Shown: positions 1-64,000 of the stretch, piece by piece | Layout of the letters: each line of letters opens with the position of its first letter | Numbering within the stretch: position 1 is the first letter of the stretch | Source: a virus | Taxonomy: Duplodnaviria > Caudoviricetes | Virus record (IMG/VR): IMGVR_UViG_3300040811_001959 | Strand: one strand, 5' to 3' | Length of the DNA stretch: 64,000 bases | The notes under the pieces: generated by a model | What the model was told of the DNA's origin: nothing | What the model saw: the letters and a program-made list of their open reading frames with translations, nothing else | Database searches by the model: none | Made by a program: the position numbers and the translations under genes

Positions 1-353
1 TAAGGAAGCATATATCTATGTCCTTTTGTGCCAGAACTTGCAAGCAAAGAACCCATGCTAGCAGCCTGTCCCATTACAATAGTATGCACAGGTGCCTTGA
101 TATAATTCATAGTATCATAAATGCTCATTCCTGCAGTAACACTGCCTCCTGGAGAATTAATGTAAAAATTAATAGGTTTATCTGGATTTTGTGATTCAAG
201 GAAAAGCATTTGTGCAACAATTAAACTAGCACTTGTTTGGTTTACATCAGTGTCTAACATTATAATACGATCTTTTAGCAATCTGCTGTAAATATCATAA
301 GATCGCTCTCCTCTACTTTCTTTTTCGATTACGACTGGTACTAAATTTGGCAT
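1..353 (-). CDS. clpP: ATP-dependent Clp protease proteolytic subunit (runs off window start; absent from ORF track)
   Basis: Manual translation [33 protein letters not shown]...[20 protein letters not shown]...[10 protein letters not shown]; GGAG SD upstream of ATG at 353. Confidence 0.95.
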
Positions 354-359
354 TTTCTC

Positions 360-1064
360 CTATACATTAAATAGTCTAACATAATTTAATCGTGTTTCAT
401 CTACTTTAAACTTCTTGTTATTTACAAGATCTTTAATCTTACCTTTTACTAAACGAGTTTCTCCTTCTTGGAATTCAAACTTGTTAAAAAATGATAATAG
501 ATTACCTTCAGATTCAACAGTATAACCCCAACGTTCAAAAGAGCTAAACCACTGCTTAGAAAGTATCCTACAAATACCTTCAAAAGTTTCGCCACGAGCA
601 CCAACATGTTTGCTCTCACGGAATTCTTGTTTTACAGTCTTTTTAAGAGCAGATTCTGCTTGTTCACGTTTTACCATTTCTGGTACATAGGCAATGATAC
701 CTAACTCTGAACTAGATACTTCCTCTGCAGTAACAGCAGCAAATAAATCCTGCTGGAATTCATTTAATGTATTGCCAAGTAATCCAAGTGTATACTTATT
801 AAAGTGAGCTCGAGCTTTAGAAGCATTTTCACGATCTTCATCAGTGACGGTAACCTTGTGCATCAGAGCCTCGTCGCCTTTATAATTCCAAAAATGGTCT
901 TTAACAATTTCTTTATTAGCTTTGTTAATTACAATATTCTTGTGATAATCATAACTACCAAACTTAATGTAACCTTTGTTGATGCGATGTGCTGCATAAG
1001 CTACAGCAAGAACTTCTAGTGTGTTAAACATTTTGGTATTTTTAGAAGAAACTTTGTTAAACAT
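360..1064 (-). CDS. Hypothetical phage protein
   Basis: 234-aa ORF with GAGG SD, in-operon spacing. Confidence 0.6.
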   Translation of the reverse strand: MFNKVSSKNTKMFNTLEVLAVAYAAHRINKGYIKFGSYDYHKNIVINKANKEIVKDHFWNYKGDEALMHKVTVTDEDRENASKARAHFNKYTLGLLGNTLNEFQQDLFAAVTAEEVSSSELGIIAYVPEMVKREQAESALKKTVKQEFRESKHVGARGETFEGICRILSKQWFSSFERWGYTVESEGNLLSFFNKFEFQEGETRLVKGKIKDLVNNKKFKVDETRLNYVRLFNV

Positions 1065-1072
1065 AAGCCCTC

Positions 1073-1537
1073 TTAGTGTTGTGTTTTAGTCCATTTCTTA
1101 TAGCACAAATTATGCTTTTGTATGTAACGGATAAACAAACCAGTTTCTCTTCCATGAGCTTCAATTTCCCACGGCAAATCGTAATAGTCAATATTACTGC
1201 TTACCCAAGCACCTTTCCATAGGTGCTTGCCCACACCAGCGTTTTCACGCAATTCGCCACGTGCATACTGCTTGACGTGTACCATTTCGTGGCCTACAGT
1301 TTCAAGCAGTGTACGCAGACGTAAACTGCGATTTAACTCTATATCAAATTCTCGTGGACGGGAGCCTGGTTCGGTAGGTACGCAATAACCACAGCTATCA
1401 TCATCACCAAAATTCTTAATGTGTACATTAAGATACAATGTACGCATCCGAGGAAACAGTTTCTCGTGACAGAAGCGCATCATGCTTTCAACATAAAACT
1501 TCTGTGTTGTACTGCCGCCTGTAATTTCAATGTGCAT
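1073..1537 (-). CDS. Putative Zn metallopeptidase (HExxH)
   Basis: TVGHEMVHVKQY plus downstream PWEIEA glutamate motif. Confidence 0.6.
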   Translation of the reverse strand: MHIEITGGSTTQKFYVESMMRFCHEKLFPRMRTLYLNVHIKNFGDDDSCGYCVPTEPGSRPREFDIELNRSLRLRTLLETVGHEMVHVKQYARGELRENAGVGKHLWKGAWVSSNIDYYDLPWEIEAHGRETGLFIRYIQKHNLCYKKWTKTQH

Positions 1538-1567
1538 AAGCCCTCGCTGTTGTTAACGTATAAGAGT

Positions 1568-1595
1568 ATTATAGCATACTATTCAGATTTGTCAA
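1568..1595 (-). promoter_or_regulatory. Consensus sigma70-type (early) promoter
   Basis: TTGACA-N16-TATAAT with extended -10 TGn, upstream of the ORF starting at 1537. Confidence 0.75.
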
Positions 1596-1788
1596 TAGTT
1601 TTCTTGACTTCTTGGATTATTATAGTACCCTGATCACCTAATAGAATTTTGACTTCTGTACCAGGACCCCATCCTTGCTCTTTCATTATATTATCAGGAA
1701 TCTGCAGTATACTCTGGTTAGGATTATCCGGGTCATTGATTAAAATATCTTCTACATTAAATGTATATGATTTACTCATGTTTTCCAA
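1579..1788 (-). CDS. AbrB/MazE/SpoVT-like small DNA-binding protein
   Basis: ILQIPDNIMKEQGWGPGTEVKILLGDQGTIIIQ resembles the swapped-hairpin signature. Confidence 0.5.
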   Translation of the reverse strand: MENMSKSYTFNVEDILINDPDNPNQSILQIPDNIMKEQGWGPGTEVKILLGDQGTIIIQEVKKTIDKSE

Positions 1789-2414
1789 ATATTAGTAGTT
1801 TCGTTTGTTTCTTTAGTAGGTCCAAAGTTGGTTTCTAATTTTATATTTTGGTATATTAAATCCTGGAGAACTATATCTCCTTTTGCCCTTTCTAAGATAC
1901 CAAATTTTAGATGTTTAATATCAAATGGATGACCAATTTTTAGAATTAATTCTATAAAATCACCTACTTCGTGACTGCTGTACGCTAAAACATATTTAGG
2001 AAGTTGTGTTCTGTCTAATTGAATAGTAGGACGGCTAAGCGATAATAAAGGAGTACCTTGGATTATAGTTTTAACATTATTAGATCCTATATCTTCTCCG
2101 TCAGTTTGCGTTACGCTCACATCACAGCTTGAAAAACTTGCGCCCCATTCCATGTCTATTAAGCTATCATTATCGTTAAGGAAATCAGCGTAAGGAGGTA
2201 AATTGTTTTTAACAGTACTATGGCGAGCATCATTTATATAATCTATAATTGCACTAGGATTTTTTTGTACTTCCCTAGACCAATAATCAAATCCATACTT
2301 ATCTAGCTTATATAAAAAATCATGCCCTCCACGTCCATATACTTTAATCCTATAAAATTTGAACGGAAATTTAATATCATTAATAAATTCTTGTTTTTCT
2401 TCAGAGGTAGCCAT
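1776..2414 (-). CDS. Hypothetical protein
   Basis: 212-aa ORF in operon. Confidence 0.55.
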   Translation of the reverse strand: MATSEEKQEFINDIKFPFKFYRIKVYGRGGHDFLYKLDKYGFDYWSREVQKNPSAIIDYINDARHSTVKNNLPPYADFLNDNDSLIDMEWGASFSSCDVSVTQTDGEDIGSNNVKTIIQGTPLLSLSRPTIQLDRTQLPKYVLAYSSHEVGDFIELILKIGHPFDIKHLKFGILERAKGDIVLQDLIYQNIKLETNFGPTKETNETTNIWKT

Positions 2415-2422
2415 AATATTTC

Positions 2423-2968
2423 CTAAAATTCTAGGTCGGCTGCAATGATAAATCTATCATTATTTGATTGTAGGATTCCTGGCCGGTGATATGTAGTTCC
2501 TGGATAAATTAGCCAGTGTCCAGTTCGCCAATCAAGAAAGAATTTATTATTGCTGTCAACACCATCTGGTGCCATTTCTGTACCAGCTTCTTTTAAATTA
2601 TATACATCATCCGGCAGCTCTAAGTAGTATATACCACTCACAGTCTTAGTTGCAGGATTATGATTGTGATGATGCCAAAGGGTGTCTCTGTCTTCAGGAT
2701 AGTTTAAACTAGTCATGTATGCCCATGACTGGATATTATGTATTTTAACTTCTTTATTAAGGAATGCAAAGCAAGACCAAATAAAACTCATTTTTAAGTT
2801 TATAAAGTCTTGCTGCGAAGTTCCAAATACATTATAATTAGTTTGGTATTTTGGACTGTTAGTCCAAAAGTGACCTGTATTAATAGCTTCTCGGATATTG
2901 CACGTCATCCGATTCCGTGCGTCGTTATCTATTAATGTATTCCAATCGTAGTATTCGGAAGAGAACAT
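2423..2968 (-). CDS. 2OG-Fe(II) oxygenase-like protein
   Basis: WHHHNH...VSGIYY...IYPGTTYHRP...DRFIIAAD, a jelly-roll His/His/Arg pattern. Confidence 0.6.
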   Translation of the reverse strand: MFSSEYYDWNTLIDNDARNRMTCNIREAINTGHFWTNSPKYQTNYNVFGTSQQDFINLKMSFIWSCFAFLNKEVKIHNIQSWAYMTSLNYPEDRDTLWHHHNHNPATKTVSGIYYLELPDDVYNLKEAGTEMAPDGVDSNNKFFLDWRTGHWLIYPGTTYHRPGILQSNNDRFIIAADLEF

Positions 2969-2974
2969 TTTTAA

Positions 2975-3466
2975 TTATTTTTTAAGATATTCAAGCACTG
3001 CTTCTGGAGTAGACTCAGTGTAGGGATCGCTGTCAAGTCCGAGATTGTTCAAACCTTCCTCGACAAACATCTTTTCTACTTTCTTGTTGTTTACAACCAT
3101 AGCATATCGCCAGCTTCGCAAACCAAAGCCTTGTGCAGGTTTATCTACCAGCATGTTCATACCACGTGTAAATACTCCATCTCCGTCTGGTACCATTTCT
3201 ACTTTTTCAACGCCTAGATCTTTCGCCCATGCATTCATTACAAAAGCATCATTCACCGATACACAATATACAGCATCAATTCCTGCTGCTTGAAATTGAT
3301 CATACATTTCTTCGTACTTAGGCAGTTGTTTGCTACTGCAGGTTGGTGTAAAAGCACCTGGCAATGATACAACTACTACCCGCTTACCTTTAAAAAGATC
3401 ATCAGTAGATTTATCATCCCAATCGGGTCCAACACGGAATTTAAAAGTTTTGTTAGGTACAATCAT
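2975..3466 (-). CDS. Peroxiredoxin (Prx5/type II)
   Basis: SLPGAFTPTCS active site, VNDAFVMNAW, GLRSWRYAMVV. Confidence 0.92.
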   Translation of the reverse strand: MIVPNKTFKFRVGPDWDDKSTDDLFKGKRVVVVSLPGAFTPTCSSKQLPKYEEMYDQFQAAGIDAVYCVSVNDAFVMNAWAKDLGVEKVEMVPDGDGVFTRGMNMLVDKPAQGFGLRSWRYAMVVNNKKVEKMFVEEGLNNLGLDSDPYTESTPEAVLEYLKK

Positions 3467-3487
3467 TAGTTTCTCCTTATGTGTGTG

Positions 3488-3733
3488 TTAAAGTGTTTCA
3501 AGATGAGTTTTTAGATCTGACAATCCTCCAATAAACTCGCCTTTTACAAAAAATTGGGGAACGTCTTGAGATTTAGTTACTTTCATCAGAGATCCAAACA
3601 TAGACTTGTCGCATGTGACGGTTGCAAATTTAATGCCTCGTTCACGCATTAATTCTGCTCCTTCTTCACATTTTTCACAAGCCGGAAAGGACTCATGCCG
3701 AAATACAACTGAACCAGTAATATCTAATTGCAT
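3488..3733 (-). CDS. Glutaredoxin
   Basis: CEKC, VPQFFVKGEFIGG. Confidence 0.8.
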   Translation of the reverse strand: MQLDITGSVVFRHESFPACEKCEEGAELMRERGIKFATVTCDKSMFGSLMKVTKSQDVPQFFVKGEFIGGLSDLKTHLETL

Positions 3734-3781
3734 ATTCCTCTTTAGGTTAAAAGTTAATAATAACAGTTTAAAATTAAATTG

Positions 3782-5449
3782 TCAAGCGTTTAAAGGTTCT
3801 TGTGCAGGTTTTTGCATGTTTGGCGCTTGCTGTTGCTGTACTTGTTTTTGCTGTCTCTGTGCCTCAGCAGCGTCTAGTTTTTCAATATCAGCAAGATTTT
3901 TAAGCAGATCACCCATTTCTACTAAATTCCGTACATTTCCGCCCATCATTCTTGTAGTAAAGGTTATTAATCTAGCTTTGCTATCTAAATCATCTACATT
4001 TGATCCAAGTTTTTTTGCCGCCCTATCTTTTAAAAGGACTCCATAAATTTCAATGGACATTGTTCCTTTTGTGTATTTCATTTGTAAATCATACAATGTT
4101 AAGGCTTCGTATAATCTTGTGTCAAAAGCTAATTCCTTGTAAGGAGTAGATTTATTTAAACCAAGGATTACCATAGTTACACCTTGTTCTAGTCGTGTCG
4201 CATGAAGTACAATGTTATTATAGATTTTTTCTACAAGTTGAAATTCTTTCTTTGTATCGTCGTTTGTTAAGACATTATTTTTTAATTCTTGTGCAACAAA
4301 GTCATATAATTTATTAAATGGTCCTTCGCTAAAATTATATTGAGCTGCAGTTTTATCTCTCTCACCTACAGGAGTTCTAAACTGGAATTCTTGTTTAAGA
4401 TGCTCACTCACTTGAATTCCTACAGTTTCATAAAAGAATTGGCAAAGGTTTTCAAAAACTCCTCCGCTTACTTGACCAAATTGTTTAACACCACCTGCTT
4501 TTAAACTCAATAATCTTGTTATGGTTCCGTCATATAAGATTTTTAAATCAACTTTAGTTGTTGTTTGATTTTCTGGGTTAGCGCCATCTGATACAACTTC
4601 TACTAAATTCTGTTTTGGATCTAACATTGCTTTATCAACAGCTACCTGCGCCCGACGACTGGTATTTGCATATTTTACTGCATTAGCAACATGCTCTTGC
4701 ATACCTTTTACTGTTTTCACTGGACAGTCAAACTCTTTTACAAGCAAGAAATCAGCAGGATTAGCCAATGGATCTTTTTCTCTCATCCAGACTTTTAAGC
4801 CTTTAGTGCTGGTTGCATTTAATGTAAGATAAAATGTTACATCGTCGTTTGCAACAGCTTTATCACCATAATTTGCAATCCTTCTTGCTTTTTTATCTTT
4901 GGCCTTACAAACTTCTTTTAGTATGTCGACAACCATAGCAGCATCAATATTCGCACCGCCCTGCTCAAATTTTGCTGTAATAGCTGCACCTAAAACAGCC
5001 TCTGCAATATCGCCTAAATTTGGAGTGAGAGACCCTGTTGCTGCATCTGTTTTGTACATTTGAGATGGAGCCATTTCTTCTCCGTCAACCCAAAAAAATG
5101 TTGAATTTTCTATGTCTTGTGCGCTTACGTTAACAGTATCCGAAGCCCACTTTGCCCATTCTTCTGCAGATAATTCTCCTCCGTCTCCCCAATTTGTAGT
5201 AATCTTATCAACTTTGCCTGCTATTACTGTAGCATTTTTTCCTGATCCTGTTTTCCATAAAAAGGTTTTTTCTTTTGCAATACCATCGGCAACTTTATAT
5301 ACATATTTCCTAGGATCTGGAGTTGTTTTAGAGATTTTTTTATCCCATTCTTTCGGAGCCATTCTGGTCGATGGTAATGTATGCACCTCGCCATCAATTT
5401 CAACTTCTTCTGCTTCAACTAACTCAACTTTAAATTCTCTAAATCGCAT
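3782..5449 (-). CDS. Large phage protein with MRFREF leader and PD-(D/E)XK-like nuclease motif
   Basis: GDIAEAVL...KVDLKILYDG...LLSLKAG pattern; TAAATA late box upstream. Confidence 0.45.
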   Translation of the reverse strand: MRFREFKVELVEAEEVEIDGEVHTLPSTRMAPKEWDKKISKTTPDPRKYVYKVADGIAKEKTFLWKTGSGKNATVIAGKVDKITTNWGDGGELSAEEWAKWASDTVNVSAQDIENSTFFWVDGEEMAPSQMYKTDAATGSLTPNLGDIAEAVLGAAITAKFEQGGANIDAAMVVDILKEVCKAKDKKARRIANYGDKAVANDDVTFYLTLNATSTKGLKVWMREKDPLANPADFLLVKEFDCPVKTVKGMQEHVANAVKYANTSRRAQVAVDKAMLDPKQNLVEVVSDGANPENQTTTKVDLKILYDGTITRLLSLKAGGVKQFGQVSGGVFENLCQFFYETVGIQVSEHLKQEFQFRTPVGERDKTAAQYNFSEGPFNKLYDFVAQELKNNVLTNDDTKKEFQLVEKIYNNIVLHATRLEQGVTMVILGLNKSTPYKELAFDTRLYEALTLYDLQMKYTKGTMSIEIYGVLLKDRAAKKLGSNVDDLDSKARLITFTTRMMGGNVRNLVEMGDLLKNLADIEKLDAAEAQRQQKQVQQQQAPNMQKPAQEPLNA

Positions 5450-5469
5450 TTTAAATTCCTTTTAGATAT

Positions 5470-6162
5470 TTATTCTATATTAGGGAATAACATATCCTTA
5501 CAGAATGTATCAACCATTGCTTCGTCTAATCCTAAACTCTTCATTACTTTAGGTGTGTGTGGATTTTGTTTTTGATGATTACAATAGTGATTTTGTGCAA
5601 CTTTAACACCGTCACCGTCTAAGTAATCGTCGTATTTTCCTACTTCTTCCATATACATGCGGAGGTTAACAACTGCAATGTCAATAATCTGTTGCGCTTC
5701 TTCATCTGTGTTGACATTGCCTGCTGCTAGCATCTTGTCAGTAAAAATACGTTTAGCCCAATCTGGCAACTCTCTCTGCTTGTTAGGTACAAAATCTCTT
5801 ACACTGTCAAAATATAAATTCAGCATAGGATGTATGCGATAAGCACTTGGAGAAAAATCGTGGAATGCACCAGTCATTTTGTTCTTTCCTGCGATAACAT
5901 CAAACCCGTAAATAGGACTGGGATTTGTAAGGATAGGAAATACACAAACATGCATCATCCATAACCCACGTGTATCACGTGCATCAACTACATCAATATG
6001 TGCTCTACGTACAGATTTATTAGCAAAAACACGATTAACCCAACCACTATCAGGCTGATTAAAAGCATCAAGTCCGGGTTCTTCATATTCACTGCAGGTG
6101 TCTTCAAAAATCTTTATAATGTCATTCTGACATGTTATCAGTTTGTTCCAGATAATGCTCAC
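5470..6162 (-). CDS. pcyX: Ferredoxin-dependent bilin reductase, PcyX-like
   Basis: AHIDVV (Asp at the PcyA Glu76-equivalent position), MMHVCVFP His, YGFDVI Asp, GAFHDFSP; overlaps the heme oxygenase gene. Confidence 0.82.
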   Translation of the reverse strand: MSIIWNKLITCQNDIIKIFEDTCSEYEEPGLDAFNQPDSGWVNRVFANKSVRRAHIDVVDARDTRGLWMMHVCVFPILTNPSPIYGFDVIAGKNKMTGAFHDFSPSAYRIHPMLNLYFDSVRDFVPNKQRELPDWAKRIFTDKMLAAGNVNTDEEAQQIIDIAVVNLRMYMEEVGKYDDYLDGDGVKVAQNHYCNHQKQNPHTPKVMKSLGLDEAMVDTFCKDMLFPNIE

Positions 6163-6697
6163 AGTCTAGTTCCATCATTTCTTTAAAAAGTTGGGTTGCA
6201 GAATCAAATGCGTAGCGTGCCTCTTCTGCCATATCGTCATTTAGTTTTTCTCTAATTTTATTTTTTATTGCATCTATATCACCTTTGAAATCAAACATTG
6301 ATTTTAAACCAGGAACTTTCCGTGCAATCATTTGTCCGCCGCTTAAATCCCCCATATGGAAAGTGTAAATATGTGCCATTATCTTGTCAGGGTCGTTCAT
6401 GCAAGTCTTCATATGCTCTATGTAAGCGGTAGTGCTAGGCAACGTTGGCGGAGGAGAAGATTCTTTCCAGAGATAATTAAAATCGTTTAGGATGAGCTTA
6501 TGACGTTGAACATCCGGTATGTCGTTAAACAATGAATGAACCCTGCCCATTGCTTCTAGAAGATCGTATCTTGGATGTAAATTGTAGAGGAATGTTGCAT
6601 AAAATTTAGGATGTATATTACCACTCATCATAATTTTGACAAATTCTTGTCGTTCTGCATTTTTATGATGTTCCCAGGTAAGATCTTTTAAGCTCAT
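6122..6697 (-). CDS. hemO: Heme oxygenase
   Basis: LKDLTWEHHKNAE proximal His helix, AHIYTFHMGDLSGGQMI distal helix. Confidence 0.92.
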   Translation of the reverse strand: MSLKDLTWEHHKNAERQEFVKIMMSGNIHPKFYATFLYNLHPRYDLLEAMGRVHSLFNDIPDVQRHKLILNDFNYLWKESSPPPTLPSTTAYIEHMKTCMNDPDKIMAHIYTFHMGDLSGGQMIARKVPGLKSMFDFKGDIDAIKNKIREKLNDDMAEEARYAFDSATQLFKEMMELDCEHYLEQTDNMSE

Positions 6698-6698
6698 G

Positions 6699-7010
6699 TC
6701 AAGCCCTTTCCATTTGTATTCCTAGTGGAAATCCTTGTTGACGGGCACAAAGGGTCGCTTCTGTAGTTTTTTGTTCTGCAATTTCAAATGTATAGGTACC
6801 AACAACTGCACTGCCTTTTTCATGAACAGTTAACATAATTTGTTCGGCAGTTTCTTTTGAATGTTTAAAAATAATTATCAACAGTTCTGTTACAAAATCC
6901 ATTGGGGTTTGATCGTCATTTAAAAAAATTACACTCCACTTACCAGGTTCTTCGATGCTATGTTTGATTTTTTCGTCAATTATGATTTCTTCAATTGTTT
7001 CTGTAGTCAT
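6699..7010 (-). CDS. clpS: ClpS N-degron adaptor
   Basis: VIFLNDDQTPMDFV...MLTVHEKGSAVVG...AEQK. Confidence 0.92.
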   Translation of the reverse strand: MTTETIEEIIIDEKIKHSIEEPGKWSVIFLNDDQTPMDFVTELLIIIFKHSKETAEQIMLTVHEKGSAVVGTYTFEIAEQKTTEATLCARQQGFPLGIQMERA

Positions 7011-7026
7011 TGTGTTTCCTTGTTGA

Positions 7027-7044
7027 AGGGAGGTCGCCCTCCCT
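7027..7044 (-). terminator. GC-rich hairpin after hsp20 (terminator or processing site)
   Basis: AGGGAGG-GCGA-CCTCCCT, GNRA tetraloop, no clear U-tract. Confidence 0.45.
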
Positions 7045-7055
7045 ATAGTATTTAA

Positions 7056-7517
7056 TTACTCTTCGTTATATTTGATAGTGAAATCTTCTCCTGCAGTAAT
7101 TGCAATCTTTTTAGGCTGCAATGCTTCGGGAATTTCTCTGCGTAAACGAATGTTTAGCATACCTACAGAAAGTCTAGCTTCTATAACTTCAACATAATCT
7201 GCAAGAGCAAATTCTCTCCTAAAGTTCCTAGAGCCAATACCTTTATGGATGTAATTCACTTTGTCTTCGCTTTTAGGCGATGATCCCTCAATACGGAGCA
7301 CATTAGATTCTTTAGTGATTTCTAGATCATCCATAGTAAACCCTGCTACTGCTAAACTGATAACAAATTCATTATCGTCTAGTTTTGCGATATTGTATGG
7401 AGGATAGGAATTACTTTGACTATTAGCAAAAGTTCTTTCTAATTCGTCAAATATTTTATCAAATCCAATTGTAGCTTTGTAATATGAAGGTAAGTCGAGA
7501 GTAGTTAGTCTTGTCAT
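7056..7517 (-). CDS. Small heat shock protein Hsp20 (IbpA-like)
   Basis: YPPYNIAK...ISLAVAGF...YIHKGIGSRNFRREF alpha-crystallin domain. Confidence 0.93.
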   Translation of the reverse strand: MTRLTTLDLPSYYKATIGFDKIFDELERTFANSQSNSYPPYNIAKLDDNEFVISLAVAGFTMDDLEITKESNVLRIEGSSPKSEDKVNYIHKGIGSRNFRREFALADYVEVIEARLSVGMLNIRLRREIPEALQPKKIAITAGEDFTIKYNEE

Positions 7518-7580
7518 TTTTTTCTCCTTTAATAAGCAAGATTAGTAGTGGACCCGACCATCGGCATCCACTGTTATTTA
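7518..7580 (-). promoter_or_regulatory. TAAATA late box plus ROSE-like RNA thermometer leader of hsp20
   Basis: UCUUGCUU-AUUA-AAGGAGA hairpin sequesters the SD with a bulged G; preceded by hairpin AGUGGAUGCC...GGGUCCACU. Confidence 0.7.
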
Positions 7581-7592
7581 CCAAAAACTCAA

Positions 7593-9473
7593 TTAAGCAG
7601 CTTCAGTAACTTCTCCTTCAACAACATTGTCATCATTTGTTTCTGTTGTTGCTTCTGTCTTTTTCTGCTTTGCAGCAAATACTGGAGCAACTGCTTCATG
7701 TAATGCAGTTACTTTTGCAGTCATATCTTCTTTGTCTTCACCTTTAATAGACTCTTGTAGCTCTGTTACAGCAGTTTCAAACTTTGTACGTTCGTCTTCA
7801 GTAAGATCGTCTTTAACTTCGTCAAAGTCTTTCTGATATGTATGGACAGCAGCTTCTGCAGAATTACGTGTATCTACTAGCTCTCTCTGTGCCTTATCCT
7901 TTTCTGCGTTCTCTTCTGCATCCTTAATCATTTTTTCTACTTCTTCGTCGCTCAGACCACTTGAATCCTTAATTGTAATAGCTTGTTCTTTGCCAGTTGC
8001 CTTATCTGTAGCACTTACACTTAGGATACCATTTGCATCAATATCAAATGTTACTTCAATCTGTGGCAATCCTCTCGGTGCAGGTGTAATGCCATCTAAA
8101 TTAAATGTGCCAAGCATCTTATTATCACGTACAAATTCACGTTCTCCTTGTGCTACAACAATAGTTACAGCAGGTTGATTATCTTCTGCTGTTGAAAAAA
8201 TCTGCGACTTTTTACTTGGAATAGTAGTATTCTTTTCAATCAGCTTTGTCATTACTCCACCCATTGTTTCAATACCTAAGCTAAGTGGTGTTACATCTAA
8301 AAGTAGTACATCTGTTGTATCACCTGCAAGCACACTACCTTGGATAGCGGCACCTGCTGCTACAGCTTCGTCTGGGTTGACATCTTTACGTGGAGCTTTT
8401 CCAAAGAATTTTTCTACTGCTGCTTGTACCGCTGGCATACGTGTTTGTCCACCTACAAGGATGATTTCATCAATATCTCCTGCTTGTAGTTTAGCATCTT
8501 TTAGAGCGATTTTGCAAGGGTTAATTGACCTTGTAATCAACTTTTCTACCATTGCTTCGTAATTTGCTCGTGTAAGTTTTACAATGAGGTGCTTAGGACC
8601 GTCAGTTGTTGCAGTAATAAATGGCAAATTAACTTCTGTTTGTGTATTAGTTGAAAGTTCAATCTTTGCTTTCTCTGCAGATTCTTTCAATCTCTGTAGT
8701 GCCATTTTATCTGTGCTGAGATCTACACCATCTGATTTTTTAAATTCTGCAACTAGATAATCTAGGATAGCTTGGTCAAAATCTTCACCGCCTAAAAATG
8801 TATCACCATTTGTGCTAAGTACTTCAAATTGCTTTTCGCCGTCTACATCTGCAATCTCAATAATTGAAATATCAAATGTACCACCACCTAGATCATATAC
8901 AGCAATCTTCATATCTTTCTTGCTGTCTTTATCTACACCATATGCAAGTGCAGCAGCAGTAGGCTCGTTAATAATGCGTAATACTTCTAGTCCGGCGATC
9001 TTACCAGCATCTTTAGTAGCCTGTCGTTGACTGTCGTTAAAGTATGCAGGCACTGTAATTACAGCTTGTGTAACAGTTTCGCCTAAATAGCTTTCGGCAT
9101 ATTCTTTAATTTTTCTAAGAATTTCTGCCGATACCTGCTGTGGAGCAAGGTCTTTTCCATTGGCACGTACCCATGCATCTCCATTTGCAGATGCAACAAC
9201 TTCGTAAGGTAATTTTTTAATGTCTTTTTGTATTTCTTTGTCACTGTGTTTCCTACCTATCAATCTTTTAACAGCAAATAGGGTGTTTTTTGGATTAGTG
9301 ACTGCCTGTCGTTTTGCACTTGTTCCGACTAGGATTTCATCGTCCTTGTATGCCACAATGCTCGGGGTTGTTCTTCCACCGTCTGCGTTTTCGATGATTT
9401 TTTGTTGTTTGTTCTCTAATACGGCAATACAACTATTAGTGGTACCGAGATCAATGCCGATTACTTTTGCCAT
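7593..9473 (-). CDS. dnaK: Chaperone DnaK (Hsp70)
   Basis: [35 protein letters not shown]; full length 626 aa. Confidence 0.99.
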
Positions 9474-9542
9474 TTTTTTCTCCTTAATTAAGCAAGATCT
9501 ATAGCAGACCCACCATTGGCATCTGCTATAAAACTATTTATA
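9474..9542 (-). promoter_or_regulatory. TATAAATA late promoter plus ROSE-like RNA thermometer leader of dnaK
   Basis: UCUUGCUU-AAUU-AAGGAGA SD hairpin with bulged G; preceded by hairpin UAUAGCAGAUGCC...GGGUCUGCUAUA. Confidence 0.7.
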
Positions 9543-9550
9543 AAAAATTT

Positions 9551-10123
9551 TTAAATACCATAATTAAATGATAAACTAATCCTATCCTGATTTGTTTTGT
9601 TACCCTCTACACAATGTTTTAACCACCCTGGAAAAATATATAGGGCATTAGTTTTGGCGGCATACATTGTTTTACTACAATTATAGTAAGTTAACTGTTG
9701 TTGGTTGTCTGGTAAAAAATATTCTGCTCCGTCACCTCTTTCAAATAATAAATTTCCCATGTCAGGAGTGGCATCTACAAAATAGACACCACTAAATAAC
9801 GCTCCAGCATGATTATGCAGGGTATTATATGCACCAGGAGGATTTATATTTAACCATATATTATAAATTTTACATTGTGGTAAACCCACTTGCTCACAAC
9901 AATTATACACTTCCTTGTTGACATAGTCAATCAAAGTATCTATTTCTGTATTTTCTTTTTGCTTGATATCAGTAGATTGGTAGCCAATATAATTACTTAC
10001 TCGTCTGCCAGGATCATTTCTTTTTTTCTCATATGCCCATTTTTTAATTGCAGTATTATCAACCGCATGAACTATTGCAGACCAGATTACATTAGGAAAC
10101 CAAAGCTCCGAATGCATTGCCAT
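9551..10123 (-). CDS. 2OG-Fe(II) oxygenase superfamily protein
   Basis: YNTLHNHAGALFSGVYF...IFPGWLKHCVE...DRISLSFN. Confidence 0.8.
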   Translation of the reverse strand: MAMHSELWFPNVIWSAIVHAVDNTAIKKWAYEKKRNDPGRRVSNYIGYQSTDIKQKENTEIDTLIDYVNKEVYNCCEQVGLPQCKIYNIWLNINPPGAYNTLHNHAGALFSGVYFVDATPDMGNLLFERGDGAEYFLPDNQQQLTYYNCSKTMYAAKTNALYIFPGWLKHCVEGNKTNQDRISLSFNYGI

Positions 10124-10131
10124 TTTGCCTC

Positions 10132-10386
10132 TTATGTAGGTTTATAAAGACGTTTCATCCACCTAGCTTTTGCTGCAGCTTTTGCTTTCCTCCTTTTTTC
10201 GCTAGGTTTCACGTATTCTTGTTTGTTCCTTACTGTTTGAAGTATTCCTTCTTCTTGTACTTTTTTCTTGAATTTCCTTAGGGCAGCATCTGTATTATTA
10301 TTTTGAACAACTACTGCTATTCCTGGAATGAATAAATTATTATATATATAATTTTTTTTATAATCTTTTTTCTTAAAGAATGCCAA
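10132..10386 (-). CDS. rpsU: Ribosomal protein bS21
   Basis: VVVQNNNTDAALRKFKKKVQEEGIL...YVKPSEKRRKAK. Confidence 0.88.
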   Translation of the reverse strand: MAFFKKKDYKKNYIYNNLFIPGIAVVVQNNNTDAALRKFKKKVQEEGILQTVRNKQEYVKPSEKRRKAKAAAKARWMKRLYKPT

Positions 10387-10387
10387 C

Positions 10388-10768
10388 TTATCCTCGTAAA
10401 ATATCTTTTAATTGGTCTAGTGAGTAAATTTTATTATTGCTAATAAGATTAAATAGAATGTCTTCGCCTTGCGTAATGTAATAGGTATTACCAAATGATA
10501 TCAAATAGGATTCAATTTTTTTTATTTTAGGTGGTAAATTTTCTAATTCAAGGATACACCAGGTAACCATTCTATGAACATCTAGTAACCATGTGAATTC
10601 ATGATTATCTGTATTTACCTCATAGAGATAAATATCGAAATATTGTTTTGTGTTTTGTAATAAATTTTGTAATTCTAATCGTAAACCTTCAGATGGATTT
10701 ATTAATAGGACTGAAGAATTTCTACTATATAATTTATCAGGAGGGGTAATTAAATTTATATCGCTCAT
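10388..10768 (-). CDS. Hypothetical protein
   Basis: 126-aa ORF, TAAATA box upstream. Confidence 0.55.
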   Translation of the reverse strand: MSDINLITPPDKLYSRNSSVLLINPSEGLRLELQNLLQNTKQYFDIYLYEVNTDNHEFTWLLDVHRMVTWCILELENLPPKIKKIESYLISFGNTYYITQGEDILFNLISNNKIYSLDQLKDILRG

Positions 10769-10787
10769 ATAACCTAAAGTTATTTAT

Positions 10788-12116
10788 TTAGATAGTATTC
10801 TTGTTCACCCATTCTTCGTTACTTTTCTTTTCTTCAACTATTTTATCTATTTTTGTGTTAATTTCTTCGTTATTGGCAACTATAATTTTTTCATTTAGTT
10901 CTTGAATAACTTCAGTATTAACTATTTGTTCTTCAAGTACTGTACTTTTATTTGAAGTCTTAGTTTTAATAAATTCTAAAGTATATTGGCTAGCAATTAA
11001 TAATAAAACTGCTAAAGGATCAAAAACAAAAATTATAGTAATTATTACCCACCTTACTGCTTTTTCTAAAATATCTTTGTCAGCTGATTCGCCATAGACC
11101 ATTTCTGCAATATACTTAATTGGTCCTACTTCTGCTTCAAGTTTCCTTACATCTGCTTGCAATGCAAATTTTTCCTGTAATAATTTATCTAATTCTGCAT
11201 TATTGTTTTTTATTTTATTTTGCTCTTCTTCTAATAAACTAGAAACATCTTTTGCTTCTGTGCTTTGTAGTTGTGATCTATACGATGTGATTAATTGATT
11301 AGATTCCGCAATTTGTTTTTCTGCTTGTGCTCGTAACCTTGCAATTTCTTCTTTAGCTTGTTTTACTGTATCAGTATCAGAAGCATTTTGTATTTTATCT
11401 AGCCATTCTTGCCTTTCTGCAGACTTTTGCTCTTGATAGGCTGTAAATGCACTGGCTGTATTAGGTCCGTACTTTCCGTCAGCTTTTGTACCAACCATGC
11501 CTTGCGCTTTAGCAATTTCTCCATTATTAATAAAAGATTGTAATAGAGCTAAATTTTTATCAATCTTTGCTAATTCAGTTTGGTAAAGTTGGGTAGCAGA
11601 TGCAATGATGCGATTTTGTTCATCTATCAAAGGCTGGATGCGAGCATATGCAGCATCTATACGTTCTTGTTCTTTATCTATTTGCGTTTGTATTACAGCT
11701 TGTCCGCCAGTACCTTTTTCCTCTAACTTCGCAATTGATGCTTCAGACTTAGTAATAGCATCTTCGTAACGCAATATTTCTCGTGTTATACGTTCTTCTT
11801 GTGCTACACTCTCTTCACTTGCACTAGTTTGTTCTATATGGGCTTTTGATAGAAAGCCAAATATTCCCATTGATGTAATAAACATCAATACAATGACTGC
11901 CGCAGCGAGATATGTCCTAAGCCACCATTTAGCTTTAAACCAGAATTTGTGTAACCATACTGCAGTTACAAGTTTGCTAATTTCTAGTGTGCCTCCCATT
12001 ATTATAATAGGGATTGCTGCAGCAGAGAAAATAGCAACTAAACCTGCTACACTGTAATAAATTGCAATTGCACTAATAGAAAGTGCTGTGATAAGGGTGA
12101 GGTAAAAATATATCAT
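10788..12116 (-). CDS. Membrane-anchored coiled-coil protein with peptidoglycan-binding-like motif
   Basis: Three N-terminal TM segments, long coiled coil, ADGKYGPNT motif, C-terminal TM IIFVFDPLAVLLLIA. Confidence 0.6.
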   Translation of the reverse strand: MIYFYLTLITALSISAIAIYYSVAGLVAIFSAAAIPIIIMGGTLEISKLVTAVWLHKFWFKAKWWLRTYLAAAVIVLMFITSMGIFGFLSKAHIEQTSASEESVAQEERITREILRYEDAITKSEASIAKLEEKGTGGQAVIQTQIDKEQERIDAAYARIQPLIDEQNRIIASATQLYQTELAKIDKNLALLQSFINNGEIAKAQGMVGTKADGKYGPNTASAFTAYQEQKSAERQEWLDKIQNASDTDTVKQAKEEIARLRAQAEKQIAESNQLITSYRSQLQSTEAKDVSSLLEEEQNKIKNNNAELDKLLQEKFALQADVRKLEAEVGPIKYIAEMVYGESADKDILEKAVRWVIITIIFVFDPLAVLLLIASQYTLEFIKTKTSNKSTVLEEQIVNTEVIQELNEKIIVANNEEINTKIDKIVEEKKSNEEWVNKNTI

Positions 12117-12170
12117 GTAAATATTTATTCACATGTTATATTGGAAATCTAAGTGTTTTATAGAATAGAC

Positions 12171-13043
12171 TTATTTTTTGTATAAGGCTGGAACTTTCTC
12201 AATGGAGTCATATCTACCAATACCATCTGCCCACATTGTGAGAGGAGTTGTATTTTCGTGGAATTCTTTTCCATAACGATATATGAATAAATTATTTCTA
12301 ACATCATGCTCATTTGAGCTTTCTTCAGACTCAATTACTGTGATGCCATTGTACGTAAATACTTCTTCACCATTGAGCTTCAGAACAATAAATCCATCAT
12401 CCTTAGTTGACCACTTTATGTGCCATAAAAAATCATGCCATCTGTTTAGAGTGTTTGTTTCATCTGTTAGTTCAGTCCATCGATGACGGCGATAACTTTT
12501 TTGATCTGCACATCGTTCATCTATCCATAAACCATTTTCCCCCCAATAACGATATACTAAATTAAAACAACCCTGGACTCCAAGAGTGTAAAATTGATAT
12601 AAATTAATTATTGCAGTGGTTTTGTGCCTTAATGGTTTCTGGTATTTGAAATTTTCATCTAATTTTAACGAAACAGTATAGAACTCTTCTTTAGTACGTT
12701 CTCGCGACGTCATCTGCAGTTCAATCCTTTCGTTTTTCTGCTCACAGTCATCCCAACCATGATTCCATGTCTTGCTACAATCTCCAGGATGTAGCACGAA
12801 TCTAATCGAATCTTTTCCAACCCTTGCTTCTGTATCATCTATAACTATCCTCCCTGGCTTTGATGCTACAATATTATCAGAGTTCGCATGTAATCCTTCG
12901 ATGTTACCCTTATCATCAAAATATGCTTGCCCACTCTCAGTCATTGTCTCATATCTTGGCCCACGATAATGATTATCAGCAAGTGGAGTTAAACAACCAG
13001 ACAACACTGCTGCACTAATGATAGTAGATATAAAATTTTTCAT
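12171..13043 (-). CDS. Lipoprotein with polysaccharide-lyase-like beta-sandwich
   Basis: Lipobox LSGC; ERIEL...WHDFLWHIKWSTKDDGFIVLKLNG...Y.G.T pattern. Confidence 0.55.
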   Translation of the reverse strand: MKNFISTIISAAVLSGCLTPLADNHYRGPRYETMTESGQAYFDDKGNIEGLHANSDNIVASKPGRIVIDDTEARVGKDSIRFVLHPGDCSKTWNHGWDDCEQKNERIELQMTSRERTKEEFYTVSLKLDENFKYQKPLRHKTTAIINLYQFYTLGVQGCFNLVYRYWGENGLWIDERCADQKSYRRHRWTELTDETNTLNRWHDFLWHIKWSTKDDGFIVLKLNGEEVFTYNGITVIESEESSNEHDVRNNLFIYRYGKEFHENTTPLTMWADGIGRYDSIEKVPALYKK

Positions 13044-13061
13044 AGCCGTTAATTTTTTTTG

Positions 13062-13523
13062 TTAGGTTTTGCTTTTAAAATGCCAGTCGCCGTTTATACC
13101 TGAGTAGCAGGCTGTATCTTGCCAATTTTGCGATTGACCTTTGTATTGTAGGTTAGTATAAAATACATGGCACATTTTACTGCCAGATGGATATACAAAT
13201 ACCACTTTAACTTCGCCTCTGGCACTGCTATCAGGACTTATCCAGCGACAGGATTCTCCTAGATTGAGATTTTCTAATGCAAAAAATACACAACGTTGGT
13301 GTCTATCTCTGTCTTTTAAAGGAATAGCATAGGCATCGGCACTGCCTTTAAGTTTAGGCATTACCCTATGCCAGATATTACCAGTATTCGTTCTATTAGC
13401 TGTTGTTTCTTCACCATAATATGCTGTTGAATGTTGAGAACAAGCACCTGCACTAATAAGCGTACCTGCCATCAACAGCCTGCCAGCTACCGTCTGGAAA
13501 TTTACATAAAAATCCTTTAACAT
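13062..13523 (-). CDS. Lipoprotein, 17-kDa surface antigen-like (start uncertain)
   Basis: ISAGAC lipobox; W.SPDSSARGEV...CHVF...TAC...W C-terminal pattern. Confidence 0.55.
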   Translation of the reverse strand: MLKDFYVNFQTVAGRLLMAGTLISAGACSQHSTAYYGEETTANRTNTGNIWHRVMPKLKGSADAYAIPLKDRDRHQRCVFFALENLNLGESCRWISPDSSARGEVKVVFVYPSGSKMCHVFYTNLQYKGQSQNWQDTACYSGINGDWHFKSKT

Positions 13524-13779
13524 TTCTACCTCTTCCTTTTACTGAATAAGCAATATCATAAGGACGGCAATCTTCTGCCATACCTGTATCTTTTACAAAA
13601 TGTTCAACACGTGGTTTATCAGTACATTCAAGTATAGTAGCTGATTTAAGTTCTCCTTCTACATCTACCATTACTTCGGTAGAGTAACAGTAAGGAACAC
13701 CCTGCTCGGTTAGGGTGTTTACGTTATTACTAGCACAAGCACCTAGTGCGATCAAACCGAACAGGAATGAATTTTTCAT
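13453..13779 (-). CDS. Lipoprotein
   Basis: Start moved to MKNSFLFGLIALGAC (signal plus lipobox). Confidence 0.6.
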   Translation of the reverse strand: MKNSFLFGLIALGACASNNVNTLTEQGVPYCYSTEVMVDVEGELKSATILECTDKPRVEHFVKDTGMAEDCRPYDIAYSVKGRGRNVKGFLCKFPDGSWQAVDGRYAY

Positions 13780-13780
13780 A

Positions 13781-14353
13781 TTAGTTTTGGGAAAGTTTAT
13801 CAGTGTTAAATTGCTTTTGAGGCATGGTAGCATTTTTCTCTGCTTTACGTCTCTGAGCATATTCTATCATCTCGTCTACATTTTCCTTACTAAGTTTAAT
13901 CATAGTAAAGGAGTGGTAATTTCCTCCCATTTTATAACTATAATGTTCAGTTTCAGAATAGTGTAGCAGGGCTGTATCTGTAATTTTATTTACGATAAGC
14001 ATTTCTGTCTCAGTTTCCGAGCGCATTTCGCTTTCAGTGCCAATGTCATTCATGCGGATTTTGCTACCACTTGAAATTTCGCCATTAATCCTGTCTGCTA
14101 AATTACGTCTTGCAATTTGTAATGATTTGATATGGGCTGCAGATTCAAACCCACTTGAGCTGCTACCGCAACTATAATAGTAAGTAGTAGATTCCCAAAA
14201 TTTCCAACCAGATGATTCTGTATCGATATCTTTACAATTTTGATACCAGTCTGGTTGTACATATTCTTTGTGTGTCGCAACTTTTACAGTTGTTGTTCCT
14301 CCGCCACAGGCCGCAAGTGTTGCTACAACAGCAGCAATAAATAATTTTTTCAT
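13781..14353 (-). CDS. Lipoprotein, LPP20-like
   Basis: MKKLFIAAVVATLAAC lipobox; PDWY...G...A...A...ARRNLA pattern. Confidence 0.6.
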   Translation of the reverse strand: MKKLFIAAVVATLAACGGGTTTVKVATHKEYVQPDWYQNCKDIDTESSGWKFWESTTYYYSCGSSSSGFESAAHIKSLQIARRNLADRINGEISSGSKIRMNDIGTESEMRSETETEMLIVNKITDTALLHYSETEHYSYKMGGNYHSFTMIKLSKENVDEMIEYAQRRKAEKNATMPQKQFNTDKLSQN

Positions 14354-14381
14354 ATTTCCTATTTGGTTAAGGTTTTACTAT

Positions 14382-14409
14382 ATAATAACACACATGTTCA
14401 ATGTGTCAA
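14382..14409 (-). promoter_or_regulatory. Sigma70-type promoter for the lipoprotein operon, with an inverted repeat
   Basis: TTGACA-N16-TATTAT; ACACAT-N5-ATGTGT inverted repeat at 14390-14406 overlaps the -35. Confidence 0.6.
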
Positions 14410-14416
14410 GTATTTT

Positions 14417-15013
14417 TTACAACCATTTGTAAAAACGATGCTTTCCAATCCTACCAATTGGGTATAGTGTAGGGGCCCATTTTGGGGATACATATGTAGC
14501 ATGATAATGGGTGCTACCTTCGCTGATGCCACGCATTACATTCCTGCTCAATAACATATAGGCAACTGCTTGGGCCTGTTTCCAAGATTGTTGATCGTCT
14601 ATCTCATCTGGTTTGCCATCACAATACCAACTAAATTGGCATTTATTTTTTACAGGATGAAATACAGCATCGTTTGGATCTGGTGTTTGTTTAGTCTTCC
14701 ATGATTCGTAAACAGGGCCTTCATATATAACTGAACAGATATCATTTGGGTATCGCTTGTCATGCACTCGATTTAAAACCACATCTGCCACTGCAAATTG
14801 TCCTGCCATCATATCATTGCGTGCCTCGTGATAAATGTTTTTTGCAAGGCAATCTAGTTCAGGTTCAGTGATAGTATAAATTTCAGCTGGAAGTAGGTCA
14901 CTTAATGATTTATTAGACAGCTCATTTAAATTAGGAGAGCCAAGAGACTGGGGATTGGTAAAAGCGGAAAGCAATAACATTCCGCCTAATGCATAAATTA
15001 TTTTTTTTAACAT
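14417..15013 (-). CDS. Cell wall hydrolase, SleB/Hydrolase_2 family
   Basis: CLAKNIYHEAR...GQFAVADVVLNRV...CQFSWYCDGK...STHYHATYVSPKW. Confidence 0.92.
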   Translation of the reverse strand: MLKKIIYALGGMLLLSAFTNPQSLGSPNLNELSNKSLSDLLPAEIYTITEPELDCLAKNIYHEARNDMMAGQFAVADVVLNRVHDKRYPNDICSVIYEGPVYESWKTKQTPDPNDAVFHPVKNKCQFSWYCDGKPDEIDDQQSWKQAQAVAYMLLSRNVMRGISEGSTHYHATYVSPKWAPTLYPIGRIGKHRFYKWL

Positions 15014-16422
15014 TACTTCCTATCTGACGGAGATGATGTCCAGCTAATCGGACTATCTCCTTTTCCTGAAATTTTTTGTGTAAGTTGAGAAAGTTTTGTA
15101 CTAAAAAGTCTAATTTCTTTCATCCAATAATTTATCATCTTGTAATCTCTATCAGACAGTGTATCGTTGGGATTTACTTTTTTCAAAAATTCTTCTGCCG
15201 CAGTTACTTCTTTATTTAATCTCGTAAGTTGTGGTATTATAAATCTTAAATCTCGCCGGCTATACTGATCAAGTTCACGCTTACTCATATTATTAAAATC
15301 AAGTAGATCATTTTTTGCACTGTTAATAAGTTTTACAAAAGACATACCATGATTTTGTTTTGCCCATTCATTATTCTTAGCTCTTGCTTCTTTTCCTGTT
15401 TTACTCAAATTTGACATTGTTGAACTAATCATGTTACCAACCGATGTTAATCCTTTTAAAACAGGAGCAAGGGTATCTACTACACCAGGAGCCAGGCTTG
15501 CTAAAAATTCTTTCATTTGCTGTGGCGGTAATTTGAGGCTAGCTAATATCTTTTCCTTGTCTTTGTCGGTTGTAGCAGGATGTTCTAATCGGTGCTTAAC
15601 ATCTTCTAAATCTGTGGTTTTATTACCAGTCAATTCATTACCGATTTTACCTAGTTGCTTTAAACCTGCTTTGGTAATAAGGTTATTTACAGTAGCAATT
15701 TTTGCAGGACTTATCCTTGCATGTTTAATAGCTTCCATAAACCCATTAAGTAAACTTTGTTTTTCTCGTTCGCGGATATTATTTGGATCTTTAAGTCTCC
15801 TTGTTACGTTTTTAACCCAGAAATCTATATTTTTTTGAGTTATTACACCATTAAGGCCAAGTGCATCAACTTCTGATACAGGATCGTTTTGCATTTTTTG
15901 TAGTAATGGTTTCACCATTCTTTTTAAATCTTCACTCCAATCAGGTTTAGGAGCAAAAATTTTATCTTTACTATCTGGATTATCAGCCCATTGTTGATAA
16001 AGTACTTCAATGTGTTCTGGTCCTTTTAATTTAGCATTATCGCCTGATAACTTACTTGGTGCACCAGCTGGATCTAATTCATCATTCCCAAAGTTGATCA
16101 TAGCCTTTAGAGTGTTTCGTCCAACATCGCCGTCTGGTTTTAAACCTTCCTGCTTTTGGAATGCTTTTACAGCAGATGCAGTTTTTGCACCATACCAACC
16201 GTCTGGCTTAGGTAAGCCTGTTACAATTTTTCCAGCTTTATTTTTAACCTTATATTTAAAACCATTATCGGATAGAAATTGTTGCACAGCTATAACTTGA
16301 GGTTTAATCAACCCTTTTTTGCCACGTTTAAACATACCACCGTGGTCGTAGGTTTGAAACCATTCCCCAACGTCTTTAAGTGACATCTTTTTTTCTTCAA
16401 ATAAAATTTCATTTGCTAACAT
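15013..16422 (-). CDS. Peptidoglycan-binding domain protein
   Basis: VQQFL...PDGWYGAKTASAVKAFQKQEGLKPDGDVGRNT. Confidence 0.75.
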   Translation of the reverse strand: MLANEILFEEKKMSLKDVGEWFQTYDHGGMFKRGKKGLIKPQVIAVQQFLSDNGFKYKVKNKAGKIVTGLPKPDGWYGAKTASAVKAFQKQEGLKPDGDVGRNTLKAMINFGNDELDPAGAPSKLSGDNAKLKGPEHIEVLYQQWADNPDSKDKIFAPKPDWSEDLKRMVKPLLQKMQNDPVSEVDALGLNGVITQKNIDFWVKNVTRRLKDPNNIREREKQSLLNGFMEAIKHARISPAKIATVNNLITKAGLKQLGKIGNELTGNKTTDLEDVKHRLEHPATTDKDKEKILASLKLPPQQMKEFLASLAPGVVDTLAPVLKGLTSVGNMISSTMSNLSKTGKEARAKNNEWAKQNHGMSFVKLINSAKNDLLDFNNMSKRELDQYSRRDLRFIIPQLTRLNKEVTAAEEFLKKVNPNDTLSDRDYKMINYWMKEIRLFSTKLSQLTQKISGKGDSPISWTSSPSDRK

Positions 16423-16454
16423 TGTATATCCTTACATCATTTTTTATATTTAGC

Positions 16455-16762
16455 AAAAAAGCAGGAGGGATAGTCCGTTCTGTTGCCCGGTGGACTATGC
16501 CGCGGAGTTCACAACGTATTAGGCTGCGAGTAATTCACCTTCACTAGCCATTGACATGTCTAATGAAGTAAATGCTCCAGGTACAAAATTTTCGTTTGCA
16601 CTTATAAAAGTTTCTTGCATTAACCGAGCTTGCTCCGGATAACTCAGCATCCCTACTTACTGCTTGTCGAATACCTGAACACCCCCGTATGTTGAAAAAT
16701 GTGTGGTGGAGGTGGCCGGAATCGAACCGGCGTCCAAGTTCAGCTTTTGTTCAGCGTCATCG
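16455..16762 (-). ncRNA. ssrA: tmRNA, circularly permuted two-piece form
   Basis: Acceptor piece ends GGTTCGATTCCGGCCACCTCCACCA (CCA end at 16704). After 17 nt the coding piece starts GGGGGTG (16686), giving a 7-bp acceptor stem with G3-U70. Tag frame 16599-16519 reads ANENFVPGAFTSLDMSMASEGELLAA-stop. Confidence 0.93.
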
Positions 16763-16765
16763 TTA

Positions 16766-16870
16766 TTAGTTTAGATCAGGTACGTGTAAAGCAATTTCTG
16801 CTGACCAAATTAATATGTATATAATAAACATGCACAATAACCAAATAGCCAAGTTTTTACCGTCACGCAT
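16766..16870 (-). CDS. 34-aa single-TM peptide (not in ORF track)
   Basis: MRDGKNLAIWLLCMFIIYILIWSAEIALHVPDLN; fills the gap between the mini-ORF and tmRNA. Confidence 0.5.
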   Translation of the reverse strand: MRDGKNLAIWLLCMFIIYILIWSAEIALHVPDLN

Positions 16871-16884
16871 CTTAATCTCTTACG

Positions 16885-16965
16885 TTAGCAGCCGCACTCT
16901 TTGCAATTAGGTTTACAGTCTTTGCAGTTGCACGGATTGCATTTACAGTTTGGATTATTACACAT
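16885..16965 (-). CDS. 26-aa metallothionein-like peptide (not in ORF track)
   Basis: MCNNPNCKCNPCNCKDCKPNCKECGC, 9 Cys; AAGGAG SD 6 nt upstream; TAAATA box at 16984-16989. Confidence 0.75.
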   Translation of the reverse strand: MCNNPNCKCNPCNCKDCKPNCKECGC

Positions 16966-16986
16966 AATTTTCTCCTTGTCAAGTAT

Positions 16987-17118
16987 TTATTTGCCTTGTC
17001 CACGATATCTTTTCCATGCCCTTCGAATTCCTTTATTCTTGGGACGGCTATAGCCACTGTTTCCTATACTAGTCCTTTTACGAAATCTTGTTCTTTTTTG
17101 TATTTTAAATTGTGCCAT
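16987..17118 (-). CDS. 43-aa highly basic peptide ending KRYRGQGK (not in ORF track)
   Basis: MAQFKIQKRTRFRKRTSIGNSGYSRPKNKGIRRAWKRYRGQGK; AGGAG SD; follows the PAAR gene. Confidence 0.75.
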   Translation of the reverse strand: MAQFKIQKRTRFRKRTSIGNSGYSRPKNKGIRRAWKRYRGQGK

Positions 17119-17125
17119 ATTTCTC

Positions 17126-17425
17126 CTAAACAGCAAAAGTAGTAGGTGAGCAAGAGTCTACGATTGTACCAGAATAGGTTCCAGAGAAAGGATCGCCTGT
17201 CCTTGCAACGGCTAAATTATCTGCATAGGTAGTACTAGCTCCACTAGAAATTTTTCCTGTATGACCGCAGTCTGCGGTTACTGTGTCAGTTACCCTTCCA
17301 ACTGCAATTCCATCTGCATAGGTGGTCGGTGAGCTACCTGTAATTTTTCCTCCTATTGCTAAAGGAGGACTGTGTGCAGAACAGACACCAAATGTTTTAT
17401 CGTCTTTCCTTGCTACTGCTGCCAT
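17126..17425 (-). CDS. PAAR-domain spike tip protein (gp5.4-like)
   Basis: AAVARKDD...CSAH...AVGRVTD...DCGH...AVARTGD. Confidence 0.85.
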   Translation of the reverse strand: MAAVARKDDKTFGVCSAHSPPLAIGGKITGSSPTTYADGIAVGRVTDTVTADCGHTGKISSGASTTYADNLAVARTGDPFSGTYSGTIVDSCSPTTFAV

Positions 17426-17427
17426 AA

Positions 17428-17604
17428 TTACATCGCATTCTTTTTGTCTTGGATTTCTTTCCTGCGATCTTTTGTTAATTTGCCTAGATCACCAAGAGCT
17501 TTCCTTGCCCTTGCTGCGGCTGCTTTTACGCCTTTGTCATCAAATGTAGCTGTTTCTGCCATATACATTGTATAGGCATGTACTATTTGTTCATGTAATG
17601 TCAT
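17428..17604 (-). CDS. Histone H1-like Hc1-family small basic protein (not in ORF track)
   Basis: MTLHEQIV...KGVKAAAARARKALGDLGKLTKDRRKEIQDKKNAM; GGAG SD. Confidence 0.65.
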   Translation of the reverse strand: MTLHEQIVHAYTMYMAETATFDDKGVKAAAARARKALGDLGKLTKDRRKEIQDKKNAM

Positions 17605-17605
17605 T

Positions 17606-17899
17606 TTATACTCCTAAACTTATTCCTGTTGTTGATTGTAAGTAATGATCTGCAACTTCTTTGTGACTTTTTGCAGTAATTACTATTTGGTTTTTACTTA
17701 CGGTTAAATCCTTTTCTGGATCAACGGTCAGCATAAAAGGTATCATTGCTAATCCTTTTTCTGACATCATTGCCGCAAGTGGCTGTTTTAATTTCATTGT
17801 ATTTGTGTCGTCTGCTAGTAGTTTTCCTACTATTTCTTCTCCTGACGAAAGTCTAACCGATATTACATCACCTGTTGTATAAGGTGCTTCTATTAACAT
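17606..17899 (-). CDS. Small phage protein, possible Sm-like fold
   Basis: GDVISVRLSSGEEIVGKL...LKQPL...PFMLT. Confidence 0.5.
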   Translation of the reverse strand: MLIEAPYTTGDVISVRLSSGEEIVGKLLADDTNTMKLKQPLAAMMSEKGLAMIPFMLTVDPEKDLTVSKNQIVITAKSHKEVADHYLQSTTGISLGV

Positions 17900-17900
17900 T

Positions 17901-18152
17901 TTATCCTTTGTGCATAATGTTTTGATAATTCATAGTTTCTACGTATGTAATCATTTGATCACACCCACCTACACTTTTACCGTCAATGGTAATTTGTGGA
18001 AAAGTCTTTGCGCCTGGAAACCATTCAAAGATTTGTTCTCTTGTAAAATCTTTGTCTAGTTGCTTATACTCGTAATCTAGATTCCTAGTTTCACAGAAAA
18101 CTTTTGCTTGGTGACACTTAGGACAAGAACTTTTTCCAAAAATTTCTATCAT
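17901..18152 (-). CDS. Glutaredoxin (NrdC-like)
   Basis: GKSSCPKC, AKTFPQI, VGG; directly after nrdB. Confidence 0.88.
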   Translation of the reverse strand: MIEIFGKSSCPKCHQAKVFCETRNLDYEYKQLDKDFTREQIFEWFPGAKTFPQITIDGKSVGGCDQMITYVETMNYQNIMHKG

Positions 18153-19249
18153 AATGAAAATCCTTTTAATACGTCTTTGTTAACATCTTGTTTAATACCG
18201 CCAATTATATACGACTCTACTTCTGTTTCTTGGGGAGCAACTTGTAAACCTGAACTGCTTAACCAATGTGTTGTCCATGGCAGAGGATTAGTGTTTACAG
18301 GTTGCTCAAATATTGTTTCATATCCAAGTGCTTTCAACCGTCTGTTAGCAATATATTCTACATATTGATCTAACAGCGTTTTATTTAGTCCAATCATCGA
18401 TCCATCCCTAAATAAATACTCCGCCCAGGCTTTTTCTTCGCCTACACACTCTCGCCAGATATCATATACTTCTTCTTCGCATTCTTTTGCTGCCTGTTGC
18501 ATAGCAGGATCGTCTTTGCCTTGCATCCATAATTTTAAAATGTGTGTGCTAATTGCTAAATGCTGTGCTTCGTCACGTGCAATTAACGATATAATTTTCG
18601 CAGATCCTTCCATTAATTTTAATTCGCCAAATCCAAACGTACATGCAAATGAAACATAAAATCTCAACCCCTCAAGTATGTTCACTGTCATCATTGCAAG
18701 GAAAAGTTTTTTGTTTAGGATTTTTTTATCTATTGATTTATCATGTGCATACTGTTGTGCCAGTGTCATAAATTCATCGTAGTACTTTGTTACACTGTTT
18801 GCACGTTTAATAATCATATCGTCATCTAGTATTGTATCAAATACTTCCTCTGGATTCGCATACACGTTCTTCATAATATGTGTATAAGATCGACTGTGGA
18901 TGGTTTCAAAGAAATCCCATGTAACAATGCATCCTTCTAATTCTGGCAGTGATACATATGGAAGGAAAGCTAGGCAAGGACCTCTACCCTGGACGCTATC
19001 AAGCAGGGTCTGATATTTTAAATTAGCAGTAAAAATATGTTTTTGTTCTGATCGGAAATTTTGATAATCTGCACGATCTTTTTGTAAGCTTACTTCCTCA
19101 GGACGCCAAAAATAACCTAACATCGTCTGATTTAATTTATCAAATTGCGGAAATTTAAAAGTGTCATATCTCTGCACGTTTTGGTCAGCACCAAAAAACA
19201 TATGTTGTTTACTAAAATCGATCTTATCTCTATTAAAAACAGTTTTCAT
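18149..19249 (-). CDS. nrdB: Ribonucleotide reductase class Ia beta subunit
   Basis: FWRPEEVSL, FETIHSRSY, NILEGLRFYVSF, IARDEAQH; start reassigned to MKTVFN with SD. Confidence 0.97.
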   Translation of the reverse strand: MKTVFNRDKIDFSKQHMFFGADQNVQRYDTFKFPQFDKLNQTMLGYFWRPEEVSLQKDRADYQNFRSEQKHIFTANLKYQTLLDSVQGRGPCLAFLPYVSLPELEGCIVTWDFFETIHSRSYTHIMKNVYANPEEVFDTILDDDMIIKRANSVTKYYDEFMTLAQQYAHDKSIDKKILNKKLFLAMMTVNILEGLRFYVSFACTFGFGELKLMEGSAKIISLIARDEAQHLAISTHILKLWMQGKDDPAMQQAAKECEEEVYDIWRECVGEEKAWAEYLFRDGSMIGLNKTLLDQYVEYIANRRLKALGYETIFEQPVNTNPLPWTTHWLSSSGLQVAPQETEVESYIIGGIKQDVNKDVLKGFSL

Positions 19250-19259
19250 TTTTTTCCTT

Positions 19260-21560
19260 TCAAATTGCACATGCCTCACACTCCTCGCCAGGGATTTCTA
19301 ACTTTGGAGCAATTAGTTGTTCTTCTTCTTTCTCTTCAACATCATTTGGATCAATTTTAAAATCATATGTATTCTGATAATAACTTGTTTTCCATCCGAG
19401 CTTGTAGGTTGTAATTAAATCTTTGATCATAACGCTCATTGGTACTTCGTTATTAGGATAATGTGTAGGATTGTAACTCCAATTTCCACTGATTGCCTGA
19501 TCAAAGAATTTTTGCATCACTGCTACGATATTTATATATCCTTGGTTGTCTGGCATATCCCACAGTAATGTGTAATATGCTTTTAAACTTTGATACTGCG
19601 GAACTATTTGTTTTAATGGTCCTTTTTTACTTTTCTTAACTGATAAAAACCCTCTTGGAGGTTCAATACCATTTGTTGCATTTGAAACCACAGAGCTGCT
19701 TTCGCTAGGCATTTGTGCTGATAATGTACTATGTCGTAATCCCCAGATTTCTATTTGTTTACGTAAATCGTCCCAGTCCATTTTTAGTTGATTTGGAACA
19801 ATAGTATCTACATCATTCTTGTAAGTATCAATTGGTAATAGGCCTTTTGCATATTTTGTTTTCTTGTAACCATCACACACACCTTTTTCCTGTGCAATCC
19901 TATTACTTGCCTTTAAAAGATAGTATTGGAATGCCTCAGTTAAATCATGCACTAGGACAGCAGCATTTGGATCACTATAACTCATTTTATTTTTTGCTAG
20001 ATAATGTGCAAGTCCAATATAACCTATACCTAATGACCGACGTGCCTTTGTTCCAATTTCTGCTGCTTTTACAGGATACTTTTGATAATCAATAATTTCT
20101 TCTAAGCCTCTTACAGCTAAATCGCACAGTTCTTCTAAATCGCCAAGATCTTTAATTATGCCAACGTTAATTGCACTGAGTATACACAATGCTATTTCGC
20201 CATCGCAGTCATCAATATGCTGCAGTGGTTTAGTGGGTAACGTAATCTCTTGGCATAGATTTGACATGTAAACGGTGTCAGTAAAACTGCTGTGGGTATT
20301 ACAGTGATCTACATTCATTATATAAATTCTACCAGTTTCTGCTCTTTCCTTAATCAGCGCACTAAACAGATCCATTGCATCGATCTTTTTCTTTTTGATA
20401 CTGGTTGCTCTTTCGTACTTTTCGTAAAGTTCTTTAAACTGTTCTGTATCATTAAAATATGCATCATACAAATCCGGAACATCATGCGGAGAAAATAGTG
20501 TTATATGTTCTCCAGCTAATAGTCTTTCATACATTGTTTTGTTAAGCTGGATAGAATAATCTAACTTTCTAACCCTGTTATCCTCTGTGCCCTTATTATT
20601 TTTCAAGACCAAAATGTCTTCAATTTCTTGATGCCACAAAGGAAAATGCACTGTTGCACTACCTCCACGCACACCATTTTGTGTACAACATCTTACAGTG
20701 GCTTCAAACTTTTTTAGAAAAGGCACGACGCCAGTATGTGCAACTTCGCCACCTCTGATCTTGCTGTTAACGCCACGAATTCTACCGGCGTTAATACCAA
20801 TTCCTGCTCTCTGTGCAATATATTTTCCAATTGCCATATCACTTGAAAAAATACTGTCGAGGGTATCGTCACTATCAACAAGCACACAACTTGCAAATTG
20901 TCGAACTGGCGTCCTAACACCAGCCATTACCGGAGTAGGTATGTTGATTTTAAATAATGACAACGCATCATAATAACGTTTTATATAGTGCATGCGAGTC
21001 TCGGGCGGATATTTTGCAAAAAGTGTCGCAGCAATTAGCATATACATGTATTGTGGAGATTCAAAGATAATACCTGTTGACCGGTCTTGACAGAGATATT
21101 TGTCAGCAATTTGTCGTAGTCCTGCGTAAGTAAAATTTTCATCCCTTTTATGATTAATATAAGAGTTTAACTTGCTAAATTCTTCCTCTGTGTAATAAAG
21201 GAAGATATCCTTGTCATACACACCTCTTTCTACATTATTTTTTACAATGTCATACAAAGGAATAACATCATACGATCCAAACAATTCTTTGTACATACCG
21301 TAAAGAAGTAGTCTTGCTGCTGCATATTGGTAATTTGGATGATCAAGTGATATCAAATCGTCTGCACTACGTACAAGGATTTCTTGTATTTCTTTTGTTG
21401 TCATACCATCATAAAACTGTAGATTAGCGTTCATTTCTATTTGACTGCTACTTACACCAGCTAATCCTTCACACGCAAACTCAACAACTTTATGTATCTT
21501 ATCAATGTTTAAATTTTCTTTGTATCCTTTTCTTTTGACAATTTGTATCTCTGTTTTCAT
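19260..21560 (-). CDS. nrdA: Ribonucleotide reductase class Ia alpha subunit with ATP cone
   Basis: PTPVMAG, QFASCVL, SNLCQEI, AQMPSESSS. Confidence 0.98.
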   Translation of the reverse strand: MKTEIQIVKRKGYKENLNIDKIHKVVEFACEGLAGVSSSQIEMNANLQFYDGMTTKEIQEILVRSADDLISLDHPNYQYAAARLLLYGMYKELFGSYDVIPLYDIVKNNVERGVYDKDIFLYYTEEEFSKLNSYINHKRDENFTYAGLRQIADKYLCQDRSTGIIFESPQYMYMLIAATLFAKYPPETRMHYIKRYYDALSLFKINIPTPVMAGVRTPVRQFASCVLVDSDDTLDSIFSSDMAIGKYIAQRAGIGINAGRIRGVNSKIRGGEVAHTGVVPFLKKFEATVRCCTQNGVRGGSATVHFPLWHQEIEDILVLKNNKGTEDNRVRKLDYSIQLNKTMYERLLAGEHITLFSPHDVPDLYDAYFNDTEQFKELYEKYERATSIKKKKIDAMDLFSALIKERAETGRIYIMNVDHCNTHSSFTDTVYMSNLCQEITLPTKPLQHIDDCDGEIALCILSAINVGIIKDLGDLEELCDLAVRGLEEIIDYQKYPVKAAEIGTKARRSLGIGYIGLAHYLAKNKMSYSDPNAAVLVHDLTEAFQYYLLKASNRIAQEKGVCDGYKKTKYAKGLLPIDTYKNDVDTIVPNQLKMDWDDLRKQIEIWGLRHSTLSAQMPSESSSVVSNATNGIEPPRGFLSVKKSKKGPLKQIVPQYQSLKAYYTLLWDMPDNQGYINIVAVMQKFFDQAISGNWSYNPTHYPNNEVPMSVMIKDLITTYKLGWKTSYYQNTYDFKIDPNDVEEKEEEQLIAPKLEIPGEECEACAI

Positions 21561-21567
21561 TTTTTCC

Positions 21568-21975
21568 TCAGTGTACTAGTGGTATGTTTTTTATATTTAA
21601 TATTGTTCGATTGTTTGTATTTTTTGTTGGATCAAAATAATAAATAGTGTCGATCATGAAAGCAAATTCAATAGAGTGTGTATCATGATTTTGATATATT
21701 ACAATAGAGAATTTTTTTTGTGTATATTGTTTAATTAGCTGCAGGGTATAGCACAAAAACAAGATTTGACTAAAAGCACAATATTTATTTTTATCTATTA
21801 ATGTCCAAGGATCTGGCCAGGTGTTTTCGTTCCAAGGATCAAATTGTAAAGTATGCAGTGTTATTTTAGAAAAATCTTTAAAAGCTAACTCACTAGGATT
21901 TTCAACTAGCTCAAGAGAGTTTCTATAAAGGCTCCAAGAAGCCATTCTCTCTTCGAATGTTTTTTCGGTGAACAT
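21568..21975 (-). CDS. Hypothetical protein
   Basis: 135-aa ORF. Confidence 0.55.
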   Translation of the reverse strand: MFTEKTFEERMASWSLYRNSLELVENPSELAFKDFSKITLHTLQFDPWNENTWPDPWTLIDKNKYCAFSQILFLCYTLQLIKQYTQKKFSIVIYQNHDTHSIEFAFMIDTIYYFDPTKNTNNRTILNIKNIPLVH

Positions 21976-23645
21976 TAATAAGTAAATCTACGAGTTTCTA
22001 TTGTATATCGAAATTCACTTGCATTTTGAACCTGATTACCAGTTTTTGATTTTAAATAAACACTATAAACAGGAGCTTCTTCGCTACCATCATTAACAAA
22101 CTCACTATAGAATGTTATATCTCGTGATATATAAGCATCACCTTCGTTGAAATTTCCTGTGCCAATGTGTTCGTATTCATCGGTAAGATTAGCCACTAGT
22201 CCGCCGGTGGTATCACATAAAATGGTTATAGTTCCTACTCTATGAAAACTATCCAGTGCATTAAAGAGATAGTATTTAATTATATAGGCTTGATCCTGAC
22301 CTCCAGGTAATTTTAAAATATCTCTTTCTTCTGTGGCAGGAATGATGGTTATTCGTCTAAGGGCATTATCAATATGGTGTGTGGCTCCACTGACCTCTGG
22401 CACATAAGGACGACTTGATACACGGAAATTTTCTTGTGAAAGCATATCAGTTCTATAAAAATAATCGCCTAAAGTCTGATTTGAAATAGACTCAAATTTA
22501 ATAATGCTTCTTAAAGCCTGAAATTCTGATCCTCCGTCGTTACCTACATCACGGAAATGATTATATTGGCTGCTGTTAAAGCTGCCTTGGATTATTTTAA
22601 TAGCTTCATATTGGATATCTTGGAACTTAGAGTATTTAATAATATTATTTTTTGGATGTTCATTGTTAACAACCCATGACCCAAAATCCACACCTTGCCC
22701 TAATGTTTGAAAAGTGGTATTTTCAATTATATTATTGTTTACTTCTTGATTTGCTGATATTCCATAAGACCATCCACTAATTTTACAATTGTTAAATTTA
22801 TTATTTGTTGATCTTACTGCAGGGCTTAATGAATCAAAAACAATGCCAACTCCTACAGATATACCAATTGGATTAGTGGTTTTAATTTGTTGTCCAATAT
22901 TCCACGGTCCAATAATATGCAGGTTCTCAAAAATACTATCTCTACAACTGGCAAGATGTAAACCAATATCATCAACGGAATGTTTGATCGTAAAGCCTTT
23001 AATTAAAATTTCTCTCGGTGCATTTCCATAATCAGTTGCACTGTCATGAGATGGCTGATTAATTTCGCTTAATCCGTTTACAGTTTTAAATATTGGTATC
23101 TCTGTGCCTGCAGGATCAACCAGTTCTATAACCGTTTTTTCAGGACCTGCTCCTACGAGTGTAGTAAACGGAGGAATAAAAATAGTACTATGAATTTTGT
23201 AATGTCCAGGTTCAAAATTTATTGTTATTCTTCCAGCTTCTACACTTCCTGCCGCTGTAAGATAAAGTTGGTCAATAGCTCTTTGAATTATCGGGGTAGC
23301 ATCTTGATCAAAATCACCGGTTGCACCAAACGCACGGATGCTGACCATATCATCTAATCTATCTTGTAACGTCCTTGCAACAGGACTAGATGACGCATCG
23401 CCTGTTTGTGTTGATCCTTTTTTGTAAATGTAAGTTGCAGCAAGCTCAAATAAATCATCAGATTGTGTTAAAACTTTTGTATTACCTACAAACGGAGCGC
23501 CTTCACTTAAACTACCATTGCCTATATATAATTCTTGACTATCAATTGCCCAGGCAAGCTCTCCACTTGCAAGTTGTGGTAATCCTTCATTTTGATTTTT
23601 TTGGCCTCTTCTAATTTGTATCCTACTGATTTGAACTATTGCCAC
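21975..23645 (-). CDS. Virion protein with Mtd-N-like anchor and pectate-lyase-like beta-helix
   Basis: IQIRRG...LASGELAWAIDSQELYIGNG; SIRAFGATGDFDQDATPIIQRAID; Asn-rich helix rungs. Confidence 0.7.
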   Translation of the reverse strand: MAIVQISRIQIRRGQKNQNEGLPQLASGELAWAIDSQELYIGNGSLSEGAPFVGNTKVLTQSDDLFELAATYIYKKGSTQTGDASSSPVARTLQDRLDDMVSIRAFGATGDFDQDATPIIQRAIDQLYLTAAGSVEAGRITINFEPGHYKIHSTIFIPPFTTLVGAGPEKTVIELVDPAGTEIPIFKTVNGLSEINQPSHDSATDYGNAPREILIKGFTIKHSVDDIGLHLASCRDSIFENLHIIGPWNIGQQIKTTNPIGISVGVGIVFDSLSPAVRSTNNKFNNCKISGWSYGISANQEVNNNIIENTTFQTLGQGVDFGSWVVNNEHPKNNIIKYSKFQDIQYEAIKIIQGSFNSSQYNHFRDVGNDGGSEFQALRSIIKFESISNQTLGDYFYRTDMLSQENFRVSSRPYVPEVSGATHHIDNALRRITIIPATEERDILKLPGGQDQAYIIKYYLFNALDSFHRVGTITILCDTTGGLVANLTDEYEHIGTGNFNEGDAYISRDITFYSEFVNDGSEEAPVYSVYLKSKTGNQVQNASEFRYTIETRRFTY

Positions 23646-23675
23646 TTACCTCTCCTTGTTTATAACTAATATTTA

Positions 23676-24359
23676 TCAGCTAATAGTAGATTCATAATAG
23701 GCATATAATCGATTATACCATTCATTTTTCCAATAGGAATAGTCTTTAGGTAATAAGTCAAACTGCTGATATTGTAAATCACGACTACACATAAAGATAT
23801 GTCCTTCGTTTATTGAAGTTTTGTATAGTTCATTATGAGCTTCTATATATGCAACAAGTTGTAGATAATAATCATCTACCCATTCTTCTTTTTTAGGTTT
23901 GTTAGTTTGTTTAAAATCACAAATACAAAGATTACTTTTATAAGTACAAACTAAATCTGTTGTTCCTGCATATAGATTAGGCATCCATAAATTAATTTCT
24001 GACCCTATAATTTCATCTATGTAGGAAAATGCATTTTCTCTAATAATTTGAGCCATCTTATTTGCTTGAGATGCGTAAGGGTTACTACCAGCCTCTGGCC
24101 AGAATCCTGTTTCTATATAATCTTCTAAATATTTGTGCATCCTTGTGCCTACACCGGCTGCTTCTGTTGTTATCTCTTGAGCTTTCTGTTCGCCTACCCT
24201 TTTTTTCCATTCGAAAAGATGCGTATTATCTTTCGTCTTATTTAATATTGTAGTCACACTAGCTACAGCATTACCGTCTGGCGTAAGGTATAATCTTTTA
24301 CCATTAACTTGTTTTCTAGATATAGAAGCATAATTGAATTTCTTAACAAGAAGAGTCAT
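23676..24359 (-). CDS. PD-(D/E)XK exonuclease (phage/MGME1-like)
   Basis: SVTTIL, GTRMHKYLE, YAGTTDLV...ICDFKQT, QLVAY. Confidence 0.85.
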   Translation of the reverse strand: MTLLVKKFNYASISRKQVNGKRLYLTPDGNAVASVTTILNKTKDNTHLFEWKKRVGEQKAQEITTEAAGVGTRMHKYLEDYIETGFWPEAGSNPYASQANKMAQIIRENAFSYIDEIIGSEINLWMPNLYAGTTDLVCTYKSNLCICDFKQTNKPKKEEWVDDYYLQLVAYIEAHNELYKTSINEGHIFMCSRDLQYQQFDLLPKDYSYWKNEWYNRLYAYYESTIS

Positions 24360-24685
24360 TCATCCTCTTCATTAAAATAATAATCTTGATACATAAATGG
24401 ATCGTGTTGATAGAAAGGATCAACAGAGCTGTTTGGATCATCTTGAGCAATAATATTAGTAACTTCGGGTACAAAATGCATTAACATACCTTCTACACCC
24501 TGCTTCAATGTGTACATGCTGCCTGCACAACCACTACATGCTCCACTAAGCATTAATTCAACAGTGCCGTTATCAAAGCTTACAAAGTCTATATGTCCGC
24601 CATGTTCTGCCACTGCTGGTTGTACATAATCTTCTAATGCTTCCTTAATTGCGGTAACTATTTCTTCGTTTGTTCTTTCAGTCAT
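24356..24685 (-). CDS. NifU/NfuA C-terminal domain Fe-S carrier
   Basis: VQPAVAEHGGHI...LSGACSGCAGSMYTLKQGVE. Confidence 0.9.
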   Translation of the reverse strand: MTERTNEEIVTAIKEALEDYVQPAVAEHGGHIDFVSFDNGTVELMLSGACSGCAGSMYTLKQGVEGMLMHFVPEVTNIIAQDDPNSSVDPFYQHDPFMYQDYYFNEEDE

Positions 24686-24723
24686 AAAACCTTTTAATTT
24701 TTAATTGTAACGTTAATTTAAGT

Positions 24724-25095
24724 TTATGTCAACTGGTCTCCTAAATCGGTTGCTGATTTTGCCATTTGTGCAACTTCGTCGCCTCCAGCATCTCCTTGTT
24801 CAGGTTGATCTGATATAGTATTTGCTGTTTTAGGTTCAATTCCTGTTTGATTAAAATTGTTTACCATAGTTTTGATTCTAGGATCAGTATCATATGCAGC
24901 CTTAAAACTACCATAATCAAACTGTTCTCCTTCGACATTTTGCATGAGTTTATTAAGGTCAAGATTCATTGCATCTTGTTTCATATCTTCTTTTTTTGGA
25001 GGGGTATTAAAGTGTAAGAATAATGCAACATTATCCTTATCGGCTGTTGCTATTACTGTGCGAAGGACTTGGACTAACTTTTTAGAATGGTCCAA
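24724..25095 (-). CDS. Hypothetical protein
   Basis: 123-aa ORF. Confidence 0.55.
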   Translation of the reverse strand: MDHSKKLVQVLRTVIATADKDNVALFLHFNTPPKKEDMKQDAMNLDLNKLMQNVEGEQFDYGSFKAAYDTDPRIKTMVNNFNQTGIEPKTANTISDQPEQGDAGGDEVAQMAKSATDLGDQLT

Positions 25096-25109
25096 GTCTT
25101 CAGTAATAC

Positions 25110-26303
25110 TTAGTTTTTTTTTGAGCTAAGGATTTGGCCTAGAGATCTTGATAAATTTTGTCTTTCAATAATTCTAGCTTTTCGGAATTCCCTGCGGATT
25201 GATTCTCTTTGTTCTCTGCCTGTTTCTTCCATTCCGCCTGCGGATGGTTCGGCTGCAGCAAACTCGTCGCCCATCTCTGCTTCAGCATCAACAGTAGGCT
25301 CCATTCCTGGTTCTTCCATTCCTGGTTCTTCCATTCCTGGTTCTGCACCCATTGGAGCAGGCATTTCTTCGCCTGTTAACATGGTTACACCTTGTGTTAG
25401 TGTGCCTCTTGTGCTTTCAAGTGCTTGATATAGTGCCTCAAGTGCTGGTTTTACAGAATCGATAAATGTTTGTGATTGTTCTTGGCCCAATTCGTCGCGG
25501 ATAGCATCACCTAGTTCTAGCATAGATTCTGTTTGCATTTCTGCAGTATCTTCCATCCATGCTGTAATGCGATCAACCATATCTTTAGCAGCCATTACTA
25601 GTTCTGCTTTATCTTCTTCACCTTCTACTATTGATTTTTGGTTACGAGAAATAGAAGAATTTTGTGTACTTTTCTTACCATTGACTTTTGCAATAGCTTC
25701 GGGTTTGCTCATTCCTGACTTAATCATTCTAGCAATTTGAACATCTTTGAAATCGTTCTTACCGTCGCCGTTTTGATCTTTCTTTTGGCCTTCTGCCATA
25801 CCCTTAGCCTTTGATTTTTGATAAATTTGATTTGCAAATTTCATAATTTTCTCTGCTGTATTATGACCTCGATTATATAATGCCTGCACAATATCTCCGT
25901 CGTCAAAACCTTTTTTGTAAAGAGGAGCAAAAGCTTTTCTAAGTATCTTTACAACTGCAGGATTTGTTACCATACCATACATATCAGCCATTCCTGAGTC
26001 CATATCAGCAAAAGCTGCATCTGCCCTGTCTTGTATGCCGCCTTCTTGGATGCTTCTTTCTGCAATAGCTTGATTTAAAACATCTAAAAACATTTTATTT
26101 TTTTGATAAGAAGCATTATTAGAAGGTGCATCAAAGCTTTCATTGGTCTCAATTTGACTTAATGTTGTTCGTAATTTATTCCTAGCATCTTGTAATTGTT
26201 CAAGTGTAAATGTGTCAACGTCAATTGTAGTGTTAAACATTTTGGCTAAATTTTCGTTAAGTGTTTTAACTGTGGTTGGTTTAGAAATTTCTCGTAACTT
26301 CAT
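25110..26303 (-). CDS. Probable head/prohead-associated protein
   Basis: MKLREI leader, acidic coiled coils, DQNGDGKNDFKD EF-hand-like loop, late box upstream. Confidence 0.5.
   Translation of the reverse strand: MKLREISKPTTVKTLNENLAKMFNTTIDVDTFTLEQLQDARNKLRTTLSQIETNESFDAPSNNASYQKNKMFLDVLNQAIAERSIQEGGIQDRADAAFADMDSGMADMYGMVTNPAVVKILRKAFAPLYKKGFDDGDIVQALYNRGHNTAEKIMKFANQIYQKSKAKGMAEGQKKDQNGDGKNDFKDVQIARMIKSGMSKPEAIAKVNGKKSTQNSSISRNQKSIVEGEEDKAELVMAAKDMVDRITAWMEDTAEMQTESMLELGDAIRDELGQEQSQTFIDSVKPALEALYQALESTRGTLTQGVTMLTGEEMPAPMGAEPGMEEPGMEEPGMEPTVDAEAEMGDEFAAAEPSAGGMEETGREQRESIRREFRKARIIERQNLSRSLGQILSSKKN
25301..25344. repeat. 15-bp tandem repeat x3 encoding (EPGME)n
   Basis: ccattcctggttctt repeated. 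Confidence 0.85.
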
Positions 26304-26341
26304 ATGAATAATCCTAATTAAACTTTACATTTATTTATCAT

Positions 26342-26752
26342 CTAATGTAATATCAATCCATGTAATTCTTTTTTTGAACTTTGTAATATTTGATCAGCAA
26401 TTTCTAGCCTTGTCATTGTAGAAAATCTTTTATTTTTATTTTTTACGGTTGCTATTGTATGTTTATAAAAAGTACAATCATTTTGATTTTTTTCAATTGT
26501 CTTATCCAATTCAAGTATATACTTTTCATTCTTATCATTTTTTAATTTTGCTTTTACTATGGCTAGGGCAGCGGCTTTTGTGTAGGTGGTTGCAATACAT
26601 TTATTGTTTTTAGTAATGTAATATAAATTATTTTTATAATTTATAATCCAGTCTTTAATTTGAATTTGATTATCTTTTACTTGTGGAATAGACGTAAGGA
26701 TTTCATTTTGGAATAAAAGTTCTAATTGTTGTAAAATTTTATTTTTGTTCAT
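26342..26752 (-). CDS. Hypothetical protein
   Basis: 136-aa ORF. Confidence 0.55.
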   Translation of the reverse strand: MNKNKILQQLELLFQNEILTSIPQVKDNQIQIKDWIINYKNNLYYITKNNKCIATTYTKAAALAIVKAKLKNDKNEKYILELDKTIEKNQNDCTFYKHTIATVKNKNKRFSTMTRLEIADQILQSSKKELHGLILH

Positions 26753-26948
26753 TTTTCCTTATATAAACATCTGATTGATTGTTAATTTTTGTAACTAAAC
26801 TTTTACGTATTAAAGAATCCGCTATAAACTGATCATGTTCGTCTAGATCTTTATAGCGTTTTGGTTTTGTATCTAATTTATCTAACAGTGTTTGTTCTTC
26901 ACCGTTTGTGTAGATACCAAATTCGCCTAACAATTCATTCACTTTCAT
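26739..26948 (-). CDS. Hypothetical protein with MKVNELLGE leader
   Basis: Overlapping operon spacing. Confidence 0.55.
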   Translation of the reverse strand: MKVNELLGEFGIYTNGEEQTLLDKLDTKPKRYKDLDEHDQFIADSLIRKSLVTKINNQSDVYIRKNEQK

Positions 26949-27352
26949 TTTTTCTCAGGTAATCCTTTGTGCTTGGTGCTCGCATAATCCTTTGCATCTT
27001 TCTTTTTCATACTGCTTGCTACCTTTGCAACTTCACCTGATGCCGGTTGCTCTCCTTTTTGTGCTGCGTGTACCATGCCCATAAAACGTTGTTGTTTTCT
27101 TGATACTGCCTTCTCCATTGCTGCAACTTCTACCTGTTCGCCTGGTTTAATGGTTTGGTCAACTTCTCCAGATTGTTGCGTATTTACTATGAACTTGTTA
27201 CTGGTAGGATCTTTTGTAATCATTCCTGGCTTATTTGGATCCTTAGGTATCAGAGTTTGTATCTTTGTTTTTGGGTCTACCAGCGTGGTTTGCTTTGGGT
27301 CATCTGCTACTACTTGTAAAGTTTGCTCTCCTAGTATATCAGCTACTTTCAT
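26945..27352 (-). CDS. DUF3008-like protein
   Basis: AVSRKQQRFMGMVHAAQKG...AKDYASTKHKGLPEKK. Confidence 0.7.
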   Translation of the reverse strand: MKVADILGEQTLQVVADDPKQTTLVDPKTKIQTLIPKDPNKPGMITKDPTSNKFIVNTQQSGEVDQTIKPGEQVEVAAMEKAVSRKQQRFMGMVHAAQKGEQPASGEVAKVASSMKKKDAKDYASTKHKGLPEKK

Positions 27353-27624
27353 TAGTTATTCCTTTTATTCATGCTTTGTACCCTTTTAGACGCTGGGTTT
27401 ACACGTTTTGTTTTTTTTGCTTTCCTAGCTAATTTTGAACCTAATCTAGCTTTTGTCTTTTTTAACGTTAATCTTTTTTTGATATCAACTGGTGCAAAAC
27501 ACTGTGCAGGATTGCTAACTACACGGCCGTTACGTCTTCCGCCTGAACAACGATATTTACGGACAACAGATTGTCCTGATCTTGCCCAAACCTGCTTTTC
27601 ACCTAGTATTTCGTTAACTAACAT
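27352..27624 (-). CDS. Small basic protein with MLVNEILGE leader
   Basis: KQVWARSG...RKYRCSGGRRNGRVV...C. Confidence 0.6.
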   Translation of the reverse strand: MLVNEILGEKQVWARSGQSVVRKYRCSGGRRNGRVVSNPAQCFAPVDIKKRLTLKKTKARLGSKLARKAKKTKRVNPASKRVQSMNKRNN

Positions 27625-27857
27625 TAGTTTATCTTATCCAGTATAACCACTACTGTAGATAGAAATCCTACAATAATAGTGGCTGCAGCTCCTATAAAGA
27701 CTTTTATCATTGCCTTATTGCCTGCAAGGATATCATTATGCACACGTTCTACTTTATCTTCTATAACAGATAATCGTTTATCTAATTGTTGATATCTTTC
27801 TTGGCACAGTTCAACGTGCGCTTCAAGATGTTGTTTTTCAATTTCCGTTGCAGACAA
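27624..27857 (-). CDS. Coiled-coil protein with C-terminal TM
   Basis: LEAHVELCQERY...IGAAATIIVGFLSTVVVIL. Confidence 0.6.
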   Translation of the reverse strand: MSATEIEKQHLEAHVELCQERYQQLDKRLSVIEDKVERVHNDILAGNKAMIKVFIGAAATIIVGFLSTVVVILDKIN

Positions 27858-27887
27858 TGTAATCCTCCAAATATATATTATTTATGC

Positions 27888-28280
27888 TTATATATCAAAG
27901 ATAAAACTTATATTTTTATTAGACTCATTGTCTGGATTAAAAACTGGTTCAGATATTTCTGCTGTTTCGTTGAGATTTAATACAATTGGAACTAGCTGGA
28001 AGTCTTCTATAAGCGTATTTTCATCAATTGATGTTGCTTCTCTTTCACTTTCAAAGGTCACAACCCAATAATTTTGTTTGCCTTTGAAATTACTACCTAA
28101 ATTATATTGCGTTATGCCGCCTGATTTTAGTTCACAATTAACAGGCATCATGTTAGCCCTTATGTTAACCGTTTGTACAAGTGTGTTGAAATTTGATTGC
28201 TGTGAATATTTTTTTGTGTCACCATCTCTTTTTTCTCTTGTCTCGGTGACGTCAACAAGAGAAATTGCTTGTATTCTCAT
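27888..28280 (-). CDS. Hypothetical protein (start reassigned to MRIQAISL)
   Basis: TAAATA lies 5 nt before the ATG at 28280. Confidence 0.55.
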   Translation of the reverse strand: MRIQAISLVDVTETREKRDGDTKKYSQQSNFNTLVQTVNIRANMMPVNCELKSGGITQYNLGSNFKGKQNYWVVTFESEREATSIDENTLIEDFQLVPIVLNLNETAEISEPVFNPDNESNKNISFIFDI

Positions 28281-28297
28281 AGTATTATTTACAAGCC

Positions 28298-28330
28298 AAA
28301 AAAAAAGCACCATGTAAAAATGGTGCTTTT
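28298..28330 (-). terminator. Intrinsic terminator
   Basis: AAAAGCACCAT-N6-ATGGTGCTTTT inverted repeat followed by a long T run on the minus strand. Confidence 0.85.
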
Positions 28331-28354
28331 ATCGGTTATAATTTATGGTTTAAA

Positions 28355-28726
28355 TTATAGTGCTGGCTTAAAAATTGCTACAGTAGTTGCTGAACAATCT
28401 GTATTAGTTGCCATGTTTGCATCAGTAAATGCAGTTGTACCTTGTACTCTTACATAAACAGATCCAGTTGTCCATGTAGTCCAATCAATAGCAGAGCCAT
28501 CTGCTGTACCAACAGCAGCTACAGTGTAGGCATTATCTGTTTGCGTTGCTCCGTCACCTGTTCCGTGTGGTGTAGTTAACCAAAACAAAGCGCCTTCTAA
28601 TTTAGCATTTGTTAAATTACCTGTTTTTGGAGCAATCTCCATAACCATTTCCATTCCAACATCAGATTGAGAAATTTGATGTACTCTATAATTTGCGGCA
28701 ATATCCGTTCCTATTAAACTTGGCAT
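28355..28726 (-). CDS. Probable abundant late/virion protein
   Basis: Monocistronic: TAAATA box, AAGGAG SD and own terminator. Confidence 0.55.
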   Translation of the reverse strand: MPSLIGTDIAANYRVHQISQSDVGMEMVMEIAPKTGNLTNAKLEGALFWLTTPHGTGDGATQTDNAYTVAAVGTADGSAIDWTTWTTGSVYVRVQGTTAFTDANMATNTDCSATTVAIFKPAL

Positions 28727-28793
28727 TTTTTTCTCCTTTTAATTCATATACCTTATGCCTATAAGGCTTCTACTTTTATTTATCATCGATAAA

Positions 28794-29669
28794 TTAAAAC
28801 TTTTTGTTACGCTGTTTTTTAGCTCTTTTTTGTAAAGATTTTAACATATTGATGTAAGTAGGTCCTGCAGTAACAATGTCATCCATGATTTCGGCTACAG
28901 GAGCGTAAGCCCTAACCATATTACTGGGTATTGCCTTACCTTCTCTTGTGTTTTGTAGGAAATTTTTGATTAATATTAAATTTTCTGGCTTTGCTAATAA
29001 GCGATAATAGGTCAAGTCTTGACTAGTTGTAACAATATCAGGCTTGCTAACGGTTGGTTCAGGATCAGCTTGCCATTGACTTTCTAAATCAAAGTGATTA
29101 ATTAATTTTTCAAAGTCTTCTATTATATCACTGTTACGTAATTTTGCTCGTGCTGCAAATAACAATCTGGTAGCAATGGCTTTTTGCCTACGTTTATCCT
29201 GCTTGTTAAGCTTGCCAACGCTTCTCCTAATTTCTTTGTAATCGCTGTTGTTTATATGAAGGCCATTCTCTAACCTTATAAACATTTGTTGCACCATAAA
29301 GGGCCTATTACCATTTGAAACTTTTGCAAAGTAATCTATTACATCTGGTAATGGTAATGCGGTCGAAGCCTGGGCTCTTTGTGCAGCTTCGAGATCTTTT
29401 AATTTTCCTAATGCATGTTCGTCGCCATTTAAAAAATATAGGAAATTGTAAGCATCAGTGCCGCTTATCTTAAAATGTTTAAAATTATCATATTTTGTGC
29501 GCCTACAATAGTTTTGTACAAAGTGTGTGCTGTAAGGCATTTCACGCATCATTTCTAGCACAAGCATTATTAGATAAAATTTTTCGCAGCAATCATTATA
29601 GGTTAGGGTTTTTTGATTACTCTCATCACGGGTCATTCGACCTTCGTTTAAATCTCTAAGGAAGTCCAT
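28794..29669 (-). CDS. Hypothetical protein (MDFLRDLNEG leader)
   Basis: 291-aa ORF. Confidence 0.55.
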   Translation of the reverse strand: MDFLRDLNEGRMTRDESNQKTLTYNDCCEKFYLIMLVLEMMREMPYSTHFVQNYCRRTKYDNFKHFKISGTDAYNFLYFLNGDEHALGKLKDLEAAQRAQASTALPLPDVIDYFAKVSNGNRPFMVQQMFIRLENGLHINNSDYKEIRRSVGKLNKQDKRRQKAIATRLLFAARAKLRNSDIIEDFEKLINHFDLESQWQADPEPTVSKPDIVTTSQDLTYYRLLAKPENLILIKNFLQNTREGKAIPSNMVRAYAPVAEIMDDIVTAGPTYINMLKSLQKRAKKQRNKKF

Positions 29670-29670
29670 A

Positions 29671-30819
29671 TTATCTTTCTACTGCTCTATTTGCGGCTGT
29701 AAACCCGCCTCTGTCTACTAGCTTAATTGCTCCTTCAGGATGCGCCATTACAAAGCCTTCACCGCCTGGCTTATCGTTTATGTAAGCTTTTACAGGAACA
29801 TCTTGTGCTTCTAGCTGATTAATTATATTGTGTTTTACATTTTGTATACCTGTAACAATTTGCCATAAAGCTGCAACCCCTCCTTGTTGTCGTCCGACAA
29901 ATTCTGCAATTTTTGCTTTTTTGTTTTGACTAACTTTGCTTGTTGATAGCCATTCTAGGAAATCCTTACCTAAATTTTCCATACCTGTATCAACTTTGCT
30001 GTTTACATAGGTATACAAAATATTAGGAAAGTCTGTTATTTTCATTGACGCTAAAGTGTTCTTATCAAGTAAAGAATCTATAGCTGTAGCATTTTTGCTA
30101 GTTAAAGCCTGTAATTTTTTTATTTCAGTATCGTCAACCTGTGGTGCTTCCTGTGCTGTAACAGGAGGCATAACTAGCACTTCGTTGCCTTTAAAGAAAG
30201 TCTCAGGATCAATTTTTAAACTTGTTTCATCACCATTAATATCAATTTCATTATGTATAACTACTGCTGATTTACTTTTAGCAATTTGCATACCAAGGAC
30301 GCTTTTTGCATCTACAGTGTAGGTTACAATGTTAGGCTTAAATGTAAACTTACCTTTTACCAGTAGAGGTGTATTGTAGTAAAGTAAATCTCCTTTAAAA
30401 TAGCCTACGTGATCTCGAGGCGTTGCTTTTTCGTATTCATCGAAGATATCACGCATACTTCCTGCAAACTGTCTATATGAATCTTCAGGTTCAATTCCTC
30501 TGCTTAGTTTCCTATTTAAGATCATTTTTTCTAGATCTTTGGCGCTAGTGCTTTTACCGTCATATCCTTTAGCTGAAAAACCGCTTTTATCTGTTAATAC
30601 AAATTCGCCTTTTTCGTTCCTTCCAAAAATAATAGCAGGAGACCCATCCCACTTTACAGTGACGTCAGTATGTCCGCCTTGTTCGAGATTTTTCAAAGCT
30701 TCGATTGCCCGTGTAGCACCTTTACTTCCTTCCCAGAAGACTATGTCTTCGGCATGCTGGATACGTGCTCCTTCCATTAATGGTATTGAGTTGGACTGAT
30801 AAAATTCAAAAAATCTCAT
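29671..30819 (-). CDS. DUF6267-like protein with KxDG ligase-like motif
   Basis: EGARIQHAED...VTVKWDGSPAIIFG...FKGDLLY...EGFV...IKLVDR. Confidence 0.55.
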   Translation of the reverse strand: MRFFEFYQSNSIPLMEGARIQHAEDIVFWEGSKGATRAIEALKNLEQGGHTDVTVKWDGSPAIIFGRNEKGEFVLTDKSGFSAKGYDGKSTSAKDLEKMILNRKLSRGIEPEDSYRQFAGSMRDIFDEYEKATPRDHVGYFKGDLLYYNTPLLVKGKFTFKPNIVTYTVDAKSVLGMQIAKSKSAVVIHNEIDINGDETSLKIDPETFFKGNEVLVMPPVTAQEAPQVDDTEIKKLQALTSKNATAIDSLLDKNTLASMKITDFPNILYTYVNSKVDTGMENLGKDFLEWLSTSKVSQNKKAKIAEFVGRQQGGVAALWQIVTGIQNVKHNIINQLEAQDVPVKAYINDKPGGEGFVMAHPEGAIKLVDRGGFTAANRAVER

Positions 30820-31550
30820 ATTCCGGCTAGCTCCTTAATACGCTGAATCTCCGTGCTTTCCGGTAGTGTGAGTCTGTCTCTTTCGAATGCAGTGCGAGCA
30901 TCTGCAGTAAGTTGTTCTAGATCGCTTCTTCCTCTAATAGCATCATATATACTGGTAACAGTTTCTAGACTTTTAGCATCATTATTTTTACCAAGTAACA
31001 TTTTTGCTATCTCATCGGGTTGATCTGAAATAACATCGTCAGTTGCCCTATCAAGTAGTCCTCGCAGGTAACTCCATTTCATGCCTTGTGCTTTAGCAAT
31101 ACTTGCTAAAAGTATATGTCTATGTTTACCTTTGTATTGACTGCCACCAGGTTCACCACGCATACTCCATTTTAACCATTCAGGATTTCCAAACATTAAA
31201 TCCGTTTGTACAAATCCTAGTGACTCATCGCCGTTTATTGGTGTTTTAAAGTGTACATTGATGCCGGACTTGGCAATCCATTCTTTTGGATTTTTTCCAT
31301 TTTGTTTACACCAAGCAGATAATTTTTGTACCATTTCATCTTTTGATACATCATCTATGTTGACAGCAACATCTAGATCACCTGAAGTGTCTGCTACGCC
31401 AGTACTACCTAACTTAAAATCATTATGTGGCAATCCTGTAATTTTTTCTAGCCAAGCAAGTGTAGTTTCAACATCAACCCTGTCTATCCTTTTAGTTGCT
31501 AGTGATTTGTCCGGATTTTTAAAAACGTTACCGCCTTCTTTTAAGAGCAT
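30816..31550 (-). CDS. Pol-beta-type nucleotidyltransferase-like protein
   Basis: LGSTGVADTSGDLDVAV (GS...DxD) plus VQTDLMF third acidic residue. Confidence 0.6.
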   Translation of the reverse strand: MLLKEGGNVFKNPDKSLATKRIDRVDVETTLAWLEKITGLPHNDFKLGSTGVADTSGDLDVAVNIDDVSKDEMVQKLSAWCKQNGKNPKEWIAKSGINVHFKTPINGDESLGFVQTDLMFGNPEWLKWSMRGEPGGSQYKGKHRHILLASIAKAQGMKWSYLRGLLDRATDDVISDQPDEIAKMLLGKNNDAKSLETVTSIYDAIRGRSDLEQLTADARTAFERDRLTLPESTEIQRIKELAGI

Positions 31551-31807
31551 TAAAGTTTCCTTTTATTCTCAATTATACGTTGTATGCCTCTTTTAAATTT
31601 ATTTGGATCAGCCGAACGGATACTATTAATAAATCTTTTTTCTAATTCAGCAGCTTCTGCAGGAGTATAATATTCATAAATTAAATTAATCAAATTAATA
31701 GAACTGTTAATAATATTATTAGCTGTTGTATCAATGATTAAATCATTGTTTTTATTTAAAGCAAGATTACTTAATTCTTGCAATATAGATCTAGTTTGTT
31801 TTCGCAT
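31550..31807 (-). CDS. Hypothetical protein
   Basis: 85-aa ORF with GAGG SD. Confidence 0.55.
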   Translation of the reverse strand: MRKQTRSILQELSNLALNKNNDLIIDTTANNIINSSINLINLIYEYYTPAEAAELEKRFINSIRSADPNKFKRGIQRIIENKRKL

Positions 31808-31841
31808 ACACGTATCCTCTTATTGTATTTATTTTAAAATG

Positions 31842-32771
31842 TTACACAAAGAGGCTACTAATAGATTCCTCATTAGTTACACGTCGGATAGCTTCTCCAA
31901 ACAAATTAGCTACACTTACTTGTCTTACCCTACAACCATCTTCACAGTGATCTGCAATCGTATCAGTAATCACTAGCTCAGTTAAAACGCTCTCTCTTAC
32001 TCTAATACAGGCACTGCGACTTAATACACCATGTGTAATGTAGGCCTTTACATCAATTGCACCTGCATCCATAATGGCTTTTGCAGCATTGCATAATGTA
32101 CCTCCACTGTCTACGATATCATCTACTAGGATAGCATGCCGGCCTTCCACATCACCAATTAAATGCATTACTTCACTCTTACCAGCCGCAGGTCTACGCT
32201 TGTCAACAATAGCAATGTTACCATGGAAAGCGTCTGCAAATTTACGAGCACGGACAGCACCGCCTGCGTCTGGACTTACAAACACATACTCACTACTGTC
32301 TTTTTGATGTTCCTTGATATCTCTTGCAAAGATAATCCTACTGGTAAGATCGTCAACAGGAATATCAAAAAACCCTTGTATCTGTCCTGCATGTAAATCC
32401 ATAGTCAGTACACGATCAGCACCTGCTGTAGTAAGTAGGTCAGCAACTAGCTTTGCTGTAATGGGTGTGCGGCTGGCACTCTTGCGGTCTTGTCTAGCAT
32501 ATCCGAAATATGGAATGACTGCTGTAATGCGTTGTGCAGAACTACGTTTAGCCGCATCAATCATAACCATGAGTTCCATTAGGTTATCGTTGACCGGAGT
32601 ACTTGTTGATTGGATTATAAAAACATCTTCTCCTCGGATATTTTCTAAGAATTCTACAGAAGTTTCTCCGTCTGAAAACCTGTCAATCTTAGCCGGTACA
32701 AGTGTACTAAAACTATGCTCTGCAATTGCGTTTGCAAGAGGCTGATTTGAATTTCCTGCGATTAGTTTCAT
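31842..32771 (-). CDS. prs: Ribose-phosphate pyrophosphokinase
   Basis: RFSDGET, PYFGYARQDRK, DLHAGQIQGFF, VSPDAGG, ILVDDIVDSGGTL. Confidence 0.98.
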   Translation of the reverse strand: MKLIAGNSNQPLANAIAEHSFSTLVPAKIDRFSDGETSVEFLENIRGEDVFIIQSTSTPVNDNLMELMVMIDAAKRSSAQRITAVIPYFGYARQDRKSASRTPITAKLVADLLTTAGADRVLTMDLHAGQIQGFFDIPVDDLTSRIIFARDIKEHQKDSSEYVFVSPDAGGAVRARKFADAFHGNIAIVDKRRPAAGKSEVMHLIGDVEGRHAILVDDIVDSGGTLCNAAKAIMDAGAIDVKAYITHGVLSRSACIRVRESVLTELVITDTIADHCEDGCRVRQVSVANLFGEAIRRVTNEESISSLFV

Positions 32772-32798
32772 TATTCTTTAGATTAAGGTTAAATTATT

Positions 32799-32827
32799 AT
32801 AATACTGTAAAAAGTTATTTACGTCAA
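32799..32827 (-). promoter_or_regulatory. Sigma70-type promoter for prs
   Basis: TTGACG-N17-TATTAT. Confidence 0.6.
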
Positions 32828-33198
32828 CCTAATAATATATCAAGGATGTTTTGATTAGATATATCTGCGATCTTGGCACCGCAAGCTTCGGCTTCTTTTG
32901 CAAGCAATTTATGTGCATTGTTGTTACAGATACTTACAAAAAAATCACAGGCCTTAAACCATCCTGCAAGTTCTTGATCAGTTTGATAACTTACAAAGAT
33001 TGTATCAGGTAGGTCGTTAAGTGCGGAATGGGCAAGCACAACACAAGTCGCTCTCGCAGGTAGTTCAAGTTCGCAAAATTCAGCAAGCTGTTCTTCTGCA
33101 CACCCTAGACTAACTGTAATTACTATTGGTCTACCGCAGTACAGTTTCGCAGGATTTTCTCTGTTCCATATCGTACGGTCAATTTCATTATCTTCCAT
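32824..33198 (-). CDS. Small protein resembling a GT-B C-terminal domain (start uncertain)
   Basis: WFKACDFFVS...AKEAEACGAKI; the longer track ORF overlaps plus-strand genes. Confidence 0.3.
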   Translation of the reverse strand: MEDNEIDRTIWNRENPAKLYCGRPIVITVSLGCAEEQLAEFCELELPARATCVVLAHSALNDLPDTIFVSYQTDQELAGWFKACDFFVSICNNNAHKLLAKEAEACGAKIADISNQNILDILLG

Positions 33199-33307
33199 AA
33201 CAAAATATTTATGTTGATTTTTAATTATAGATATTTTATAATGATAAATAGTTTTGTGCATTTGCACAGTTACACACAAACATTTACACACATAGAAGGA
33301 GACACAA

Positions 33308-33481
33308 ATGAACATTGTAACATCAATTTTTGATTGGTTGAATGGCAGCGCCAGTGAGCGAGATCGCGAACTCAAATCTTTCGTAAAATCAGAATATAAA
33401 CATGATTGGGAATATGCTTTTAATACCCTAAAAGAAAGCCGACAGCTACCTCTTCTAGAGGATAGATGGAATGTTAGATAA
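33308..33481 (+). CDS. 57-aa hypothetical protein (not in ORF track)
   Basis: AAGGAG SD; MNIVTSIFDWLNGSASERDRELKSFVKSEYKHDWEYAF. Confidence 0.6.
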   Translation: MNIVTSIFDWLNGSASERDRELKSFVKSEYKHDWEYAFNTLKESRQLPLLEDRWNVR

Positions 33482-33575
33482 GCTACGAGCATTAGGAAAA
33501 CGTTTGCTTGCAGCTATTGAAAAAAGCCAAATGCGTAGGGCTCGTCGTGAGATGGAGCAAGGCGGATGGAGCTAG
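33471..33575 (+). CDS. 34-aa basic amphipathic peptide
   Basis: MLDKLRALGKRLLAAIEKSQMRRARREMEQGGWS, overlapping the previous stop. Confidence 0.4.
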   Translation: MLDKLRALGKRLLAAIEKSQMRRARREMEQGGWS

Positions 33576-33780
33576 ATCAATTTGCTTTTAAAGAAATTGG
33601 TCATAACATACTTGGCCCCAATCGAAACAGTTGGGGCTATGTATATACAATTGCAATATTTGCAAGAGATGATATCATTATTAAAACTATTACACCGAGT
33701 AAAACAAAAATAATTAAAAGATTTAGTTGTTGGAATGACGCTGCAGATTATGTAGAACTGATAAATGCAGATAGACGTTA

Positions 33781-34266
33781 TTAATTTGCATCCACCCACT
33801 GGGCACTTTGGCCATCATCATAATATATTTTAAGCTTACCATCGGCAGAATTCCACCATAAATCTCCTTGACTAGGATTACTAGGGGAATTGTCTGACAC
33901 AATTGCCTGTGCTGAAGCGGTTTGTTGTTGTGGTAAATCAGTTGGTACAAATGCATTAGCAGTTTGATCCCAACTTAGTATTTTTCCTTGTCCATTATCT
34001 GCATCTAATGTAACCGAATTAGAATCAACATCAGTGATATCAAATATCGTTGATATTGAACTGCCTGTAGATAATCCTGCTACAGTATCATTAAGTAATT
34101 TTTCAGTTACAAGAAGGAAGCCTCCTTTAGATTCTTTGTTGAAAAGACGTAGACTATTATTATCGTTATCAAAATATACTTCCCCCCGAGAACCTACATA
34201 TTCTTCAAGGAAATCTGAACCTCGTGGAATAATCCTAATCCTATTTACAATCGGCGATGATGACAT
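33781..34266 (-). CDS. Small virion/fibre-type protein
   Basis: GEVYFDNDNNSLRL and GDLWWNSADGKLKIYY fibre motifs; late box upstream. Confidence 0.6.
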   Translation of the reverse strand: MSSSPIVNRIRIIPRGSDFLEEYVGSRGEVYFDNDNNSLRLFNKESKGGFLLVTEKLLNDTVAGLSTGSSISTIFDITDVDSNSVTLDADNGQGKILSWDQTANAFVPTDLPQQQTASAQAIVSDNSPSNPSQGDLWWNSADGKLKIYYDDGQSAQWVDAN

Positions 34267-34374
34267 AAAAAAATCCTCTTTAGAATATTTATCGTGTAAT
34301 GTTGGTAAATATATTTGACATTTGAAAGCAAATGTTATATATTAATTTTTTTTACACACACAGAGGAGTACAAC

Positions 34375-34674
34375 ATGACCAAAAATAATTATACCAACCA
34401 AACCTTTGACCAAATGAATGATATGATGAAAAACTTCATGCCCGTGGTAAAGCCTAATAAGAATGGATATGAAATCCGGACTAAAGTGCTAGAAATGGCA
34501 CAAAACCAAATGTGGCAAGACTACCATGCAAAATGGGGAGCTTGGGAAACTAAGATCTCTAAGGACGGAGACGAAATTGTTACAGAAGTAAAGATGCCCG
34601 AAGTACCTGGTGTAGAGTCAGTTTTATCAGCAGCAGAAAGAATGTATGCATTCGTCACTGGTAATAATAAATAA
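34375..34674 (+). CDS. Phage hypothetical protein
   Basis: GAGGAG SD, start reassigned to MTKNN; TTGACA at 34315. Confidence 0.65.
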   Translation: MTKNNYTNQTFDQMNDMMKNFMPVVKPNKNGYEIRTKVLEMAQNQMWQDYHAKWGAWETKISKDGDEIVTEVKMPEVPGVESVLSAAERMYAFVTGNNK

Positions 34675-34741
34675 GTTGTAACCAGAAGCCCTAAATAGGA
34701 AACGAGAGCATAGCTCGGGAAATATAAATTTAGCCAAAAAA

Positions 34742-34804
34742 GCCCCTAGCAATTGAATCTAACAGCTCGCTTGAGCGAGGCACTGTTTAACGGTTGTTAG
34801 GGGT
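34742..34804 (+). ncRNA. Candidate structured RNA / long hairpin between convergent genes
   Basis: 13-bp outer stem with G-U pairs, AACAG/CTGTT middle stem, CTCGC-TTGA-GCGAG tip. Confidence 0.4.
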
Positions 34805-34812
34805 TAACCTTT

Positions 34813-35007
34813 TTAAATCTTCAAATATATATCTAATAGAATTGCAAAAAATATTTGTACAAAGAAAAGTATAAAAAGTGTACTGAGAAATTTTCTTGTA
34901 GCACATCCTTTACACACGTCTTTAATCAATCTAATATCGTCTTTTAATTTATCGTACAAAGGCGGCATTAGCTTATTATCACACCATGTGATGATAAAAT
35001 AATCCAA
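34813..35007 (-). CDS. Small membrane protein (start uncertain)
   Basis: C-terminal hydrophobic segment. Confidence 0.35.
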   Translation of the reverse strand: MDYFIITWCDNKLMPPLYDKLKDDIRLIKDVCKGCATRKFLSTLFILFFVQIFFAILLDIYLKI

Positions 35008-35432
35008 GTTTGATTTGTATATAACAAACTTACCGTATCTCCTACCGCATTAAAAGCGATATTAGTTGCTCCAGCAAAAGTTGCTGTTAAATTAACTGTA
35101 TTGTTCTGATAGTTCGTCATAGTGATTACTTTGTATTGACCGTTACTTCCATTTGCCAATGTTACTGTCAATTCACCTGAAGTAGATCCAGTTAGATGTG
35201 TAACGGTTTGAGTAATTGAGCAATCGGCTTTACTATCGCCTGCAGAATCAACTCCGTCGTTAAATGCGATAAAAGATTTAATATTTTTAAAAATATCTTG
35301 CACTGCAATATTAGTAGTCATCCTATTAATATTTCCTTCGCCGTCGTCATCTCGGGCCACGAGCACTAATAAATCATCAGCAGTAAGATTTGGACCTCTG
35401 TAGGGTAGTTCTGAAATTTTTTTATCTGCCAT
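34968..35432 (-). CDS. Probable virion protein
   Basis: MADKKISELP N-terminus typical of fibre-type proteins; beta-rich. Confidence 0.55.
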   Translation of the reverse strand: MADKKISELPYRGPNLTADDLLVLVARDDDGEGNINRMTTNIAVQDIFKNIKSFIAFNDGVDSAGDSKADCSITQTVTHLTGSTSGELTVTLANGSNGQYKVITMTNYQNNTVNLTATFAGATNIAFNAVGDTVSLLYTNQTWIILSSHGVIIS

Positions 35433-35613
35433 ATTTTACCTATAATGTTTCAATAAAATTTTCATCGTGCTGATGGGGTAAGCCTTTTGCACAAAAATCG
35501 CAATGATTAGAAACTGTATTATTTCTCTTAATATTACGAGCTTTTTTTATTTTCTTTTCTCTAAGTTTTTGTTTTTGCATTTTTTTCTTTGTCATTCTTT
35601 TCCTTTATTGTAT

Positions 35614-36339
35614 TTATTTAGGAGTATAGATAACGCCATTAATCATGTACTTAGAATCATACCAATCAAAGTCAGTGCTTGCATGAAGTAATGAACACGG
35701 AAATAAATGAATAGCTCCTATTTCCCATTCGCCTAATGTATCTACTTCAAGGCCATACAACTGCTCAGGTGAAATATGAGATATATGTGGATATTTAGGT
35801 AAAAAATTGCTTATCGGTTTTTTTAAATTATTTTTTAAGGATACTAAATGGGTAATACTTACAGATTTTAATTTTCCTGCAGGTCCTTCAGGAATCTCTA
35901 CTTTAAAATCAAATTTTGATTCTCTGCGATAAAATCGATTGTCTGGCATTAATTTATCAAAATAACATGTAGGTGATGCATTAGTCAAAGGTATTAGAAA
36001 TCTACATATTGGATTATGAATTTTTCTAAAACCACCATCACTGTCGCTATGGACACTATGAGTTGCTGCACCTAAATGTTGTAAGCTTGCATATAAGACA
36101 AGGTTAAAATTAGGAATATCAAATTTTTTTAATAATTTTTGGAAAATATTTTTAAAATTGAAATTGAAACTAAGTTGGTCAAATTCTATTTTATTTACTA
36201 ATTTATTATTATTGTCTGCCAAAGGAGGATAATGATTTTCTGTAAATAAATTTTTTGTTACTTTGGCAGGACAATAGGTAGCACAAAAATTTTCTAAATC
36301 TATTTTCTGAAAATCAGTAATGATTACACGGTTTAACAT
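35614..36339 (-). CDS. Jelly-roll/2OG-oxygenase-like protein
   Basis: SVHSD...LIPL...HLFPCSLLHAS. Confidence 0.45.
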   Translation of the reverse strand: MLNRVIITDFQKIDLENFCATYCPAKVTKNLFTENHYPPLADNNNKLVNKIEFDQLSFNFNFKNIFQKLLKKFDIPNFNLVLYASLQHLGAATHSVHSDSDGGFRKIHNPICRFLIPLTNASPTCYFDKLMPDNRFYRRESKFDFKVEIPEGPAGKLKSVSITHLVSLKNNLKKPISNFLPKYPHISHISPEQLYGLEVDTLGEWEIGAIHLFPCSLLHASTDFDWYDSKYMINGVIYTPK

Positions 36340-37471
36340 AATCTATACCATATAAACTACCTACCAAACTTATGAAGTCTTGTTTTCGGTGTTGTTTAAT
36401 TAAATTGTAATAATCAAAAATTTTTTGTTTCATTTCAAGACTATTTTCATCTGCAAGAGCATTTTTTACAATAGGAAACCAACGTGCCTCAATTATATTT
36501 TTAATATCATTTAATATTAAAAATTTTAGGTGTTCTTGCAAAATTCCAGGGTTACTATAGCCTTTACTTGTAGAACTTTCATGTGTTGCTACATTGATAC
36601 AATAAGGATAATTATATTTTTTACAATATATTAAAAAATGTTTTAAACCTATTGCACTAAAACTGCTCAAGGTAAAATTTAGTGTAAATTTAAATTTATT
36701 TCTTTGTAAAGCAGCAAAATCATTTATTTTTTTTATATTTCTATCAACAATACACCATTTTGCTGGAAACCTTACAAATTCAAATACCTCATCTATTCCA
36801 TCAACACTAATAACAAAATTTACAGATTTAAATTTAATCATATTATTTAAATGATAATCTTTTATAAAAGTTCCATTTGAAACTAATTGTAAATTAACAT
36901 TTTTTAGGCAATCTGCATCAAAATTATCAAGATAACTCCAAAACTTTTTTGCTAGCATTGGCTCACCACCATACAATTCTAAAGTTTTATTTGATGTAGG
37001 ATTAGTTTTGATAAATTTTGTTAAAATGGCTTCTATTTCTTCTTTTTTAAAATAATTGGTTTTGCTTTTTTGTAAATTACGCATCAACGAAAATGACTGA
37101 ACATCTTCATTCCATTTTGTTGAATAATCTGGGCTGCACATGATACATTTTAAATTACAGATATTGCTTAATTTTATTTGTAGATGAGTTGGAAATTCAG
37201 TTGCTTCTTTATAAAATTTATTAGTAGTTATCTCATTTAGCCTTTTTGATTGTCCTATTTTTTTGTCTCTATTATAACACAACGTACAATCTTCTATTGG
37301 TATATTATCCAAGTTTTTTTTCCTAATAGCATCTAATGTATCAGCTTTCCAAAAATCTAAAAAATTATGATTAGGATAATTATACTGTTTGCTACTAACA
37401 CAGCATAATTTAAAATTATTTGGATTTAATTCAACTGAATAAAATGGAACAGGACAATAAGTTTTATTCAT
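36314..37471 (-). CDS. Radical SAM enzyme with N-terminal Cys cluster
   Basis: CNLKCIMC, YGGEPML, SNGT, SVDG; N-terminal YCPVPF...KLCC...CTLC. Confidence 0.9.
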   Translation of the reverse strand: MNKTYCPVPFYSVELNPNNFKLCCVSSKQYNYPNHNFLDFWKADTLDAIRKKNLDNIPIEDCTLCYNRDKKIGQSKRLNEITTNKFYKEATEFPTHLQIKLSNICNLKCIMCSPDYSTKWNEDVQSFSLMRNLQKSKTNYFKKEEIEAILTKFIKTNPTSNKTLELYGGEPMLAKKFWSYLDNFDADCLKNVNLQLVSNGTFIKDYHLNNMIKFKSVNFVISVDGIDEVFEFVRFPAKWCIVDRNIKKINDFAALQRNKFKFTLNFTLSSFSAIGLKHFLIYCKKYNYPYCINVATHESSTSKGYSNPGILQEHLKFLILNDIKNIIEARWFPIVKNALADENSLEMKQKIFDYYNLIKQHRKQDFISLVGSLYGIDYVKPCNHY

Positions 37472-38255
37472 CTAACTTACCACAAATTAAAAATCTAAAT
37501 ACATATTTTGAAGTAATCTTTGAATATCCTTGGGTACAATGTGCCTGATAAGGATTAAAAGTAACTAAATCTCCTAACTGCATTTGATAAATGTTTTCAA
37601 TATGTAATCCTGTCTCCATACCAGGAATGGCCAAAATATGATTCCAGCTATCGTCATCTCCTATCCAAGGATCGGTATTTTTTGGTAATGCATTAAAAAA
37701 TTTATCAAAAAAATCAAAATTATCATAATTGGTTTTTCCATAGAAATCTTCTTGAAATTCTACTCCGCCATAACTATATTCGTAATGTTCTTTGAAAGTT
37801 ATTAAAGTTGAAGAGATTGTGTCTGTTGATAATTCTTCTGTATCAAATGCTAATGGTATTACGCCTATTTTTAAAACACAAAATTCTCTTTCATCATTTG
37901 GATAAAAAGGAAAATGACCATCAATGTGAGGTCTTGTAGGTTCTGGAATAAAACAAACATTACAATTATCAATATGTATTGTTAATGGAAATTTATAATA
38001 ATCTAGTAATTTTTTCTTTAAATTTTCTATTAACTTTTGATTATTGTACAATCTTAATGTAGGAAATCTTCCTTTGATATCATTTTCACAATTTTTTGGC
38101 ATTGTTTGCCATATTTCGAGTAATTCTTTTGAAGAAAGAAAAGATTTTTGAAAAATATTAATTTTATTAGAATATTCTAGTAGGTATTTCTTATGTAAGT
38201 TAATATCATTTTTGCTGATATTGTGTTTTTGGGACCATTGATTGATTTTTTCCAT
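37464..38255 (-). CDS. 2OG-Fe(II) oxygenase-like protein
   Basis: RPHIDG...GVIPL...FNPYQAHCT. Confidence 0.5.
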   Translation of the reverse strand: MEKINQWSQKHNISKNDINLHKKYLLEYSNKINIFQKSFLSSKELLEIWQTMPKNCENDIKGRFPTLRLYNNQKLIENLKKKLLDYYKFPLTIHIDNCNVCFIPEPTRPHIDGHFPFYPNDEREFCVLKIGVIPLAFDTEELSTDTISSTLITFKEHYEYSYGGVEFQEDFYGKTNYDNFDFFDKFFNALPKNTDPWIGDDDSWNHILAIPGMETGLHIENIYQMQLGDLVTFNPYQAHCTQGYSKITSKYVFRFLICGKLDE

Positions 38256-39117
38256 TTAAAATACCTTTAAGAATTTTAATTACTTTGATTGGATCAATCT
38301 CTACAAATTCTACTGTATCAGATTGAAAATTATGATGCAACAAATGCCCTATTTGGGTAGGATTTGTTATTGTACTCCATAAAACTACACCAGGCGTAGG
38401 CGATATTTTGTTGCAAGCCATATGCTGTATACAACTATCTATAGATATAAATGAGCTGCAATTATTTACTAACTCTTGAATTGTTAATAAAGGTTCATCT
38501 TCAACCGTGCAAATTCTATCCAACGTGTCAATTCTTGGATCATACTTATCGTTTTTTACCTTTACACACATAAAAAAATAATCTGGAAAAGCATCATGGA
38601 TAGCTTTAATAAAATCATATTCTTTTCTATAATTTCTAAATACCATTATATCATGTCTATCCTCTCCGTTATTAGTATTTCCGCCTTTTAATTGAAATAT
38701 GATATACTTTTTTCCTATTTTTTTTGTAACCTGTTCATAAAATGTACGGGCTGTTTCATCTGTGTAAATTTCTACAAAATCTTGATAGTTTTCAATATCT
38801 AAATTCAAACCTTTTCTCCAACTAGTCAATATATGCTCATCTTCAAATAAGTAATCAGATCTGTAAGGTTCAAAATAAGTTATACTGGTAAAATAATTCT
38901 TCATTACCGTAACATTTGGCAAGGCCATACTTAGAGAAGATGCAACAAGTGGATGATTTATAAATAAATTAGGGTATGGTGAACTAATAGAAATTTTTGA
39001 TTCATGACGATTATAGAGATCTTTTATTAAATTGCTAAACAAAACACACTTGCCTACACCATTCTGTATCATGTACAAAGGTGTTTTATTTTCAGGAAAT
39101 ATTTGTGGAATAATCAT
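38206..39117 (-). CDS. Glycosyltransferase family 9-like protein
   Basis: NGVGKCVLFS, YIIFQLKGG, FISIDSCIQHMA...GVVLW. Confidence 0.65.
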   Translation of the reverse strand: MIIPQIFPENKTPLYMIQNGVGKCVLFSNLIKDLYNRHESKISISSPYPNLFINHPLVASSLSMALPNVTVMKNYFTSITYFEPYRSDYLFEDEHILTSWRKGLNLDIENYQDFVEIYTDETARTFYEQVTKKIGKKYIIFQLKGGNTNNGEDRHDIMVFRNYRKEYDFIKAIHDAFPDYFFMCVKVKNDKYDPRIDTLDRICTVEDEPLLTIQELVNNCSSFISIDSCIQHMACNKISPTPGVVLWSTITNPTQIGHLLHHNFQSDTVEFVEIDPIKVIKILKGILNGKNQSMVPKTQYQQK

Positions 39118-39119
39118 AA

Positions 39120-39761
39120 CTATCTAAATTTTGGACCTCCGTACCAGCAAATAAAAGCTCTGCGTGTACCAGCTGTTATTTTATTCACTTTATGGATTGC
39201 AAATGTTGGAAATAAAAGCACACTACCTTGAAGCTTTACATTGTTCGGTTGTGCAATATTTAAATGTTCTTCTACAATGGTCTCACCTCCATCATAATCT
39301 TCTTCGTTTGATAACTGAATTATAAAAGTTAATTTTCTATCATGATGATGATTATCCCAATGATTTGTATCATCGTGTGTATCAAACCAATCATCAATAT
39401 CATATTGCATCAATTGTTTAGATAAGCAGCCATAACTTATATCTAGATGAAAACAATCTCTGTTAGCCATTAAAGCAATTTTATCTAATTTTGCATCTAA
39501 CCAATCAATCTCATTTTCCAAGAACATGTGTTTCCTAGACCTTTTTTCTCTAAAATATTTATACCACGGACTTTCTTCGTTATTTACTATTTCTATGAAA
39601 ACATCTTCATTTTTCCAATATGACCAAATTTTATCACATTCTTCTTTTGTAAAAATATTTTCTTTAAAATAGTAAGGTTGTCTACTACCGTTTGAATCAG
39701 AAAAAACTCTTTGCTTTGTTTCTTTTGAAGCTTTTGCTATGTCATTAGGTTCATATATCAT
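39120..39761 (-). CDS. 2OG-Fe(II) oxygenase (prolyl-hydroxylase/PKHD type), intact triad
   Basis: THDD...RKLT...YDGGE...FPTFAIHKV...GTR...GGPKFR. Confidence 0.88.
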   Translation of the reverse strand: MIYEPNDIAKASKETKQRVFSDSNGSRQPYYFKENIFTKEECDKIWSYWKNEDVFIEIVNNEESPWYKYFREKRSRKHMFLENEIDWLDAKLDKIALMANRDCFHLDISYGCLSKQLMQYDIDDWFDTHDDTNHWDNHHHDRKLTFIIQLSNEEDYDGGETIVEEHLNIAQPNNVKLQGSVLLFPTFAIHKVNKITAGTRRAFICWYGGPKFR

Positions 39762-40384
39762 CTAAATTTTGGTCCAATAATATGAGAGATTAATATATAC
39801 TTCGTTCCTTTTGTAATAGGAGCAATCTTGTAAAAATAATAAGCAGGTAATATACATAAAGATCCCTGTGAAAGAAATTTTTGCGGAATAGGAACTGTGC
39901 TATGAAATTCAACAATTTCACCTCCTACAATATCTTCGTCATTTAAAAATAATAAAAGACTCAACTTATTATCGTAAGGTTTTTCATTGTTCCACCACTC
40001 GCAATCATGGTGCCAATTTATAAACTGGTCTTTTTCAAATTTACACAGATATAGGTTTTCTACATTCATAAGATCTAGCATAAAATTTTTATTGGCATCT
40101 GCGCCAACTTCGTTGAAAATTTTTTCTAAAAATTTATAATCTTCTGGGAAAAAATTTTTCTTTAGTGAGATAGAAAAGAAATTACCAAAATCGTTATTGA
40201 TATGATTATATCCGCCTTTTTCAAATTTGGTTATTATCTCTTTACAAGCGTTTTCACTAAAAAGTTTTTCATAAATTACAAATGGAGATTTTTTGTAATT
40301 TATAGGAGAATAATCAGTTACCTTGCCAAATATAGGAGGGTAAGGCGATCCTGGTTCTCTTGCATCTTGAATATTTACACCCAT
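39758..40384 (-). CDS. 2OG-Fe(II) oxygenase paralog, distal His replaced
   Basis: WHHD...NKLS...GGE...LPAYYFYKIAPITKGTK...IGPKFR. Confidence 0.75.
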   Translation of the reverse strand: MGVNIQDAREPGSPYPPIFGKVTDYSPINYKKSPFVIYEKLFSENACKEIITKFEKGGYNHINNDFGNFFSISLKKNFFPEDYKFLEKIFNEVGADANKNFMLDLMNVENLYLCKFEKDQFINWHHDCEWWNNEKPYDNKLSLLLFLNDEDIVGGEIVEFHSTVPIPQKFLSQGSLCILPAYYFYKIAPITKGTKYILISHIIGPKFR

Positions 40385-41718
40385 GACGGTCTCCGTATAT
40401 CTCCTTGAATATCAACAACTTTTTTTCCTGTTAATAGTTTTATAGCTCCAAACATAATTCCTAAATTATAGGCATACTCATTCCAGCAAGTTTGAGCAAA
40501 CTCTTTTCCAGTAAGAAACATACAGGACCCTTTGCATAATTGTAAAACAGGACAATGTGTACATTCGTTTCTCCAGGACCAATGCCTGCTAGATTTAATT
40601 CTAACGGCATCAAAATTGTCAAGATGACCAGCAAGGTGTTTGTTTTCCAAACCTACATTTTGGCATGTGAGTACATTACCTTTTAAATCTAGAGCTAGTT
40701 CATCGTCTTGATCCATTCCACATTTTTGCCCAAGAAACTCTGCATCTTTTTTATATAATAAAGAACCATACCATTCGTTAATTTTTTCTACAATACCTAC
40801 AACTTGTAATAATGGTTGCTTACCTTCTACTATCCCGTTGTATATTTTTTCTCTAAAATCATAAACATACTTTTGATCAAATTTTCCAGTTTTATCATTT
40901 AGTGCAGTTTTTAAATCGTAGGCTTCGACAACTCCTTCACAATTAATATTAACATCGGTTCCAAATTTATCTCTAAACCATTTTACAGTTTGATCGTAAT
41001 CATCATTTTCTTTTGTCCAAACAATTGAAAAAGCAAACCCAAGTTCTTGTTTTTTATCAGCTTCTATTAATTGTTTTACAAATTCAAACTTTTTAGGATT
41101 ATCTAATGGATCAGGCCCTCTAAGATGATATCCGGGTCCGTCATGTGACATTGCTAAATTAAATCTATATTTTTTAAAAAAATCAATTTTTTCTTGTGTT
41201 AACAAACTTCCATTTGTAACCATCGTAAATTCAATATCTTCATCACATTTTTCTTTTAAAAAAGGTACTAATTTTTTTATTTTTTTCCAATAAAGTAGCG
41301 GCTCGCCGCCCCAAAGTTCCACCATTGTACAAGATGATAAATCAATACTATTTTCTAAATTATGCATAAAAACATCTGTATCATTTTCATCTGTACGAGA
41401 TGCAGCAGGAACAAAAGATGCTTGACTACAATATTCACATTTATAATTACATTTTAATCCCAACTGAATTTTAATTCTACTTGGGTTTTTTAATTTTTTT
41501 CCAGGATTAAAAAAAGGATGAATAGGATTTACATTAGTTTGATGAGGATAATCTTTAGGACTATATACATACATTTCATTGATTTTTTCAATACCGATTG
41601 GATTTTTTTCATATAAATTTTGACCGTCGGCATTAGTAAGTAAACTTTTATATGGATAATAAAAAAATTCTTCCCCGTCGTCGCAAATTAGTGTATAAAC
41701 AAGATTTTTATTTTTCAT
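40375..41718 (-). CDS. Radical SAM/SPASM-domain enzyme
   Basis: CNYKCEYC, WGGEPL, TNGS, SHDG; KCGM...TCQ...CTHCPVLQLCKGSC SPASM-type cysteines. Confidence 0.92.
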   Translation of the reverse strand: MKNKNLVYTLICDDGEEFFYYPYKSLLTNADGQNLYEKNPIGIEKINEMYVYSPKDYPHQTNVNPIHPFFNPGKKLKNPSRIKIQLGLKCNYKCEYCSQASFVPAASRTDENDTDVFMHNLENSIDLSSCTMVELWGGEPLLYWKKIKKLVPFLKEKCDEDIEFTMVTNGSLLTQEKIDFFKKYRFNLAMSHDGPGYHLRGPDPLDNPKKFEFVKQLIEADKKQELGFAFSIVWTKENDDYDQTVKWFRDKFGTDVNINCEGVVEAYDLKTALNDKTGKFDQKYVYDFREKIYNGIVEGKQPLLQVVGIVEKINEWYGSLLYKKDAEFLGQKCGMDQDDELALDLKGNVLTCQNVGLENKHLAGHLDNFDAVRIKSSRHWSWRNECTHCPVLQLCKGSCMFLTGKEFAQTCWNEYAYNLGIMFGAIKLLTGKKVVDIQGDIRRPSWV

Positions 41719-41850
41719 TCTATAATCCTATAAACGTAAGAAATTCGAGAATCAACTGAATATGCATGAGTGCATATAATTTTCTTTGTACTAGTTAATG
41801 TTGACTCGTACTCTCTATTGTTTTTTTGCGTAAAATTAATTTTACATTTT

Positions 41851-43500
41851 TTATATTTTAGAAGCAAGCTCATATTTTTGTTGATATAATTGAATTGTAA
41901 GACTATTTGATAACAATTGTTCTTTAAACTGCTGGAATAAATCTTTGGCAATTAGATAATTTTCTTCACTACAAAAATCTAATACATCATTGTTTTGTAA
42001 TAATTCTTTTCTTTTTTCAATATCATAAAGTTTATTATGAAAAACAGGAACCAAAAAATCATATTCATTAATAAAATTAAAAAGTTTATTTTCGGTATGG
42101 TAATAGACATGAAAAAAACGCCAGTAATTTATTTTAAAAGACATTGTTTCGTCTATTCCTGTTGTAATTTCAGTAGAATTTGGATTATATATATTTTTAC
42201 AATCTTTCCAAAAATTAGCAGAATTATTAGTCCAAGTATATAATAAAGACAAATCTGAAATTTCTTTAAAAAAATTAGAGTAAGTTTCATTAAATTCTAA
42301 AGTTTTCAACATCAATGTTTCTTCATCTATACTAAAACAATCATCTTCCGTGTCGTTATCGCTTTCAATTAAAATATTAATTAGCGATTCTATCTGTTTT
42401 ACAATTAGATTTAAGGGATCAATAAAAATAGGTTCAATAATCGATGAAGCATTACCTAACGCTATGCAATTTTTGTTAAGAATTTTATCTATTGATCCTA
42501 TGTTTAAATCTATAATTTGATATTTCTCAATTTTCAAATTAAGATGATTTTCTAACTCTGACAGCGCATCTTCGTCACTGATATAATTTTGTGCATAAAC
42601 ATAAGAATACCTTGTGCAGTTTTGTAATGGAATTTGATATACATAACCTGCTGATAAAGGATAAAAATCTTTCCAAATTTTTTCTAATGCAATATCACTT
42701 TCATATGAAATTACTTTATTCACTTTATGCGTAGGAAATAACCAAAAATTATAAAAAGAAAAATTTGTAACAACATCTCTATGAATTCCTGTGCAATCTA
42801 TAACAAAATCACAGTCATAAACATCATTTGTTCCTTTAACTTGGATAATAGTTTCGTCTTCTTCTTGAATTAGTTGTTGGTAATAATCGTCTATTACCTC
42901 AACATCTTGCTGTAAAGCTAATCTTTTAATATATGGCAATAGTTTTTCACTTGTGTAGGTGATTGCAATTGATCTGTCTTTATTGTCAAATAAATTCATT
43001 AAACTAGCAATATCTAAATCTGGAATTTTATCTTCGGTAAAAAATGATGTAATTTCTGAAAAATTAATTTTTTTTTCGTCATTTAATAGTCTATTAAGAT
43101 AGGATCGTTTCCATGTCTTATTAAACTTCTCGACTTCATCATTTGGATCTATTTCATCTTGATCAGCGTTGTCTTCAGTTTTTTCTGGCCAATGAATTTC
43201 ATCAATTTTCATAAAATTCATAGAATTACTATGTACAAAAATTTCGTCTGTAGTATTCCAATTATTATACCTTGACCCAAAGTTAATAACTCCTTGGGTT
43301 TCTTGGAATAAGTCTTTTATGTCTAAATATTCAATTAAGTTTTTTGTAAGGTATAAAGTTCCTTCTTGTATATCATTACCTTCAAGAATAGGCTGATTTA
43401 TAATTTTAATTTCAAGAAATGGTAATTGCGTTTTTAATATATAAGCGGTTAACCAACCTTCAAGACCTGATCCAACAATAATGATCTTTTTTAATCTCAT
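41851..43500 (-). CDS. Tryptophan-halogenase-fold flavoprotein, atypical
   Basis: IVGSGLEGWLTA, FVIDCTG, GYVYQIPLQN, ALGNASSIIEP. Confidence 0.72.
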   Translation of the reverse strand: MRLKKIIIVGSGLEGWLTAYILKTQLPFLEIKIINQPILEGNDIQEGTLYLTKNLIEYLDIKDLFQETQGVINFGSRYNNWNTTDEIFVHSNSMNFMKIDEIHWPEKTEDNADQDEIDPNDEVEKFNKTWKRSYLNRLLNDEKKINFSEITSFFTEDKIPDLDIASLMNLFDNKDRSIAITYTSEKLLPYIKRLALQQDVEVIDDYYQQLIQEEDETIIQVKGTNDVYDCDFVIDCTGIHRDVVTNFSFYNFWLFPTHKVNKVISYESDIALEKIWKDFYPLSAGYVYQIPLQNCTRYSYVYAQNYISDEDALSELENHLNLKIEKYQIIDLNIGSIDKILNKNCIALGNASSIIEPIFIDPLNLIVKQIESLINILIESDNDTEDDCFSIDEETLMLKTLEFNETYSNFFKEISDLSLLYTWTNNSANFWKDCKNIYNPNSTEITTGIDETMSFKINYWRFFHVYYHTENKLFNFINEYDFLVPVFHNKLYDIEKRKELLQNNDVLDFCSEENYLIAKDLFQQFKEQLLSNSLTIQLYQQKYELASKI

Positions 43501-44198
43501 GCTTCCTCAATTTTTTGTATTATATCGTTGATATCCTTCAATGAATGTGATATCGGTACGTTTGATAATTTATTATGTAGATTCAAATTATTTTTCTTTA
43601 TATCAGTATTATCATTTTTTAAAAGTCTAGTCATATTAATTTTATTTCTTACCTTATTATAAAACATTACAAGGAAAATAGGATAGTATGTCATATTTTT
43701 ACAAAAAAAAGCTTCTTGCTGGAAAAATAAAAAATCACCAGGATTAACAACACATTTTGAAATATTTTTATTATCACTGGTATAATATATAGATTCTATA
43801 TTTAAAGGAACTAGACAAAAATTATCAGAATATTTTAAAAGTTTTGTTTTTCTAAACCTTTCCGGAGTAACTATATTTTTAATACCATTGTCAATATAAT
43901 CTAGACTTGTTGATAAATCAAGAAATTGGATATCTTCTAAATATATGTCAGTATTAATTTGCAAAATATTATTGTAAATGGTTCTAATGATATCAATTAT
44001 AGGATCAATACAAAAAATAATTGAATAACTATTTGTTTCTGTAATTTTTCTGACAATACCATTAGCAAGTAGTCGCACGTCATCTAATTCCTGTTGAATT
44101 CTATGTTTATTAAAATCATGAACTGACCTTATTATATCAAAAAAATATTTAAGACGTGTTACATCTTTTTTAGATAACAATTGTTTTTCATATAGCAT
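43497..44198 (-). CDS. Hypothetical protein, possible degenerate jelly-roll
   Basis: 233-aa ORF in cluster; LVPL...PGDFLFF. Confidence 0.45.
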   Translation of the reverse strand: MLYEKQLLSKKDVTRLKYFFDIIRSVHDFNKHRIQQELDDVRLLANGIVRKITETNSYSIIFCIDPIIDIIRTIYNNILQINTDIYLEDIQFLDLSTSLDYIDNGIKNIVTPERFRKTKLLKYSDNFCLVPLNIESIYYTSDNKNISKCVVNPGDFLFFQQEAFFCKNMTYYPIFLVMFYNKVRNKINMTRLLKNDNTDIKKNNLNLHNKLSNVPISHSLKDINDIIQKIEEA

Positions 44199-45855
44199 TA
44201 TTACTTGCCCTTAATCGTTTGAATGGAACATGTTCTATATAAGTTTCAAAGTATTCTCCATTTTTTGATGTAATTTGTCCTACATTACCATAGTTCGGAG
44301 TCTCTAAAATTAATAAATTTAAAAATTCATCAAAAGTAAAATAGCCATTAAAGTAAAAATTTTCTTTTACATTAATTTCAAGATATAATGCTAACCTATC
44401 AAACACGTTGCTGCTTGAAAAATCAAAATCAAATGCAGTAATGTTACCAAGTTGAGCTGCTAAAATTATATAATCAATTACACTATTTGGGTCTTTGTCG
44501 TAGGAATTGCCAAAAGTAATTTCATTATTAAAATCTGTACTAAAACTAGGTACTTTATCATTAAAATTAGTTTTTAATGTATCTGGTGTATTATTAAAAA
44601 TTCCATAACCTTGCAAATTGTTATCCTGCAATAAATAAAAACTAAATTTCTTAAGATTTTTGTTAAAATTTTCCCATTTATGTTGAAGTGAATCAATGTA
44701 TTGATATAAATTTGCTGGATCGATTATGGAAGAATTAATCGTTGATACAATTGTATCTATATAAATATTAGCTGCCACTAACTCTTCGTTAAATATAGGA
44801 TTCAAACCTAATTTTTCTAAATTAAATTCTATATAATTAGAATGATTTAGATCATTAATTAAAAAATTATTTTGAAGTGTATTAATATTATTGACATTAT
44901 TGCTAAATGATATTTTTTTTGCATAATCTTGATATTTTAAAATTTTAACAAATTTATTATCTAAAAGCTGGTTATTATAGATTGCTGGTTCAAGAAAATC
45001 AATTTGTTCATCTTCATAACCAGAAAAAATTATTGTAGGATTTGTAGTAGTAAGTTCTTTATCACTTTCTATAAAATTATTAAAAAATAGATTATTTATA
45101 CCTGTATTAATCACCAAATCTACATTAAAAGATTGACTACTAGTCGTAATTTGTGTTATATTTTTTTTATTTTTTCCATCTAATACTGGTAGGATTTCAG
45201 TTGATCCATCTACTATATTATCAGTTATAATGTCTAACCCTAATTCTGATATTTTGTTATCTAGAAGAAGAGCAAGATTATCTAAATCATAACATCCTGG
45301 CATTCTAAACCATAAAGGACCTGCAGATCCTTCGGTTAGAAATTTGCCGGTGAGATGATATAAATTATCATTATTTTTATATAAATCATATGGAAAGATT
45401 GTAAGCACATCAAGGATATTTTTATTTTTTTGTAGTAGATATTCTATAAAAGCTTGATATTTTCTTTCTGTTGAATCAAATTTTAAAAAATCATATTTTG
45501 TACAATAATAGTTTAATAAACTAAATTGTAACTGTGTCATCCTAGCTGGTAATATTATCTCATTTTCTATTATACCTTCAAAAGAAATTCCATGCCCGAC
45601 TGTGCTCTTTGTTTGTGTAAAAATCTCTGCAACGCTTATATTACAATGTTTAAAAAACAACGAAGGAAAGGAATATTGTTCAGCTACAGGTAGATATTGA
45701 TTTGAAATTATTTGTGTTCTGAAACTTTCATTATTAGTAAATAATATTGGATTACTTTGCGGATTATTTATCTTCAAGGATAATGCAATCACCTTTGCAG
45801 CAAATGTATTTCCTAATACTGCAATATTTTTTATTGCCATTTTGATCCTATACAA
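44188..45855 (-). CDS. Highly degenerate halogenase-fold protein
   Basis: IAVLGNTFAAKVIA, STVGHGISF, DLVINTG; same length class as its neighbour. Confidence 0.5.
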   Translation of the reverse strand: MYRIKMAIKNIAVLGNTFAAKVIALSLKINNPQSNPILFTNNESFRTQIISNQYLPVAEQYSFPSLFFKHCNISVAEIFTQTKSTVGHGISFEGIIENEIILPARMTQLQFSLLNYYCTKYDFLKFDSTERKYQAFIEYLLQKNKNILDVLTIFPYDLYKNNDNLYHLTGKFLTEGSAGPLWFRMPGCYDLDNLALLLDNKISELGLDIITDNIVDGSTEILPVLDGKNKKNITQITTSSQSFNVDLVINTGINNLFFNNFIESDKELTTTNPTIIFSGYEDEQIDFLEPAIYNNQLLDNKFVKILKYQDYAKKISFSNNVNNINTLQNNFLINDLNHSNYIEFNLEKLGLNPIFNEELVAANIYIDTIVSTINSSIIDPANLYQYIDSLQHKWENFNKNLKKFSFYLLQDNNLQGYGIFNNTPDTLKTNFNDKVPSFSTDFNNEITFGNSYDKDPNSVIDYIILAAQLGNITAFDFDFSSSNVFDRLALYLEINVKENFYFNGYFTFDEFLNLLILETPNYGNVGQITSKNGEYFETYIEHVPFKRLRASNNAI

Positions 45856-46379
45856 AATGCAAACAAGTATTTTAATTGTGGTACAGAAACAGTATCAATT
45901 ATATATTTTTGAAAGCTGTTAAATACTACAATGGCACCAGTTTTTTGATAAAAAATCTTATCAATCTCACTTTGACTTCCATTAGGTGCGATTAGTTTAA
46001 TTTTTCCACCAGCAATATCTGGATCAAAAGGAGGATTTAAATTTATGATAGCTACAAGTTTTCTATCATAATAATTCTGCACCCAATGGTTTAATTCCAT
46101 TCGTTCTGAAAATGATCCGTCTTTTGAATATGATTCTAATCTAATTGCATCGATGCTATTAATTGAATAACCAAAATTATTATTATTTGCTTTTTGGAAA
46201 TAATAATAAATTGCATCTTCTATATCAGAAATGTAACCACCACCGTACCATTTGACATCTACATTTTTACCTTTACCACTAGATAGATTACTTTTAACTT
46301 GTAAATTTTCAATAATATTTAGAAATTCTGGTACTACATTTTCAACAGCACCAGGAAAGGTTATATGATCGTAAAGCAT
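45831..46379 (-). CDS. 2OG-oxygenase paralog lacking Fe ligands
   Basis: RKLVAIINL...GG...IVVFNSFQKYIID...IGSKWQ. Confidence 0.6.
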   Translation of the reverse strand: MLYDHITFPGAVENVVPEFLNIIENLQVKSNLSSGKGKNVDVKWYGGGYISDIEDAIYYYFQKANNNNFGYSINSIDAIRLESYSKDGSFSERMELNHWVQNYYDRKLVAIINLNPPFDPDIAGGKIKLIAPNGSQSEIDKIFYQKTGAIVVFNSFQKYIIDTVSVPQLKYLFAFCIGSKWQ

Positions 46380-46384
46380 AATAT

Positions 46385-46972
46385 TTATTTCAATTTAGGA
46401 CCTACAATATCGAATGTAAGAACTTGCATAGCTCCTTGTAATAATGGATTTATTTTTATAGGTACAAAAGATGGATAAATTAACAAATTACCTTGCTCAT
46501 TATAATATTTAGGTAGTGATATGCCATATAAAGGGTCTACTAAGAATTGCCCACCTTCATATTTTTGTTTATCACTTAGAAAAACATAACCAGTTAGTTT
46601 TTGGTCACAGGACTCATTTGAAAAAAAATCTAATCTTGAATGGTATCCGTACTCACAACCTTGCTGGAAGGTTATTAATCTTGGATCGTTTTCAAATCCC
46701 CAAATTTCATATCCATAATTTCTAGTATTGCAATCAAAAATATATTTTAATATTTTTTCTTCTAAATGCAGTTGATTTTCAATTGTGTAAGACTCAAAGT
46801 TTTGTTTAGGTGTTCTCGGATTTGTAACTGGATTGGGTTCTATGTTGACAATATCATTGTCGATTTGCAATTCGCAAATTTCAGCGCATTCGTCGCTATA
46901 GAATATTTTAGGATATATAGTAAAACATTCTTTTTTAAGAAGAGAAGAATAGTCATATTCCATTATATTCAT
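46385..46972 (-). CDS. 2OG-oxygenase paralog with degenerate triad
   Basis: YGYHSRLD...QKLT...YEGG...IYPSFVPIKINP...VGPKLK. Confidence 0.65.
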   Translation of the reverse strand: MNIMEYDYSSLLKKECFTIYPKIFYSDECAEICELQIDNDIVNIEPNPVTNPRTPKQNFESYTIENQLHLEEKILKYIFDCNTRNYGYEIWGFENDPRLITFQQGCEYGYHSRLDFFSNESCDQKLTGYVFLSDKQKYEGGQFLVDPLYGISLPKYYNEQGNLLIYPSFVPIKINPLLQGAMQVLTFDIVGPKLK

Positions 46973-46987
46973 TATAACTCTTTATGT

Positions 46988-47695
46988 TTATAGGTTTTCT
47001 ATTTTTTCTAATAAAATCGGAATTTGTTCAATGTAAATTAAACCCTTTAATTTATTTCCGTCTTTTTCTAGAATATTTATTAGGTCTGGTAAAATATTTT
47101 CTGCCTCTTGAGCAAATTGATCTAGCAAAACTTTTTCATCGTCAGTAATATCATTGTCATTTTCTATCAAACTTTCAATATCAAGCCCTTTATCTATATA
47201 ATCTATTATAATCTCTTGTAAAGATTTTAATTTTTCTACGCTAAGTTGATCTATAATAAATCCATCGGAGTCTTTTCCTAAATTAAATGAACATTTACAT
47301 TTACCACACCAACATTTACAAGCACATTTGCATTTACATTGGCACTTGCATGCACATTTGCATTTACATTGGCACTTGCATGCACAAAGGCACTTGCACT
47401 TACACTTGCACTTGCATTTGCATTTGCACTGGCACTTGCATTTGCAATTGCAGTTGGTTGTATATTCTATCCTTAGTGTACCTTCTGATCCTGCTACATT
47501 ATTCCGTATTTGATAAATTTTGTTAATAGCAGCGCCGGTAAATGGACCATTGCTAGGAGTTGGAACTAGAGACACTCCATTTAATAACCAACTTGGACTC
47601 ACAAAAGAAGCAGGAATAGTTGTAGGATCTACATTACTAATATCAATTTTATCTGCCGGATCACCTACAACGGTATTTCCAATTTTTAATGCCAT
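46988..47695 (-). CDS. Protein with central alternating Cys-Xaa tract; candidate radical SAM substrate
   Basis: Residues 82-135 contain 27 Cys; acidic C-terminal domain; GAGG SD and TAAATA box upstream. Confidence 0.8.
   Translation of the reverse strand: MALKIGNTVVGDPADKIDISNVDPTTIPASFVSPSWLLNGVSLVPTPSNGPFTGAAINKIYQIRNNVAGSEGTLRIEYTTNCNCKCKCQCKCKCKCKCKCKCLCACKCQCKCKCACKCQCKCKCACKCWCGKCKCSFNLGKDSDGFIIDQLSVEKLKSLQEIIIDYIDKGLDIESLIENDNDITDDEKVLLDQFAQEAENILPDLINILEKDGNKLKGLIYIEQIPILLEKIENL
47291..47452 (-). repeat. Cys-Xaa codon repeat including a 30-bp tandem duplication (47322-47386)
   Basis: TGY-NNN periodicity; CACKCQCKCK unit duplicated exactly. Confidence 0.95.
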
Positions 47696-47729
47696 TATAA
47701 CCTCTGTTTGAATTATTTATCTTTATGAT

Positions 47730-48326
47730 TTATGAGACCGTGATATAACTATTCACTGGATAGCTACATTGACAAGAATCCTCGACAGTAGTATCGTCGT
47801 AATAAGCTCCACTTCCACGATTATATGAACATACCATAGCACAATAGTAATTTGCAGTACCTATACAACAGCAAACTAAACAATTATTAACTATTGCAAA
47901 ACAAATTTGATTTGTGTATCCGCCTAATGTCCATCTGACGCCGGCTGTAACATCAAAGCATGTAAGGGTTCCTTGTGTAGCAGGTATATTACTACTGGGT
48001 TGCACATATGATCCGTAAGACGTAGTATTTGCACACATAAAAAAATCGCTGCCTTTACCAACATAAACATTAGTCACTGTATCAGCCCATGAGTCAAAAT
48101 CTCCACAAAAAATATCTAACAAAGTATATGTTCCTTGTGGATTTGAAAAAAAAGTTAAATCAGTTTCGGGATCTAATCCTAACACCCGTTGGCATGCCGC
48201 AATGCTTGGATTACAAACTATCAATTGTCCTGTTGTATGTTGCTTTCCTGGTGCTTGTGCGTTCCTTTCCGCTTGGGTGAGTCCTGCTTCTAAAATTATT
48301 ATCTTATCTCTAATTCTAAATGCCAA
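47730..48326 (-). CDS. Cys-rich virion-type protein
   Basis: MAFRIRDKII N-terminus; 14 Cys including VCCC. Confidence 0.55.
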   Translation of the reverse strand: MAFRIRDKIIILEAGLTQAERNAQAPGKQHTTGQLIVCNPSIAACQRVLGLDPETDLTFFSNPQGTYTLLDIFCGDFDSWADTVTNVYVGKGSDFFMCANTTSYGSYVQPSSNIPATQGTLTCFDVTAGVRWTLGGYTNQICFAIVNNCLVCCCIGTANYYCAMVCSYNRGSGAYYDDTTVEDSCQCSYPVNSYITVS

Positions 48327-48327
48327 T

Positions 48328-48771
48328 TTAATCTCCTATATAAACATACTTCACACTAGAATCTCCGTTGTAGTCACAAAATTTAATTAAATTTGCACAG
48401 CCTACCATATATGAATCATATACACACCTACTATAGTAATAAGGATTTTGGACAGTATTATAATATGGTGGTCCTGTGTGTTTAGGAGTCCGGGTATCAC
48501 AATACCTATGGCTATTTGCAACAGAAGAATGCGACCCTAATAAGAACGCTCTCCTGGATAGTCCGCATTTATCAATCGCAGTTCCTGTTGTGCTCCTAGT
48601 CCCTGAGGCTAAATAGGCAATAACTTTTGGACAGCGTAACCATACTTGATTATCGGTAAATGATGTGTTAGAATTCATTCCTTGCCCATACGGAACAATG
48701 GTATCTTTAAAATCTATTGATGTTGTTAAACCTACTGCATCTACAAGGACGCCGTTAATATAAAAAGCCAT
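48328..48771 (-). CDS. Small virion-type protein
   Basis: MAFYINGVLV N-terminus; 6 Cys. Confidence 0.55.
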   Translation of the reverse strand: MAFYINGVLVDAVGLTTSIDFKDTIVPYGQGMNSNTSFTDNQVWLRCPKVIAYLASGTRSTTGTAIDKCGLSRRAFLLGSHSSVANSHRYCDTRTPKHTGPPYYNTVQNPYYYSRCVYDSYMVGCANLIKFCDYNGDSSVKYVYIGD

Positions 48772-49964
48772 TATGGTATTACCTTAAGTTTCAAACTACC
48801 AACATTTGAAAATGATTTAAAGCCAATTTTGATTTCTACATCGTCACCTACTTCTAAATCAAGCGCTCTATATAAAAATCTACCCCTACCGTTTTTTACA
48901 TTACATTTACGTTTACTCAAATAGCCTGCATTGGCCGAAACGTAAAAGTCAATATCTTTTTGAATTATATAGTGATCTGAAATTGTACCTTCTTTATCGC
49001 TTAAATTAGTAGGTGTTAAAATTTTAAGATCAGTCGTATTTAGATCCTCCAAGCAAAGTTTACTATCTATATGTTCATATGTAATTTTATCAGCATCTTC
49101 CGTAAGCAGAACTTCTTCATTATCATATAGACTTACATTGACTAAAATGACATCATCTTTAGATATTTCAAGAGGAGCGTGTAATTGAATTTTAGGTAAA
49201 GGAAGCTCTGCATAACTAGTAAGTAAAGGAAAAACATAAGCAAAGTTTGCCCCGCCGATTTCATTTGTACCTAATTTAAAATCAAAATGAAATTCTCCGT
49301 GACATCTAACGTAATAACTACATTCTGTAAAATCATCGTCTTTATCTAGTATGAAAATAGAAAAAAGTCTTTTCCTAAATTCGCCGCTAGTCCAGAAAGA
49401 TGCGCCCTCTGGTGTTGTCCTTATTAATTTTGGAGCTGTTACATAAGAACTATTAAGTTCATGCCTAACAAAAGGCGACTTTGTTATTACAGAATCAAAT
49501 AGGATATTTTTAGGATAAAACCAATTCATACCGTCAAAATTAAAATCAAACGCCCATAAGGCGCAATCGGACCATTCAACAAAAGTATTTTTATCAAATC
49601 CAACATTTTTATCAAACCCTCTATCATAGGTTGTTGTTCTTGTCAGTATTGAAATGTTACCATCTTGATCAAAAGCTCTGCGAATTTGTGCTCCGCCAAA
49701 ATACCTAAAATATTTTGACTGCACTGATGGTTCATAGAAAATTGAACCAGAAACCACCGACTCTAAGAAATTTGCATCCATATCAATATTATGATCTTGT
49801 AAGAACGAAACTCCATCTTTATTATCTATGAATAGTATGTTTTCTGGCAATTCATCATAGATTTCTTCATGAAAGGCTTTAATTGTAATTGTATTGGTAT
49901 CTACTTCTATTTTAAGAAATAAATTATCTAATAAATCATTTGTGGCCCTAAAATATTGTCGCAT
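48771..49964 (-). CDS. Hypothetical protein with C-terminal Ig-like domain
   Basis: AGYLSKRKCNVKNGRGRFLYRALDLEVGDDVEIKIGF. Confidence 0.55.
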   Translation of the reverse strand: MRQYFRATNDLLDNLFLKIEVDTNTITIKAFHEEIYDELPENILFIDNKDGVSFLQDHNIDMDANFLESVVSGSIFYEPSVQSKYFRYFGGAQIRRAFDQDGNISILTRTTTYDRGFDKNVGFDKNTFVEWSDCALWAFDFNFDGMNWFYPKNILFDSVITKSPFVRHELNSSYVTAPKLIRTTPEGASFWTSGEFRKRLFSIFILDKDDDFTECSYYVRCHGEFHFDFKLGTNEIGGANFAYVFPLLTSYAELPLPKIQLHAPLEISKDDVILVNVSLYDNEEVLLTEDADKITYEHIDSKLCLEDLNTTDLKILTPTNLSDKEGTISDHYIIQKDIDFYVSANAGYLSKRKCNVKNGRGRFLYRALDLEVGDDVEIKIGFKSFSNVGSLKLKVIP

Positions 49965-52900
49965 TATTTTTCCAATCTTTTTTCTAATTCACTAACTTTT
50001 TTAGATAATTCTTTAACAGCCTCTAATAATACAACTGTAAATTTTTGATAATCAACCTTTAAAAATCCTGTATCGCCTCTTTCAACAACTAATTCTGGAT
50101 AATATTCCTGTATCTGTTGCGCCTTAACACCAATCTCTTCTTTATCATTTTTATATAAAAACTTTTCTTTTGCCAGACCGTTCCATTTAAATTTAATGGT
50201 ATCAATGTTTGAAATTGTATCTAAAACGTTTTCAAGACCACCAGTAATGGTTTTAAGTCTTACATCTGATGTATATTCTGTGGTTATATCTCCAGTTGCA
50301 AGTATATTACCTGTTTCGCATTCTAAAAATATATTATCAACTGCTGTAGTGCTTCTTCCTACAATAGTTTTTGCAGTATCAGTACCAAAGTAGAAGCCAT
50401 ATCCATCTTCTGACTCTCTGGTTAACTGTTGCGCTTGTAATTTTGTAGTTGATACATAGGTGTCAAGATTAATGGTAACATCACCAGTTACACTACTATT
50501 AGTATTGATATTATCTCCACCAATAAATTGTATAGTTTGTCCACCTGCAACTGCTCTTACAGTAGAATCGTCTCCTGTAATTTTCCAAACACCACTACCA
50601 TCACCTACAGCAGTGTTTGAAAATTCTACTGTTTTATTGATAGCATTGAAAACTATACCTATACCAGCTCCGGCAATCCATGTAAGAGTATCATAACCTT
50701 CTGCGATTAAATCGTCTTGTGCTTCGGCTTGCCATGTACGAAAAGTGCTATGGGTAAGTGAAATTTTAACTTCTTTGTTTCCTAGATCAACAAAATCAAA
50801 ACCGCTATCTTCATCAAATTGCAATCTAACAAAATCATTTGCTGACTTTATAGGAGTATTAGTATTGTCAATTACATCAACATGGGTTCCTGAAAAAATA
50901 GTGAGCGATCCATCGCTTGCACTTTCGGTATAGACATTGTCATTACCAATAATTTTTAAGGTATCACCTGATCCAATTTCTCTTGAGATATTATCGGTAC
51001 CGGTGTAATTAAAACTGAATGTAACACCGGCTATTGCATTATCAATATATAATTGCGTAATTGAATCTGAAGATAATAATAGAGATTCAGCTGATAGAGA
51101 TTTACCAATAATGCCGTATTCTGTTTGCGTAAGAGTCAAGCTTCCATCTGCATCTAAATAATAATCTTCATTGGTAACTAATCCTGCTTGTTGATCTGCA
51201 ATTTTACCGTTAGTATACACCGGACCTATTTGCCCTGCTCCTGTGCTAGTTTTTACTATACCTATAAATTTACCAGCATTCGATTCAATTGTTGTATAGG
51301 CGGTGTCATATAAAGTACTTTGGCCTGGCCCTGAAGTGTTGCCTCTGTAGGAAATTATAATTTTATTTTTTACAGTGTCGGTAGTAATATCATTGTACCA
51401 ACTAGGATTAAAATAAATATCTTCTGGATCTAAGAAAAGGAATGTTCCTGCTGGATTAATTACGCCTGTTTGTATTTTTCCTCTACCATTGGTAGTGTCT
51501 CGGAACGCAATACAAACTCTTTTAGAATTAGATTCATATGCTGCTGATAAGTAAAGTACGTTATACTCAGCAAATGTGTACGGTAATTTCAAATCAAAAC
51601 CTGTACCAACTATGGTACCAGTTCTATATGTTCCATAATTGCTGTTATCTATGTCACGATATACGACTACAAGCCTATCATTTTCAGGAGTAGTAATGAT
51701 ATCATTATAATCACCATTATTGGCAACCACTGTTGCATCACCGATATTAACTGTAATTGTAGTAACTGTGTTAAATGATGCTGAAACCAACATTACATTA
51801 CCATTAGATCTATGATAAGCTATAATGCTTTGATTCGTGTTAGGATCATATGCCGCTCTAATATTATTGATAATGTTAGTGTCAAATATTTGTTCTGTGC
51901 CTAAACTTAGAGCACCATTTATTATTGTGCCTACAACAATTTTTCCTTGACTATTATCATTAGTATCTTCGTAGTGCAACAAAACTGATTCATCGGTTGT
52001 GTTATAAACCGCATATACCGAACCTGCTATAGCCGAATTTGGAAGATTTATAGGAGAGCGTAGATTAATTTCTGTTCCTGCAATTTCTGCTAATCTAACC
52101 TCATTGTTATACACGATTACTACAAAATCTAATTCAACATGATAGGCAACAGCGACATCAAAGACTGAGCTTGAAACCTGTTTAGGAGTTCCATAATCAA
52201 TTGTATTGTCAGCTTTTATTTGTCCTACCACAACTTTAGTATCAGACTCTGTTATATCCTTGTATACAACTATAACTTTATCTTTTCCATTAAACACAGA
52301 ATCAACATCATTAATATCATTTGCAGTAAACGTATGATCAGTATGGGTTATACTCAAGTTTTCAGTGTAAACTGCAGATACTTTTTCTATTTTACCATCG
52401 GCTCTCAGTGCAACGGTCGTACCACCACGGATGAACTCATGAAATTCAAATTGAGCATCGGCATCTTCTATACCATAACCGGATAATGTAGTTGGAGTAT
52501 TGTAAATTTTTTCCCAGGATGTTTCTGGAAATATTTGCAAATGATCTGAGTTGAGCCCTTTTCCTATTAAACCAAAGTCAGTTTTTGTTGTTGTGAAACT
52601 AGCATCTGAATTTAAATAATAGATTTGATCAAAGGTAAGTGATGTCTGATGCCTATCTACTGCTCCTCTTAGGTTAATTTTTCCAGACTGACCTGCAGGT
52701 ATGTCATCATCTGCAACGCCTATAAAACGGTTAGCATTACCATATAAATTAGACTCTGCAGAAAATAAAGTAATTTCTCCTTTATTATTGTCAACTTTGT
52801 CTCCATAAGCAATGACTGTTTTATTAGTTGTGGTATCAAAAACTGATGCCACAGCAGTGAGAGGATAACCTTGCCCGTCTGCGAAGATAAAATCAGGTTC

Positions 52901-55168
52901 AAATTCTATTGTGTTGGTAGCAGGTCTAACAATGCCTACTTTTGTGATGCCAATTTTTACAGGATCAGTTGTATTTCTTTCATATGAAATGATTACTTTT
53001 TGATTTTGATTATCAAATGATGCTGAAATTTTTGAAGTAAATCCAGTATCAAACACCACAGGAGTACCAAAATTAATATAACTACCTACAAGATATCCTG
53101 TTACCGCAGTACCTCTGCCGCTGTTACCTCCATCTGAATAACATATTACACAATGATCTGTAAAGCTATCCCATACCACTGATATATCGCTGATAGGATT
53201 ACTACTCGAAAAAATGTAATGAGGCCCTACCTGGAAACTTGTTCCTAATGCGTTCGTCCAAATTAAATTTGCATACCCTTGTCCTGTAGCTCCGTCTTGA
53301 TAAGCAAGGAGTGTGAAATCATTTGATACTGTGCCGTCACCGGGTACATTTGTAATAGAATCTATCCAGTTCATAGTTTCTGCAGGATTTACACTAAATC
53401 CTGCAAGATAAACTAAATTAATAGTTGTACCAGTAGTAGTTAATAATCTTACCTGACCTCTATTAGACTCACCCTTAAATGCTAATACTGTTACATTTGC
53501 TAGAGCATCATAACTAATTGAGTGATATAATCCTTGGAAACCATTTGAAGTTTCAACAGCAGTTCCAATAGATAGGGTATTGTTAGATGTAATTATATCT
53601 GCTGCAACAGCAAAGCCTTTGTTAGAATCGTTTACATCAGTATAGGCGAATATCAATTGATTATTAGGAATAAAATTAATAGCAGTATATGCTATTTCAT
53701 CATTAAGGATTTTATAAGATGGTCCGAAATTAATATTGTTACCTGTAATTTCTCCAATACGCACAAAACCATATCCGTCTTGGTTTTTCCATATCACAGC
53801 AATTTTATTATTATCGGAGCTGTAAGCAACATCTATAATCGATGCTTCTTCGCCAATGTCTGTAAAAACTATAGGTAATGTATTAGTAGCTGCATTTAAC
53901 GTGTCGCCACCGACAAATTCAGTTACTGGTTCTACGTTCCCATTTGAATTAACAACTACTACATCACCTTTGTTGACCGTAACTTCAGAAGTGAAGAACT
54001 TTTGGTTATCGCCTAGAGTTTCTTGAAAACTATATAAACCATTACCATCTGCTGTCAAGACTAATCCAGGTAAGACGCTAGAATCTGTATCAACATCTTC
54101 TAAAGCAGATAGTAACCCTGCTTGAAATGACTTAAAATAAAATGTTCCATTGCCTGCAGAGGTTAAGACATCGTTTGCATTAGATGTTGCTGTAACATCT
54201 TGTAGGGTTGCCAGAGTAAGAGCCGAGCTTGCACCCCAATAAAAAGAGTTGCTCGATGCAGCATATAAAACTTGTCCAGCACTTGGATTATTTGTAATCT
54301 GTAATAAATCAGTCACATTACCACTAAATGCATCAGTGATGCCATAACCAACTAATGTAGTTGGTATGTTTAATAAACTGCTAAACTCTTTATCAAATGT
54401 TGCATTGGTTATTGCATTATCAACATAAGTTTTAGTTGTAAAGTTTGCATTATTGGTAAGTTGTGTAATATTGTCTGCTGGTTGTAATGCGCTATCTGCA
54501 AGACTTCCTTGGGTAGAAGTAGCAGCATCTGTGATACCATATCCTGCAAGTGTTGTTGGTTTATTTAAAAGATTATTAAATTGTCCATTGAATGCAGTTG
54601 ATGCTAACTGATAAGGCGTTAGATCAGGTCCTTGTATCCGTATGTTACCATCTGCATCACTATAGGTTGCAATATTTCTTTCGCCTGAAATCTTAATACT
54701 GTCGGTAAGCGGTATAGAAATTATATTGCTATCATCTGCAGCAATTTTTAAATAGATGTCTTCTAATTTAACACTTACAGTAATGTCATTTGCTGAGTCT
54801 CTAATGAAAGAGATACCATATCCTTCATTTAGCTCAACATCAGTTGGCAATGATTGATCAACAATAGCAGCATAACTGGCAACTACATCAACACTATCGG
54901 GTAATGAACTCTTAACAGATAATCTGGTATTATATCCTAAAATTAATTTTTCGCCAGTTGACACAACTCGCAAACTTGTCCGACTAGGTAACACGACATC
55001 TTTTATATAATATCCGTTGTCAATAACCACGTCAACATTTACCATTAAGTTTGTGACATTAGTTAAACTTAATCCAAGTAATGTATATCTTGCAAATGCT
55101 GTTGATTCTAAGATTTGCGTATCATCTAAACCAATATTTTTTACAATTTTATTACCTATTACTGCCAT
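49964..55168 (-). CDS. Long tail fibre with two tandem propeller-like modules and C-terminal intramolecular chaperone (S74-type)
   Basis: SDVRLKT...IKFKWN...GVKAQQIQEYYPELV...KVDYQKFTVVLLEAVKEL; repeated KPTTLAGYGITDA shaft motif. Confidence 0.88.
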   Translation of the reverse strand: MAVIGNKIVKNIGLDDTQILESTAFARYTLLGLSLTNVTNLMVNVDVVIDNGYYIKDVVLPSRTSLRVVSTGEKLILGYNTRLSVKSSLPDSVDVVASYAAIVDQSLPTDVELNEGYGISFIRDSANDITVSVKLEDIYLKIAADDSNIISIPLTDSIKISGERNIATYSDADGNIRIQGPDLTPYQLASTAFNGQFNNLLNKPTTLAGYGITDAATSTQGSLADSALQPADNITQLTNNANFTTKTYVDNAITNATFDKEFSSLLNIPTTLVGYGITDAFSGNVTDLLQITNNPSAGQVLYAASSNSFYWGASSALTLATLQDVTATSNANDVLTSAGNGTFYFKSFQAGLLSALEDVDTDSSVLPGLVLTADGNGLYSFQETLGDNQKFFTSEVTVNKGDVVVVNSNGNVEPVTEFVGGDTLNAATNTLPIVFTDIGEEASIIDVAYSSDNNKIAVIWKNQDGYGFVRIGEITGNNINFGPSYKILNDEIAYTAINFIPNNQLIFAYTDVNDSNKGFAVAADIITSNNTLSIGTAVETSNGFQGLYHSISYDALANVTVLAFKGESNRGQVRLLTTTGTTINLVYLAGFSVNPAETMNWIDSITNVPGDGTVSNDFTLLAYQDGATGQGYANLIWTNALGTSFQVGPHYIFSSSNPISDISVVWDSFTDHCVICYSDGGNSGRGTAVTGYLVGSYINFGTPVVFDTGFTSKISASFDNQNQKVIISYERNTTDPVKIGITKVGIVRPATNTIEFEPDFIFADGQGYPLTAVASVFDTTTNKTVIAYGDKVDNNKGEITLFSAESNLYGNANRFIGVADDDIPAGQSGKINLRGAVDRHQTSLTFDQIYYLNSDASFTTTKTDFGLIGKGLNSDHLQIFPETSWEKIYNTPTTLSGYGIEDADAQFEFHEFIRGGTTVALRADGKIEKVSAVYTENLSITHTDHTFTANDINDVDSVFNGKDKVIVVYKDITESDTKVVVGQIKADNTIDYGTPKQVSSSVFDVAVAYHVELDFVVIVYNNEVRLAEIAGTEINLRSPINLPNSAIAGSVYAVYNTTDESVLLHYEDTNDNSQGKIVVGTIINGALSLGTEQIFDTNIINNIRAAYDPNTNQSIIAYHRSNGNVMLVSASFNTVTTITVNIGDATVVANNGDYNDIITTPENDRLVVVYRDIDNSNYGTYRTGTIVGTGFDLKLPYTFAEYNVLYLSAAYESNSKRVCIAFRDTTNGRGKIQTGVINPAGTFLFLDPEDIYFNPSWYNDITTDTVKNKIIISYRGNTSGPGQSTLYDTAYTTIESNAGKFIGIVKTSTGAGQIGPVYTNGKIADQQAGLVTNEDYYLDADGSLTLTQTEYGIIGKSLSAESLLLSSDSITQLYIDNAIAGVTFSFNYTGTDNISREIGSGDTLKIIGNDNVYTESASDGSLTIFSGTHVDVIDNTNTPIKSANDFVRLQFDEDSGFDFVDLGNKEVKISLTHSTFRTWQAEAQDDLIAEGYDTLTWIAGAGIGIVFNAINKTVEFSNTAVGDGSGVWKITGDDSTVRAVAGGQTIQFIGGDNINTNSSVTGDVTINLDTYVSTTKLQAQQLTRESEDGYGFYFGTDTAKTIVGRSTTAVDNIFLECETGNILATGDITTEYTSDVRLKTITGGLENVLDTISNIDTIKFKWNGLAKEKFLYKNDKEEIGVKAQQIQEYYPELVVERGDTGFLKVDYQKFTVVLLEAVKELSKKVSELEKRLEK

Positions 55169-55195
55169 TTATAATCCTAATAGTTATATTTATTG

Positions 55196-56767
55196 TTACC
55201 CAAAAATTAATATTTGCAGTAAAATATCATCTTCGGCAAATTCAATTGCATTTTCTGCTTGGTTAATTCTTAAATAACCTCCTTTGAATCCTGCATAAGA
55301 ATTTGGGGTATCTATTAAAGCCCTAAAATTAGTAACACCGTCTACATTACTGCCAACAATTTGTGTGTTAAGTTTGTTGACCAATTGCTGGTAAGAAATA
55401 GATTGTAGAGTTTCATTTGCTGCATCACGATACATAAACTGATCCGCGGCATCTAAATCTGGTACTAAATTAGTTTCTGTTGTACCATCAAGGTTTGCAA
55501 TTATTTTATCATTCAAACCTAAAGTTACAAATGGACCAGTTTCGCTTGAGATCCTTTCAATACCACCATCTGGAGTGAAATCATTTGGTAAATCTGCTCT
55601 AATTAGTTCTGGATTAAATTTACGTAATTCAAATGTATTAGGAGCGGTTTCGATTGCACCTAAGAAGGTTGTCTGTAGGGCATTAGTTTCTGATTCAGTT
55701 GCAGTGCTTTGGTTAATTACTGCATCAACCGTTAAAGTAACTGCTATATTGGTTTTACCTGAACCTGTCGCATCTCCTGTTAAATTGATATTTTGATTTT
55801 CTTGCAGGTATGTATTTTCATCAATGGTAATGACAGCATCTTTTCTTACTAAGAAACCGTCTACAGTGAAATCAGATTCTTGTAATGAATCTCCATTTAA
55901 TAAAAGTTGAAATTTGGTAGGCGTATTATAAGGATTCTGCTGAAATTGTGTTTTTTCTAGGACCACATAGGTAGAAGAATCGTAAACTACAATATCGCCT
56001 TTATAATAACCTTCATAACTAGTTGGATCAAACTCTCCTACCCAATCAAAACCTTGGACGAGTAATTGCCAATCTGCATTAATTGCTCCTGTTTGATTTA
56101 CAGGTCTATTTGTAGTGGATGGAGCAATCACTACATAAGTCGTGCCATGGAATACTACGACATCACTTGTTTCATAAAGGGTGCCTGCTTGCCATTTACC
56201 CTTAGGATCTAATCTACCATCCAGTCTTTCAAACTTATCAGGATCAGTGCTTGGATTTTGTCCTACTGCTACAGTTTCAATTGCTAGCCAAATAGTGCTT
56301 TCATAGCTAATAATATCGCCAGGATCTAAATCTTGTGTGCTATTAAAATTAGGAATATAATTACCAAAACCTTTAGCTAGTACTTCCCAATATCCACTAC
56401 CTGTATATAGATCAACATTAGGGTTAGCCCTACCAATTGGAACTGTCTGTAAGGCTATAAAAGTATTAGGACCATATTGAACGATTTGATTTTTATAATA
56501 TATACGATCGGAAAGACCTGTTTGATCTTCGGACCAGGCCCCTAAAAAACTTACCCCTTCTGTTATTTGTAAAAAACTTGCTTGTCCGTTAGGAGTAGGC
56601 GGACGGTTGCCGTTGTCACTATCGTCAACTGTTACAGTTTCGACTTTTACAACATATAAAGATCCGGCAAATGTTACCGCGTCAAAAAATTCTAATTGCT
56701 GTCCATTGTAAGATTCAAAGTCGCCTTTGAAGACCATCCTTACACGGCCAAGATTTAAAGTTGCCAT
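55196..56767 (-). CDS. Virion/fibre protein with W...Y..D.V..G..Y repeats
   Basis: MATLNLGRVRMVFKG and repeated carbohydrate-binding-like modules. Confidence 0.65.
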   Translation of the reverse strand: MATLNLGRVRMVFKGDFESYNGQQLEFFDAVTFAGSLYVVKVETVTVDDSDNGNRPPTPNGQASFLQITEGVSFLGAWSEDQTGLSDRIYYKNQIVQYGPNTFIALQTVPIGRANPNVDLYTGSGYWEVLAKGFGNYIPNFNSTQDLDPGDIISYESTIWLAIETVAVGQNPSTDPDKFERLDGRLDPKGKWQAGTLYETSDVVVFHGTTYVVIAPSTTNRPVNQTGAINADWQLLVQGFDWVGEFDPTSYEGYYKGDIVVYDSSTYVVLEKTQFQQNPYNTPTKFQLLLNGDSLQESDFTVDGFLVRKDAVITIDENTYLQENQNINLTGDATGSGKTNIAVTLTVDAVINQSTATESETNALQTTFLGAIETAPNTFELRKFNPELIRADLPNDFTPDGGIERISSETGPFVTLGLNDKIIANLDGTTETNLVPDLDAADQFMYRDAANETLQSISYQQLVNKLNTQIVGSNVDGVTNFRALIDTPNSYAGFKGGYLRINQAENAIEFAEDDILLQILIFG

Positions 56768-56770
56768 ATT

Positions 56771-58030
56771 TTATAATCCGTCTGTGAAGACAAATTCTCC
56801 ATTGTTATTAATAAATGCATTATCAGCAGAAAAATTGTCAACATGGGTCAAAATCAGATCGCCATCGTTGTCAATACTAAGATCAATGATTACTCCTAAT
56901 AAATTACCACTTCCTCCGCCGGTTCCTTGTTGATCTGTGCCAGGTACCCACTCATAACCATTCCATTTTAAGACATCACCTACTGCAACAGAACTATCAT
57001 ATGCAACATCAAATAAATCATTCAATCCACGTGCTGTGCTATCTGTATCTGGTACAAACTCATAACCGTTCCAGGTTAATGTATCTCCTACTTGGATTGA
57101 ACTGTCATAGGTCACATCAAATAAATCATTCAATCCACGTGCAGTGCTATCTGTATCAGGAACCCATTGTGTACCGTTCCAGGTTAATGTATCTCCTATT
57201 TGTATGTCAAATGTACTGTACGCAACGTCTGTTAATTGATTTAGAGTTGTGGCACCACCTCCGGTTCCTCCGCCGGTGTTGGTAATTTTTATTTGCTGGT
57301 AAGGAGAACCATTAGGATCAAGCTCTATTGCGATGCCTGTCCCTGCGACAAACTCTACAGTATCTAAACCTGTAGCAACAAGATCCTGTTGCCCTGCTGA
57401 TTTCCAATACTTAAACGTTGAGTTCATCTGGACTTTAACAATACCAGATCCTAGATCAACTACATCAAAGCCACTATCAGTATCAAACCTGATTGCTGTA
57501 ACGTCGGTTGTATTACTAATGAGTGTATTATTTGTATCAACTACGCCAACTGAAAGAGCGTTAGGTTTATCTGTTAAGTCATCCCAGCTACCACTAAACA
57601 ATGTAGGTAGATTTGTTAAGTCATTATAATCACCACTAAACAGAGTTGGTTTATCTGTTAAGTCATCCCAGCTACCAGTAAATGCATCAGTGATACCATA
57701 CCCTGCCAGGGTTGTAGGTTTATTTGTAAGATTATTAAAATCTCCATCAAATATAATTTGATTTACAAATTCTAGACCTGTTGCATCTTGTTTGACTTTA
57801 ACAAAATATCCAGCTGATCCTACATAGGTGCTAGGAGTATCTGTTAATTGTCTGAAAACTGTTGCTCCACCACCGCCACCTGCACCAAGAGGTATACCTC
57901 CTGGCGTTACTCCGTCTGATAACCGTAAATCGCCAGTATCTTCATTGTAAAAAATTGTTCCATATTCGCCAACGAAAAGATTTAAGTCAACTTTGACTAA
58001 ACCGGCTTTGATTTTACGAGTAAAATTCAT
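56771..58030 (-). CDS. Fibre-type virion protein with internal repeats
   Basis: GTIFYNEDTGDLRLSDGVTPGG anchor; DLTDKPTLFSG repeats; 36-aa repeats. Confidence 0.7.
   Translation of the reverse strand: MNFTRKIKAGLVKVDLNLFVGEYGTIFYNEDTGDLRLSDGVTPGGIPLGAGGGGGATVFRQLTDTPSTYVGSAGYFVKVKQDATGLEFVNQIIFDGDFNNLTNKPTTLAGYGITDAFTGSWDDLTDKPTLFSGDYNDLTNLPTLFSGSWDDLTDKPNALSVGVVDTNNTLISNTTDVTAIRFDTDSGFDVVDLGSGIVKVQMNSTFKYWKSAGQQDLVATGLDTVEFVAGTGIAIELDPNGSPYQQIKITNTGGGTGGGATTLNQLTDVAYSTFDIQIGDTLTWNGTQWVPDTDSTARGLNDLFDVTYDSSIQVGDTLTWNGYEFVPDTDSTARGLNDLFDVAYDSSVAVGDVLKWNGYEWVPGTDQQGTGGGSGNLLGVIIDLSIDNDGDLILTHVDNFSADNAFINNNGEFVFTDGL
56940..57240. repeat. 108-bp (36-aa) tandem repeats
   Basis: atcaaataaatcattcaatccacgtgc recurs at 57008 and 57116. 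Confidence 0.85.
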
Positions 58031-58263
58031 TAGGCTATTTCATCTTCCTCTGGTTCGTCTAAGAGTTGTGCAGACACTACAGTTGGTTTACCTTGCTCTG
58101 CTTTTTTTAATTCTAATTCTTGTTGTAGCGGACTAACTAATACAGGTGGCTTATCGTCAGCTTGTGGTTCATCCTGTGCTCCTGGCATATCAATTTCAGG
58201 ATCACCGTCGCCGTTTATTTTAATGTTAATGGGTACATTAATTGTAAATTCTCTTGCTCTCAT
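58030..58263 (-). CDS. Small protein with MRAREF leader
   Basis: Late box upstream. Confidence 0.55.
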   Translation of the reverse strand: MRAREFTINVPINIKINGDGDPEIDMPGAQDEPQADDKPPVLVSPLQQELELKKAEQGKPTVVSAQLLDEPEEDEIA

Positions 58264-58282
58264 ACTTTACCTTTTTTAATAT

Positions 58283-59635
58283 TTATCTGTGTTCCTGCCA
58301 GGTAAGACTTCCTACAGCGTGATCATTGTTTGAGGTAGCAATTGCTGCTAGTACATAAACATCGCTGGTACCATCTAAAAATCTTCCTATTTGTTGCGAA
58401 AAGTCTACTTGACCAGAAGATATGCTCGCGGTTCCGCCTTTATTTCCACCAACAAATATACCTGTGTCTATTATTATTCCGCCTGTTAAACCAGTTCCAG
58501 TTATATCATATTCTACACTGCTGTCGGATCCTGCACTTGTCCATACTGCACCCGTTAATGTAGGATTCATAATCAATGCATATTTATAAGCAACTTGTTC
58601 TAATCCTAATAGATCATATTTAGTAGGTATCACTACACTATCTAAATTCGAAGATTTTAATCTTATAGAAATTAAAGGTCTATAAACAGTTTGTGATAAA
58701 CTTTTACCCTCTAAAGATGTGCTAGCAGATCTTGTAAAACTCTTATTTAAGTATCCTCCTTCGCTTATAACAGTGGCACAAATAGCTTTCATAGTACCAC
58801 TAGCAGCGGTTGAAGTTATTTCATATCTGCATGGAAGGGTGGCGGTTGTCATATATACCTTATCAAATATATTAGCATGATGAAATATATGGCAAGTTAC
58901 AAATTGTCCATTTAACACAAAACCTGCCCTTACAGAACCAACTCCTAACCATTCTACATCACACCACCATATTTGTGTTTTTGAAACATCTATTTCTATT
59001 CCTGTTAAATTATATTGTCCACCTTCTCCATTTAATCTATCAACATTCCAGGAAGATTGTGCAACCCTTTCACTGGTATCATCTACAACTCCGCTAGTGT
59101 TTTTCCTTATAACTAGATAGAGTTCATTATCCGACTGCTCAAAATATATACCATTTTCACTGCCAAAATACCCTACCCGTTGGCGTAACCCTACAATTGG
59201 AGCTTCCATTACAAAAGTACTCATAATTAAAAGACTCTTACCAGGTTGATATGCGAAGACCCTTTTAGTTTCTCTTATACTTTCGTCACCTGCGCCTGAT
59301 ACAGTCATATCAATTGTGCTTTCGTTTAGGACATGAGTTGATGTTGCTGCACCTGTATCCTGTTGGTCCCATAAAAATGCATCGTCCCTATACCGCATAG
59401 CACCGTCAAATAATGTATAAGGAGAGCTTACCCTTAATCTACCAAACGCATCTGAACTAGAACTTATATTTCCTGCTCCATTATAGCTGACACCTCCGAT
59501 ATTATTAACCCTTAGGACAGGCTCCCCGGAAGGACTATATTCCATTGCGTAATGCAAATTAAGAAGATGCGATTCATCTGGATGATCGTAATTTGTTGTA
59601 TTATTTGATAATCTGCTATAAGCCATTATGCCCAC
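58283..59635 (-). CDS. Probable virion structural protein
   Basis: DAFGRLRVSSPYTLFD...YQPGKS, beta-rich. Confidence 0.55.
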   Translation of the reverse strand: MGIMAYSRLSNNTTNYDHPDESHLLNLHYAMEYSPSGEPVLRVNNIGGVSYNGAGNISSSSDAFGRLRVSSPYTLFDGAMRYRDDAFLWDQQDTGAATSTHVLNESTIDMTVSGAGDESIRETKRVFAYQPGKSLLIMSTFVMEAPIVGLRQRVGYFGSENGIYFEQSDNELYLVIRKNTSGVVDDTSERVAQSSWNVDRLNGEGGQYNLTGIEIDVSKTQIWWCDVEWLGVGSVRAGFVLNGQFVTCHIFHHANIFDKVYMTTATLPCRYEITSTAASGTMKAICATVISEGGYLNKSFTRSASTSLEGKSLSQTVYRPLISIRLKSSNLDSVVIPTKYDLLGLEQVAYKYALIMNPTLTGAVWTSAGSDSSVEYDITGTGLTGGIIIDTGIFVGGNKGGTASISSGQVDFSQQIGRFLDGTSDVYVLAAIATSNNDHAVGSLTWQEHR

Positions 59636-59856
59636 GGTCTCCCTGGTAATAGTCCACCTGCATTTGGATTAGTATCTACAGGATCAGTATTATCTGCTGG
59701 ATTATAAGTTTTTGGCAATTGTGTCAAATCATAATTAGCATTTGGATATCTACCGGGCATTGCTGCCCGCTTTGCACTTGCAAGATCGAGTTTTGCTATT
59801 TGTCTATCCTTTTTTAATGGTATAGTTGAAATGCCGTTTGCTGCCATTATGACCAC
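59626..59856 (-). CDS. Small hypothetical protein
   Basis: AANGISTI...KLDLA...GGLLPGRPW. Confidence 0.5.
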   Translation of the reverse strand: MVIMAANGISTIPLKKDRQIAKLDLASAKRAAMPGRYPNANYDLTQLPKTYNPADNTDPVDTNPNAGGLLPGRPWA

Positions 59857-60131
59857 CCCCTAGGATCTTTTACCCTTAAATCATCAACATGTTTTGGTCC
59901 ATTTAATCCTCCGCCTGCACCAGTTGTTACGCTGTCTATACCAGTAACAATTTCGTTAGGACTGTTTGAATAATATTGTGGTCCTCTATTTGCCAATACT
60001 GCTGCTATTTGCTCAAATCTTCTTAATTCTTCATTATCTCTAGACGGTGATTCGATATTGCCTTCTTTCGGGTCCTTGTCAAATGCGTCAATTAAATCAA
60101 GCACAGCTCTAATCATATCAGTTGTTTTCAT
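59847..60131 (-). CDS. Small hypothetical protein
   Basis: 94-aa ORF in operon. Confidence 0.5.
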   Translation of the reverse strand: MKTTDMIRAVLDLIDAFDKDPKEGNIESPSRDNEELRRFEQIAAVLANRGPQYYSNSPNEIVTGIDSVTTGAGGGLNGPKHVDDLRVKDPRGWS

Positions 60132-60139
60132 TCTTTTTC

Positions 60140-61609
60140 CTAATAATTTATATCGTCGTAGTCTGGGCTATCGTCAGTCCACTTGAGCTTTATTACTTCT
60201 TCTTTTTCCATATCCTTAAATCGTCTATAGAACATTTCAATTTCTCCTTCTAGCTCCTGTCCAGTAGGTAGACTGTCTACATCATACCATTTAGAAAATT
60301 CTTTTTCTTTAGTGTCAGGATATTTTTTCATATATTCTTGTTTCAGCGGAGCAGGTATTTTAAATTGTATCTTATTGGCTCCACCGAATAAATTTACCAT
60401 ATCGTAACCGCCTGACATTAAATTTATCTCTTCCGGAAAGTCTTCATACTGTTGCTCGTTAAAGTCAACTCCATACTTGGTAGCATTTATAAGCGCCATT
60501 TTAGATTGCTTACCCCATTGATCAAAGCCAGTGCCCTTTGCGATTGTCAACTTTGTGTTTACCATATTTTGCGCTACAACACAGGCTCCCCAGATGCGTA
60601 TGCCTACCGCCCATGCATTCTTGCCATCTATGTCTTCGTGTAGTGTAAAGAAAGTTCCAAATACTACATGAGGATTAGATACTTCACTAAGCGGTACATC
60701 CCACTCCATAGGCTTTGCCCCATACTCTTTGTTGTAAACCATGTCAACAACTTTAAATGCGCCTGTATGGAAGAACACTGCTTGTATAGGTTCATATGGA
60801 TGTATAATTTCTTGCCCTTTCCTATCTACCACACCATCGTATCCCATATCTCTAAATAACTTATTCCACTTGTTCGTATCTTTTGGCGGTGAAGGTTTGT
60901 CAAATAATTTAAAACGCACTACTTCATCATTGTAGTTAGGAGGAGCATCGCCTTCGTCCTGTGCTTTCTGCTCCATGCGTTTCAATTCCATTGTATACTG
61001 TTTAATAGGAATAAGGTTACTGTCATTTACAGATCCGGAAAGGGCAAAAAATGCCATGCGTGTAGCATTCCAAAACATACCTCCTGGAGTCCGTATTCGT
61101 GCTGCTGACTTAGCACTATCTAATAATCCTTTGGCCATTTCCCAACTCAGCACTTGACTGTGACCTTTAGAGTGGAAATGGTCTACAAGTTTTTTTGCTA
61201 CTATTTCTAAATCTTTGTCTATTTGATCACTGCCATATTTTTCAAGATCAAGCATGTTACCTGTTGCTCGGATGATATATACAGCAGGCTGTTCACCAGC
61301 AAACGGAACAGTAAAAACCCGCCTACTAGGATCTGCACCATCTCGCCACATTTCAGGTAGCGGATAAGTGTATATTCCATTAGGTGTATTGTACTTGCTT
61401 TTTGGATTTATTCCTATCTTAAAGCCACTGGTATTCCTACCTTTAGCAACAGATGTCTTACTTGTTATGCCTCTCCCTACATCCATCGTATAACTGATAT
61501 AGATATCAGGATCATCTTTGTATTTTTCCAGTGCATCATACAAACTAACTTTAGGATTTTGTTCTGGATTGCGTCTTGCTTCGTCTATTTTAAATTCTCT
61601 AAATCTCAT
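60140..61609 (-). CDS. MRFREF-leader protein with ADP-ribosyltransferase-like motifs
   Basis: TPNGIYTYPL...GYDGVVD...IHPYEPIQAVFF. Confidence 0.45.
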   Translation of the reverse strand: MRFREFKIDEARRNPEQNPKVSLYDALEKYKDDPDIYISYTMDVGRGITSKTSVAKGRNTSGFKIGINPKSKYNTPNGIYTYPLPEMWRDGADPSRRVFTVPFAGEQPAVYIIRATGNMLDLEKYGSDQIDKDLEIVAKKLVDHFHSKGHSQVLSWEMAKGLLDSAKSAARIRTPGGMFWNATRMAFFALSGSVNDSNLIPIKQYTMELKRMEQKAQDEGDAPPNYNDEVVRFKLFDKPSPPKDTNKWNKLFRDMGYDGVVDRKGQEIIHPYEPIQAVFFHTGAFKVVDMVYNKEYGAKPMEWDVPLSEVSNPHVVFGTFFTLHEDIDGKNAWAVGIRIWGACVVAQNMVNTKLTIAKGTGFDQWGKQSKMALINATKYGVDFNEQQYEDFPEEINLMSGGYDMVNLFGGANKIQFKIPAPLKQEYMKKYPDTKEKEFSKWYDVDSLPTGQELEGEIEMFYRRFKDMEKEEVIKLKWTDDSPDYDDINY

Positions 61610-61615
61610 AGCTTC

Positions 61616-62536
61616 TCACATTAATATAATTTGGCCTTTAATGCTGTCTTCGAAAGCAGGAAACAATTCGTCATTTAATTGGTCTTGCAAGTCTTCTATA
61701 TAACCTTCTAGGATACTTTTATCCATATCAGTCAACTCTTGCTCGTTACGTGGGTTAGGTGCTTTCGTTACATTTTCAATATCAAGTGCATCAGGTGCTC
61801 GTAATTGTACTGCTCCTCTGTTGAGATACTGTGCCCACATTTCATATATACCTTCGTATCTGTCTCTCACAACACCTTTCCTTGCGCTACCTGTAGTCAT
61901 TATCTTTTGCAATCCGTAGTCAGCCCATTTAGCTTGCTTGTCATCTAACATCTTGTTAGGATTCTTAGGATTGTGCTGTAGGTCAACACCAAAGTTACCA
62001 AATATACTATGTAGTCCTTCAAACACTGCGGTTACAATCGCAGAGTAAGCAGGATTTTCTTCTCCTTGTGTCATCCTACTGCCGTGTCCTAATCTGTGTA
62101 ACAACATCCATCCGCTAACAGCAATCCAATTGTCAGCTGCATTGCCTAGGAAGAACACAACAGTTTTATCTTTGTGCTGCGGAGTCCTAGTCATTGTTTT
62201 GGGATCTACAATGCCCATTTCAACCAACTGATCAAAGCCTTCTTCAAACTCTTGGAATAGGTCGTCTACAGTTACAACGCCTCTTTCTACGATTTCCGGA
62301 TTGTATGTGGCTTCTCCTGATACAGGAATTAGGATGTAATCATTCTTAGTTTTGCTCCAGCTCTTATAAACTTTTTGTTTCCATTGCGGATTAAAGATTT
62401 TTTTCTTTTCTCCTGCTTTCCAAGGCTCTTCATAATCATCTCCCCATTCTTCTTCATGATCATAATCCCAGTCGCCCATTGGTTGGAAATCGCTAATAGG
62501 AGCTTCCTTAATCCTTTTAAATTCTTTGAATCTCAC
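61616..62536 (-). CDS. MRFKEF-leader hypothetical protein (GTG start)
   Basis: AAGGA SD, TAAATA box at 62567-62572. Confidence 0.55.
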   Translation of the reverse strand: MRFKEFKRIKEAPISDFQPMGDWDYDHEEEWGDDYEEPWKAGEKKKIFNPQWKQKVYKSWSKTKNDYILIPVSGEATYNPEIVERGVVTVDDLFQEFEEGFDQLVEMGIVDPKTMTRTPQHKDKTVVFFLGNAADNWIAVSGWMLLHRLGHGSRMTQGEENPAYSAIVTAVFEGLHSIFGNFGVDLQHNPKNPNKMLDDKQAKWADYGLQKIMTTGSARKGVVRDRYEGIYEMWAQYLNRGAVQLRAPDALDIENVTKAPNPRNEQELTDMDKSILEGYIEDLQDQLNDELFPAFEDSIKGQIILM

Positions 62537-62566
62537 AGCTTGTCCTTTTATTATTTCTTGTTTACA

Positions 62567-62580
62567 TATTTATGTAAATA
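62567..62580. promoter_or_regulatory. Back-to-back divergent TAAATA late boxes
   Basis: TATTTA-TG-TAAATA between divergent genes. Confidence 0.6.
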
Positions 62581-62585
62581 GCTGT

Positions 62586-63779
62586 ATGATAGATAAAAAG
62601 CCGTTTCATGATACAATAGAAGCATTAAAGCAACAAGGTAGATATCGTGTGTTTAACGATATTGTACGAGAACGAGGAGACTTCCCCCGTGCTATCTGGT
62701 ATGGACCGTACGCTATTAAAACAGTTGTAAACTGGTGTAGCAACGACTATCTTGGCATGGGGCAGAACAAAGTTGTAATAGATGCTATGCACACTGCACT
62801 TGATCAAACAGGCAGTGGTAGTGGAGGAACTCGTAACATTGGAGGCACTAGCCACTATCATGTTGCGTTAGAAAAACAACTAGCCATGCTCCATCGGAAG
62901 GAACGGGGGCTATTGTTTACGTCCGCCTACGTTGCAAATGAATGGACGTTGATCGCCTTAAGCAAAATCATACCCGACCTAGTATTCCTAAGTGATAGCA
63001 AGAATCACGCATCCCTTATACAAGGGATCCGGCATAGTGGGGCTCCCAAACGGATTTGGCAGCATAATGATATGGGCGATTTAGAACGTGCATTGCAAGA
63101 AACAGAAGGCACGCCTTGTATCGTGTTTGAATCCGTGTATAGCATGGATGGAGATGTTTCGCCAATGCACGACATTTGCAACCTCGCCGATCGTTACGGA
63201 GCTATAACTTACATAGACGAAGTGCATGCTGTTGGACTATATGGCACAACAGGTGCAGGTAAGCTAGAAGAATTAGGTTTACAAGATCGTGTTGATATCG
63301 TAAATGGTACATTAGGTAAAGCATTTGGAATGCAAGGAGGTTATATTGCTGCAGATGAAATTATTTGTGATGCTGTGCGCTCTATTGCTAGTGGTTTCAT
63401 ATTTACAACTAGCCACAGTCCTGTGATGTGTGCAGGAGCTTTAACCAGTATAAAATATGTCATGGATCATAACGATCTAAGGATAAAGCATCAAGCACAA
63501 TCACAAAAACTTAAACAACATTTGCAGGCATTAGGCTTTGAAATACATCCTGCAGCTAGTACACATATCGTACCTGTAATAATAGGAGATGCTGTAAAAT
63601 GTAAAGCAATGAGCGATGTTCTCCTAAATGATTATAGCATTTATGTACAACCTATAAACTTTCCTACAGTTGAAGAAGGAACGGAGCGTTTGCGGTTTAC
63701 TCCTACACCTCTCCATACTGATAACATGATTAACGAACTGGTAACCGCTTTGACACAGGTATTTAATGAACATTCGTAA
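62586..63779 (+). CDS. hemA: 5-aminolevulinate synthase (Shemin pathway, PLP-dependent)
   Basis: QGRYRVF, WCSNDYLGM, GGTRNIGG, DEVHAVGLYG, GTLGKAFG; start reassigned to MIDKKPF. Confidence 0.96.
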   Translation: MIDKKPFHDTIEALKQQGRYRVFNDIVRERGDFPRAIWYGPYAIKTVVNWCSNDYLGMGQNKVVIDAMHTALDQTGSGSGGTRNIGGTSHYHVALEKQLAMLHRKERGLLFTSAYVANEWTLIALSKIIPDLVFLSDSKNHASLIQGIRHSGAPKRIWQHNDMGDLERALQETEGTPCIVFESVYSMDGDVSPMHDICNLADRYGAITYIDEVHAVGLYGTTGAGKLEELGLQDRVDIVNGTLGKAFGMQGGYIAADEIICDAVRSIASGFIFTTSHSPVMCAGALTSIKYVMDHNDLRIKHQAQSQKLKQHLQALGFEIHPAASTHIVPVIIGDAVKCKAMSDVLLNDYSIYVQPINFPTVEEGTERLRFTPTPLHTDNMINELVTALTQVFNEHS

Positions 63780-64000
63780 AGCACTTTGGTTTTCAGCAGG
63801 AATGTTTTTCCTAGCTGTTGCATTTGTTGGAGTATATTTGCCAGGATTACCGTGGAGTACTCCTGCTGTAATTGCAGCATTTTGTTTTAGTAAGAGCAGC
63901 GACAGGATGCATCGCTGGTTGTATAATCATAAACTGTTTGGGCCATTCCTTACTGGCTGGCAAGAGAAAAGGATATTCCCTACCAAGTTCAAATACTTTA
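63766..64000 (+). CDS. YbaN/DUF454-family inner membrane protein (runs off window end; not in ORF track)
   Basis: AFVGVYLPGLPWSTPAVIAAFCFSKSSDRMHRWLYNHKLFGPFLTGWQE. Confidence 0.85.
   Translation, partial: MNIRKALWFSAGMFFLAVAFVGVYLPGLPWSTPAVIAAFCFSKSSDRMHRWLYNHKLFGPFLTGWQEKRIFPTKFKYF

Follow-up and report, generated by a model that had tools for sequence, protein, structure and literature searches.

Paired ROSE_3-type leaders, predicted RNA thermometers, on hsp20 and dnaK of an uncultured aquatic phage

Introduction

ROSE thermometers are described for small heat-shock genes of alpha- and gammaproteobacteria, and lambda cIII is a phage RNA thermometer with alternative conformers. The ibpA genes of Pseudomonas carry short ROSE-like thermometers composed of two hairpins (Krajewski et al., 2013; PMC3669281). 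In these, hairpin II, which melts on warming, suffices for regulation, while hairpin I stays closed; disruption of hairpin I de-represses expression, and its function is not understood (PMC3669281). A fourU element is reported on blyA of prophage SP-beta (PMC10586365), and the hsp17-type thermometers reported for cyanobacteria include Synechocystis hsp17 and Avashort (PMC4152365).

Here, two leaders on the minus strand of an uncultured aquatic phage, one ahead of hsp20 and one ahead of dnaK, were compared with these systems. Our reading, held at a probability of roughly 0.65, is that they are related cis-acting copies of ROSE_3 type, predicted to act as thermometers over the Shine-Dalgarno sequences (SD) of both genes.

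Materials and methods

The window (the whole 64-kb stretch of DNA that was analyzed) is part of a 117.6-kb IMG/VR virus record, ~53% complete, that carries tail-fibre, virion and ribonucleotide reductase genes. DNA matching this phage is present in estuary, seawater and freshwater metagenomes. Rfam models were scanned permissively over positions 7000-9700. Covariance model R1 was built from the hsp20 leader together with a relative of 95% identity, and R2 was rebuilt from 19 matches; R1 was seeded with two near-identical sequences and then iterated because MAFFT alignments misaligned the hairpins. Viral hsp20 loci were collected by an alignment-based scan for viral Hsp20.

Results

Genomic setting

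The minus-strand gene order is 2OG-Fe(II) oxygenase, dnaK, hsp20, clpS, heme oxygenase and bilin reductase (Table 1). The top NCBIfam models for the phage Hsp20 were IbpA and IbpB, both scoring below their cut-offs. No DnaJ, GrpE or GroES gene was found in the 117.6-kb record. Assembled metatranscriptome contigs covered hsp20 at 7065-7310 with identical sequence and dnaK up to 9501, 9506 and 9513, and one contig of a relative covered 7343-7949 (the end of dnaK, the hsp20 leader and the start of hsp20); such contigs carry no information on transcript starts, strand or level, and DNA is possibly present in such libraries. The lack of cover past ~9531 is no evidence for a start site.

Table 1. 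Coordinates of the genes, promoter-like motifs and predicted RNA structures at the dnaK-hsp20 locus, in window positions.
Feature	Position	Strand	Description
2OG-Fe(II) oxygenase gene	9551-10123	minus	
dnaK promoter-like motif TATAAATA	9535-9542	minus	Exact match; T4-type late-promoter-like -10 element
dnaK hairpin I	9498-9532	minus	Covarying outer stem, U-G pair, bulged G 9520, CCA/UGG inner stem; from fold and ROSE_3 alignment
dnaK hairpin II	9479-9497	minus	Anti-SD UCUUGCUU and AAGGAGA (SD 9480-9485), loop AAUU, predicted bulged G 9493
dnaK AUG	9473-9471	minus	
dnaK (Hsp70) gene, 626 aa	7593-9473	minus	Pfam HSP70, 862 bits; NCBIfam DnaK equivalog, 980 bits, above cut-off
hsp20 promoter-like motif GGTAAATA	7575-7582	minus	6/8 of late consensus; TAAATA at 7580-7575
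hsp20 hairpin I	7547-7572	minus	Outer pairs AGUGGAU/GUCCACU, bulged G 7565, inner CCGA/UCGG, core GAUGCCGAUGGUCGGGUC; from fold and ROSE_3 alignment
hsp20 hairpin II	7523-7541	minus	UCUUGCUU and AAGGAGA (SD 7524-7529), loop AUUA, predicted bulged G 7537
Competing hsp20 helix	7509-7541	minus	UCUUG.CUUAU pairs with AAUGACAAGA; AUG paired, SD in loop; predicted
hsp20 AUG	7517-7515	minus	
hsp20 gene (IbpA-like small heat-shock protein), 153 aa	7056-7517	minus	Pfam HSP20

Architecture of the two leaders

Each gene is preceded by a leader of ~60 nt with two hairpins. From 5' to 3', both leaders consist of TAAATA, hairpin I with GAUGCC..GGGUC, UCUUGCUU, a 4-nt loop, AAGGAGA, seven A and the AUG. This is the layout that the initial annotation had proposed, down to the length of the hairpin II loop, and every element of it was located on the minus strand. 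RNAfold returned both hairpins and no others in each leader (z = -2.4 and -3.4 against shuffles), with seven base pairs of hairpin II spanning the SD and leaving a single G bulged. Two occurrences of TCTTGCTT-N3-6-AGGAG are present in 64 kb (0.01 expected), and throughout the 117.6-kb record the pattern is confined to the two leaders.

Assignment to ROSE_3

Both leaders aligned over their full length to Rfam ROSE_3 (RF02523; model positions 1-69), with 32.2 bits (E = 4e-4) for the dnaK leader and 28.8 bits (E = 3e-3) for the hsp20 leader; these scores lie below the gathering threshold of 43 bits, so the two are not formal members. Another phage hsp20 leader, L125, exceeds that threshold (46.1 bits). 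ROSE (RF00435) and ROSE_2 (RF01832) gave no match at E <= 10 in 7000-9700. Two other Rfam matches, freshwater-2 on the dnaK leader (E = 4.7) and Avashort inside dnaK (E = 1.5), were weak and attributed to chance. A ROSE_3 search of the phage's own record recovered the hsp20 copy alone; control genomes gave no match above the cut-off, so this search is uninformative.

Within the ROSE_3 alignment lie both the core of hairpin I, GAUGCC..GGGUC, and the helix between U(U/C)GCU and the SD. Because GAUGCC..GGGUC is already part of the consensus hairpin I of ROSE_3 (GAUGCCGAAgUCGGGUC), it is no separate motif, as had been considered earlier, but ROSE_3 hairpin I itself. Of the features that generally define ROSE elements, an anti-SD/SD helix is formed by UCUUGCUU and AAGGAGA in both leaders, and a bulged G lies opposite the SD in both predicted folds. 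A position in the 5' UTR of a small heat-shock gene is found for the hsp20 copy, where UTR status derives from the promoter-like motif only; the dnaK copy departs here, its target being an Hsp70 gene. By architecture and sequence, both leaders group with the short ROSE-like elements. The original ROSE-type reading is thus borne out by the architecture and the full-length similarity to ROSE_3, and the fold is backed by covariation in relatives (below).

Promoter-like motifs and the predicted transcript 5' end

Both genes had been placed behind late promoters. For dnaK this agrees with an exact TATAAATA, but the hsp20 motif, GGTAAATA, matches at six of eight positions only; it lies 11 nt past the dnaK stop codon. 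Because TATAAATA is not enriched in the window (7 found, several of them inside ORFs, against 12.6 expected), the late-promoter reading depends on position relative to the leader. The T4 late motif spans -13 to -6, and if T4 spacing applies, the dnaK mRNA would start at ~9529.

In 55 of the 97 phage leaders, 0-6 nt separate the end of TAAATA from the start of the model. Most of the remainder show a TATAAT-like promoter, or a full sigma-70-like one, at an equal distance, or lie directly behind dnaK. Irrespective of promoter type, hairpin I begins 2-8 nt past the promoter-like -10 element, and this constant distance would put it at the predicted 5' end with any of these promoters. The hsp20 hairpin I is not an intrinsic terminator, as there is no U-tract 3' of it. 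No terminator was found between dnaK and hsp20, so that read-through is possible and hsp20 may also be transcribed from the dnaK promoter.

Spread and covariation on phage hsp20 genes

Searched with R1 and R2, the 117.6-kb record, window included, yielded the two leaders and no further copy. A search of phages with a covariance model had been suggested at the outset; with the model seeded on the hsp20 leader and its relative, 78 of the 80 viral hsp20 loci gave an R2 match that ended at the ATG of the gene. Of the two loci lacking a match at the ATG, L084 is without sequence upstream of the gene. The hsp20 leader is also present in cultured phages, namely cyanophages Syn33, MED4-213 and S-RSM4, phage C48C1 and Pelagibacter phage HTVC103P. 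Record L049, labelled 'Campylobacter phage A11a', was dropped as phage evidence: it is marked unverified, carries a 100-bit ROSE_2 leader and looks like enterobacterial DNA, and it was the only record that ROSE_2 matched. Five whole gammaproteobacterial and 151 same-class genomes yielded a single weak R2 match, inside a coding region; few candidates were scored per genome, which makes this search uninformative on bacterial distribution.

In the phage hsp20 alignment, 92.7% of cells pair (74.1% in shuffles) and both sides vary in 14 of 18 pairs. The covariation score was 0.478, compared with 0.155 after shuffling and <= 0.074 with slid partners; the alignment was model-fitted, which favours structure, and the slid controls and the freely varying outer stem are clear nonetheless. 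Covariation is strong in hairpin I. Hairpin II is nearly invariant, and its pairing accordingly rests on conservation with little covariation: the anti-SD is CUUGCUU or CUCGCUU in about 69-71 of 78 leaders, 72 have AAGGAG or UAGGAG as the SD, and the bulged base is a G in 76 and an A in the other 2.

The apex of hairpin I (U-G pair, bulged G and CC/GG) is also conserved, with C-G pairs in 75/78 and 67/78 leaders and a G bulge in 74/78, while the outer stem varies freely. Such a pattern would suit a putative binding site for a host or phage protein or RNA, in which case a factor and not temperature would control the chaperone mRNAs. We consider this very improbable: we know of no binding partner of the apex, and the element spans cyanobacterial, SAR11 and Pseudomonas hosts, which argues against a host-specific factor. 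The Pseudomonas ROSE_3 consensus has the same apex, the function of which is not understood there, but in Pseudomonas hairpin II alone still thermoregulates (PMC3669281).

The dnaK copy and its origin

Among phage relatives, the leader is found on dnaK in near relative L039 and in groups L040, L030, L032 and L033; it is absent from dnaK of groups L020-L029, L031, L036 and L037. Five further whole contigs, chosen from hsp20 loci directly downstream of a DnaK-like C-terminus, each had exactly two R2 matches ~1.96 kb apart, at the dnaK ATG and the hsp20 ATG. All five, as well as L033 and L040, carry a second copy on the adjacent hsp20, and the module [leader]-dnaK-[leader]-hsp20 occurs in at least 8 other phage contig groups. 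Across ten dnaK leaders, 157 of 163 cells pair, with three to five pair types at each outer-stem position. In L039 (98% identical), two substitutions in hairpin I retain pairing as G-U and the other changes fall in the linker.

A ROSE element on dnaK had been flagged as atypical, and this holds: no R2 match at E <= 1 within 1.5 kb was obtained at any of the 80 nearest bacterial dnaK loci (63-69% identical DnaK, nearly all from Gammaproteobacteria), and no paper describing one was found. The bacterial result carries some weight because R2 does detect a genuine enterobacterial ROSE_2 element, that of L049. It suggests that the leader was added to dnaK in phages and not imported with the gene; the dnaK leader was probably gained inside phages and looks like a phage innovation.

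The two leaders of the window are 80% identical to each other, compared with 49-60% in other phages, and their outer stems are distinguished by two compensatory exchanges, of U-A for C-G and of G-C for A-U. Together these points indicate a fairly recent copying or conversion event between the two leaders in this lineage. Concerted evolution within phages as a general rule was rejected, mean identity being 0.56 within and 0.52-0.53 between phages; only the window pair (0.80) stands out. As the phage Hsp20 scores best against IbpA and IbpB models, the hsp20 gene and its leader most likely derive from a proteobacterial ibpA-type gene, and the dnaK leader was most likely recruited within phages from the hsp20 leader.

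Predicted stability and accessibility of the SD and AUG

The predicted free energy of hairpin II rises from about -6.3 kcal/mol at 5°C through -4.8 at 15°C to about -1.6 at 37°C; for hairpin II of the ROSE_3 consensus the corresponding values are -13.7, -11.8 and -7.8 kcal/mol. At 5°C the phage hairpin is thus predicted to have about the stability that the Pseudomonas consensus has at 42°C. In folds of the leader alone, the SD is predicted to be open with a probability of 0.04-0.05 at 15°C, which climbs only to about 0.2 at 37°C (dnaK leader, 0.04 to 0.20). By SD occlusion, the two genes rank second and third among 19 SD-bearing genes of the window.

So weak a hairpin II would be appropriate for a thermometer of cold to temperate waters, but weak and almost constitutive damping is an equally good reading, and repression at habitat temperatures may be only mild. 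On a constitutive reading, hairpin I would block 5'-end-dependent decay and the SD helix would damp translation to a fixed level that does not follow temperature in the natural range. The low stability at every temperature, a predicted SD opening that changes little from 5 to 30°C, and the fixed spacing of hairpin I behind -10-like elements of any type would fit such a module, and the authors of the Pseudomonas study likewise propose an mRNA-stabilising role for hairpin I (PMC3669281). We regard it as unlikely, however. A mere stabiliser needs neither the anti-SD, the bulged G nor the SD that are near-identical in 78 phage leaders; in Pseudomonas, this design has been proven to work as a thermometer (PMC3669281); and the element is limited to heat-shock genes, with exactly two matches per contig, always at dnaK and hsp20.

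Inclusion of coding sequence altered the predictions. When 18-21 nt of coding sequence were added to the hsp20 leader, the preferred fold opened the SD and paired the AUG, the AUG-pairing helix being 2.4 kcal/mol better at 37°C. The same helix was predicted in the closest hsp20 relatives (L050, L051, L054, L056, L059 and L088). Across 93 leaders at 15°C, addition of 21 nt of coding sequence shifted the median probability of an unpaired SD from 0.16 to 0.40 and that of an unpaired AUG from 0.97 to 0.29. In leaders of the L060-L063 clade, the anti-SD is preceded by GUCAU, the complement of the AUGAC that includes the start codon; start-codon occlusion may thus belong to the leader design, as in longer ROSE elements. 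Taken further, these folds would describe a two-state switch in which CUUGCUU pairs with either the SD or the start-codon region and in which, for hsp20 at any rate, it is chiefly the AUG and not the SD that is occluded. We think this quite improbable, since the extended dnaK leader retains its SD helix, nearest-neighbour energies handle a bulged-G helix poorly, and the AUG-pairing helix shows no covariation, because both of its strands are conserved and constrained, one as the anti-SD and the other by Met-Thr-Arg codons.

Discussion

If the leaders are thermometers over the SD, each would act in cis on its own mRNA. A stable hairpin I, at or a few nt from the predicted transcript 5' end, would probably stabilise the mRNA and insulate the folding of hairpin II. 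At low temperature, CUUGCUU would pair with the SD AAGGAG around the bulged G and hide the ribosome-binding site; warming would melt hairpin II and allow the 30S subunit to bind. Output of phage Hsp20 and DnaK would then be set post-transcriptionally, without a host heat-shock sigma factor. That the phage leaders respond to temperature is suggested by analogy with their Pseudomonas counterparts.

A broader proposal, which we hold tentatively and at somewhat less than even odds, is that the leaders belong to a portable phage chaperone cassette, captured with an ibpA-type hsp20, copied onto dnaK and re-tuned to lower stability for gating in cold to temperate waters. Were it true, either temperature or proteotoxic load could govern the phage's own supply of Hsp70 and small heat-shock protein, with no need for host sigma-32 and whichever promoter class, late or sigma-70-like, is used.

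The ROSE design stands on nearly every viral hsp20 examined, including those of cultured cyanophages and a pelagiphage, whose hosts are, to our knowledge, not users of ROSE, and a recurrent phage module extends it to dnaK. A literature search of incomplete coverage found no paper on a ROSE element carried by a phage or placed ahead of dnaK; the phage element is real and widespread, and apparently undescribed. If functional, it would mean that very abundant aquatic viruses tune chaperone synthesis post-transcriptionally, possibly to water temperature, with a bearing on how infection outcome depends on temperature. The phage versions would also serve as a set of naturally occurring, very weak ROSE hairpins from which to understand and engineer low-temperature thermometers.

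The closest described system is Pseudomonas ibpA ROSE_3. The phage leaders share with it a length of ~60 nt, two hairpins, a stable hairpin I with a bulged G and GAUGCC..GGGUC, a hairpin II in which a U(U/C)GCU/SD helix forms around a bulged G, an AUG predicted to be free, and a position ahead of an IbpA-like small heat-shock gene. They differ in being phage-borne, in their sub-threshold Rfam scores and in the second copy on dnaK. Hairpin II of the phage is AU-rich, has no flanking G-C clamps and is predicted to be ~6-7 kcal/mol weaker, and the T4-late-type TATAAATA motif presumably replaces the sigma-32 promoter.

With the classical elements, ROSE1 (Bradyrhizobium hspA; Rfam ROSE, RF00435) and ROSE_2 (E. 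coli and Salmonella ibpA; RF01832), the phage leaders have in common the U(U/C)GCU anti-SD, the bulged G, the 3'-proximal position of the regulatory hairpin and the control of small heat-shock genes. The classical elements are longer, with three or four hairpins (PMC3669281), whereas the phage leaders have two.

Lambda cIII and SP-beta blyA resemble the leaders in being phage mRNAs with a ribosome-binding site predicted to lie under temperature-sensitive RNA structure. They belong to unrelated structural classes without the ROSE motif, and their targets are lysis/lysogeny genes, not chaperones. Thermometers of the cyanobacterial hsp17 type occur in hosts of many phages that carry the element. 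These, too, are short 5' UTR hairpins over the SD of a small heat-shock gene, but differ from the leaders in sequence class; the phage element belongs with the proteobacterial ROSE elements, not with those of the hosts.

Leader variants

In the phage contigs G002 and G003, the dnaK and hsp20 leaders alike carry CUUACUU, such that the bulged nucleotide is A, not G, in all four leaders. The bulged A is a natural variant of a residue held to be critical in ROSE elements. In one clade of hsp20 leaders, from the viral loci L060 to L063, the anti-SD is immediately preceded by GUCAU, the complement of the start-codon sequence AUGAC; as judged from this complementarity, hairpin II of these leaders would reach over the AUG.

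The hsp20 gene of L049 (MG065691.1, 73494-75104) was assigned a ROSE_2 leader at 100 bits (Rfam), which is of the enterobacterial ibpA type and is surrounded by G+C-rich DNA. The source record, 'Campylobacter phage A11a', is marked unverified, and this hsp20 region is probably bacterial DNA inside that record.

Metatranscriptome depth

Summed depth in the bin holding the hsp20 start and leader (window 7464-7557) was above that of neighbouring bins in four metatranscriptome contig sets, strongly so in the sets X19 and X20 (up to 279 versus ~2-6, contig depth figures that are not quantitative). The excess probably arises from many related phages having the conserved leader in common.

Other genes and RNAs of the window

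The short G+C-rich hairpin 3' of hsp20 is followed by no U-tract on the gene strand and may serve as a 3' stabiliser or processing site. The genes for clpS, heme oxygenase, bilin reductase and redoxin, along with a second 2OG-Fe(II) oxygenase, form a proteostasis and pigment gene island; this oxygenase, like the redoxin, is located beyond the bilin reductase in the window. Neither of two large ORFs near the chaperone genes had a Pfam family, and the sole match of the 555-aa ORF was a PHROG of unknown function.

Coordinates of leader variants and of features of the window
Feature	Location	Strand	Remark
Leader with CUUACUU	L214:1501-1550	-	G002/G003
Leader with CUUACUU	L218:1501-1556	-	G002/G003
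Leader with CUUACUU	L213:1501-1556		G002/G003
Leader with CUUACUU	L219:1501-1562		G002/G003
hsp20 leader with GUCAU	L060:322-385
hsp20 leader with GUCAU	L061:318-385
hsp20 leader with GUCAU	L062:320-385
hsp20 leader with GUCAU	L063:337-403
Hairpin, 7 bp	window 7027-7044		between hsp20 stop and clpS start
clpS	window 6699-7010	-	directly 3' of hsp20
Heme oxygenase	window 6122-6697	-	downstream of hsp20
Ferredoxin-dependent bilin reductase, PcyA type	window 5470-6162	-	downstream of hsp20
Redoxin	window 2975-3466		beyond bilin reductase
ORF, 555 aa	window 3782-5449	-
ORF, 442 aa	window 10788-12116	-
Permuted tmRNA gene	window 16469-16848	-	Rfam models

The tmRNA gene, of the permuted or two-piece kind, was scored by Rfam scan at 88.4 bits with tmRNA_permuted and 52.2 bits with alpha_tmRNA; reports of two-piece tmRNAs exist for Melnitz-like phages and for pelagimyophages (PMC9004378).

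Follow-up and report, generated by a model that had tools for sequence, protein, structure and literature searches.

A conserved cysteine-rich mini-gene of an uncultured marine T4-like phage encodes a putative metallothionein-like peptide probably related to an alphaproteobacterial family

A 26-codon cysteine-rich mini-gene was identified on the minus strand of the phage DNA under study (a stretch of 64,000 nt, hereafter the window), and the favored reading, to which a probability of about 0.6 was assigned, is that of a genuine phage gene for a mini-metallothionein that is related to bacterial peptides and expressed late in infection. The mini-gene occupied positions 16885..16965 (stop codon counted in; ATG at 16965-16963 and TAA at 16887-16885, as read from the sequence), and its product was MCNNPNCKCNPCNCKDCKPNCKECGC. 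Cysteines made up 9 of the 26 residues (35%) and were spaced as C-x4-C-x-C-x2-C-x-C-x2-C-x3-C-x2-C-x-C, while the other positions were occupied by Asn, Lys, Pro, Asp, Glu, and Gly; apart from Met1, the peptide was free of aromatic, aliphatic, and His residues. A Shine–Dalgarno sequence AAGGAG (16972..16977, minus strand), located 6 nt 5′ of the ATG, was invariant across all relatives. Further upstream lay the sequence TAAATA (16989-16984), the first three bases of which are the stop codon of a 43-aa basic ORF. The original prediction had described an unannotated ORF with nine Cys in 26 residues, CxC and CxxC spacing, and no aromatics, preceded by a strong AAGGAG and by TAAATA over the upstream stop codon, and its coordinates, translation, and both signals agreed with those found here. 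The exact peptide was not found in a collection of 15 billion proteins and was thus uncalled by any gene caller represented there, in line with its unannotated status. Among the 918 six-frame ORFs of the window (≥18 aa), the mini-gene was the only one with more than 21% Cys, and 50 shuffles of the window yielded zero ORFs with ≥7 Cys and ≥30% Cys. It was present in a single copy in the 117.6-kb IMG/VR record containing the window.

The order on the gene strand was as follows: genes of the ribonucleotide reductase small subunit, glutaredoxin, a phrog_527 protein, an Hc1-like protein, and a PAAR protein, then the basic ORF, the cysteine mini-gene, a 34-aa hydrophobic mini-ORF, and a permuted tmRNA, after which genes of a peptidoglycan-binding protein and a cell-wall hydrolase were located. 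The PAAR-repeat spike-tip protein gene (99 aa; 17126..17425, minus strand; PF05488, 38.2 bits; phrog_281) ended 8 nt upstream of the basic ORF. The latter (43 aa, very basic, ending in WKRYRGQGK; 16987..17118, minus strand) had 202 relatives in IMG/VR and no match in Pfam or PHROG, and it may be a conserved mini-protein of the virion module that has so far escaped recognition in marine T4-like phages. It should be noted that the basic ORF and the mini-gene share a reading frame (TAA, 7 sense codons, ATG); read-through of the stop codon would fuse them, and the shared frame may be a coincidence. A virion protein of the window was no more than 45% identical to marine T4-like cyanophage proteins, which points to an uncultured marine T4-like myovirus, and near-identical DNA was found in estuary, seawater, and salt-marsh samples.

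Relatives were gathered via the neighboring basic ORF, i.e., without selecting on the cysteine ORF (80 kept of 202 IMG/VR matches); the searches drew on a TTG-extended ORF of 49 aa and on DNA patterns. Among the 80 loci kept, the mini-ORF was found at the same place in all 17 close-clade loci having enough downstream DNA and was missing from 60 more distant loci, in many of which the basic ORF directly preceded an ORF of ~138 aa, by appearance presumably a gp25-type baseplate gene. The relatives contained 12 unique mini-gene coding sequences with 20 variable sites, 14 of which were third codon positions (hand count), i.e., about twice the one-third expectation; when only the nine full-length forms were considered, third positions accounted for 6 of 9 variable sites (P = 0.04). 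TGC/TGT swaps occurred at six of the nine Cys codons, and the sole Cys loss was C26Y in one lineage, the other amino acid variants in the 12 sequences being K8N, N10D, N13T, D16P, and K22E. The stop codon alternated between TAA and TAG, and two lineages carried a 21-nt in-frame deletion, after which the shortened peptide ended in ...CKDCKC. As judged from the coding sequences, this pattern of variation is that of purifying selection on a protein. The conservation beside the tmRNA anticipated for related phages was thus observed in every close locus, with the Cys codons preserved, and, taken together with the third-position bias, the in-frame deletion, and the bacterial homologues described below, it upholds the claim of a conserved mini-gene that behaves as a translated one; the gene is very probably real.

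The mini-gene was covered by contigs of four metatranscriptomes from at least three studies, where contaminating DNA is possible, and one contig of 816 nt extended from the basic ORF to the tmRNA, with the mini-gene and the hydrophobic ORF in between. Contigs of this kind cannot reveal transcript ends, strand, or translation. The PAAR gene was uncovered in three metatranscriptome runs, such a coverage gap being no evidence for a transcript boundary. In a collection of phage isolates, zero matches were obtained by tblastn with the peptide and the PAAR protein or by blastn with the region; the low-complexity filter probably masks the peptide in such a search.

Further evidence came from bacteria. 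The pattern C-x-C-x-P-C-x-C-K-x-C was run on 185,579 species genomes and matched at least 120 stretches; the matches listed included at least 25 alphaproteobacterial ORFs of 24–40 aa, mostly from Sphingomonadales, which were preceded by AGGAG-type ribosome sites and encoded peptides ending in ...GC[RK]C[NDK]PCTCKNC[NSGA]C. Cultured members were found in Sphingomonas agri (L147), S. alba (L197), and S. tabacisoli (L217). The C-terminal core common to the phage and bacterial peptides was C-x-C-[ND]-P-C-[TN]-C-K-x-C-x-C followed by the stop codon, and the short phage variants terminated exactly like the bacterial peptides. Of the last 18 residues of bacterial peptide L145 (MADSKQPKAEEKKACTNPNCKCDPCTCKECKC), 15 were identical to the commonest phage variant, the C-x-N-P-N-C lead-in included, and 8 of these 15 identities fell at positions outside the search pattern (alignment A1). 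In this alignment of 12 sequences, C7, C9, P11, C12, C14, K15, C17, and the final Cys were invariant. None of ten family members was present in the 15-billion-protein collection, so that the family is essentially unannotated; a 40-aa member used as a query of that collection retrieved two unnamed proteins, and a search of the ESM Atlas with L145 returned unnamed clusters only, all scoring below 0.9.

Among the matches listed, 24 of 25 bacterial loci carried TTGA[CT]T together with CCGTAC-N4-GTACGG 130–160 nt before the stop codon of the gene, and a divergent MerR-family gene adjoined the mini-gene in 22 of 25. The half-sites coincided with those of the symmetrical MerR-binding sequence CCGTACATGAGTACGG in the Tn501/Tn21 mer promoter, which has an abnormally long 19-bp spacer (PMC11049809). 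In L147, where the mini-gene lay at 5773-5859 (minus strand) and the regulator at about 5940-6319 (plus strand), the regulator matched Pfam MerR_1 and MerR-DNA-bind, and its NCBIfam scores were 110 bits for MerR, 92 for CueR, and 90 for ZntR, all below the equivalog cut-offs. The bacterial regulators ended in C-x7-C-P-I-L and had no third Cys, which we take to be the arrangement of a CueR-type sensor of monovalent ions (Cu(I), Ag(I), Au(I)) rather than of Zn, and which should be read as a lead only. A GC-rich hairpin followed directly 3′ of the bacterial mini-genes, with no operon. In relation to the Tn501/Tn21 MerR–Pmer system, the bacterial promoters thus carried the same half-sites after a TTGACT-type −35 element, whereas the regulator scored under the equivalog cut-off (110 vs. 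150.85 bits) and had no third Cys; mer transport or reductase genes were not seen in the two bacterial loci listed.

This switch had no counterpart at the phage copy. The bacterial genes were associated with a Pmer-like operator and a divergent MerR sensor, whereas the phage gene was accompanied by neither, and no MerR operator was present within 2 mismatches anywhere in the window; where the bacteria carried a Pmer-like promoter, the phage gene had a late-promoter-like motif. The phage peptide also differed in having no N-terminal non-Cys lead-in, and most phage variants contained a 7-residue insertion (PNCKECG) with two extra Cys. On sequence grounds, the phage peptide is probably homologous to this MerR-controlled alphaproteobacterial family; the shared core is short and of low complexity, and convergence may have contributed to the resemblance.

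When compared with the operational definition of metallothioneins (PMC7558416, section 4.3), the phage peptide corresponded to it in size (26 residues, far below 10 kDa), in its 9 of 26 Cys arranged in CxC and CxxC arrays, and in containing no aromatics. Metallothioneins also bind several metal ions as metal–thiolate clusters and are usually, though not necessarily, expressed in response to metal. Meanwhile, it gave no metallothionein match in Pfam or NCBIfam, even at E up to 10, no match in PHROG, and none in PDB, 1JJD included; it belongs to no curated metallothionein family. Near-matches in PDB to a conotoxin (E 0.37) and reelin (E 1.5) were dismissed as noise, and a secreted disulfide-rich, toxin- or defensin-like peptide was ruled out, as there was no signal peptide and the bacterial context was that of metal sensing. 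There was no metal gene beside the phage copy, and the link to metal is inherited from the bacterial relatives rather than visible in the phage itself. The label metallothionein-like, which had been proposed from composition, is nevertheless the best one and now goes beyond composition, because homologous ~30-aa peptides of Alphaproteobacteria stand behind MerR-type metal-responsive promoters; on balance, the phage peptide is taken to be metallothionein-like and putatively metal-binding, with somewhat less certainty than its homology to the bacterial family.

The arrangement resembles that of SmtB–SmtA and BmtA (PF02069; 1JJD), in which a gene for a small Cys-rich, cytoplasmic, metal-binding protein is paired with a divergent metal sensor. 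The SmtA and BmtA genes are small enough for annotation to miss, and BmtA (~55 aa) has a zinc-finger fold (SmtA residues 7–38), a conserved aromatic Y31, A37, and His ligands (PMC3323870). In contrast, the phage peptide had no aromatic and no His residue, was shorter than the zinc-finger fold, and gave no PF02069 match; the sensor family also differed, being ArsR/SmtB for SmtA and MerR for the bacterial mini-peptides, with the same divergent-sensor logic. Among bacterial Cu-thioneins of very small size, the nearest precedent is MymT, the copper metallothionein of Mycobacterium tuberculosis, which, compared by description rather than by sequence, is about twice as long as the phage peptide and is cellular, not viral. 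The Neurospora crassa Cu-metallothionein of 25–26 aa falls in the size class of the phage peptide, and the β-domain of mammalian metallothionein, which holds three divalent or about six monovalent ions, equals it in its 9 Cys. Both have CxC and CxxC spacing with Lys between the Cys, like the phage peptide; both are eukaryotic, and neither shows demonstrable homology to it.

The cysteines could also serve a purpose other than direct metal binding. The peptide might be a substrate or partner of the phage's radical SAM enzyme, its Cys being enzymatically cross-linked in a ranthipeptide-like manner. The window does encode a Radical_SAM/Fer4_12 enzyme (40375-41718, minus strand) as well as a ladder-type (CK)n protein in which 27 Cys alternate with other residues (46988-47695, minus strand), both 23–30 kb from the mini-gene, so that this genome does contain a cysteine-modifying system. 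The peptide resembles the ladder protein in its C, K, and N composition, and a close relative with the mini-gene also has a radical SAM enzyme (63% identity, about 26 kb off). However, the peptide starts with Met-Cys and an in-frame stop lies 7 codons upstream, so there is no leader peptide of the kind that precedes the Cys-rich core in ranthipeptide precursors such as SCIFF; the nearest radical SAM gene is 23 kb from the mini-gene rather than adjacent; the bacterial homologues are flanked by MerR sensors, not by radical SAM genes; and the co-occurrence of enzyme and mini-gene is what the synteny of close relatives gives anyway. The radical SAM gene was missing from the 94-kb record of L002, but as this record is a fragment, the absence carries no weight. 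Enzymatic cross-linking is thus considered unlikely, and the reading of the product as a metal-binding peptide is preferred.

A degenerate DNA pattern for C-x-C-x-P-C-x-C-K-x-C run on phage and IMG/VR sequences revealed further forms of the motif. The more distant relative L109, which shares the NrdA, NrdB, Grx, phrog_527, and PAAR neighborhood, contained two Cys-rich ORFs in tandem between the PAAR gene and the permuted tmRNA: a 51-aa ORF (about 3587-3739, minus strand; 10 Cys, then a basic tail) behind ATAAATACTTG, and a 19-aa homologue of the mini-gene, MCNNPNCKCNPCTCKPCKC (3518-3574, minus strand), which ended 5 nt before the tmRNA. A mini-ORF in L106 encoded MNNCECNPCTCKDCSCTNCTC, and five contigs carried a mini-ORF MEKC[ND]CGC[ND]CNPCTCKDCKCKEK. 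In L127, another IMG/VR contig, the start codon of a 15-aa ORF, MCKCDPCKCKPCKCK (3747-3791, plus strand), overlapped the stop codon of IscU (NifU_N, E 4e-51), which suggests a Cys-rich peptide translationally coupled to an Fe-S scaffold. The sequence C-x-C-x-P-C-x-C-K also formed the C-terminal tail of larger proteins in L004/L007 and L112/L113 (L004 4003-4425; L112 2545-2835), and the motif proteins of L094 (1080-1283) and L104 (2933-3259) had an N-terminal hydrophobic stretch, which we assume from its look to be a signal or lipoprotein leader. Thus, fused forms of the motif appear to exist, possibly including exported ones.

These forms bear on the possibility that the peptide, rather than buffering metal in general, serves one specific phage protein (the PAAR tip or the 43-aa basic protein) as a small structural element or chaperone stabilised by zinc or another metal. 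Such a role would agree with the tails on larger phage proteins, with the late-gene-like promoter, and with the position of the mini-gene, which is constant after PAAR and the basic ORF in the clade and follows PAAR in L109. Against it stand the more divergent basic-ORF and PAAR relatives, which occur without the mini-gene, and the bacterial homologues, which are stand-alone genes with sensors; a dedicated partner function is therefore regarded as unlikely, to the same degree as the radical SAM substrate, and a general metal-binding role remains preferred.

The constant position just upstream of the permuted tmRNA (16519..16766, minus strand; Rfam RF04321, 88.4 bits against a gathering score of 47, E 1.2e-16), which lies 118 nt away in the window but just 5 nt away in L109, was considered separately. 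This tmRNA was detected by Rfam and not by ARAGORN. Between it and the mini-gene lies the hydrophobic mini-ORF MRDGKNLAIWLLCMFIIYILIWSAEIALHVPDLN (MRDGKNLAIWLLCMF...; 16766..16870, minus strand), which begins 14 nt past the mini-gene stop codon and terminates at the first tmRNA base. Members of the clade retained it, and synonymous double changes (TTG to CTA) were seen among them, whereas it was missing in L109; its Shine–Dalgarno sequence was AAGAG in the window vs. AGGAG in the relatives. Given this proximity, the mini-gene might act as a regulatory upstream ORF, in which the progress of ribosomes over the nine Cys codons, dependent on Cys-tRNA supply, would adjust expression of the membrane mini-ORF as well as how the tmRNA is processed or how much of it is present. 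In attenuation leader peptides, a short ORF rich in one amino acid precedes alternative hairpins that govern an operon further on; the phage ORF was followed by another mini-ORF and then the tmRNA. However, non-Cys residues were conserved too and the variation was mostly synonymous, the bacterial homologues were directly followed by GC-rich hairpins with no operons, and similar mini-ORFs occurred in other phage contexts without a tmRNA, which makes this kind of regulation very unlikely in comparison with a functional peptide product.

As for expression, the original prediction had given the mini-gene its own late promoter. The motif ATAAATA (16984..16990, minus strand), which is T4-type late-promoter-like and overlaps the stop codon of the basic ORF, was represented in the window by 25 copies on the gene strand and 10 on the opposite strand. 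About 12 of the gene-strand copies lay 22–37 nt before a Shine–Dalgarno sequence and start codon, with the mini-gene copy at +27, and L109 retained ATAAATACTTG in truly intergenic DNA. A second candidate, a sigma-70-like promoter (TTGACA, 17 nt, TG-n-AATAAT; 16954..16982, minus strand; 11/12 positions), overlapped the Shine–Dalgarno sequence and first codons of the mini-gene; such matches were no commoner in the window than in shuffles, and this one was not conserved in L109. Since transcription from this promoter would begin within the mini-gene, the resulting RNA would contain just the hydrophobic ORF and the tmRNA. The prediction of a late promoter thus gained support from a geometry like that of other gene starts and from the retention of the motif in non-coding DNA of L109, but was weakened by the sigma-70-like promoter overlapping the ORF start, so that ATAAATA is a plausible late promoter of the mini-gene. 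Owing to this geometry and to the PAAR gene lying just 8 nt plus one small ORF upstream, expression together with the late virion genes appears likeliest. Should both promoters be real, tmRNA synthesis would take place in the early as well as the late phase, but that of the peptide in the late phase alone, which is speculative.

It is extremely unlikely that the conserved DNA is just a tmRNA promoter or leader with an incidental ORF, or that the cysteine part arises solely when the stop codon of the basic ORF is read through: although the sigma-70-like match (with TG) overlaps the start codon and the two ORFs share a frame, variation is biased to third positions and Cys codons are preserved along the entire mini-ORF, the mini-gene has its own strong Shine–Dalgarno sequence and is homologous to independent bacterial genes, the promoter match is missing in L109, and a shared frame has a 1-in-3 chance.

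According to the preferred explanation, the product would be a cytoplasmic peptide of 25–26 residues which, having no hydrophobic core, would fold only around metal ions to form a metal–thiolate cluster, i.e., a miniature metallothionein. The phage gene would be descended from, or share ancestry with, the alphaproteobacterial family of ~30-aa peptides switched by MerR/Pmer, the sensor and operator having been lost in the phage. It would be read from phage transcripts, probably from the ATAAATA 27 nt before the ATG and also by read-through from PAAR and the basic ORF, and the peptide would be made late in infection whatever the metal status, alongside the small membrane peptide and the phage tmRNA. 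By analogy with known metallothioneins (PMC7558416), nine thiolates might accommodate about three ions if divalent, or four to six if monovalent. The metal would be a thiophilic one, putatively Cu(I), which is favored by the CueR-like C-x7-C-P-I-L loop of the bacterial sensors without a third Cys. The benefit for the phage could be metal sequestered or held during the manufacture of cysteine-rich virion parts. The buffering of Zn/Cu or of redox state in late infection, put forward in the original prediction, is a conjectural role, the bacterial sensors looking more like sensors of monovalent metals than of Zn. A bolder version is rather unlikely: a mini-metallothionein under MerR control in the host would have been taken up by phages of marine Alphaproteobacteria, deprived of its metal switch, and brought under late control beside the PAAR gene, to serve as a dedicated metal donor or guard for the unusually Cys-rich parts of the virion, namely, the PAAR tip and the 27-Cys fibre. 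If this capture and virion-assembly reading were true, it would be the first metallothionein of a virus of bacteria, with a role in assembly rather than detoxification.

Metallothioneins are known from eukaryotes and a few bacterial families, and full-text literature searches found no phage-encoded metallothionein. If the peptide binds metal, it would follow that phages alter the host's supply of thiophilic metals in late infection, and that a stress gene of the host can exchange its metal switch for a developmental promoter of the phage. The analysis also brought to light an unannotated alphaproteobacterial family of ~30-aa peptides behind Pmer-like promoters, cultured Sphingomonas type strains included, in which the smallest metallothionein-like peptides of bacteria can be put directly to the test. 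Gene callers, in turn, miss much metal biology below about 40 codons.

It should also be noted that the gene adjoining PAAR on its upstream side encodes a 58-aa Hc1-family protein (17428-17604, minus strand; PF07432, chlamydial histone H1-like, E 1e-10). An Hc1-like gene adjoins PAAR in L002 as well, and a nucleoid protein of this type is unusual for a phage.

Follow-up and report, generated by a model that had tools for sequence, protein, structure and literature searches.

The gene run described here is probably a tail-fibre accessory cassette, in which a short fibre-type virion protein with an alternating Cys-X tract would be encoded alongside the enzymes that modify this tract. The window (the whole 64,000-nucleotide stretch of DNA analysed) comes from an uncultured estuarine T4-like cyanomyovirus, a marine cyanobacterial virus. 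Comparative genomics strongly supports a link between its radical SAM/SPASM enzyme and Cys-X tails, and the window's copy is an extreme variant of this pairing. The central features are the following.

46988..47695, minus strand: Cys-X repeat protein, 235 aa (from sequence)
47291..47452, minus strand: alternating Cys-X tract of 54 residues, with 27 Cys and 17 Lys; proposed modification site (from sequence)
40375..41718, minus strand: radical SAM/SPASM enzyme, 447 aa, core of the proposed system (Pfam, alignment, and family-wide association with Cys-X tracts)
49964..55168, minus strand: long tail fibre, 1734 aa, with a C-terminal Peptidase_S74 intramolecular-chaperone domain; context (PHROG tail-type matches)

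Seventeen co-oriented ORFs occupy the minus strand from 49964 down to 35614, beginning at the stop codon of the long tail-fibre gene and directly after that gene. Most neighbouring ORFs overlap or are spaced by 1-35 nt; just two intervals are wider, one of 132 nt ahead of the SPASM gene and one of 181 nt at the run's lower end. A preliminary description had reported such a co-oriented, tightly overlapping run behind the long fibre, and every component it placed along the run is indeed present in the sequence at its position. The GC content of the run is 25-31%, versus 34-39% in the flanks. The long fibre carries Pfam PF13884 in its final 178 aa (E 6e-11) and is 97% identical in the nearest relative.

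The Cys-X protein consists of an N-domain (residues 1-81, starting MALKIGNTVV), the tract (residues 82-135), and a C-domain (residues 136-235). The 27 alternating Cys noted earlier are real: the tract has 25 Cys-X dipeptides in a row and then slips by one residue (G-K) before two more Cys follow. The X residues are K (17), Q (3), A (3), and N, L, W, and G (1 each). At the DNA level, TGC and TGT codons and AAA and AAG codons are mixed, and the repeat unit is 30 nt. Orthologues have 25-29 Cys in the tract, and in those from contigs L003 and L004, Pfam Peptidase_S74 begins at the Ser directly after it. The same chaperone occurs in endosialidases and phage fibres, including the window's long fibre. 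In the window's protein, a Pfam search no longer detects S74 in the C-domain, which nevertheless appears to be derived from this intramolecular chaperone. An NCBIfam search with the Cys-X protein gave no match.

The SPASM assignment also stands, as the enzyme has Pfam Radical_SAM and Fer4_12 domains, the CX3CX2C motif, and a complete seven-Cys SPASM pattern conserved in alignment. The proteins most similar to it, by family and by structure, are maturases of peptides or proteins (PapB, CcpM, QhpD, the SCIFF maturase, TvgB, and CteB). Its NCBIfam scores, however, all fall far under the cut-offs (for PapB, the best match, 67.8 bits versus 340), and the reaction type is therefore not transferable.

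We retrieved loci of this SPASM family with patterns taken solely from the enzyme, which yielded at least 588 IMG/VR loci and 129 loci from bacterial genomes (phages and prophages). In a set of 101 loci made non-redundant at 90% identity, a sense-strand ORF with (CX)>=3 lay within 5 kb of the enzyme in 81, so SPASM homologues do not routinely occur without a Cys repeat. The density of such ORFs per 10 kb was 1.22 near the enzyme, ~17 times the background of 0.07 further away, and 0.32 on the antisense strand; N-C-x-C-x-C was found on the sense strand at 73 of the 101 loci and on the antisense strand at 5. When loci are clustered at 70% identity, 40 of 55 clusters show the association, as do 11 of 15 at 50%. 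About 20% of family loci had no Cys-X ORF, and in phage RP12, at 27% identity to the SPASM enzyme, the partner is Cys-free. Homologues of the Ig-like protein 48771-49964 accompany 58 of the 101 loci, so that both co-occurrences predicted for the enzyme were found and the enzyme and the Cys-X tract emerge as a conserved pair. PF13759 2OG oxygenases lie near the enzyme at 56 of these loci and one locus adds an Asp/Asn beta-hydroxylase; the recurrent third partner is a 2OG oxygenase.

The carriers of the motif are either tail fibres (300-600 aa, with collagen repeats and PHROG tail-fibre matches) or fibre-tip proteins of ~80 aa (60-90 aa) that share an MA-x-K-I-G N-terminal motif with the window's proteins. 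Typically the motif is a C-terminal N-C-N-C-x-C tail, lying no more than 3 aa from the C terminus in 50 of 77 cases; non-terminal motifs precede a self-cleaving module, either Hint (gp028 of phage JWF, and a Burkholderia prophage) or S74 (the cyanophage clade). Phages JWF and RSP15, both cultured, have the enzyme gene within the tail-fibre block. Across the wider family, 41% of spacer residues are N, 17% are A, and 15% are D, and Lys accounts for only 1 of 325.

The tract and its neighbours also travel as one unit. Compared with the nearest relative, DNA identity is 93-100% outside ~35.6-47.5 kb and 60-79% inside, which indicates that the tract and the enzymes form one swapped cassette, whose boundary sits just below 35614-36339. 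In this exchange all of the enzymes go with the tract. The full arrangement is syntenic in at least 4 divergent contigs, every version having 25-29 Cys, and the order from tract to enzymes is kept across all divergent cyanophage versions. Given this synteny, the arrangement is more than chance.

Three further proteins are encoded between the Cys-X protein and the long fibre.

48328..48771, minus strand: small protein, 147 aa, MAFYING start, 6 Cys; putative fibre-tip subunit (from sequence)
47730..48326, minus strand: small protein, 198 aa, TTG start, (M)AFRIRD, 14 Cys; putative fibre-tip subunit (from sequence)
48771..49964, minus strand: multi-domain beta-sandwich (Ig-like) protein, 397 aa, the radical SAM-family partner "fam2" (HMM and AlphaFold model)

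The MA-x-I type starts described for the small proteins are genuine, one of them (47730-48326) arising from a TTG start codon. The N-terminal motif of 48328-48771 is common to small Cys-tailed proteins of other phages, and variable counterparts occupy its position in L003 and L004. The Cys of 47730-48326 include CLVCCC and a C-Q-C 12 aa before the end, and it is possible that this protein is a second substrate. An HMM built from neighbours of the radical SAM homologues matches 48771-49964 (E 1.8e-33). Its AlphaFold model (pLDDT 75) is mainly beta strands and matches Ig-like adhesin and GH2 domains in Foldseek, consistent with the Ig-like partner proposed earlier.

The remainder of the run encodes putative accessory enzymes.

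35614..36339, minus strand: 2OG-oxygenase-fold protein, 241 aa, last gene of the divergent cassette (Atlas)
36314..37471, minus strand: Twitch radical SAM protein (N-terminal Twitch domain), 385 aa (NCBIfam NF033640 and Pfam Radical_SAM)
37464..38255, minus strand: 2OG-oxygenase-fold protein (TauD/DUF6445-like), 263 aa, candidate HxD...H (Atlas)
38206..39117, minus strand: GT9-like (GT-B fold) glycosyltransferase-like protein, 303 aa (Atlas features and structure)
39120..39761, minus strand: 2OG-Fe(II) oxygenase, 213 aa, prolyl/lysyl-hydroxylase type, HxD...H and Arg present (Pfam PF13640)
39758..40384, minus strand: 2OG-oxygenase paralogue, 208 aa, distal His replaced (phrog_61, 9e-13)
41851..43500, minus strand: flavin-dependent halogenase family protein, 549 aa (Pfam Trp_halogenase, 7e-42)
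43497..44198, minus strand: protein of 233 aa, fold without assignment (conserved in the nearest relatives only, with homologues in L001 and L189)
44188..45855, minus strand: halogenase-fold protein, 555 aa (structure model)
45831..46379, minus strand: 2OG-oxygenase paralogue, 182 aa, without metal ligands (tblastn similarity to paralogues)
46385..46972, minus strand: 2OG-oxygenase paralogue, 195 aa, without HxD...H ligands (phrog_61, E 8e-4, and tblastn similarity to 39120-type paralogues)

The second radical SAM protein scores above its NCBIfam cut-off (N_Twi_rSAM, 203.7 bits versus 170). The GT9-like assignment is upheld by comparison with viral GT9 clusters in the Atlas (features 0.98, structure TM 0.81); a Pfam search with this protein gave no match. 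Up to six 2OG-oxygenase-like proteins had been counted, and six with the fold were found, one of which has intact ligands (39120-39761; PF13640 1.2e-11, phrog_61 3e-23). Both suggested halogenase-fold proteins are supported, 41851-43500 by Pfam and 44188-45855 by a model of low pLDDT (59) that matches flavin-dependent tryptophan halogenases only (E 4e-9, TM 0.43-0.48), with no match in Pfam. The best solved relative of 41851-43500 is the cyanophage flavin-dependent halogenase VirX1 (PDB 6qgm; E 1e-15), whose family is common in cyanophages. In contrast to VirX1, 41851-43500 has YVYQIP at the WxWxIP site, although GSGLEG is present, and it is ~21-25% identical to cultured-phage homologues. In 44188-45855, GNTFAA replaces the N-terminal GxGxxG dinucleotide motif, so this second copy is probably not flavin-binding. 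Expected cofactor residues are absent from five proteins, which may therefore be non-catalytic: four of the six with the 2OG fold and one with the halogenase fold. Family searches with 43497-44198 gave no match.

These observations suggest the following sequence of events. The cassette genes would be expressed together with the fibre genes, given their co-orientation and overlapping reading frames. The SPASM enzyme would recognise a conserved strand-plus-N-C-N-C junction and proceed along the repeat, most probably joining Cys sulfur to a carbon of the neighbouring residue as a thioether, like the nearest characterised SPASM enzymes. Spacers (Asn/Asp in most phages, Lys here) could then be hydroxylated by the 2OG oxygenases, and a sugar perhaps added by the GT9-like protein. 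The chaperone-derived C-terminal domain, found in orthologues, would trimerise the Cys-X protein and, where the Ser-Lys site is intact in orthologues, may cut itself off and leave the modified tract as a free tip. Finally, the N-terminal MA-x-K-I-G motif would dock the protein to the fibre apparatus. Host contact would then be made by a fibre tip that is stiff, chemically hardened, and strongly cationic.

The closest parallels are the ranthipeptide systems PapB/PapA (freyrasin), NxxcB/NxxcA, and CteB/CteA (SCIFF), which also combine a SPASM enzyme with a repeated Cys motif; CteB is among the solved relatives of the window's enzyme. Asp, Asn, and Thr near Cys are the acceptors in ranthipeptides and in known radical-SAM beta- and gamma-thioethers (PMC8326336), which agrees with the abundance of N and D among spacers in the wider phage family. 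Counting against a thioether, the window's spacers are Lys, no known thioether acceptor. The phage repeat also differs in its period (2, versus 4-5), and its carrier, the putative substrate, is a protein of the tail fibre or fibre tip without leader-peptide logic, protease, or exporter. QhpD likewise places Cys thioethers in a subunit, QhpC, that remains in a complex and is not secreted (PMC8326336); the match to TIGR03906 (QhpD) is weak, however (58 bits versus 453), QhpC has no repeat tract, and the proteins stand in unrelated contexts. CXXX-repeat systems (NCBIfam TIGR04114/TIGR04115) also place a Cys-repeat target beside a SPASM maturase, but with a period of 4, and TIGR04115 was not among the best 25 of the enzyme's 60 NCBIfam matches.

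It is conceivable, though unlikely, that the tract is not covalently modified and instead binds metal, as a metallothionein-like module or an iron-sulfur needle in a trimeric fibre, with the radical SAM enzyme acting in some other step of fibre maturation. In metallothioneins, runs of C-x-C that include Lys, Asn, or Asp are typical, and within a beta strand all thiols of the tract would point one way. Collagen repeats and the S74 domain mark the carriers as trimeric fibre proteins, and the tract stays within 25-29 Cys. The T4 long tail-fibre tip (gp37) is comparable in that ligand residues alternate in a repeat at the far end of a trimeric fibre, but its iron sites are His-x-His instead of Cys and it is not known to have dedicated modifying enzymes. 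Metal binding would leave unexplained both the presence, as the motif's most constant neighbour, of a SPASM-type maturase with relatives that act on Cys-containing peptides, and the joint exchange of tract and enzymes. Metal binding and enzymatic modification of a tract can coexist.

A slightly smaller chance attaches to a different radical SAM chemistry on the tract, for example conversion of Cys to formylglycine, the reaction of anaerobic sulfatase maturases, followed by reaction with Lys amines, or else carbon-carbon links or epimerisation. The JWF homologue carries the annotation of an anaerobic sulfatase-maturating enzyme, the weak matches include TIGR03942, and the Lys spacers of the window could trap aldehydes. 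The solved structure closest by sequence, TvgB (PDB 8vpo, E 9e-12), is described as a cyclopropylglycine synthase of the RS-SPASM type acting on a repeat-motif precursor (PMC10878394); it forms carbon-carbon bonds, but on Val in another substrate, with no Cys involved. Against this chemistry, no sulfatase motif was found, the TIGR03942 score is 53.9 versus a cut-off of 349, and spacers in the wider family favour Asn/Asp over Lys.

We regard it as improbable that the enzyme genes form a variable island for glycan or small-molecule metabolism, unrelated to the fibre genes that it adjoins, the Cys-X protein being an independent structural gene. The low GC of the run would fit, as would the wide occurrence of halogenase, 2OG-oxygenase, glycosyltransferase, and radical SAM genes in variable regions of cyanophages where no Cys-X gene is present; conservation of the halogenase-fold, GT9-like, and Twitch genes is limited to the cyanophage clade, and accessory enzymes are missing from most non-cyanophage loci. 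However, the SPASM enzyme, the fam2 protein, and a 2OG oxygenase accompany the Cys-X tail across unrelated phages, and in divergent cyanophages gene order is constant and the block is exchanged whole. A conventional secreted RiPP cluster on a phage is highly improbable, despite a SPASM enzyme with a Cys-rich substrate and some partners of just 60-90 aa, as no leader-peptide protease, transporter, or immunity genes were found in the window's run, the loci lie in tail modules, and the motif also occurs on collagen-repeat fibres and ahead of fibre-type self-cleaving domains.

Modification of a virion protein, as the preliminary description proposed, is far likelier, because the Cys-X carriers are fibre proteins and not leader-peptide precursors. 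We found no paper describing such an enzyme/Cys-tail system. Its recurrence next to tail-fibre genes, in hundreds of unrelated phages, suggests that the fibres with which these phages contact their hosts undergo an enzymatic modification not described before.

The IMG/VR record from which the window derives is 117.6 kb long and about half complete. Because its NrdA (19260-21560) is ~71% identical to NrdA of Synechococcus T4-like myoviruses and DNA near-identical to the window is present in estuary, seawater, and salt-marsh metagenomes (more than 12 studies), the virus is an uncultured coastal T4-like cyanomyovirus. The region at 31842-32771, outside the cluster, reads from its sequence alone like a ribose-phosphate pyrophosphokinase (PRPP synthetase); this gene and that for NrdA are ordinary cyanophage auxiliary/nucleotide genes.

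All of the elements that the preliminary description had named for 35614-49964 were found in the sequence. Between the stop codon of the long tail fiber and position 35614 lie 17 minus-strand genes, all co-oriented and most of them overlapping or separated by a few bases, with a GC content of 25-31% in the cluster versus 34-39% outside. The fiber and the principal cluster members are as follows.

49964-55168, minus strand: tail fiber, 1734 aa, with a C-terminal S74 chaperone domain; the cluster begins at its stop codon
48771-49964, minus strand: 397-aa Ig-like partner protein
46988-47695, minus strand: Cys-X protein, 235 aa
40375-41718, minus strand: radical SAM/SPASM protein, 447 aa (the SPASM enzyme)

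Nucleotide and protein searches of cultured phages gave no match to the cluster, to the Cys-X protein, or to the 397-aa protein. With patterns derived from the SPASM enzyme alone, we screened IMG/VR and a set of prokaryote genomes (one per species) and retrieved at least 588 viral and 129 genomic (prophage) loci, of which 160 were fetched and 101 were left after collapsing at 90% enzyme identity. The predicted co-occurrence of SPASM homologs with Cys-X reading frames held up: 81 of the 101 nonredundant loci carried a sense-strand open reading frame (ORF) with at least three consecutive Cys-X dipeptides within 5 kb of the enzyme. The density of such ORFs per 10 kb was 1.22 near the enzyme, 0.07 beyond 5 kb (a difference of ~17-fold), and 0.32 on the antisense strand. 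The narrower pattern N-C-x-C-x-C was present in the sense orientation at 73 loci versus 5 antisense, and the association was also seen under coarser clustering (40/55 clusters at 70% identity and 11/15 at 50%). Homologs of the 397-aa protein, likewise expected to accompany the enzyme, did so in 58 of the 101 loci.

A homolog in Ralstonia phage RP12 with 27% identity adjoins a small protein devoid of Cys, and the association therefore belongs to the closer family only. The RP12 locus (L194, ORF074-ORF080) contains three radical SAM genes, one of them this homolog, and the Cys-free neighbor is a 126-aa protein with a His/Tyr-rich end (...H-T-H-Y-S-P-D-G-S-Y). Possibly, RP12 has a related system in which a different residue is targeted.

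Among 77 distinct motifs, Asn preceded the first Cys in 57, the spacer residues were N (41%), A (17%), and D (15%), with K at ~0, and each motif had at most 8 Cys residues (median, 5). The motif ended within 3 residues of the C terminus in 50 of the 77. Where it was not terminal, it was followed by a self-processing or separate module, namely, Hint, S74 (in the cyanophage clade), or C-S-K-I-I-C plus a hydrophobic tail. As judged from these architectures, the Cys-X run would in every case be, or be able to become, a free C-terminal end. The Hint type is represented by gp028 of Achromobacter phage JWF (L026:5712-7163) and by a prophage of Burkholderia paludis MSh1 (L143), in which N-C-N-C-D-C-N-C-N-C-S-C stands straight before the self-splicing Hint domain (C-F-P-A-G-T); Hint cleavage of these tail fiber proteins would expose the run as the C terminus. 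A fourth architecture is found in locus L009 (7849-8793) and its relatives (L087, L101, L108, and others), where Cys-rich proteins of ~300 aa, encoded directly downstream of the radical SAM gene, read ...N-C-N-C-A-C-N-C-S-K-I-I-C-x-K-L before a hydrophobic C-terminal part. The phage contig IMGVR_UViG_3300008453_004667 (L017:1075-12409) packs about seven radical SAM genes into 12 kb and encodes, at 5775-6383, a 202-aa protein that starts with MALGKMF and ends in four copies of C-T-C-N-C-N-Y; it seems to be a further and richer version of the Cys-tail theme.

The proposal that the target is a tail-associated virion protein agrees with the nature of the carriers. Collagen triple-helix repeats and strong PHROG tail fiber matches characterize the long Cys-X carriers, and in the cultured phages JWF and RSP15 (Ralstonia), the enzyme gene (gp030 and ORF045, respectively) lies within the tail fiber block. 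The short carriers (60 to 90 aa) start with MAYKVGTTIV, MTYKIGGTTV, or MAFKINGTTV, and starts of the same motif occur in the window in three small proteins (MALKIGNTVV, MAFYINGV, and (M)AFRIRDK) and in the long fiber (MAVIGNKIV). As it is common to all of these, the MA(L/F)xI start, first noticed in the window, is a family signature and is probably a docking element.

The Cys-X protein of the window, itself a small fiber protein, has 27 Cys within residues 82-135. The coding sequence of its tract mixes synonymous codons and has a repeat unit of 30 nt. Plus-strand ORFs at 47287-47711, whose translations show H-L or C-I/T-Y repeats, arise from the TGC-AAR repeat and do not represent genes, and an apparent read-depth peak over the tract reflects cross-matching of the repeat. 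All relatives of the protein in IMG/VR, JGI metagenomes, and the protein collection have 25 to 29 Cys with Lys as the main spacer. Of the examples in this analysis, the window tract is the most extreme (27 Cys, against at most 8 and a median of 5 elsewhere), and its version of the system stands out for tract length, Lys spacers, a putative chaperone-domain ending, an oxygenic phototroph as host, and about ten accessory enzyme-fold genes, several of which are apparently noncatalytic. The ending was recognized in two distant orthologs, L003 and L004, by Pfam PF13884 (Peptidase_S74; E of 2.4e-13, from residue 159, and 2.1e-11, respectively), the domain also present on the window's long fiber. In both orthologs, it starts at the Ser straight after the tract (...C-W/S-D-x-x-L-K, with the slash marking the boundary). 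The C-domain of the window protein and that of the close relative L001 gave no PF13884 match at E≤1, yet each can be aligned from end to end with the orthologs that have S74; on this alignment, the window domain appears to have drifted below Pfam detection. Self-cleavage after the tract would be plausible for the ortholog family and uncertain for the window copy. The adjacent 198-aa protein (47730-48326) has a TTG start one base past the upstream stop, preceded by GGAG, and bears C-Q-C 12 residues from its end, resembling the N-C-Q-C-G-N end of the RSP15 side fiber. It may be a second substrate.

Comparison with the nearest relative, IMGVR_UViG_3300025653_000164, revealed the cluster as a cassette. 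The DNA is 93-100% identical on both flanks and falls to 60-79% over ~35,600 to ~47,500, a stretch that begins with the last enzyme gene and ends in the Cys-X gene at its repeat. At the protein level, the fiber, the 397-aa protein, and a 154-aa downstream protein are 94-99% identical, compared with 39-78% for the enzymes and 56% for the Cys-X protein. As the divergent span covers the tract, the C-domain, and all of the enzymes, these are inherited and exchanged as one unit, and the gene order is the same in at least four divergent versions. The 154-aa protein (34968-35432), directly below the cassette, has a fiber-type start (M-A-D-K-K-I-S-E-L-P) and is 98.7% identical in the nearest relative; the cassette is thus bracketed by conserved structural genes on both sides. 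The T4-type late promoter word TATAAATA showed no enrichment in the window. Metatranscriptome contigs contained two exact pieces of 241-245 nt (41720-41964 and 42840-43080; two libraries, estuary and seawater), a weak sign and no proof of transcription.

The SPASM enzyme has the features of its class. Pfam Radical_SAM matched with an E of 1.8e-13, and the CX3CX2C motif (C90, C94, and C97) is retained in two alignments of the family (10 and 31 members): C90 and C94 are invariant in both, and C97 is invariant in one and ≥90% conserved in the other. The seven-Cys SPASM pattern (C..G-x4-C .. C-x2-C-x5-C-x3-C .. C; two auxiliary clusters) is complete, and C333, G347, C352, C386, C389, C395, C399, and C411 are invariant or nearly so; at E<0.01, Pfam reported Fer4_12 alone in this part, without a separate SPASM match. 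The substrate gene expected near an RS-SPASM enzyme would be the Cys-X ORF, present within 5 kb at 81 of the 101 loci. The best NCBIfam matches are peptide and protein maturases (PapB, HxsB, CcpM, QhpD, DynA, sulfatase maturase, and SCIFF maturase), and relatives with solved structures are TvgB and CteB. Every NCBIfam match scored far under its family cutoff, and the enzyme therefore forms a family of its own. Its scores lie below the cutoffs for PapB-type ranthipeptide maturases (NF047865; 67.8 bits, cutoff 340) and anaerobic sulfatase maturases (TIGR03942; 53.9 bits, cutoff 349.45), and the cluster has no sulfatase gene or C/S-x-P-x-R motif. The CXXX-repeat system (TIGR04114/TIGR04115) was not among the best 25 of 60 NCBIfam matches of the enzyme, and the Cys-X protein had no NCBIfam match. 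In one database search with the enzyme, no cyanophage record matched. Complex prediction with Cys-X residues 40-112 (score, 0.00; partner pLDDT, <50) speaks neither for nor against binding. Two other groups of phage radical SAM enzymes, those of thymidine hypermodification (PMC8989533) and the "antibiotic synthesis" enzyme of cyanophage S-SCSM2R (PMC12801897), were set aside, their context being different.

When the neighbors of the 101 enzymes were clustered, three recurrent families emerged besides the enzyme: fiber and Cys-X proteins (69 loci), homologs of the 397-aa protein (58 loci; family HMM E, 1.8e-33), and PF13759-type 2OG oxygenases (56 loci). The 397-aa protein is modeled as a chain of beta-sandwich domains; its Foldseek TM-scores are low (~0.2) because single Ig-like domains alone match. 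At L009 (8795-12443), the radical SAM and Cys-X genes adjoin genes for an Asp/Asn beta-hydroxylase (PF05118), a membrane protein resembling fatty acid desaturases, a PF13759 oxygenase, and two further oxygenase-like proteins. The proximity of these oxygenases and the beta-hydroxylase hints that Asn/Asp spacers are hydroxylated. HMM and hhalign comparisons of window proteins lacking a family assignment with the PF13759-type oxygenases of other loci gave no match.

The halogenase-fold, GT9-like, and Twitch radical SAM genes are not general partners and, with rare exceptions, recur in the cyanophage clade only. The protein at 41851-43500 matches Pfam Trp_halogenase (144 bits, cutoff 21) and has the flavin motif GxGxxG as GSGLEG; WxWxIP reads YVYQIP, and in alignment with the cyanophage halogenase VirX1, the Lys closest to the position expected for the catalytic Lys is off by one residue. 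For 44188-45855, halogenase likeness is suggested by the predicted fold alone, and the flavin motif reads GNTFAA. BLASTP between the two was not significant, and their putative link rests on a low-confidence model. The 39120-39761 protein belongs to PF13640, a double-stranded beta-helix 2OG-Fe(II) oxygenase family, with the HxD/E...H ligands present; 37464-38255 and 35614-36339 have 2OG fold similarity and candidate ligands, and three further 2OG-oxygenase paralogs are without ligands. The 36314-37471 protein matches Twitch radical SAM family NF033640 over its full length (203.7 bits, cutoff 170).

In known radical SAM thioethers, Cys is joined to a carbon of a nearby Asn, Asp, or Thr, a few positions along the chain; QhpD makes such links inside a protein subunit (PMC8326336). 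The enzymology here resembles ranthipeptide and QhpD-type maturation, but the NCBIfam matches do not place the enzyme in the PapB, sulfatase maturase, or CXXX-repeat groups; the N/D-rich spacers of the wider phage family fit such chemistry, whereas the Lys spacers of the cyanophage clade have no obvious fit. It is very probable that the SPASM enzyme modifies the Cys-X tract. That the modification is a thioether ladder is a tentative and somewhat doubtful reading, because the N/D spacers of the family suit it and the Lys spacers here do so less. Sequence comparison supports the enzyme-tract link and the virion target, while the chemistry and the roles of the accessory enzymes are proposals. We are evenly divided on the broader idea that the distal end of the tail fiber is remodeled by enzymes in many tailed phages, ranging from proteobacterial prophages to marine cyanophages. 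In this scheme, an encoded Cys-X tail would be made into a covalently cross-linked tip, possibly hydroxylated, glycosylated, or metal loaded, by a radical SAM/SPASM enzyme dedicated to the task together with 2OG oxygenases and an Ig-like helper; the cyanophage version would be a rod of ~50 residues. The full-text literature outside subscription journals contained no description of radical SAM enzymes tied to tail fibers, virions, or Cys repeats. A known kind of enzymology would here be paired with a target class absent from the literature searched.

The host range of a phage is decided by its tail fiber tips, whose form is, to our knowledge, attributed only to sequence and folding chaperones. 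If true, the proposed maturation would be the first known case of enzymatic cross-linking on the host-recognition organelle of a virion, and it would establish proteins, rather than peptides, as a new substrate class for RiPP-type enzymes. The question is directly testable because hundreds of loci are available, including those of the cultured phages JWF and RSP15. Dedicated radical-chemistry maturation would add a new layer to fiber biology and phage engineering, would bring large structural proteins within the range of RiPP-type radical SAM enzymology, and would account for some of the 2OG-oxygenase, halogenase-fold, and radical SAM genes of marine cyanophages, many of which are unexplained.

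Follow-up and report, generated by a model that had tools for sequence, protein, structure and literature searches.

The Cys-Lys tract protein and its gene array

The window, by which we mean the whole 64,000-nucleotide stretch of DNA analysed here, belongs to an IMG/VR viral contig of 117.6 kb that was estimated to be about half complete. One virion protein was ~45% identical to its counterparts in T4-like cyanophages, and the phage DNA was found again in metagenomes from estuary, seawater, and salt marsh. On the minus strand, positions 46988–47695 encode a 235-aa Cys-Lys (CK) tract protein (P0001), an open reading frame with full-length homologs on ~10 other contigs and an AGAGG 7 nt 5' of its ATG. 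Its N-terminal domain (residues 1–81; 47453–47695), which starts with MALKIGN and putatively serves attachment, was conserved in all family members and had no relatives beyond the CK family. The (Cys-X)n tract (residues 82–135; 47291–47452) contains 27 Cys and 17 Lys residues and is followed by an acidic C-terminal domain (residues 136–235; 46991–47290), apparently a diverged Peptidase_S74 body without SDxxLK. The MA-L/F-x-I start of the protein is common to neighbouring proteins and may represent a virion-type leader.

Translation of the minus strand agreed with the preliminary description in placing 27 Cys residues at positions 82–135, and no Cys was present elsewhere in the protein. The alternation described there as spanning 54 residues was strict over 50 (residues 82–131, 25 Cys) and was then interrupted by a one-residue slip (C-G-K-C, within CWCGKCKC) before continuing as CKC. 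Within the strict run, the partner residue was Lys in 15 cases, Gln and Ala in three each, and Asn, Leu, Trp, and Gly in one each. The tract opens with a conserved TNCNCKCKC, has a Trp close to its end, and contains no His. As Cys accounted for only 0.6% of residues in the 18 long ORFs of the window, a chance origin of the tract can be excluded. The codons of the strict run were mixed, as had been stated earlier (TGC 16 and TGT 9 for Cys; AAA 8 and AAG 7 for Lys), and Tandem Repeats Finder detected a 30-bp period (4–4.5 copies, 78–80% identity) in addition to periods of 6, 12, and 18 bp.

Full-length relatives of P0001 with 38–77% identity and lengths of 220–264 aa were found in about ten other contigs of uncultured marine phages, and one cluster representative of the family was present among 1.84 billion. 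All relatives kept the reading frame, the (T/Q)-N-C-N-C-K-C-K-C start, the period-2 Cys, and the terminal Trp, so that the comparison of homologs proposed in the preliminary description revealed no loss of frame or Cys periodicity. Between the window and the related contig L002, 17 of the 47 aligned tract codons differed, all 17 synonymously, while the N-terminal domain showed 12 synonymous and 4 non-synonymous differences. A variant contig from an unrelated marine metagenome carried nine tract substitutions, every one of them a synonymous third-position change, and no indel. Tract length ranged from 12 to 29 Cys across the family, and L003 and L041 had 25 and 12 Cys, respectively, although their flanking DNA was 97–99% identical. 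When length variants were sought in metagenome contigs, a single contig spanned the tract, with the same length as in the window; in that search, the tract region is blurred by short repeat contigs of high depth that derive from other sources. The strain changes, all of them synonymous, show the tract to be a selected protein-level feature of variable length, in line with the earlier view that its periodicity is kept at the protein level and is not a simple microsatellite. Antisense (His-Leu)n ORFs were considered as genes and rejected as shadows of the tract, since the strain differences all fell at third positions of the sense frame.

The gene lies in a late-type array whose order, judged in all related contigs long enough to show it, was conserved: a long S74 fibre, a 397-aa protein, small Cys-containing MA-F/L-x-I proteins, the CK protein, two 2OG-like proteins, a 555-aa halogenase-like protein with a PF04820 halogenase, a radical SAM/SPASM enzyme, and two 2OG oxygenases. 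The array including the radical SAM/SPASM enzyme (62–79% identity) was recovered in contigs G001–G004, L049, and L050. In the window, all of these genes are on the minus strand. The 1734-aa long fibre at the head (49964–55168) matched PF13884 at residues 1634–1694 (E = 1.2e-9) and, like the 397-aa partner protein (48771–49964), was syntenic in all related contigs. The C-terminal ~60 aa of the latter were 39% identical (E = 7e-10) to ORF047 of Ralstonia phage RSP15, which is flanked by the genes of a side tail fibre and a radical SAM enzyme. Two small MAF-x-I proteins of 198 aa (14 Cys) and 147 aa (6 Cys) occupy 47730–48771; orthologs were present in L002/L046, and L003/L004 had analogous Cys-rich MAF proteins.

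Directly 3' of the CK gene, two degenerate 2OG-oxygenase-like proteins of 195 and 182 aa (45831–46972) were syntenic everywhere. The PF13640 enzyme at 39120–39761 is a paralog of both (tblastn E = 1e-12 and 6e-8), and both have mostly lost the HxD and distal His iron ligands. The following segment (41851–45855, syntenic) encodes the 555-aa halogenase-like paralog, a 233-aa protein, and a 549-aa member of the flavin-dependent Trp-halogenase family (PF04820, E = 6.9e-42). Next are the 447-aa radical SAM/SPASM maturase-like protein P0158 (40375–41718; PF04055, E = 1.8e-13) and two 2OG-Fe(II) oxygenases, one intact (213 aa) and one partly degenerate (208 aa), at 39120–40384 (one with PF13640, E = 1.2e-11; both syntenic in L049/L050). 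A second radical SAM protein of the twitch-domain type is encoded on the same strand at 36314–37471 (NF033640, E = 4.9e-60, above the cut-off). Pfam, PHROGs, and NCBIfam scans detected no metal-handling gene in the array. The T4-type late promoter TATAAATA was not enriched in the window, and no promoter claim is made since 7 occurrences were found against 12.6 expected.

No cultured phage with the gene was identified among 50,697 phage records, either by megablast of the 7-kb region or by tblastn with P0001 (zero matches each), and the 182-aa and 397-aa neighbours likewise had no match among these records. Scans of P0001 against Pfam, PHROGs, and NCBIfam gave zero matches, and comparison of the full profile and the canonical C-terminal domain with the sequences of solved structures yielded nothing meaningful. 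The stretch was not found in any RNA run. The AlphaFold2 monomer model of P0001 had a mean pLDDT of 48 (~30 in the tract), with low confidence also in the N-terminal domain, and what Foldseek retrieved with this model was helical-bundle noise only, which says nothing on the fold.

The C-terminal domain and its relation to Peptidase_S74

Four relatives of P0001 (P0003, P0004, L003, and L004) matched PF13884 (Peptidase_S74, "chaperone of endosialidase") with E values of 1e-11 to 1e-13 and 44–51 bits (cut-off 22). Position 1 of the profile coincided with the Ser of C-K-C-W-S-D-x-x-L-K, that is, with the first residue past the tract. Residues 130–235 of the window protein itself had no match to PF13884, even at E 10. 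The homology was nevertheless detected by hhalign, which aligned the window's subclade with 11 canonical S74 domains over residues ~151–235 (probability 97.1%, E = 6.5e-11), and the window protein was homologous to the PF13884-bearing relatives over its full length (E = 1.5e-60). Moreover, a profile of the CK family retrieved 7961 proteins at E ≤ 1e-3, nearly all of them through profile positions 135–245, i.e., the C-terminal domain. These profile comparisons identify the acidic domain as a diverged intramolecular chaperone of the Peptidase_S74 kind. The preliminary description had regarded it as charge-complementary to the tract, which the net charges bear out (tract, +17; C-terminal 100 aa, −15), but its S74 ancestry, apparent from the hhalign result and the PF13884 relatives, indicates more than a charge partner. 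From the S74-derived C-terminus, P0001 is therefore predicted to be a trimeric fibre-type protein.

In T5 pb1, the S74 domain is trimeric and brings about folding of the fibre end, after which it is removed by a cut in front of a catalytic Ser; a Lys at +5 activates this Ser, and the cut requires that the trimer has formed correctly (PMC4690869). The corresponding S-D-x-R/K-L-K motif (Ser and Lys at +5) was invariant in canonical S74 domains and present in the distant CK relatives. At this site, the window protein reads S-F-N-L-G-K, which retains Ser and Lys(+5) in a segment that hhalign left unaligned. The match is probably fortuitous, because the nearest relatives read D-L-G-D-N-N, F-N-L-G-T-D, and S-R-C-S-I-N-L-G, and the SDxxLK cleavage motif thus appears to be decayed in the window's own subclade. 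By homology to S74 domains, the canonical relatives should mature to a protein ending in C-K-C-W, so that the Cys tract is the predicted mature C-terminus. Given the decayed motif, the acidic domain probably stays attached in the window protein.

Radical SAM enzymes beside Cys-repeat fibre proteins

The P0158 gene is co-directional with the CK gene and lies 5.3 kb from it, with five other genes between. Considering the conserved gene order, the tract gene is, at the sequence level, genetically linked to this SPASM radical SAM enzyme. P0158 was the best-conserved member of the array (62–79% identity, vs 38–56% for the CK protein) and contained CX3CX2C and CX2CX5CX3C motifs, the latter belonging to a 7-Cys SPASM set. 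Its best NCBIfam matches were PapB, CcpM, SCIFF, and anSME maturases; all 65 matches were below the cut-offs, and the top match to PapB reached 67.8 bits against a cut-off of 340, which places the enzyme in no named maturase family. The folds nearest to its AlphaFold2 model (moderate, pLDDT 63) were those of anSME and CteB. A conserved ~85-aa N-terminal extension was modelled with moderate confidence as three beta-strands and a short helix, and no match to a PqqD/RRE family was found for P0158 in Pfam or NCBIfam. The other Cys-rich proteins of the array could be the true substrate of this enzyme.

In an enzyme-first test, IMG/VR loci were collected solely by homology to P0158 and fell into six groups. 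Five of the six, with the CK family as one, encoded a Cys-repeat fibre-like protein within 10 kb of the enzyme. In L014–L018, a 314-aa protein with N-C-x-C repeats was located directly 3' of the enzyme and was followed by three 2OG-like genes, whereas L019 and L020–L021 contained proteins of ~247–249 aa ending in Y-C-x repeats. In L022–L029, a 202-aa "MAL..." protein with four terminal C-T-C-N-C-N-Y units came after four radical SAM genes. The only group without a Cys-repeat fibre-like protein within 10 kb was L030, whose enzyme match was marginal. Among cultured phages, the enzyme of Achromobacter phage JWF (gp030; 37% identity) was encoded two genes past the fibre protein gp028, in which an N-C-N-C-D-C-N-C-N-C-S stretch runs into the first Cys of a self-cleaving Hint domain. 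The enzyme of Ralstonia phage RSP15 (ORF045) followed a side tail fibre (ORF048) ending in N-C-Q-C-G-N, and it also followed the protein whose C-terminal domain is shared with the 397-aa protein of the window. No Cys tail was found in Ralstonia phage RP12.

An S74-first test started from the matches listed to the S74 profile, among which were about 121 S74 proteins; only 7 of these had at least 4 Cys within the 30 positions preceding the cleavage Ser. Outside the CK family, two of them (P0018 and P0153) had C-x-C-type repeats, and a PapB-like radical SAM gene was located directly 5' of each. As the two enzymes were only 22–26% identical to P0158, these pairings may be parallel rather than homologous. 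Two S74 proteins with Cys/Gly/Ser tracts adjoined YcaO-nitroreductase-ScmC genes or PqqD. No radical SAM enzyme was found near the controls without a periodic tract (P0025 and P0029; n = 2 informative); a further control, P0015, was left out as its contig was too short. With a small sample and few controls, the gene neighbourhoods are consistent with the co-occurrence of a peptide-maturase-type enzyme and a fibre-type protein whose C-terminal end is formed by, or exposes, a periodic Cys tail.

Proposed function, alternatives, and comparison with known systems

We consider it an even call whether P0001 is a small trimeric fibre-type protein with an enzymatically cross-linked Cys-Lys stalk. In such a protein, the ~81-aa N-terminal domain would probably dock it to the virion, and the S74 chaperone domain, which in known fibres is cut off before the conserved Ser, would trimerise and nucleate folding of the shaft directly upstream. 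By analogy with S74 biology, the three Cys-Lys strands would be brought into register from the C-terminal side, and the tract would therefore form the distal stalk or tip of the trimer. Considering the linkage and the enzyme family, the radical SAM/SPASM enzyme would modify the Cys residues, most plausibly to thioether-type cross-links as in ranthipeptides, and the neighbouring 2OG-type proteins may help in this modification. A stalk or tip stiffened by covalent links and coated with lysine would result. In the canonical relatives, a cut between Trp and Ser of CKCW-SDxxLK would make the Cys tract the very C-terminus of the protein, matching the Cys tails at the fibre ends of other phages with related enzymes. 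Among the roles considered in the preliminary description, that of a modification substrate gains support from the conserved SPASM gene in the array and from the pairing of Cys tails with radical SAM enzymes in independent lineages. A broader proposal, which we offer tentatively, is that phage fibres are covalently stitched in a class spanning many unrelated phages: the chaperone would align three (Cys-Lys)n strands, and the SPASM enzyme, possibly with 2OG-type helpers, would cross-link them into a thioether-laced, polycationic, receptor-contacting needle.

Instead of or besides cross-links, the inward-facing Cys of the three strands might hold a row of Zn, Cu, Fe, or Cd ions. Ligands at period 2 and C-K-C motifs, both typical of metallothioneins, the trimer register expected from the S74 homology, and the strict conservation of every Cys would all suit such a metal-thiolate needle, and the T4 gp37 fibre tip, with its His-x-His iron sites, likewise combines a period-2 metal-ligand motif with a trimeric fibre. 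Here, however, the ligands would be Cys instead of His, 27 of them, and no homology to gp37 or metallothioneins was detected. We consider this reading unlikely, as there was no match to a metal-binding family in Pfam, NCBIfam, or the PDB, no His in the tract, and no metal-handling gene in the array; why Cys tails and radical SAM enzymes are repeatedly linked would be left unexplained, and a two-fold range of tract length in near-identical strains would be odd for a defined cluster stoichiometry. Rather less credible is a disulfide zipper, in which thiols kept reduced in the host cytoplasm would oxidise between chains after lysis into oxic seawater and lock the trimer. Estuary, seawater, and salt-marsh metagenomes as sources of the phage DNA fit this scenario, the tract directly adjoins a trimerisation domain, and Cys residues near fibre C-termini can aid trimer assembly, for which the cysteine annulus of the P22 tailspike is a precedent (PMC3357383). 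Three Cys per layer, however, cannot all pair within the layer, and the conserved array of radical SAM/SPASM, 2OG, and halogenase genes would have no explanation. Either metal binding or post-lysis disulfides could also be additional to enzymatic modification.

The remaining readings remove the tract from the fibre or deny it a specific role. P0001 might be the precursor of a released RiPP-like product and not part of the virion, with S74 as a self-cleaving follower and the modified peptide as a free effector, e.g., an antimicrobial or host-directed one. The small S74 proteins with Cys/Ser/Gly tracts beside YcaO, nitroreductase, ScmC, or PqqD occur in non-phage contexts, and S74 can therefore accompany RiPP-type machinery. 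The CK gene, in contrast, has a long tail fibre on one side and other late-type genes, with which it shares its N-terminal start, on the other, its conserved 81-aa N-terminal domain is too large for a typical leader, and the cleavage motif is lost in the window copy, all of which makes this reading quite improbable. That the tract is a slippage-prone coding microsatellite serving as a mere spacer is disfavoured and scarcely credible. The DNA periods of 6, 12, 18, and 30 bp, the polymorphic tract length, and the many short high-depth contigs from other sources that match the repeat are what such a microsatellite would produce, but all Cys positions were kept across proteins only 38–56% identical, strain changes were synonymous only, the codons were mixed, and the start and end motifs were conserved.

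Tail fibres set which hosts a phage can infect, and the fibre stabilisers known to us are folds, chaperones, and occasional metal sites. The linkage described here suggests that a virion fibre is matured by an enzyme in a manner not described so far. Should the Cys tracts be cross-linked by an enzyme, the peptide chemistry of radical SAM proteins, until now known from small secreted natural products, would also shape virions, and RiPP chemistry would be applied to a structural virion protein. Many radical SAM, 2OG-oxygenase, and halogenase genes that lack an explanation in marine T4-like phages would then have one, and there would be a new, easily recognisable marker of fibre tips, namely a Cys repeat just before a self-cleaving domain. 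(Cys-Lys)n is also an extreme natural sequence, and a polycationic rod dense in thiols or thioethers could be of practical interest as a material. In open-access papers and bioRxiv, we found no paper on a (Cys-Lys)n protein, on Cys tracts before S74 domains, or on radical SAM maturation of fibre proteins. New here are the extreme period-2 Cys-Lys tract and the finding that it is fused to an S74 chaperone domain, whereby Cys tails are connected with a known device for trimer registration and self-cleavage; further new points are that the cleavage motif of one subclade has decayed and that the tract gene is located within a dioxygenase/halogenase array of a T4-like marine phage.

With the Peptidase_S74 fibres, such as the K1F endosialidase, the T5 pb1 L-shaped fibre, and the GA-1/phi29 appendages (PMC4690869), the CK proteins share a C-terminal chaperone of ~100–130 aa right after the shaft, and the canonical CK relatives carry Ser...Lys(+5) exactly at the border of shaft and domain. 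They differ in that the CK shaft is a two-residue Cys-Lys repeat and not a triple beta-helix or prism, in their size of only 220–264 aa, and, for the window copy, in having neither SDxxLK nor a Pfam match. As for the array, cyanophages contain dioxygenase and halogenase genes in tandem (Syn9 gp45–54), as described by Iyer et al. 2010 (PMC2938197). These arrays likewise combine several 2OG oxygenase paralogs with tryptophan-halogenase-type genes in one T4-like marine phage, but secondary-metabolite synthesis was proposed for them, and no Cys-tract protein, S74 link, or SPASM enzyme was described. Unlike the Syn9 arrays, that of the window directly follows the tail-fibre genes.

The combination of a periodic-Cys tract with a SPASM enzyme is shared with the radical SAM/SPASM thioether RiPPs (PapA/PapB freyrasin, SCIFF CteA/CteB, NxxcA/NxxcB, and the TIGR04115 CXXX targets). 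The conserved N-C-N-C start of the CK tract holds overlapping NxxC spacings, the spacing on which the chemistry of thioether systems such as NxxcA/NxxcB operates. In contrast to these systems, the putative CK substrate is a domain-bearing fibre protein and not a short leader-core peptide, the tract has period 2 with Lys as the partner, and the enzyme is below all family cut-offs and not adjacent; to our knowledge, Lys is not known as a thioether acceptor. Closer parallels are provided by JWF gp028/gp030, RSP15 ORF048/ORF045, and L014–L029, in which enzymes 26–40% identical to P0158 have fibre-like proteins as neighbours; the N-C-x-C-type or C-x-Y repeats of the latter are located at the C-terminal end, are exposed there, or come just before a self-cleaving domain. 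As far as we could find, none of these tails has been experimentally characterised. They contain 2–12 Cys, partnered by Asn, Asp, Ala, Thr, or Tyr, and are followed by a Hint domain or by no C-terminal domain, whereas P0001 has 27 Cys, Lys partners, and an S74 domain.

Sequence features around the Cys tract

In three metagenomes from seawater and estuary, total contig depth climbed from approximately 5 to 400–9300 across the repeat at window positions 47360–47447. The rise came from numerous short contigs with 85–95% likeness, which implies that similar TGC-AAR repeats are present in other abundant sequences. On L003, a contig carrying a relative of the CK protein (the protein with the (Cys-X)n tract), the CK gene overlaps an antisense ORF of 180 aa that contains a (His-Leu)n run (L003:6183–6725, minus strand); this ORF lacks conservation in the window and was interpreted as the tract's shadow.

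Most CK-family members have a single Trp at the tract end (Trp129 in the window, 47300–47305), which in canonical relatives is the predicted C-terminal residue after cleavage by the S74 chaperone domain. A tryptophan-halogenase-family gene (window 41851–43500) is always part of the CK array, and any connection between this gene and the Trp would be pure speculation. Four consecutive window proteins, including the 1734-aa fibre, share an M-A-(L/F/V)-x-I start (47686–47695, 48317–48326, 48762–48771, and 55159–55168), also found on analogous proteins of L003, L004 (another contig with a CK-family relative), and L022 (found via homology to the window's radical SAM/SPASM enzyme).

Cys tails and radical SAM genes at other loci

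L022 also encodes a 202-aa protein (L022:5775–6383) ending in four C-T-C-N-C-N-Y units with one last Ser before the stop codon. Because this Ser occupies the place of the S74 catalytic Ser in P0018 and P0153, two S74 proteins with Cys tracts outside the CK family, the protein looks like a naturally 'pre-cleaved' version of their arrangement. P0018 itself combines C-x-C-N-W-S repeats with S74, and its contig contains, in the surroundings of P0018, at least six radical SAM genes together with methyltransferase, deacetylase, NodZ-like, and DegT-like genes (L033:5956–18271). No Cys tail was found near the three radical SAM genes of Ralstonia phage RP12 (L051); the adjoining ORF074 (126 aa, L051:2400–2777) contains two H-T-H motifs, and its C-terminal half is rich in Tyr.

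S74 proteins beside RiPP-type genes

In P0105 (172 aa), a Cys/Ser/Gly-rich tract runs directly into a canonical S74 domain; P0069, with PqqD nearby, resembles it. The P0105 gene is adjoined by YcaO, a nitroreductase-type dehydrogenase, and ScmC, with transposases on the flanks (L038:756–4160; also L039 and L040), and the locus has the appearance of an azole-forming RiPP cassette in which a self-cleaving S74 domain is part of the precursor.
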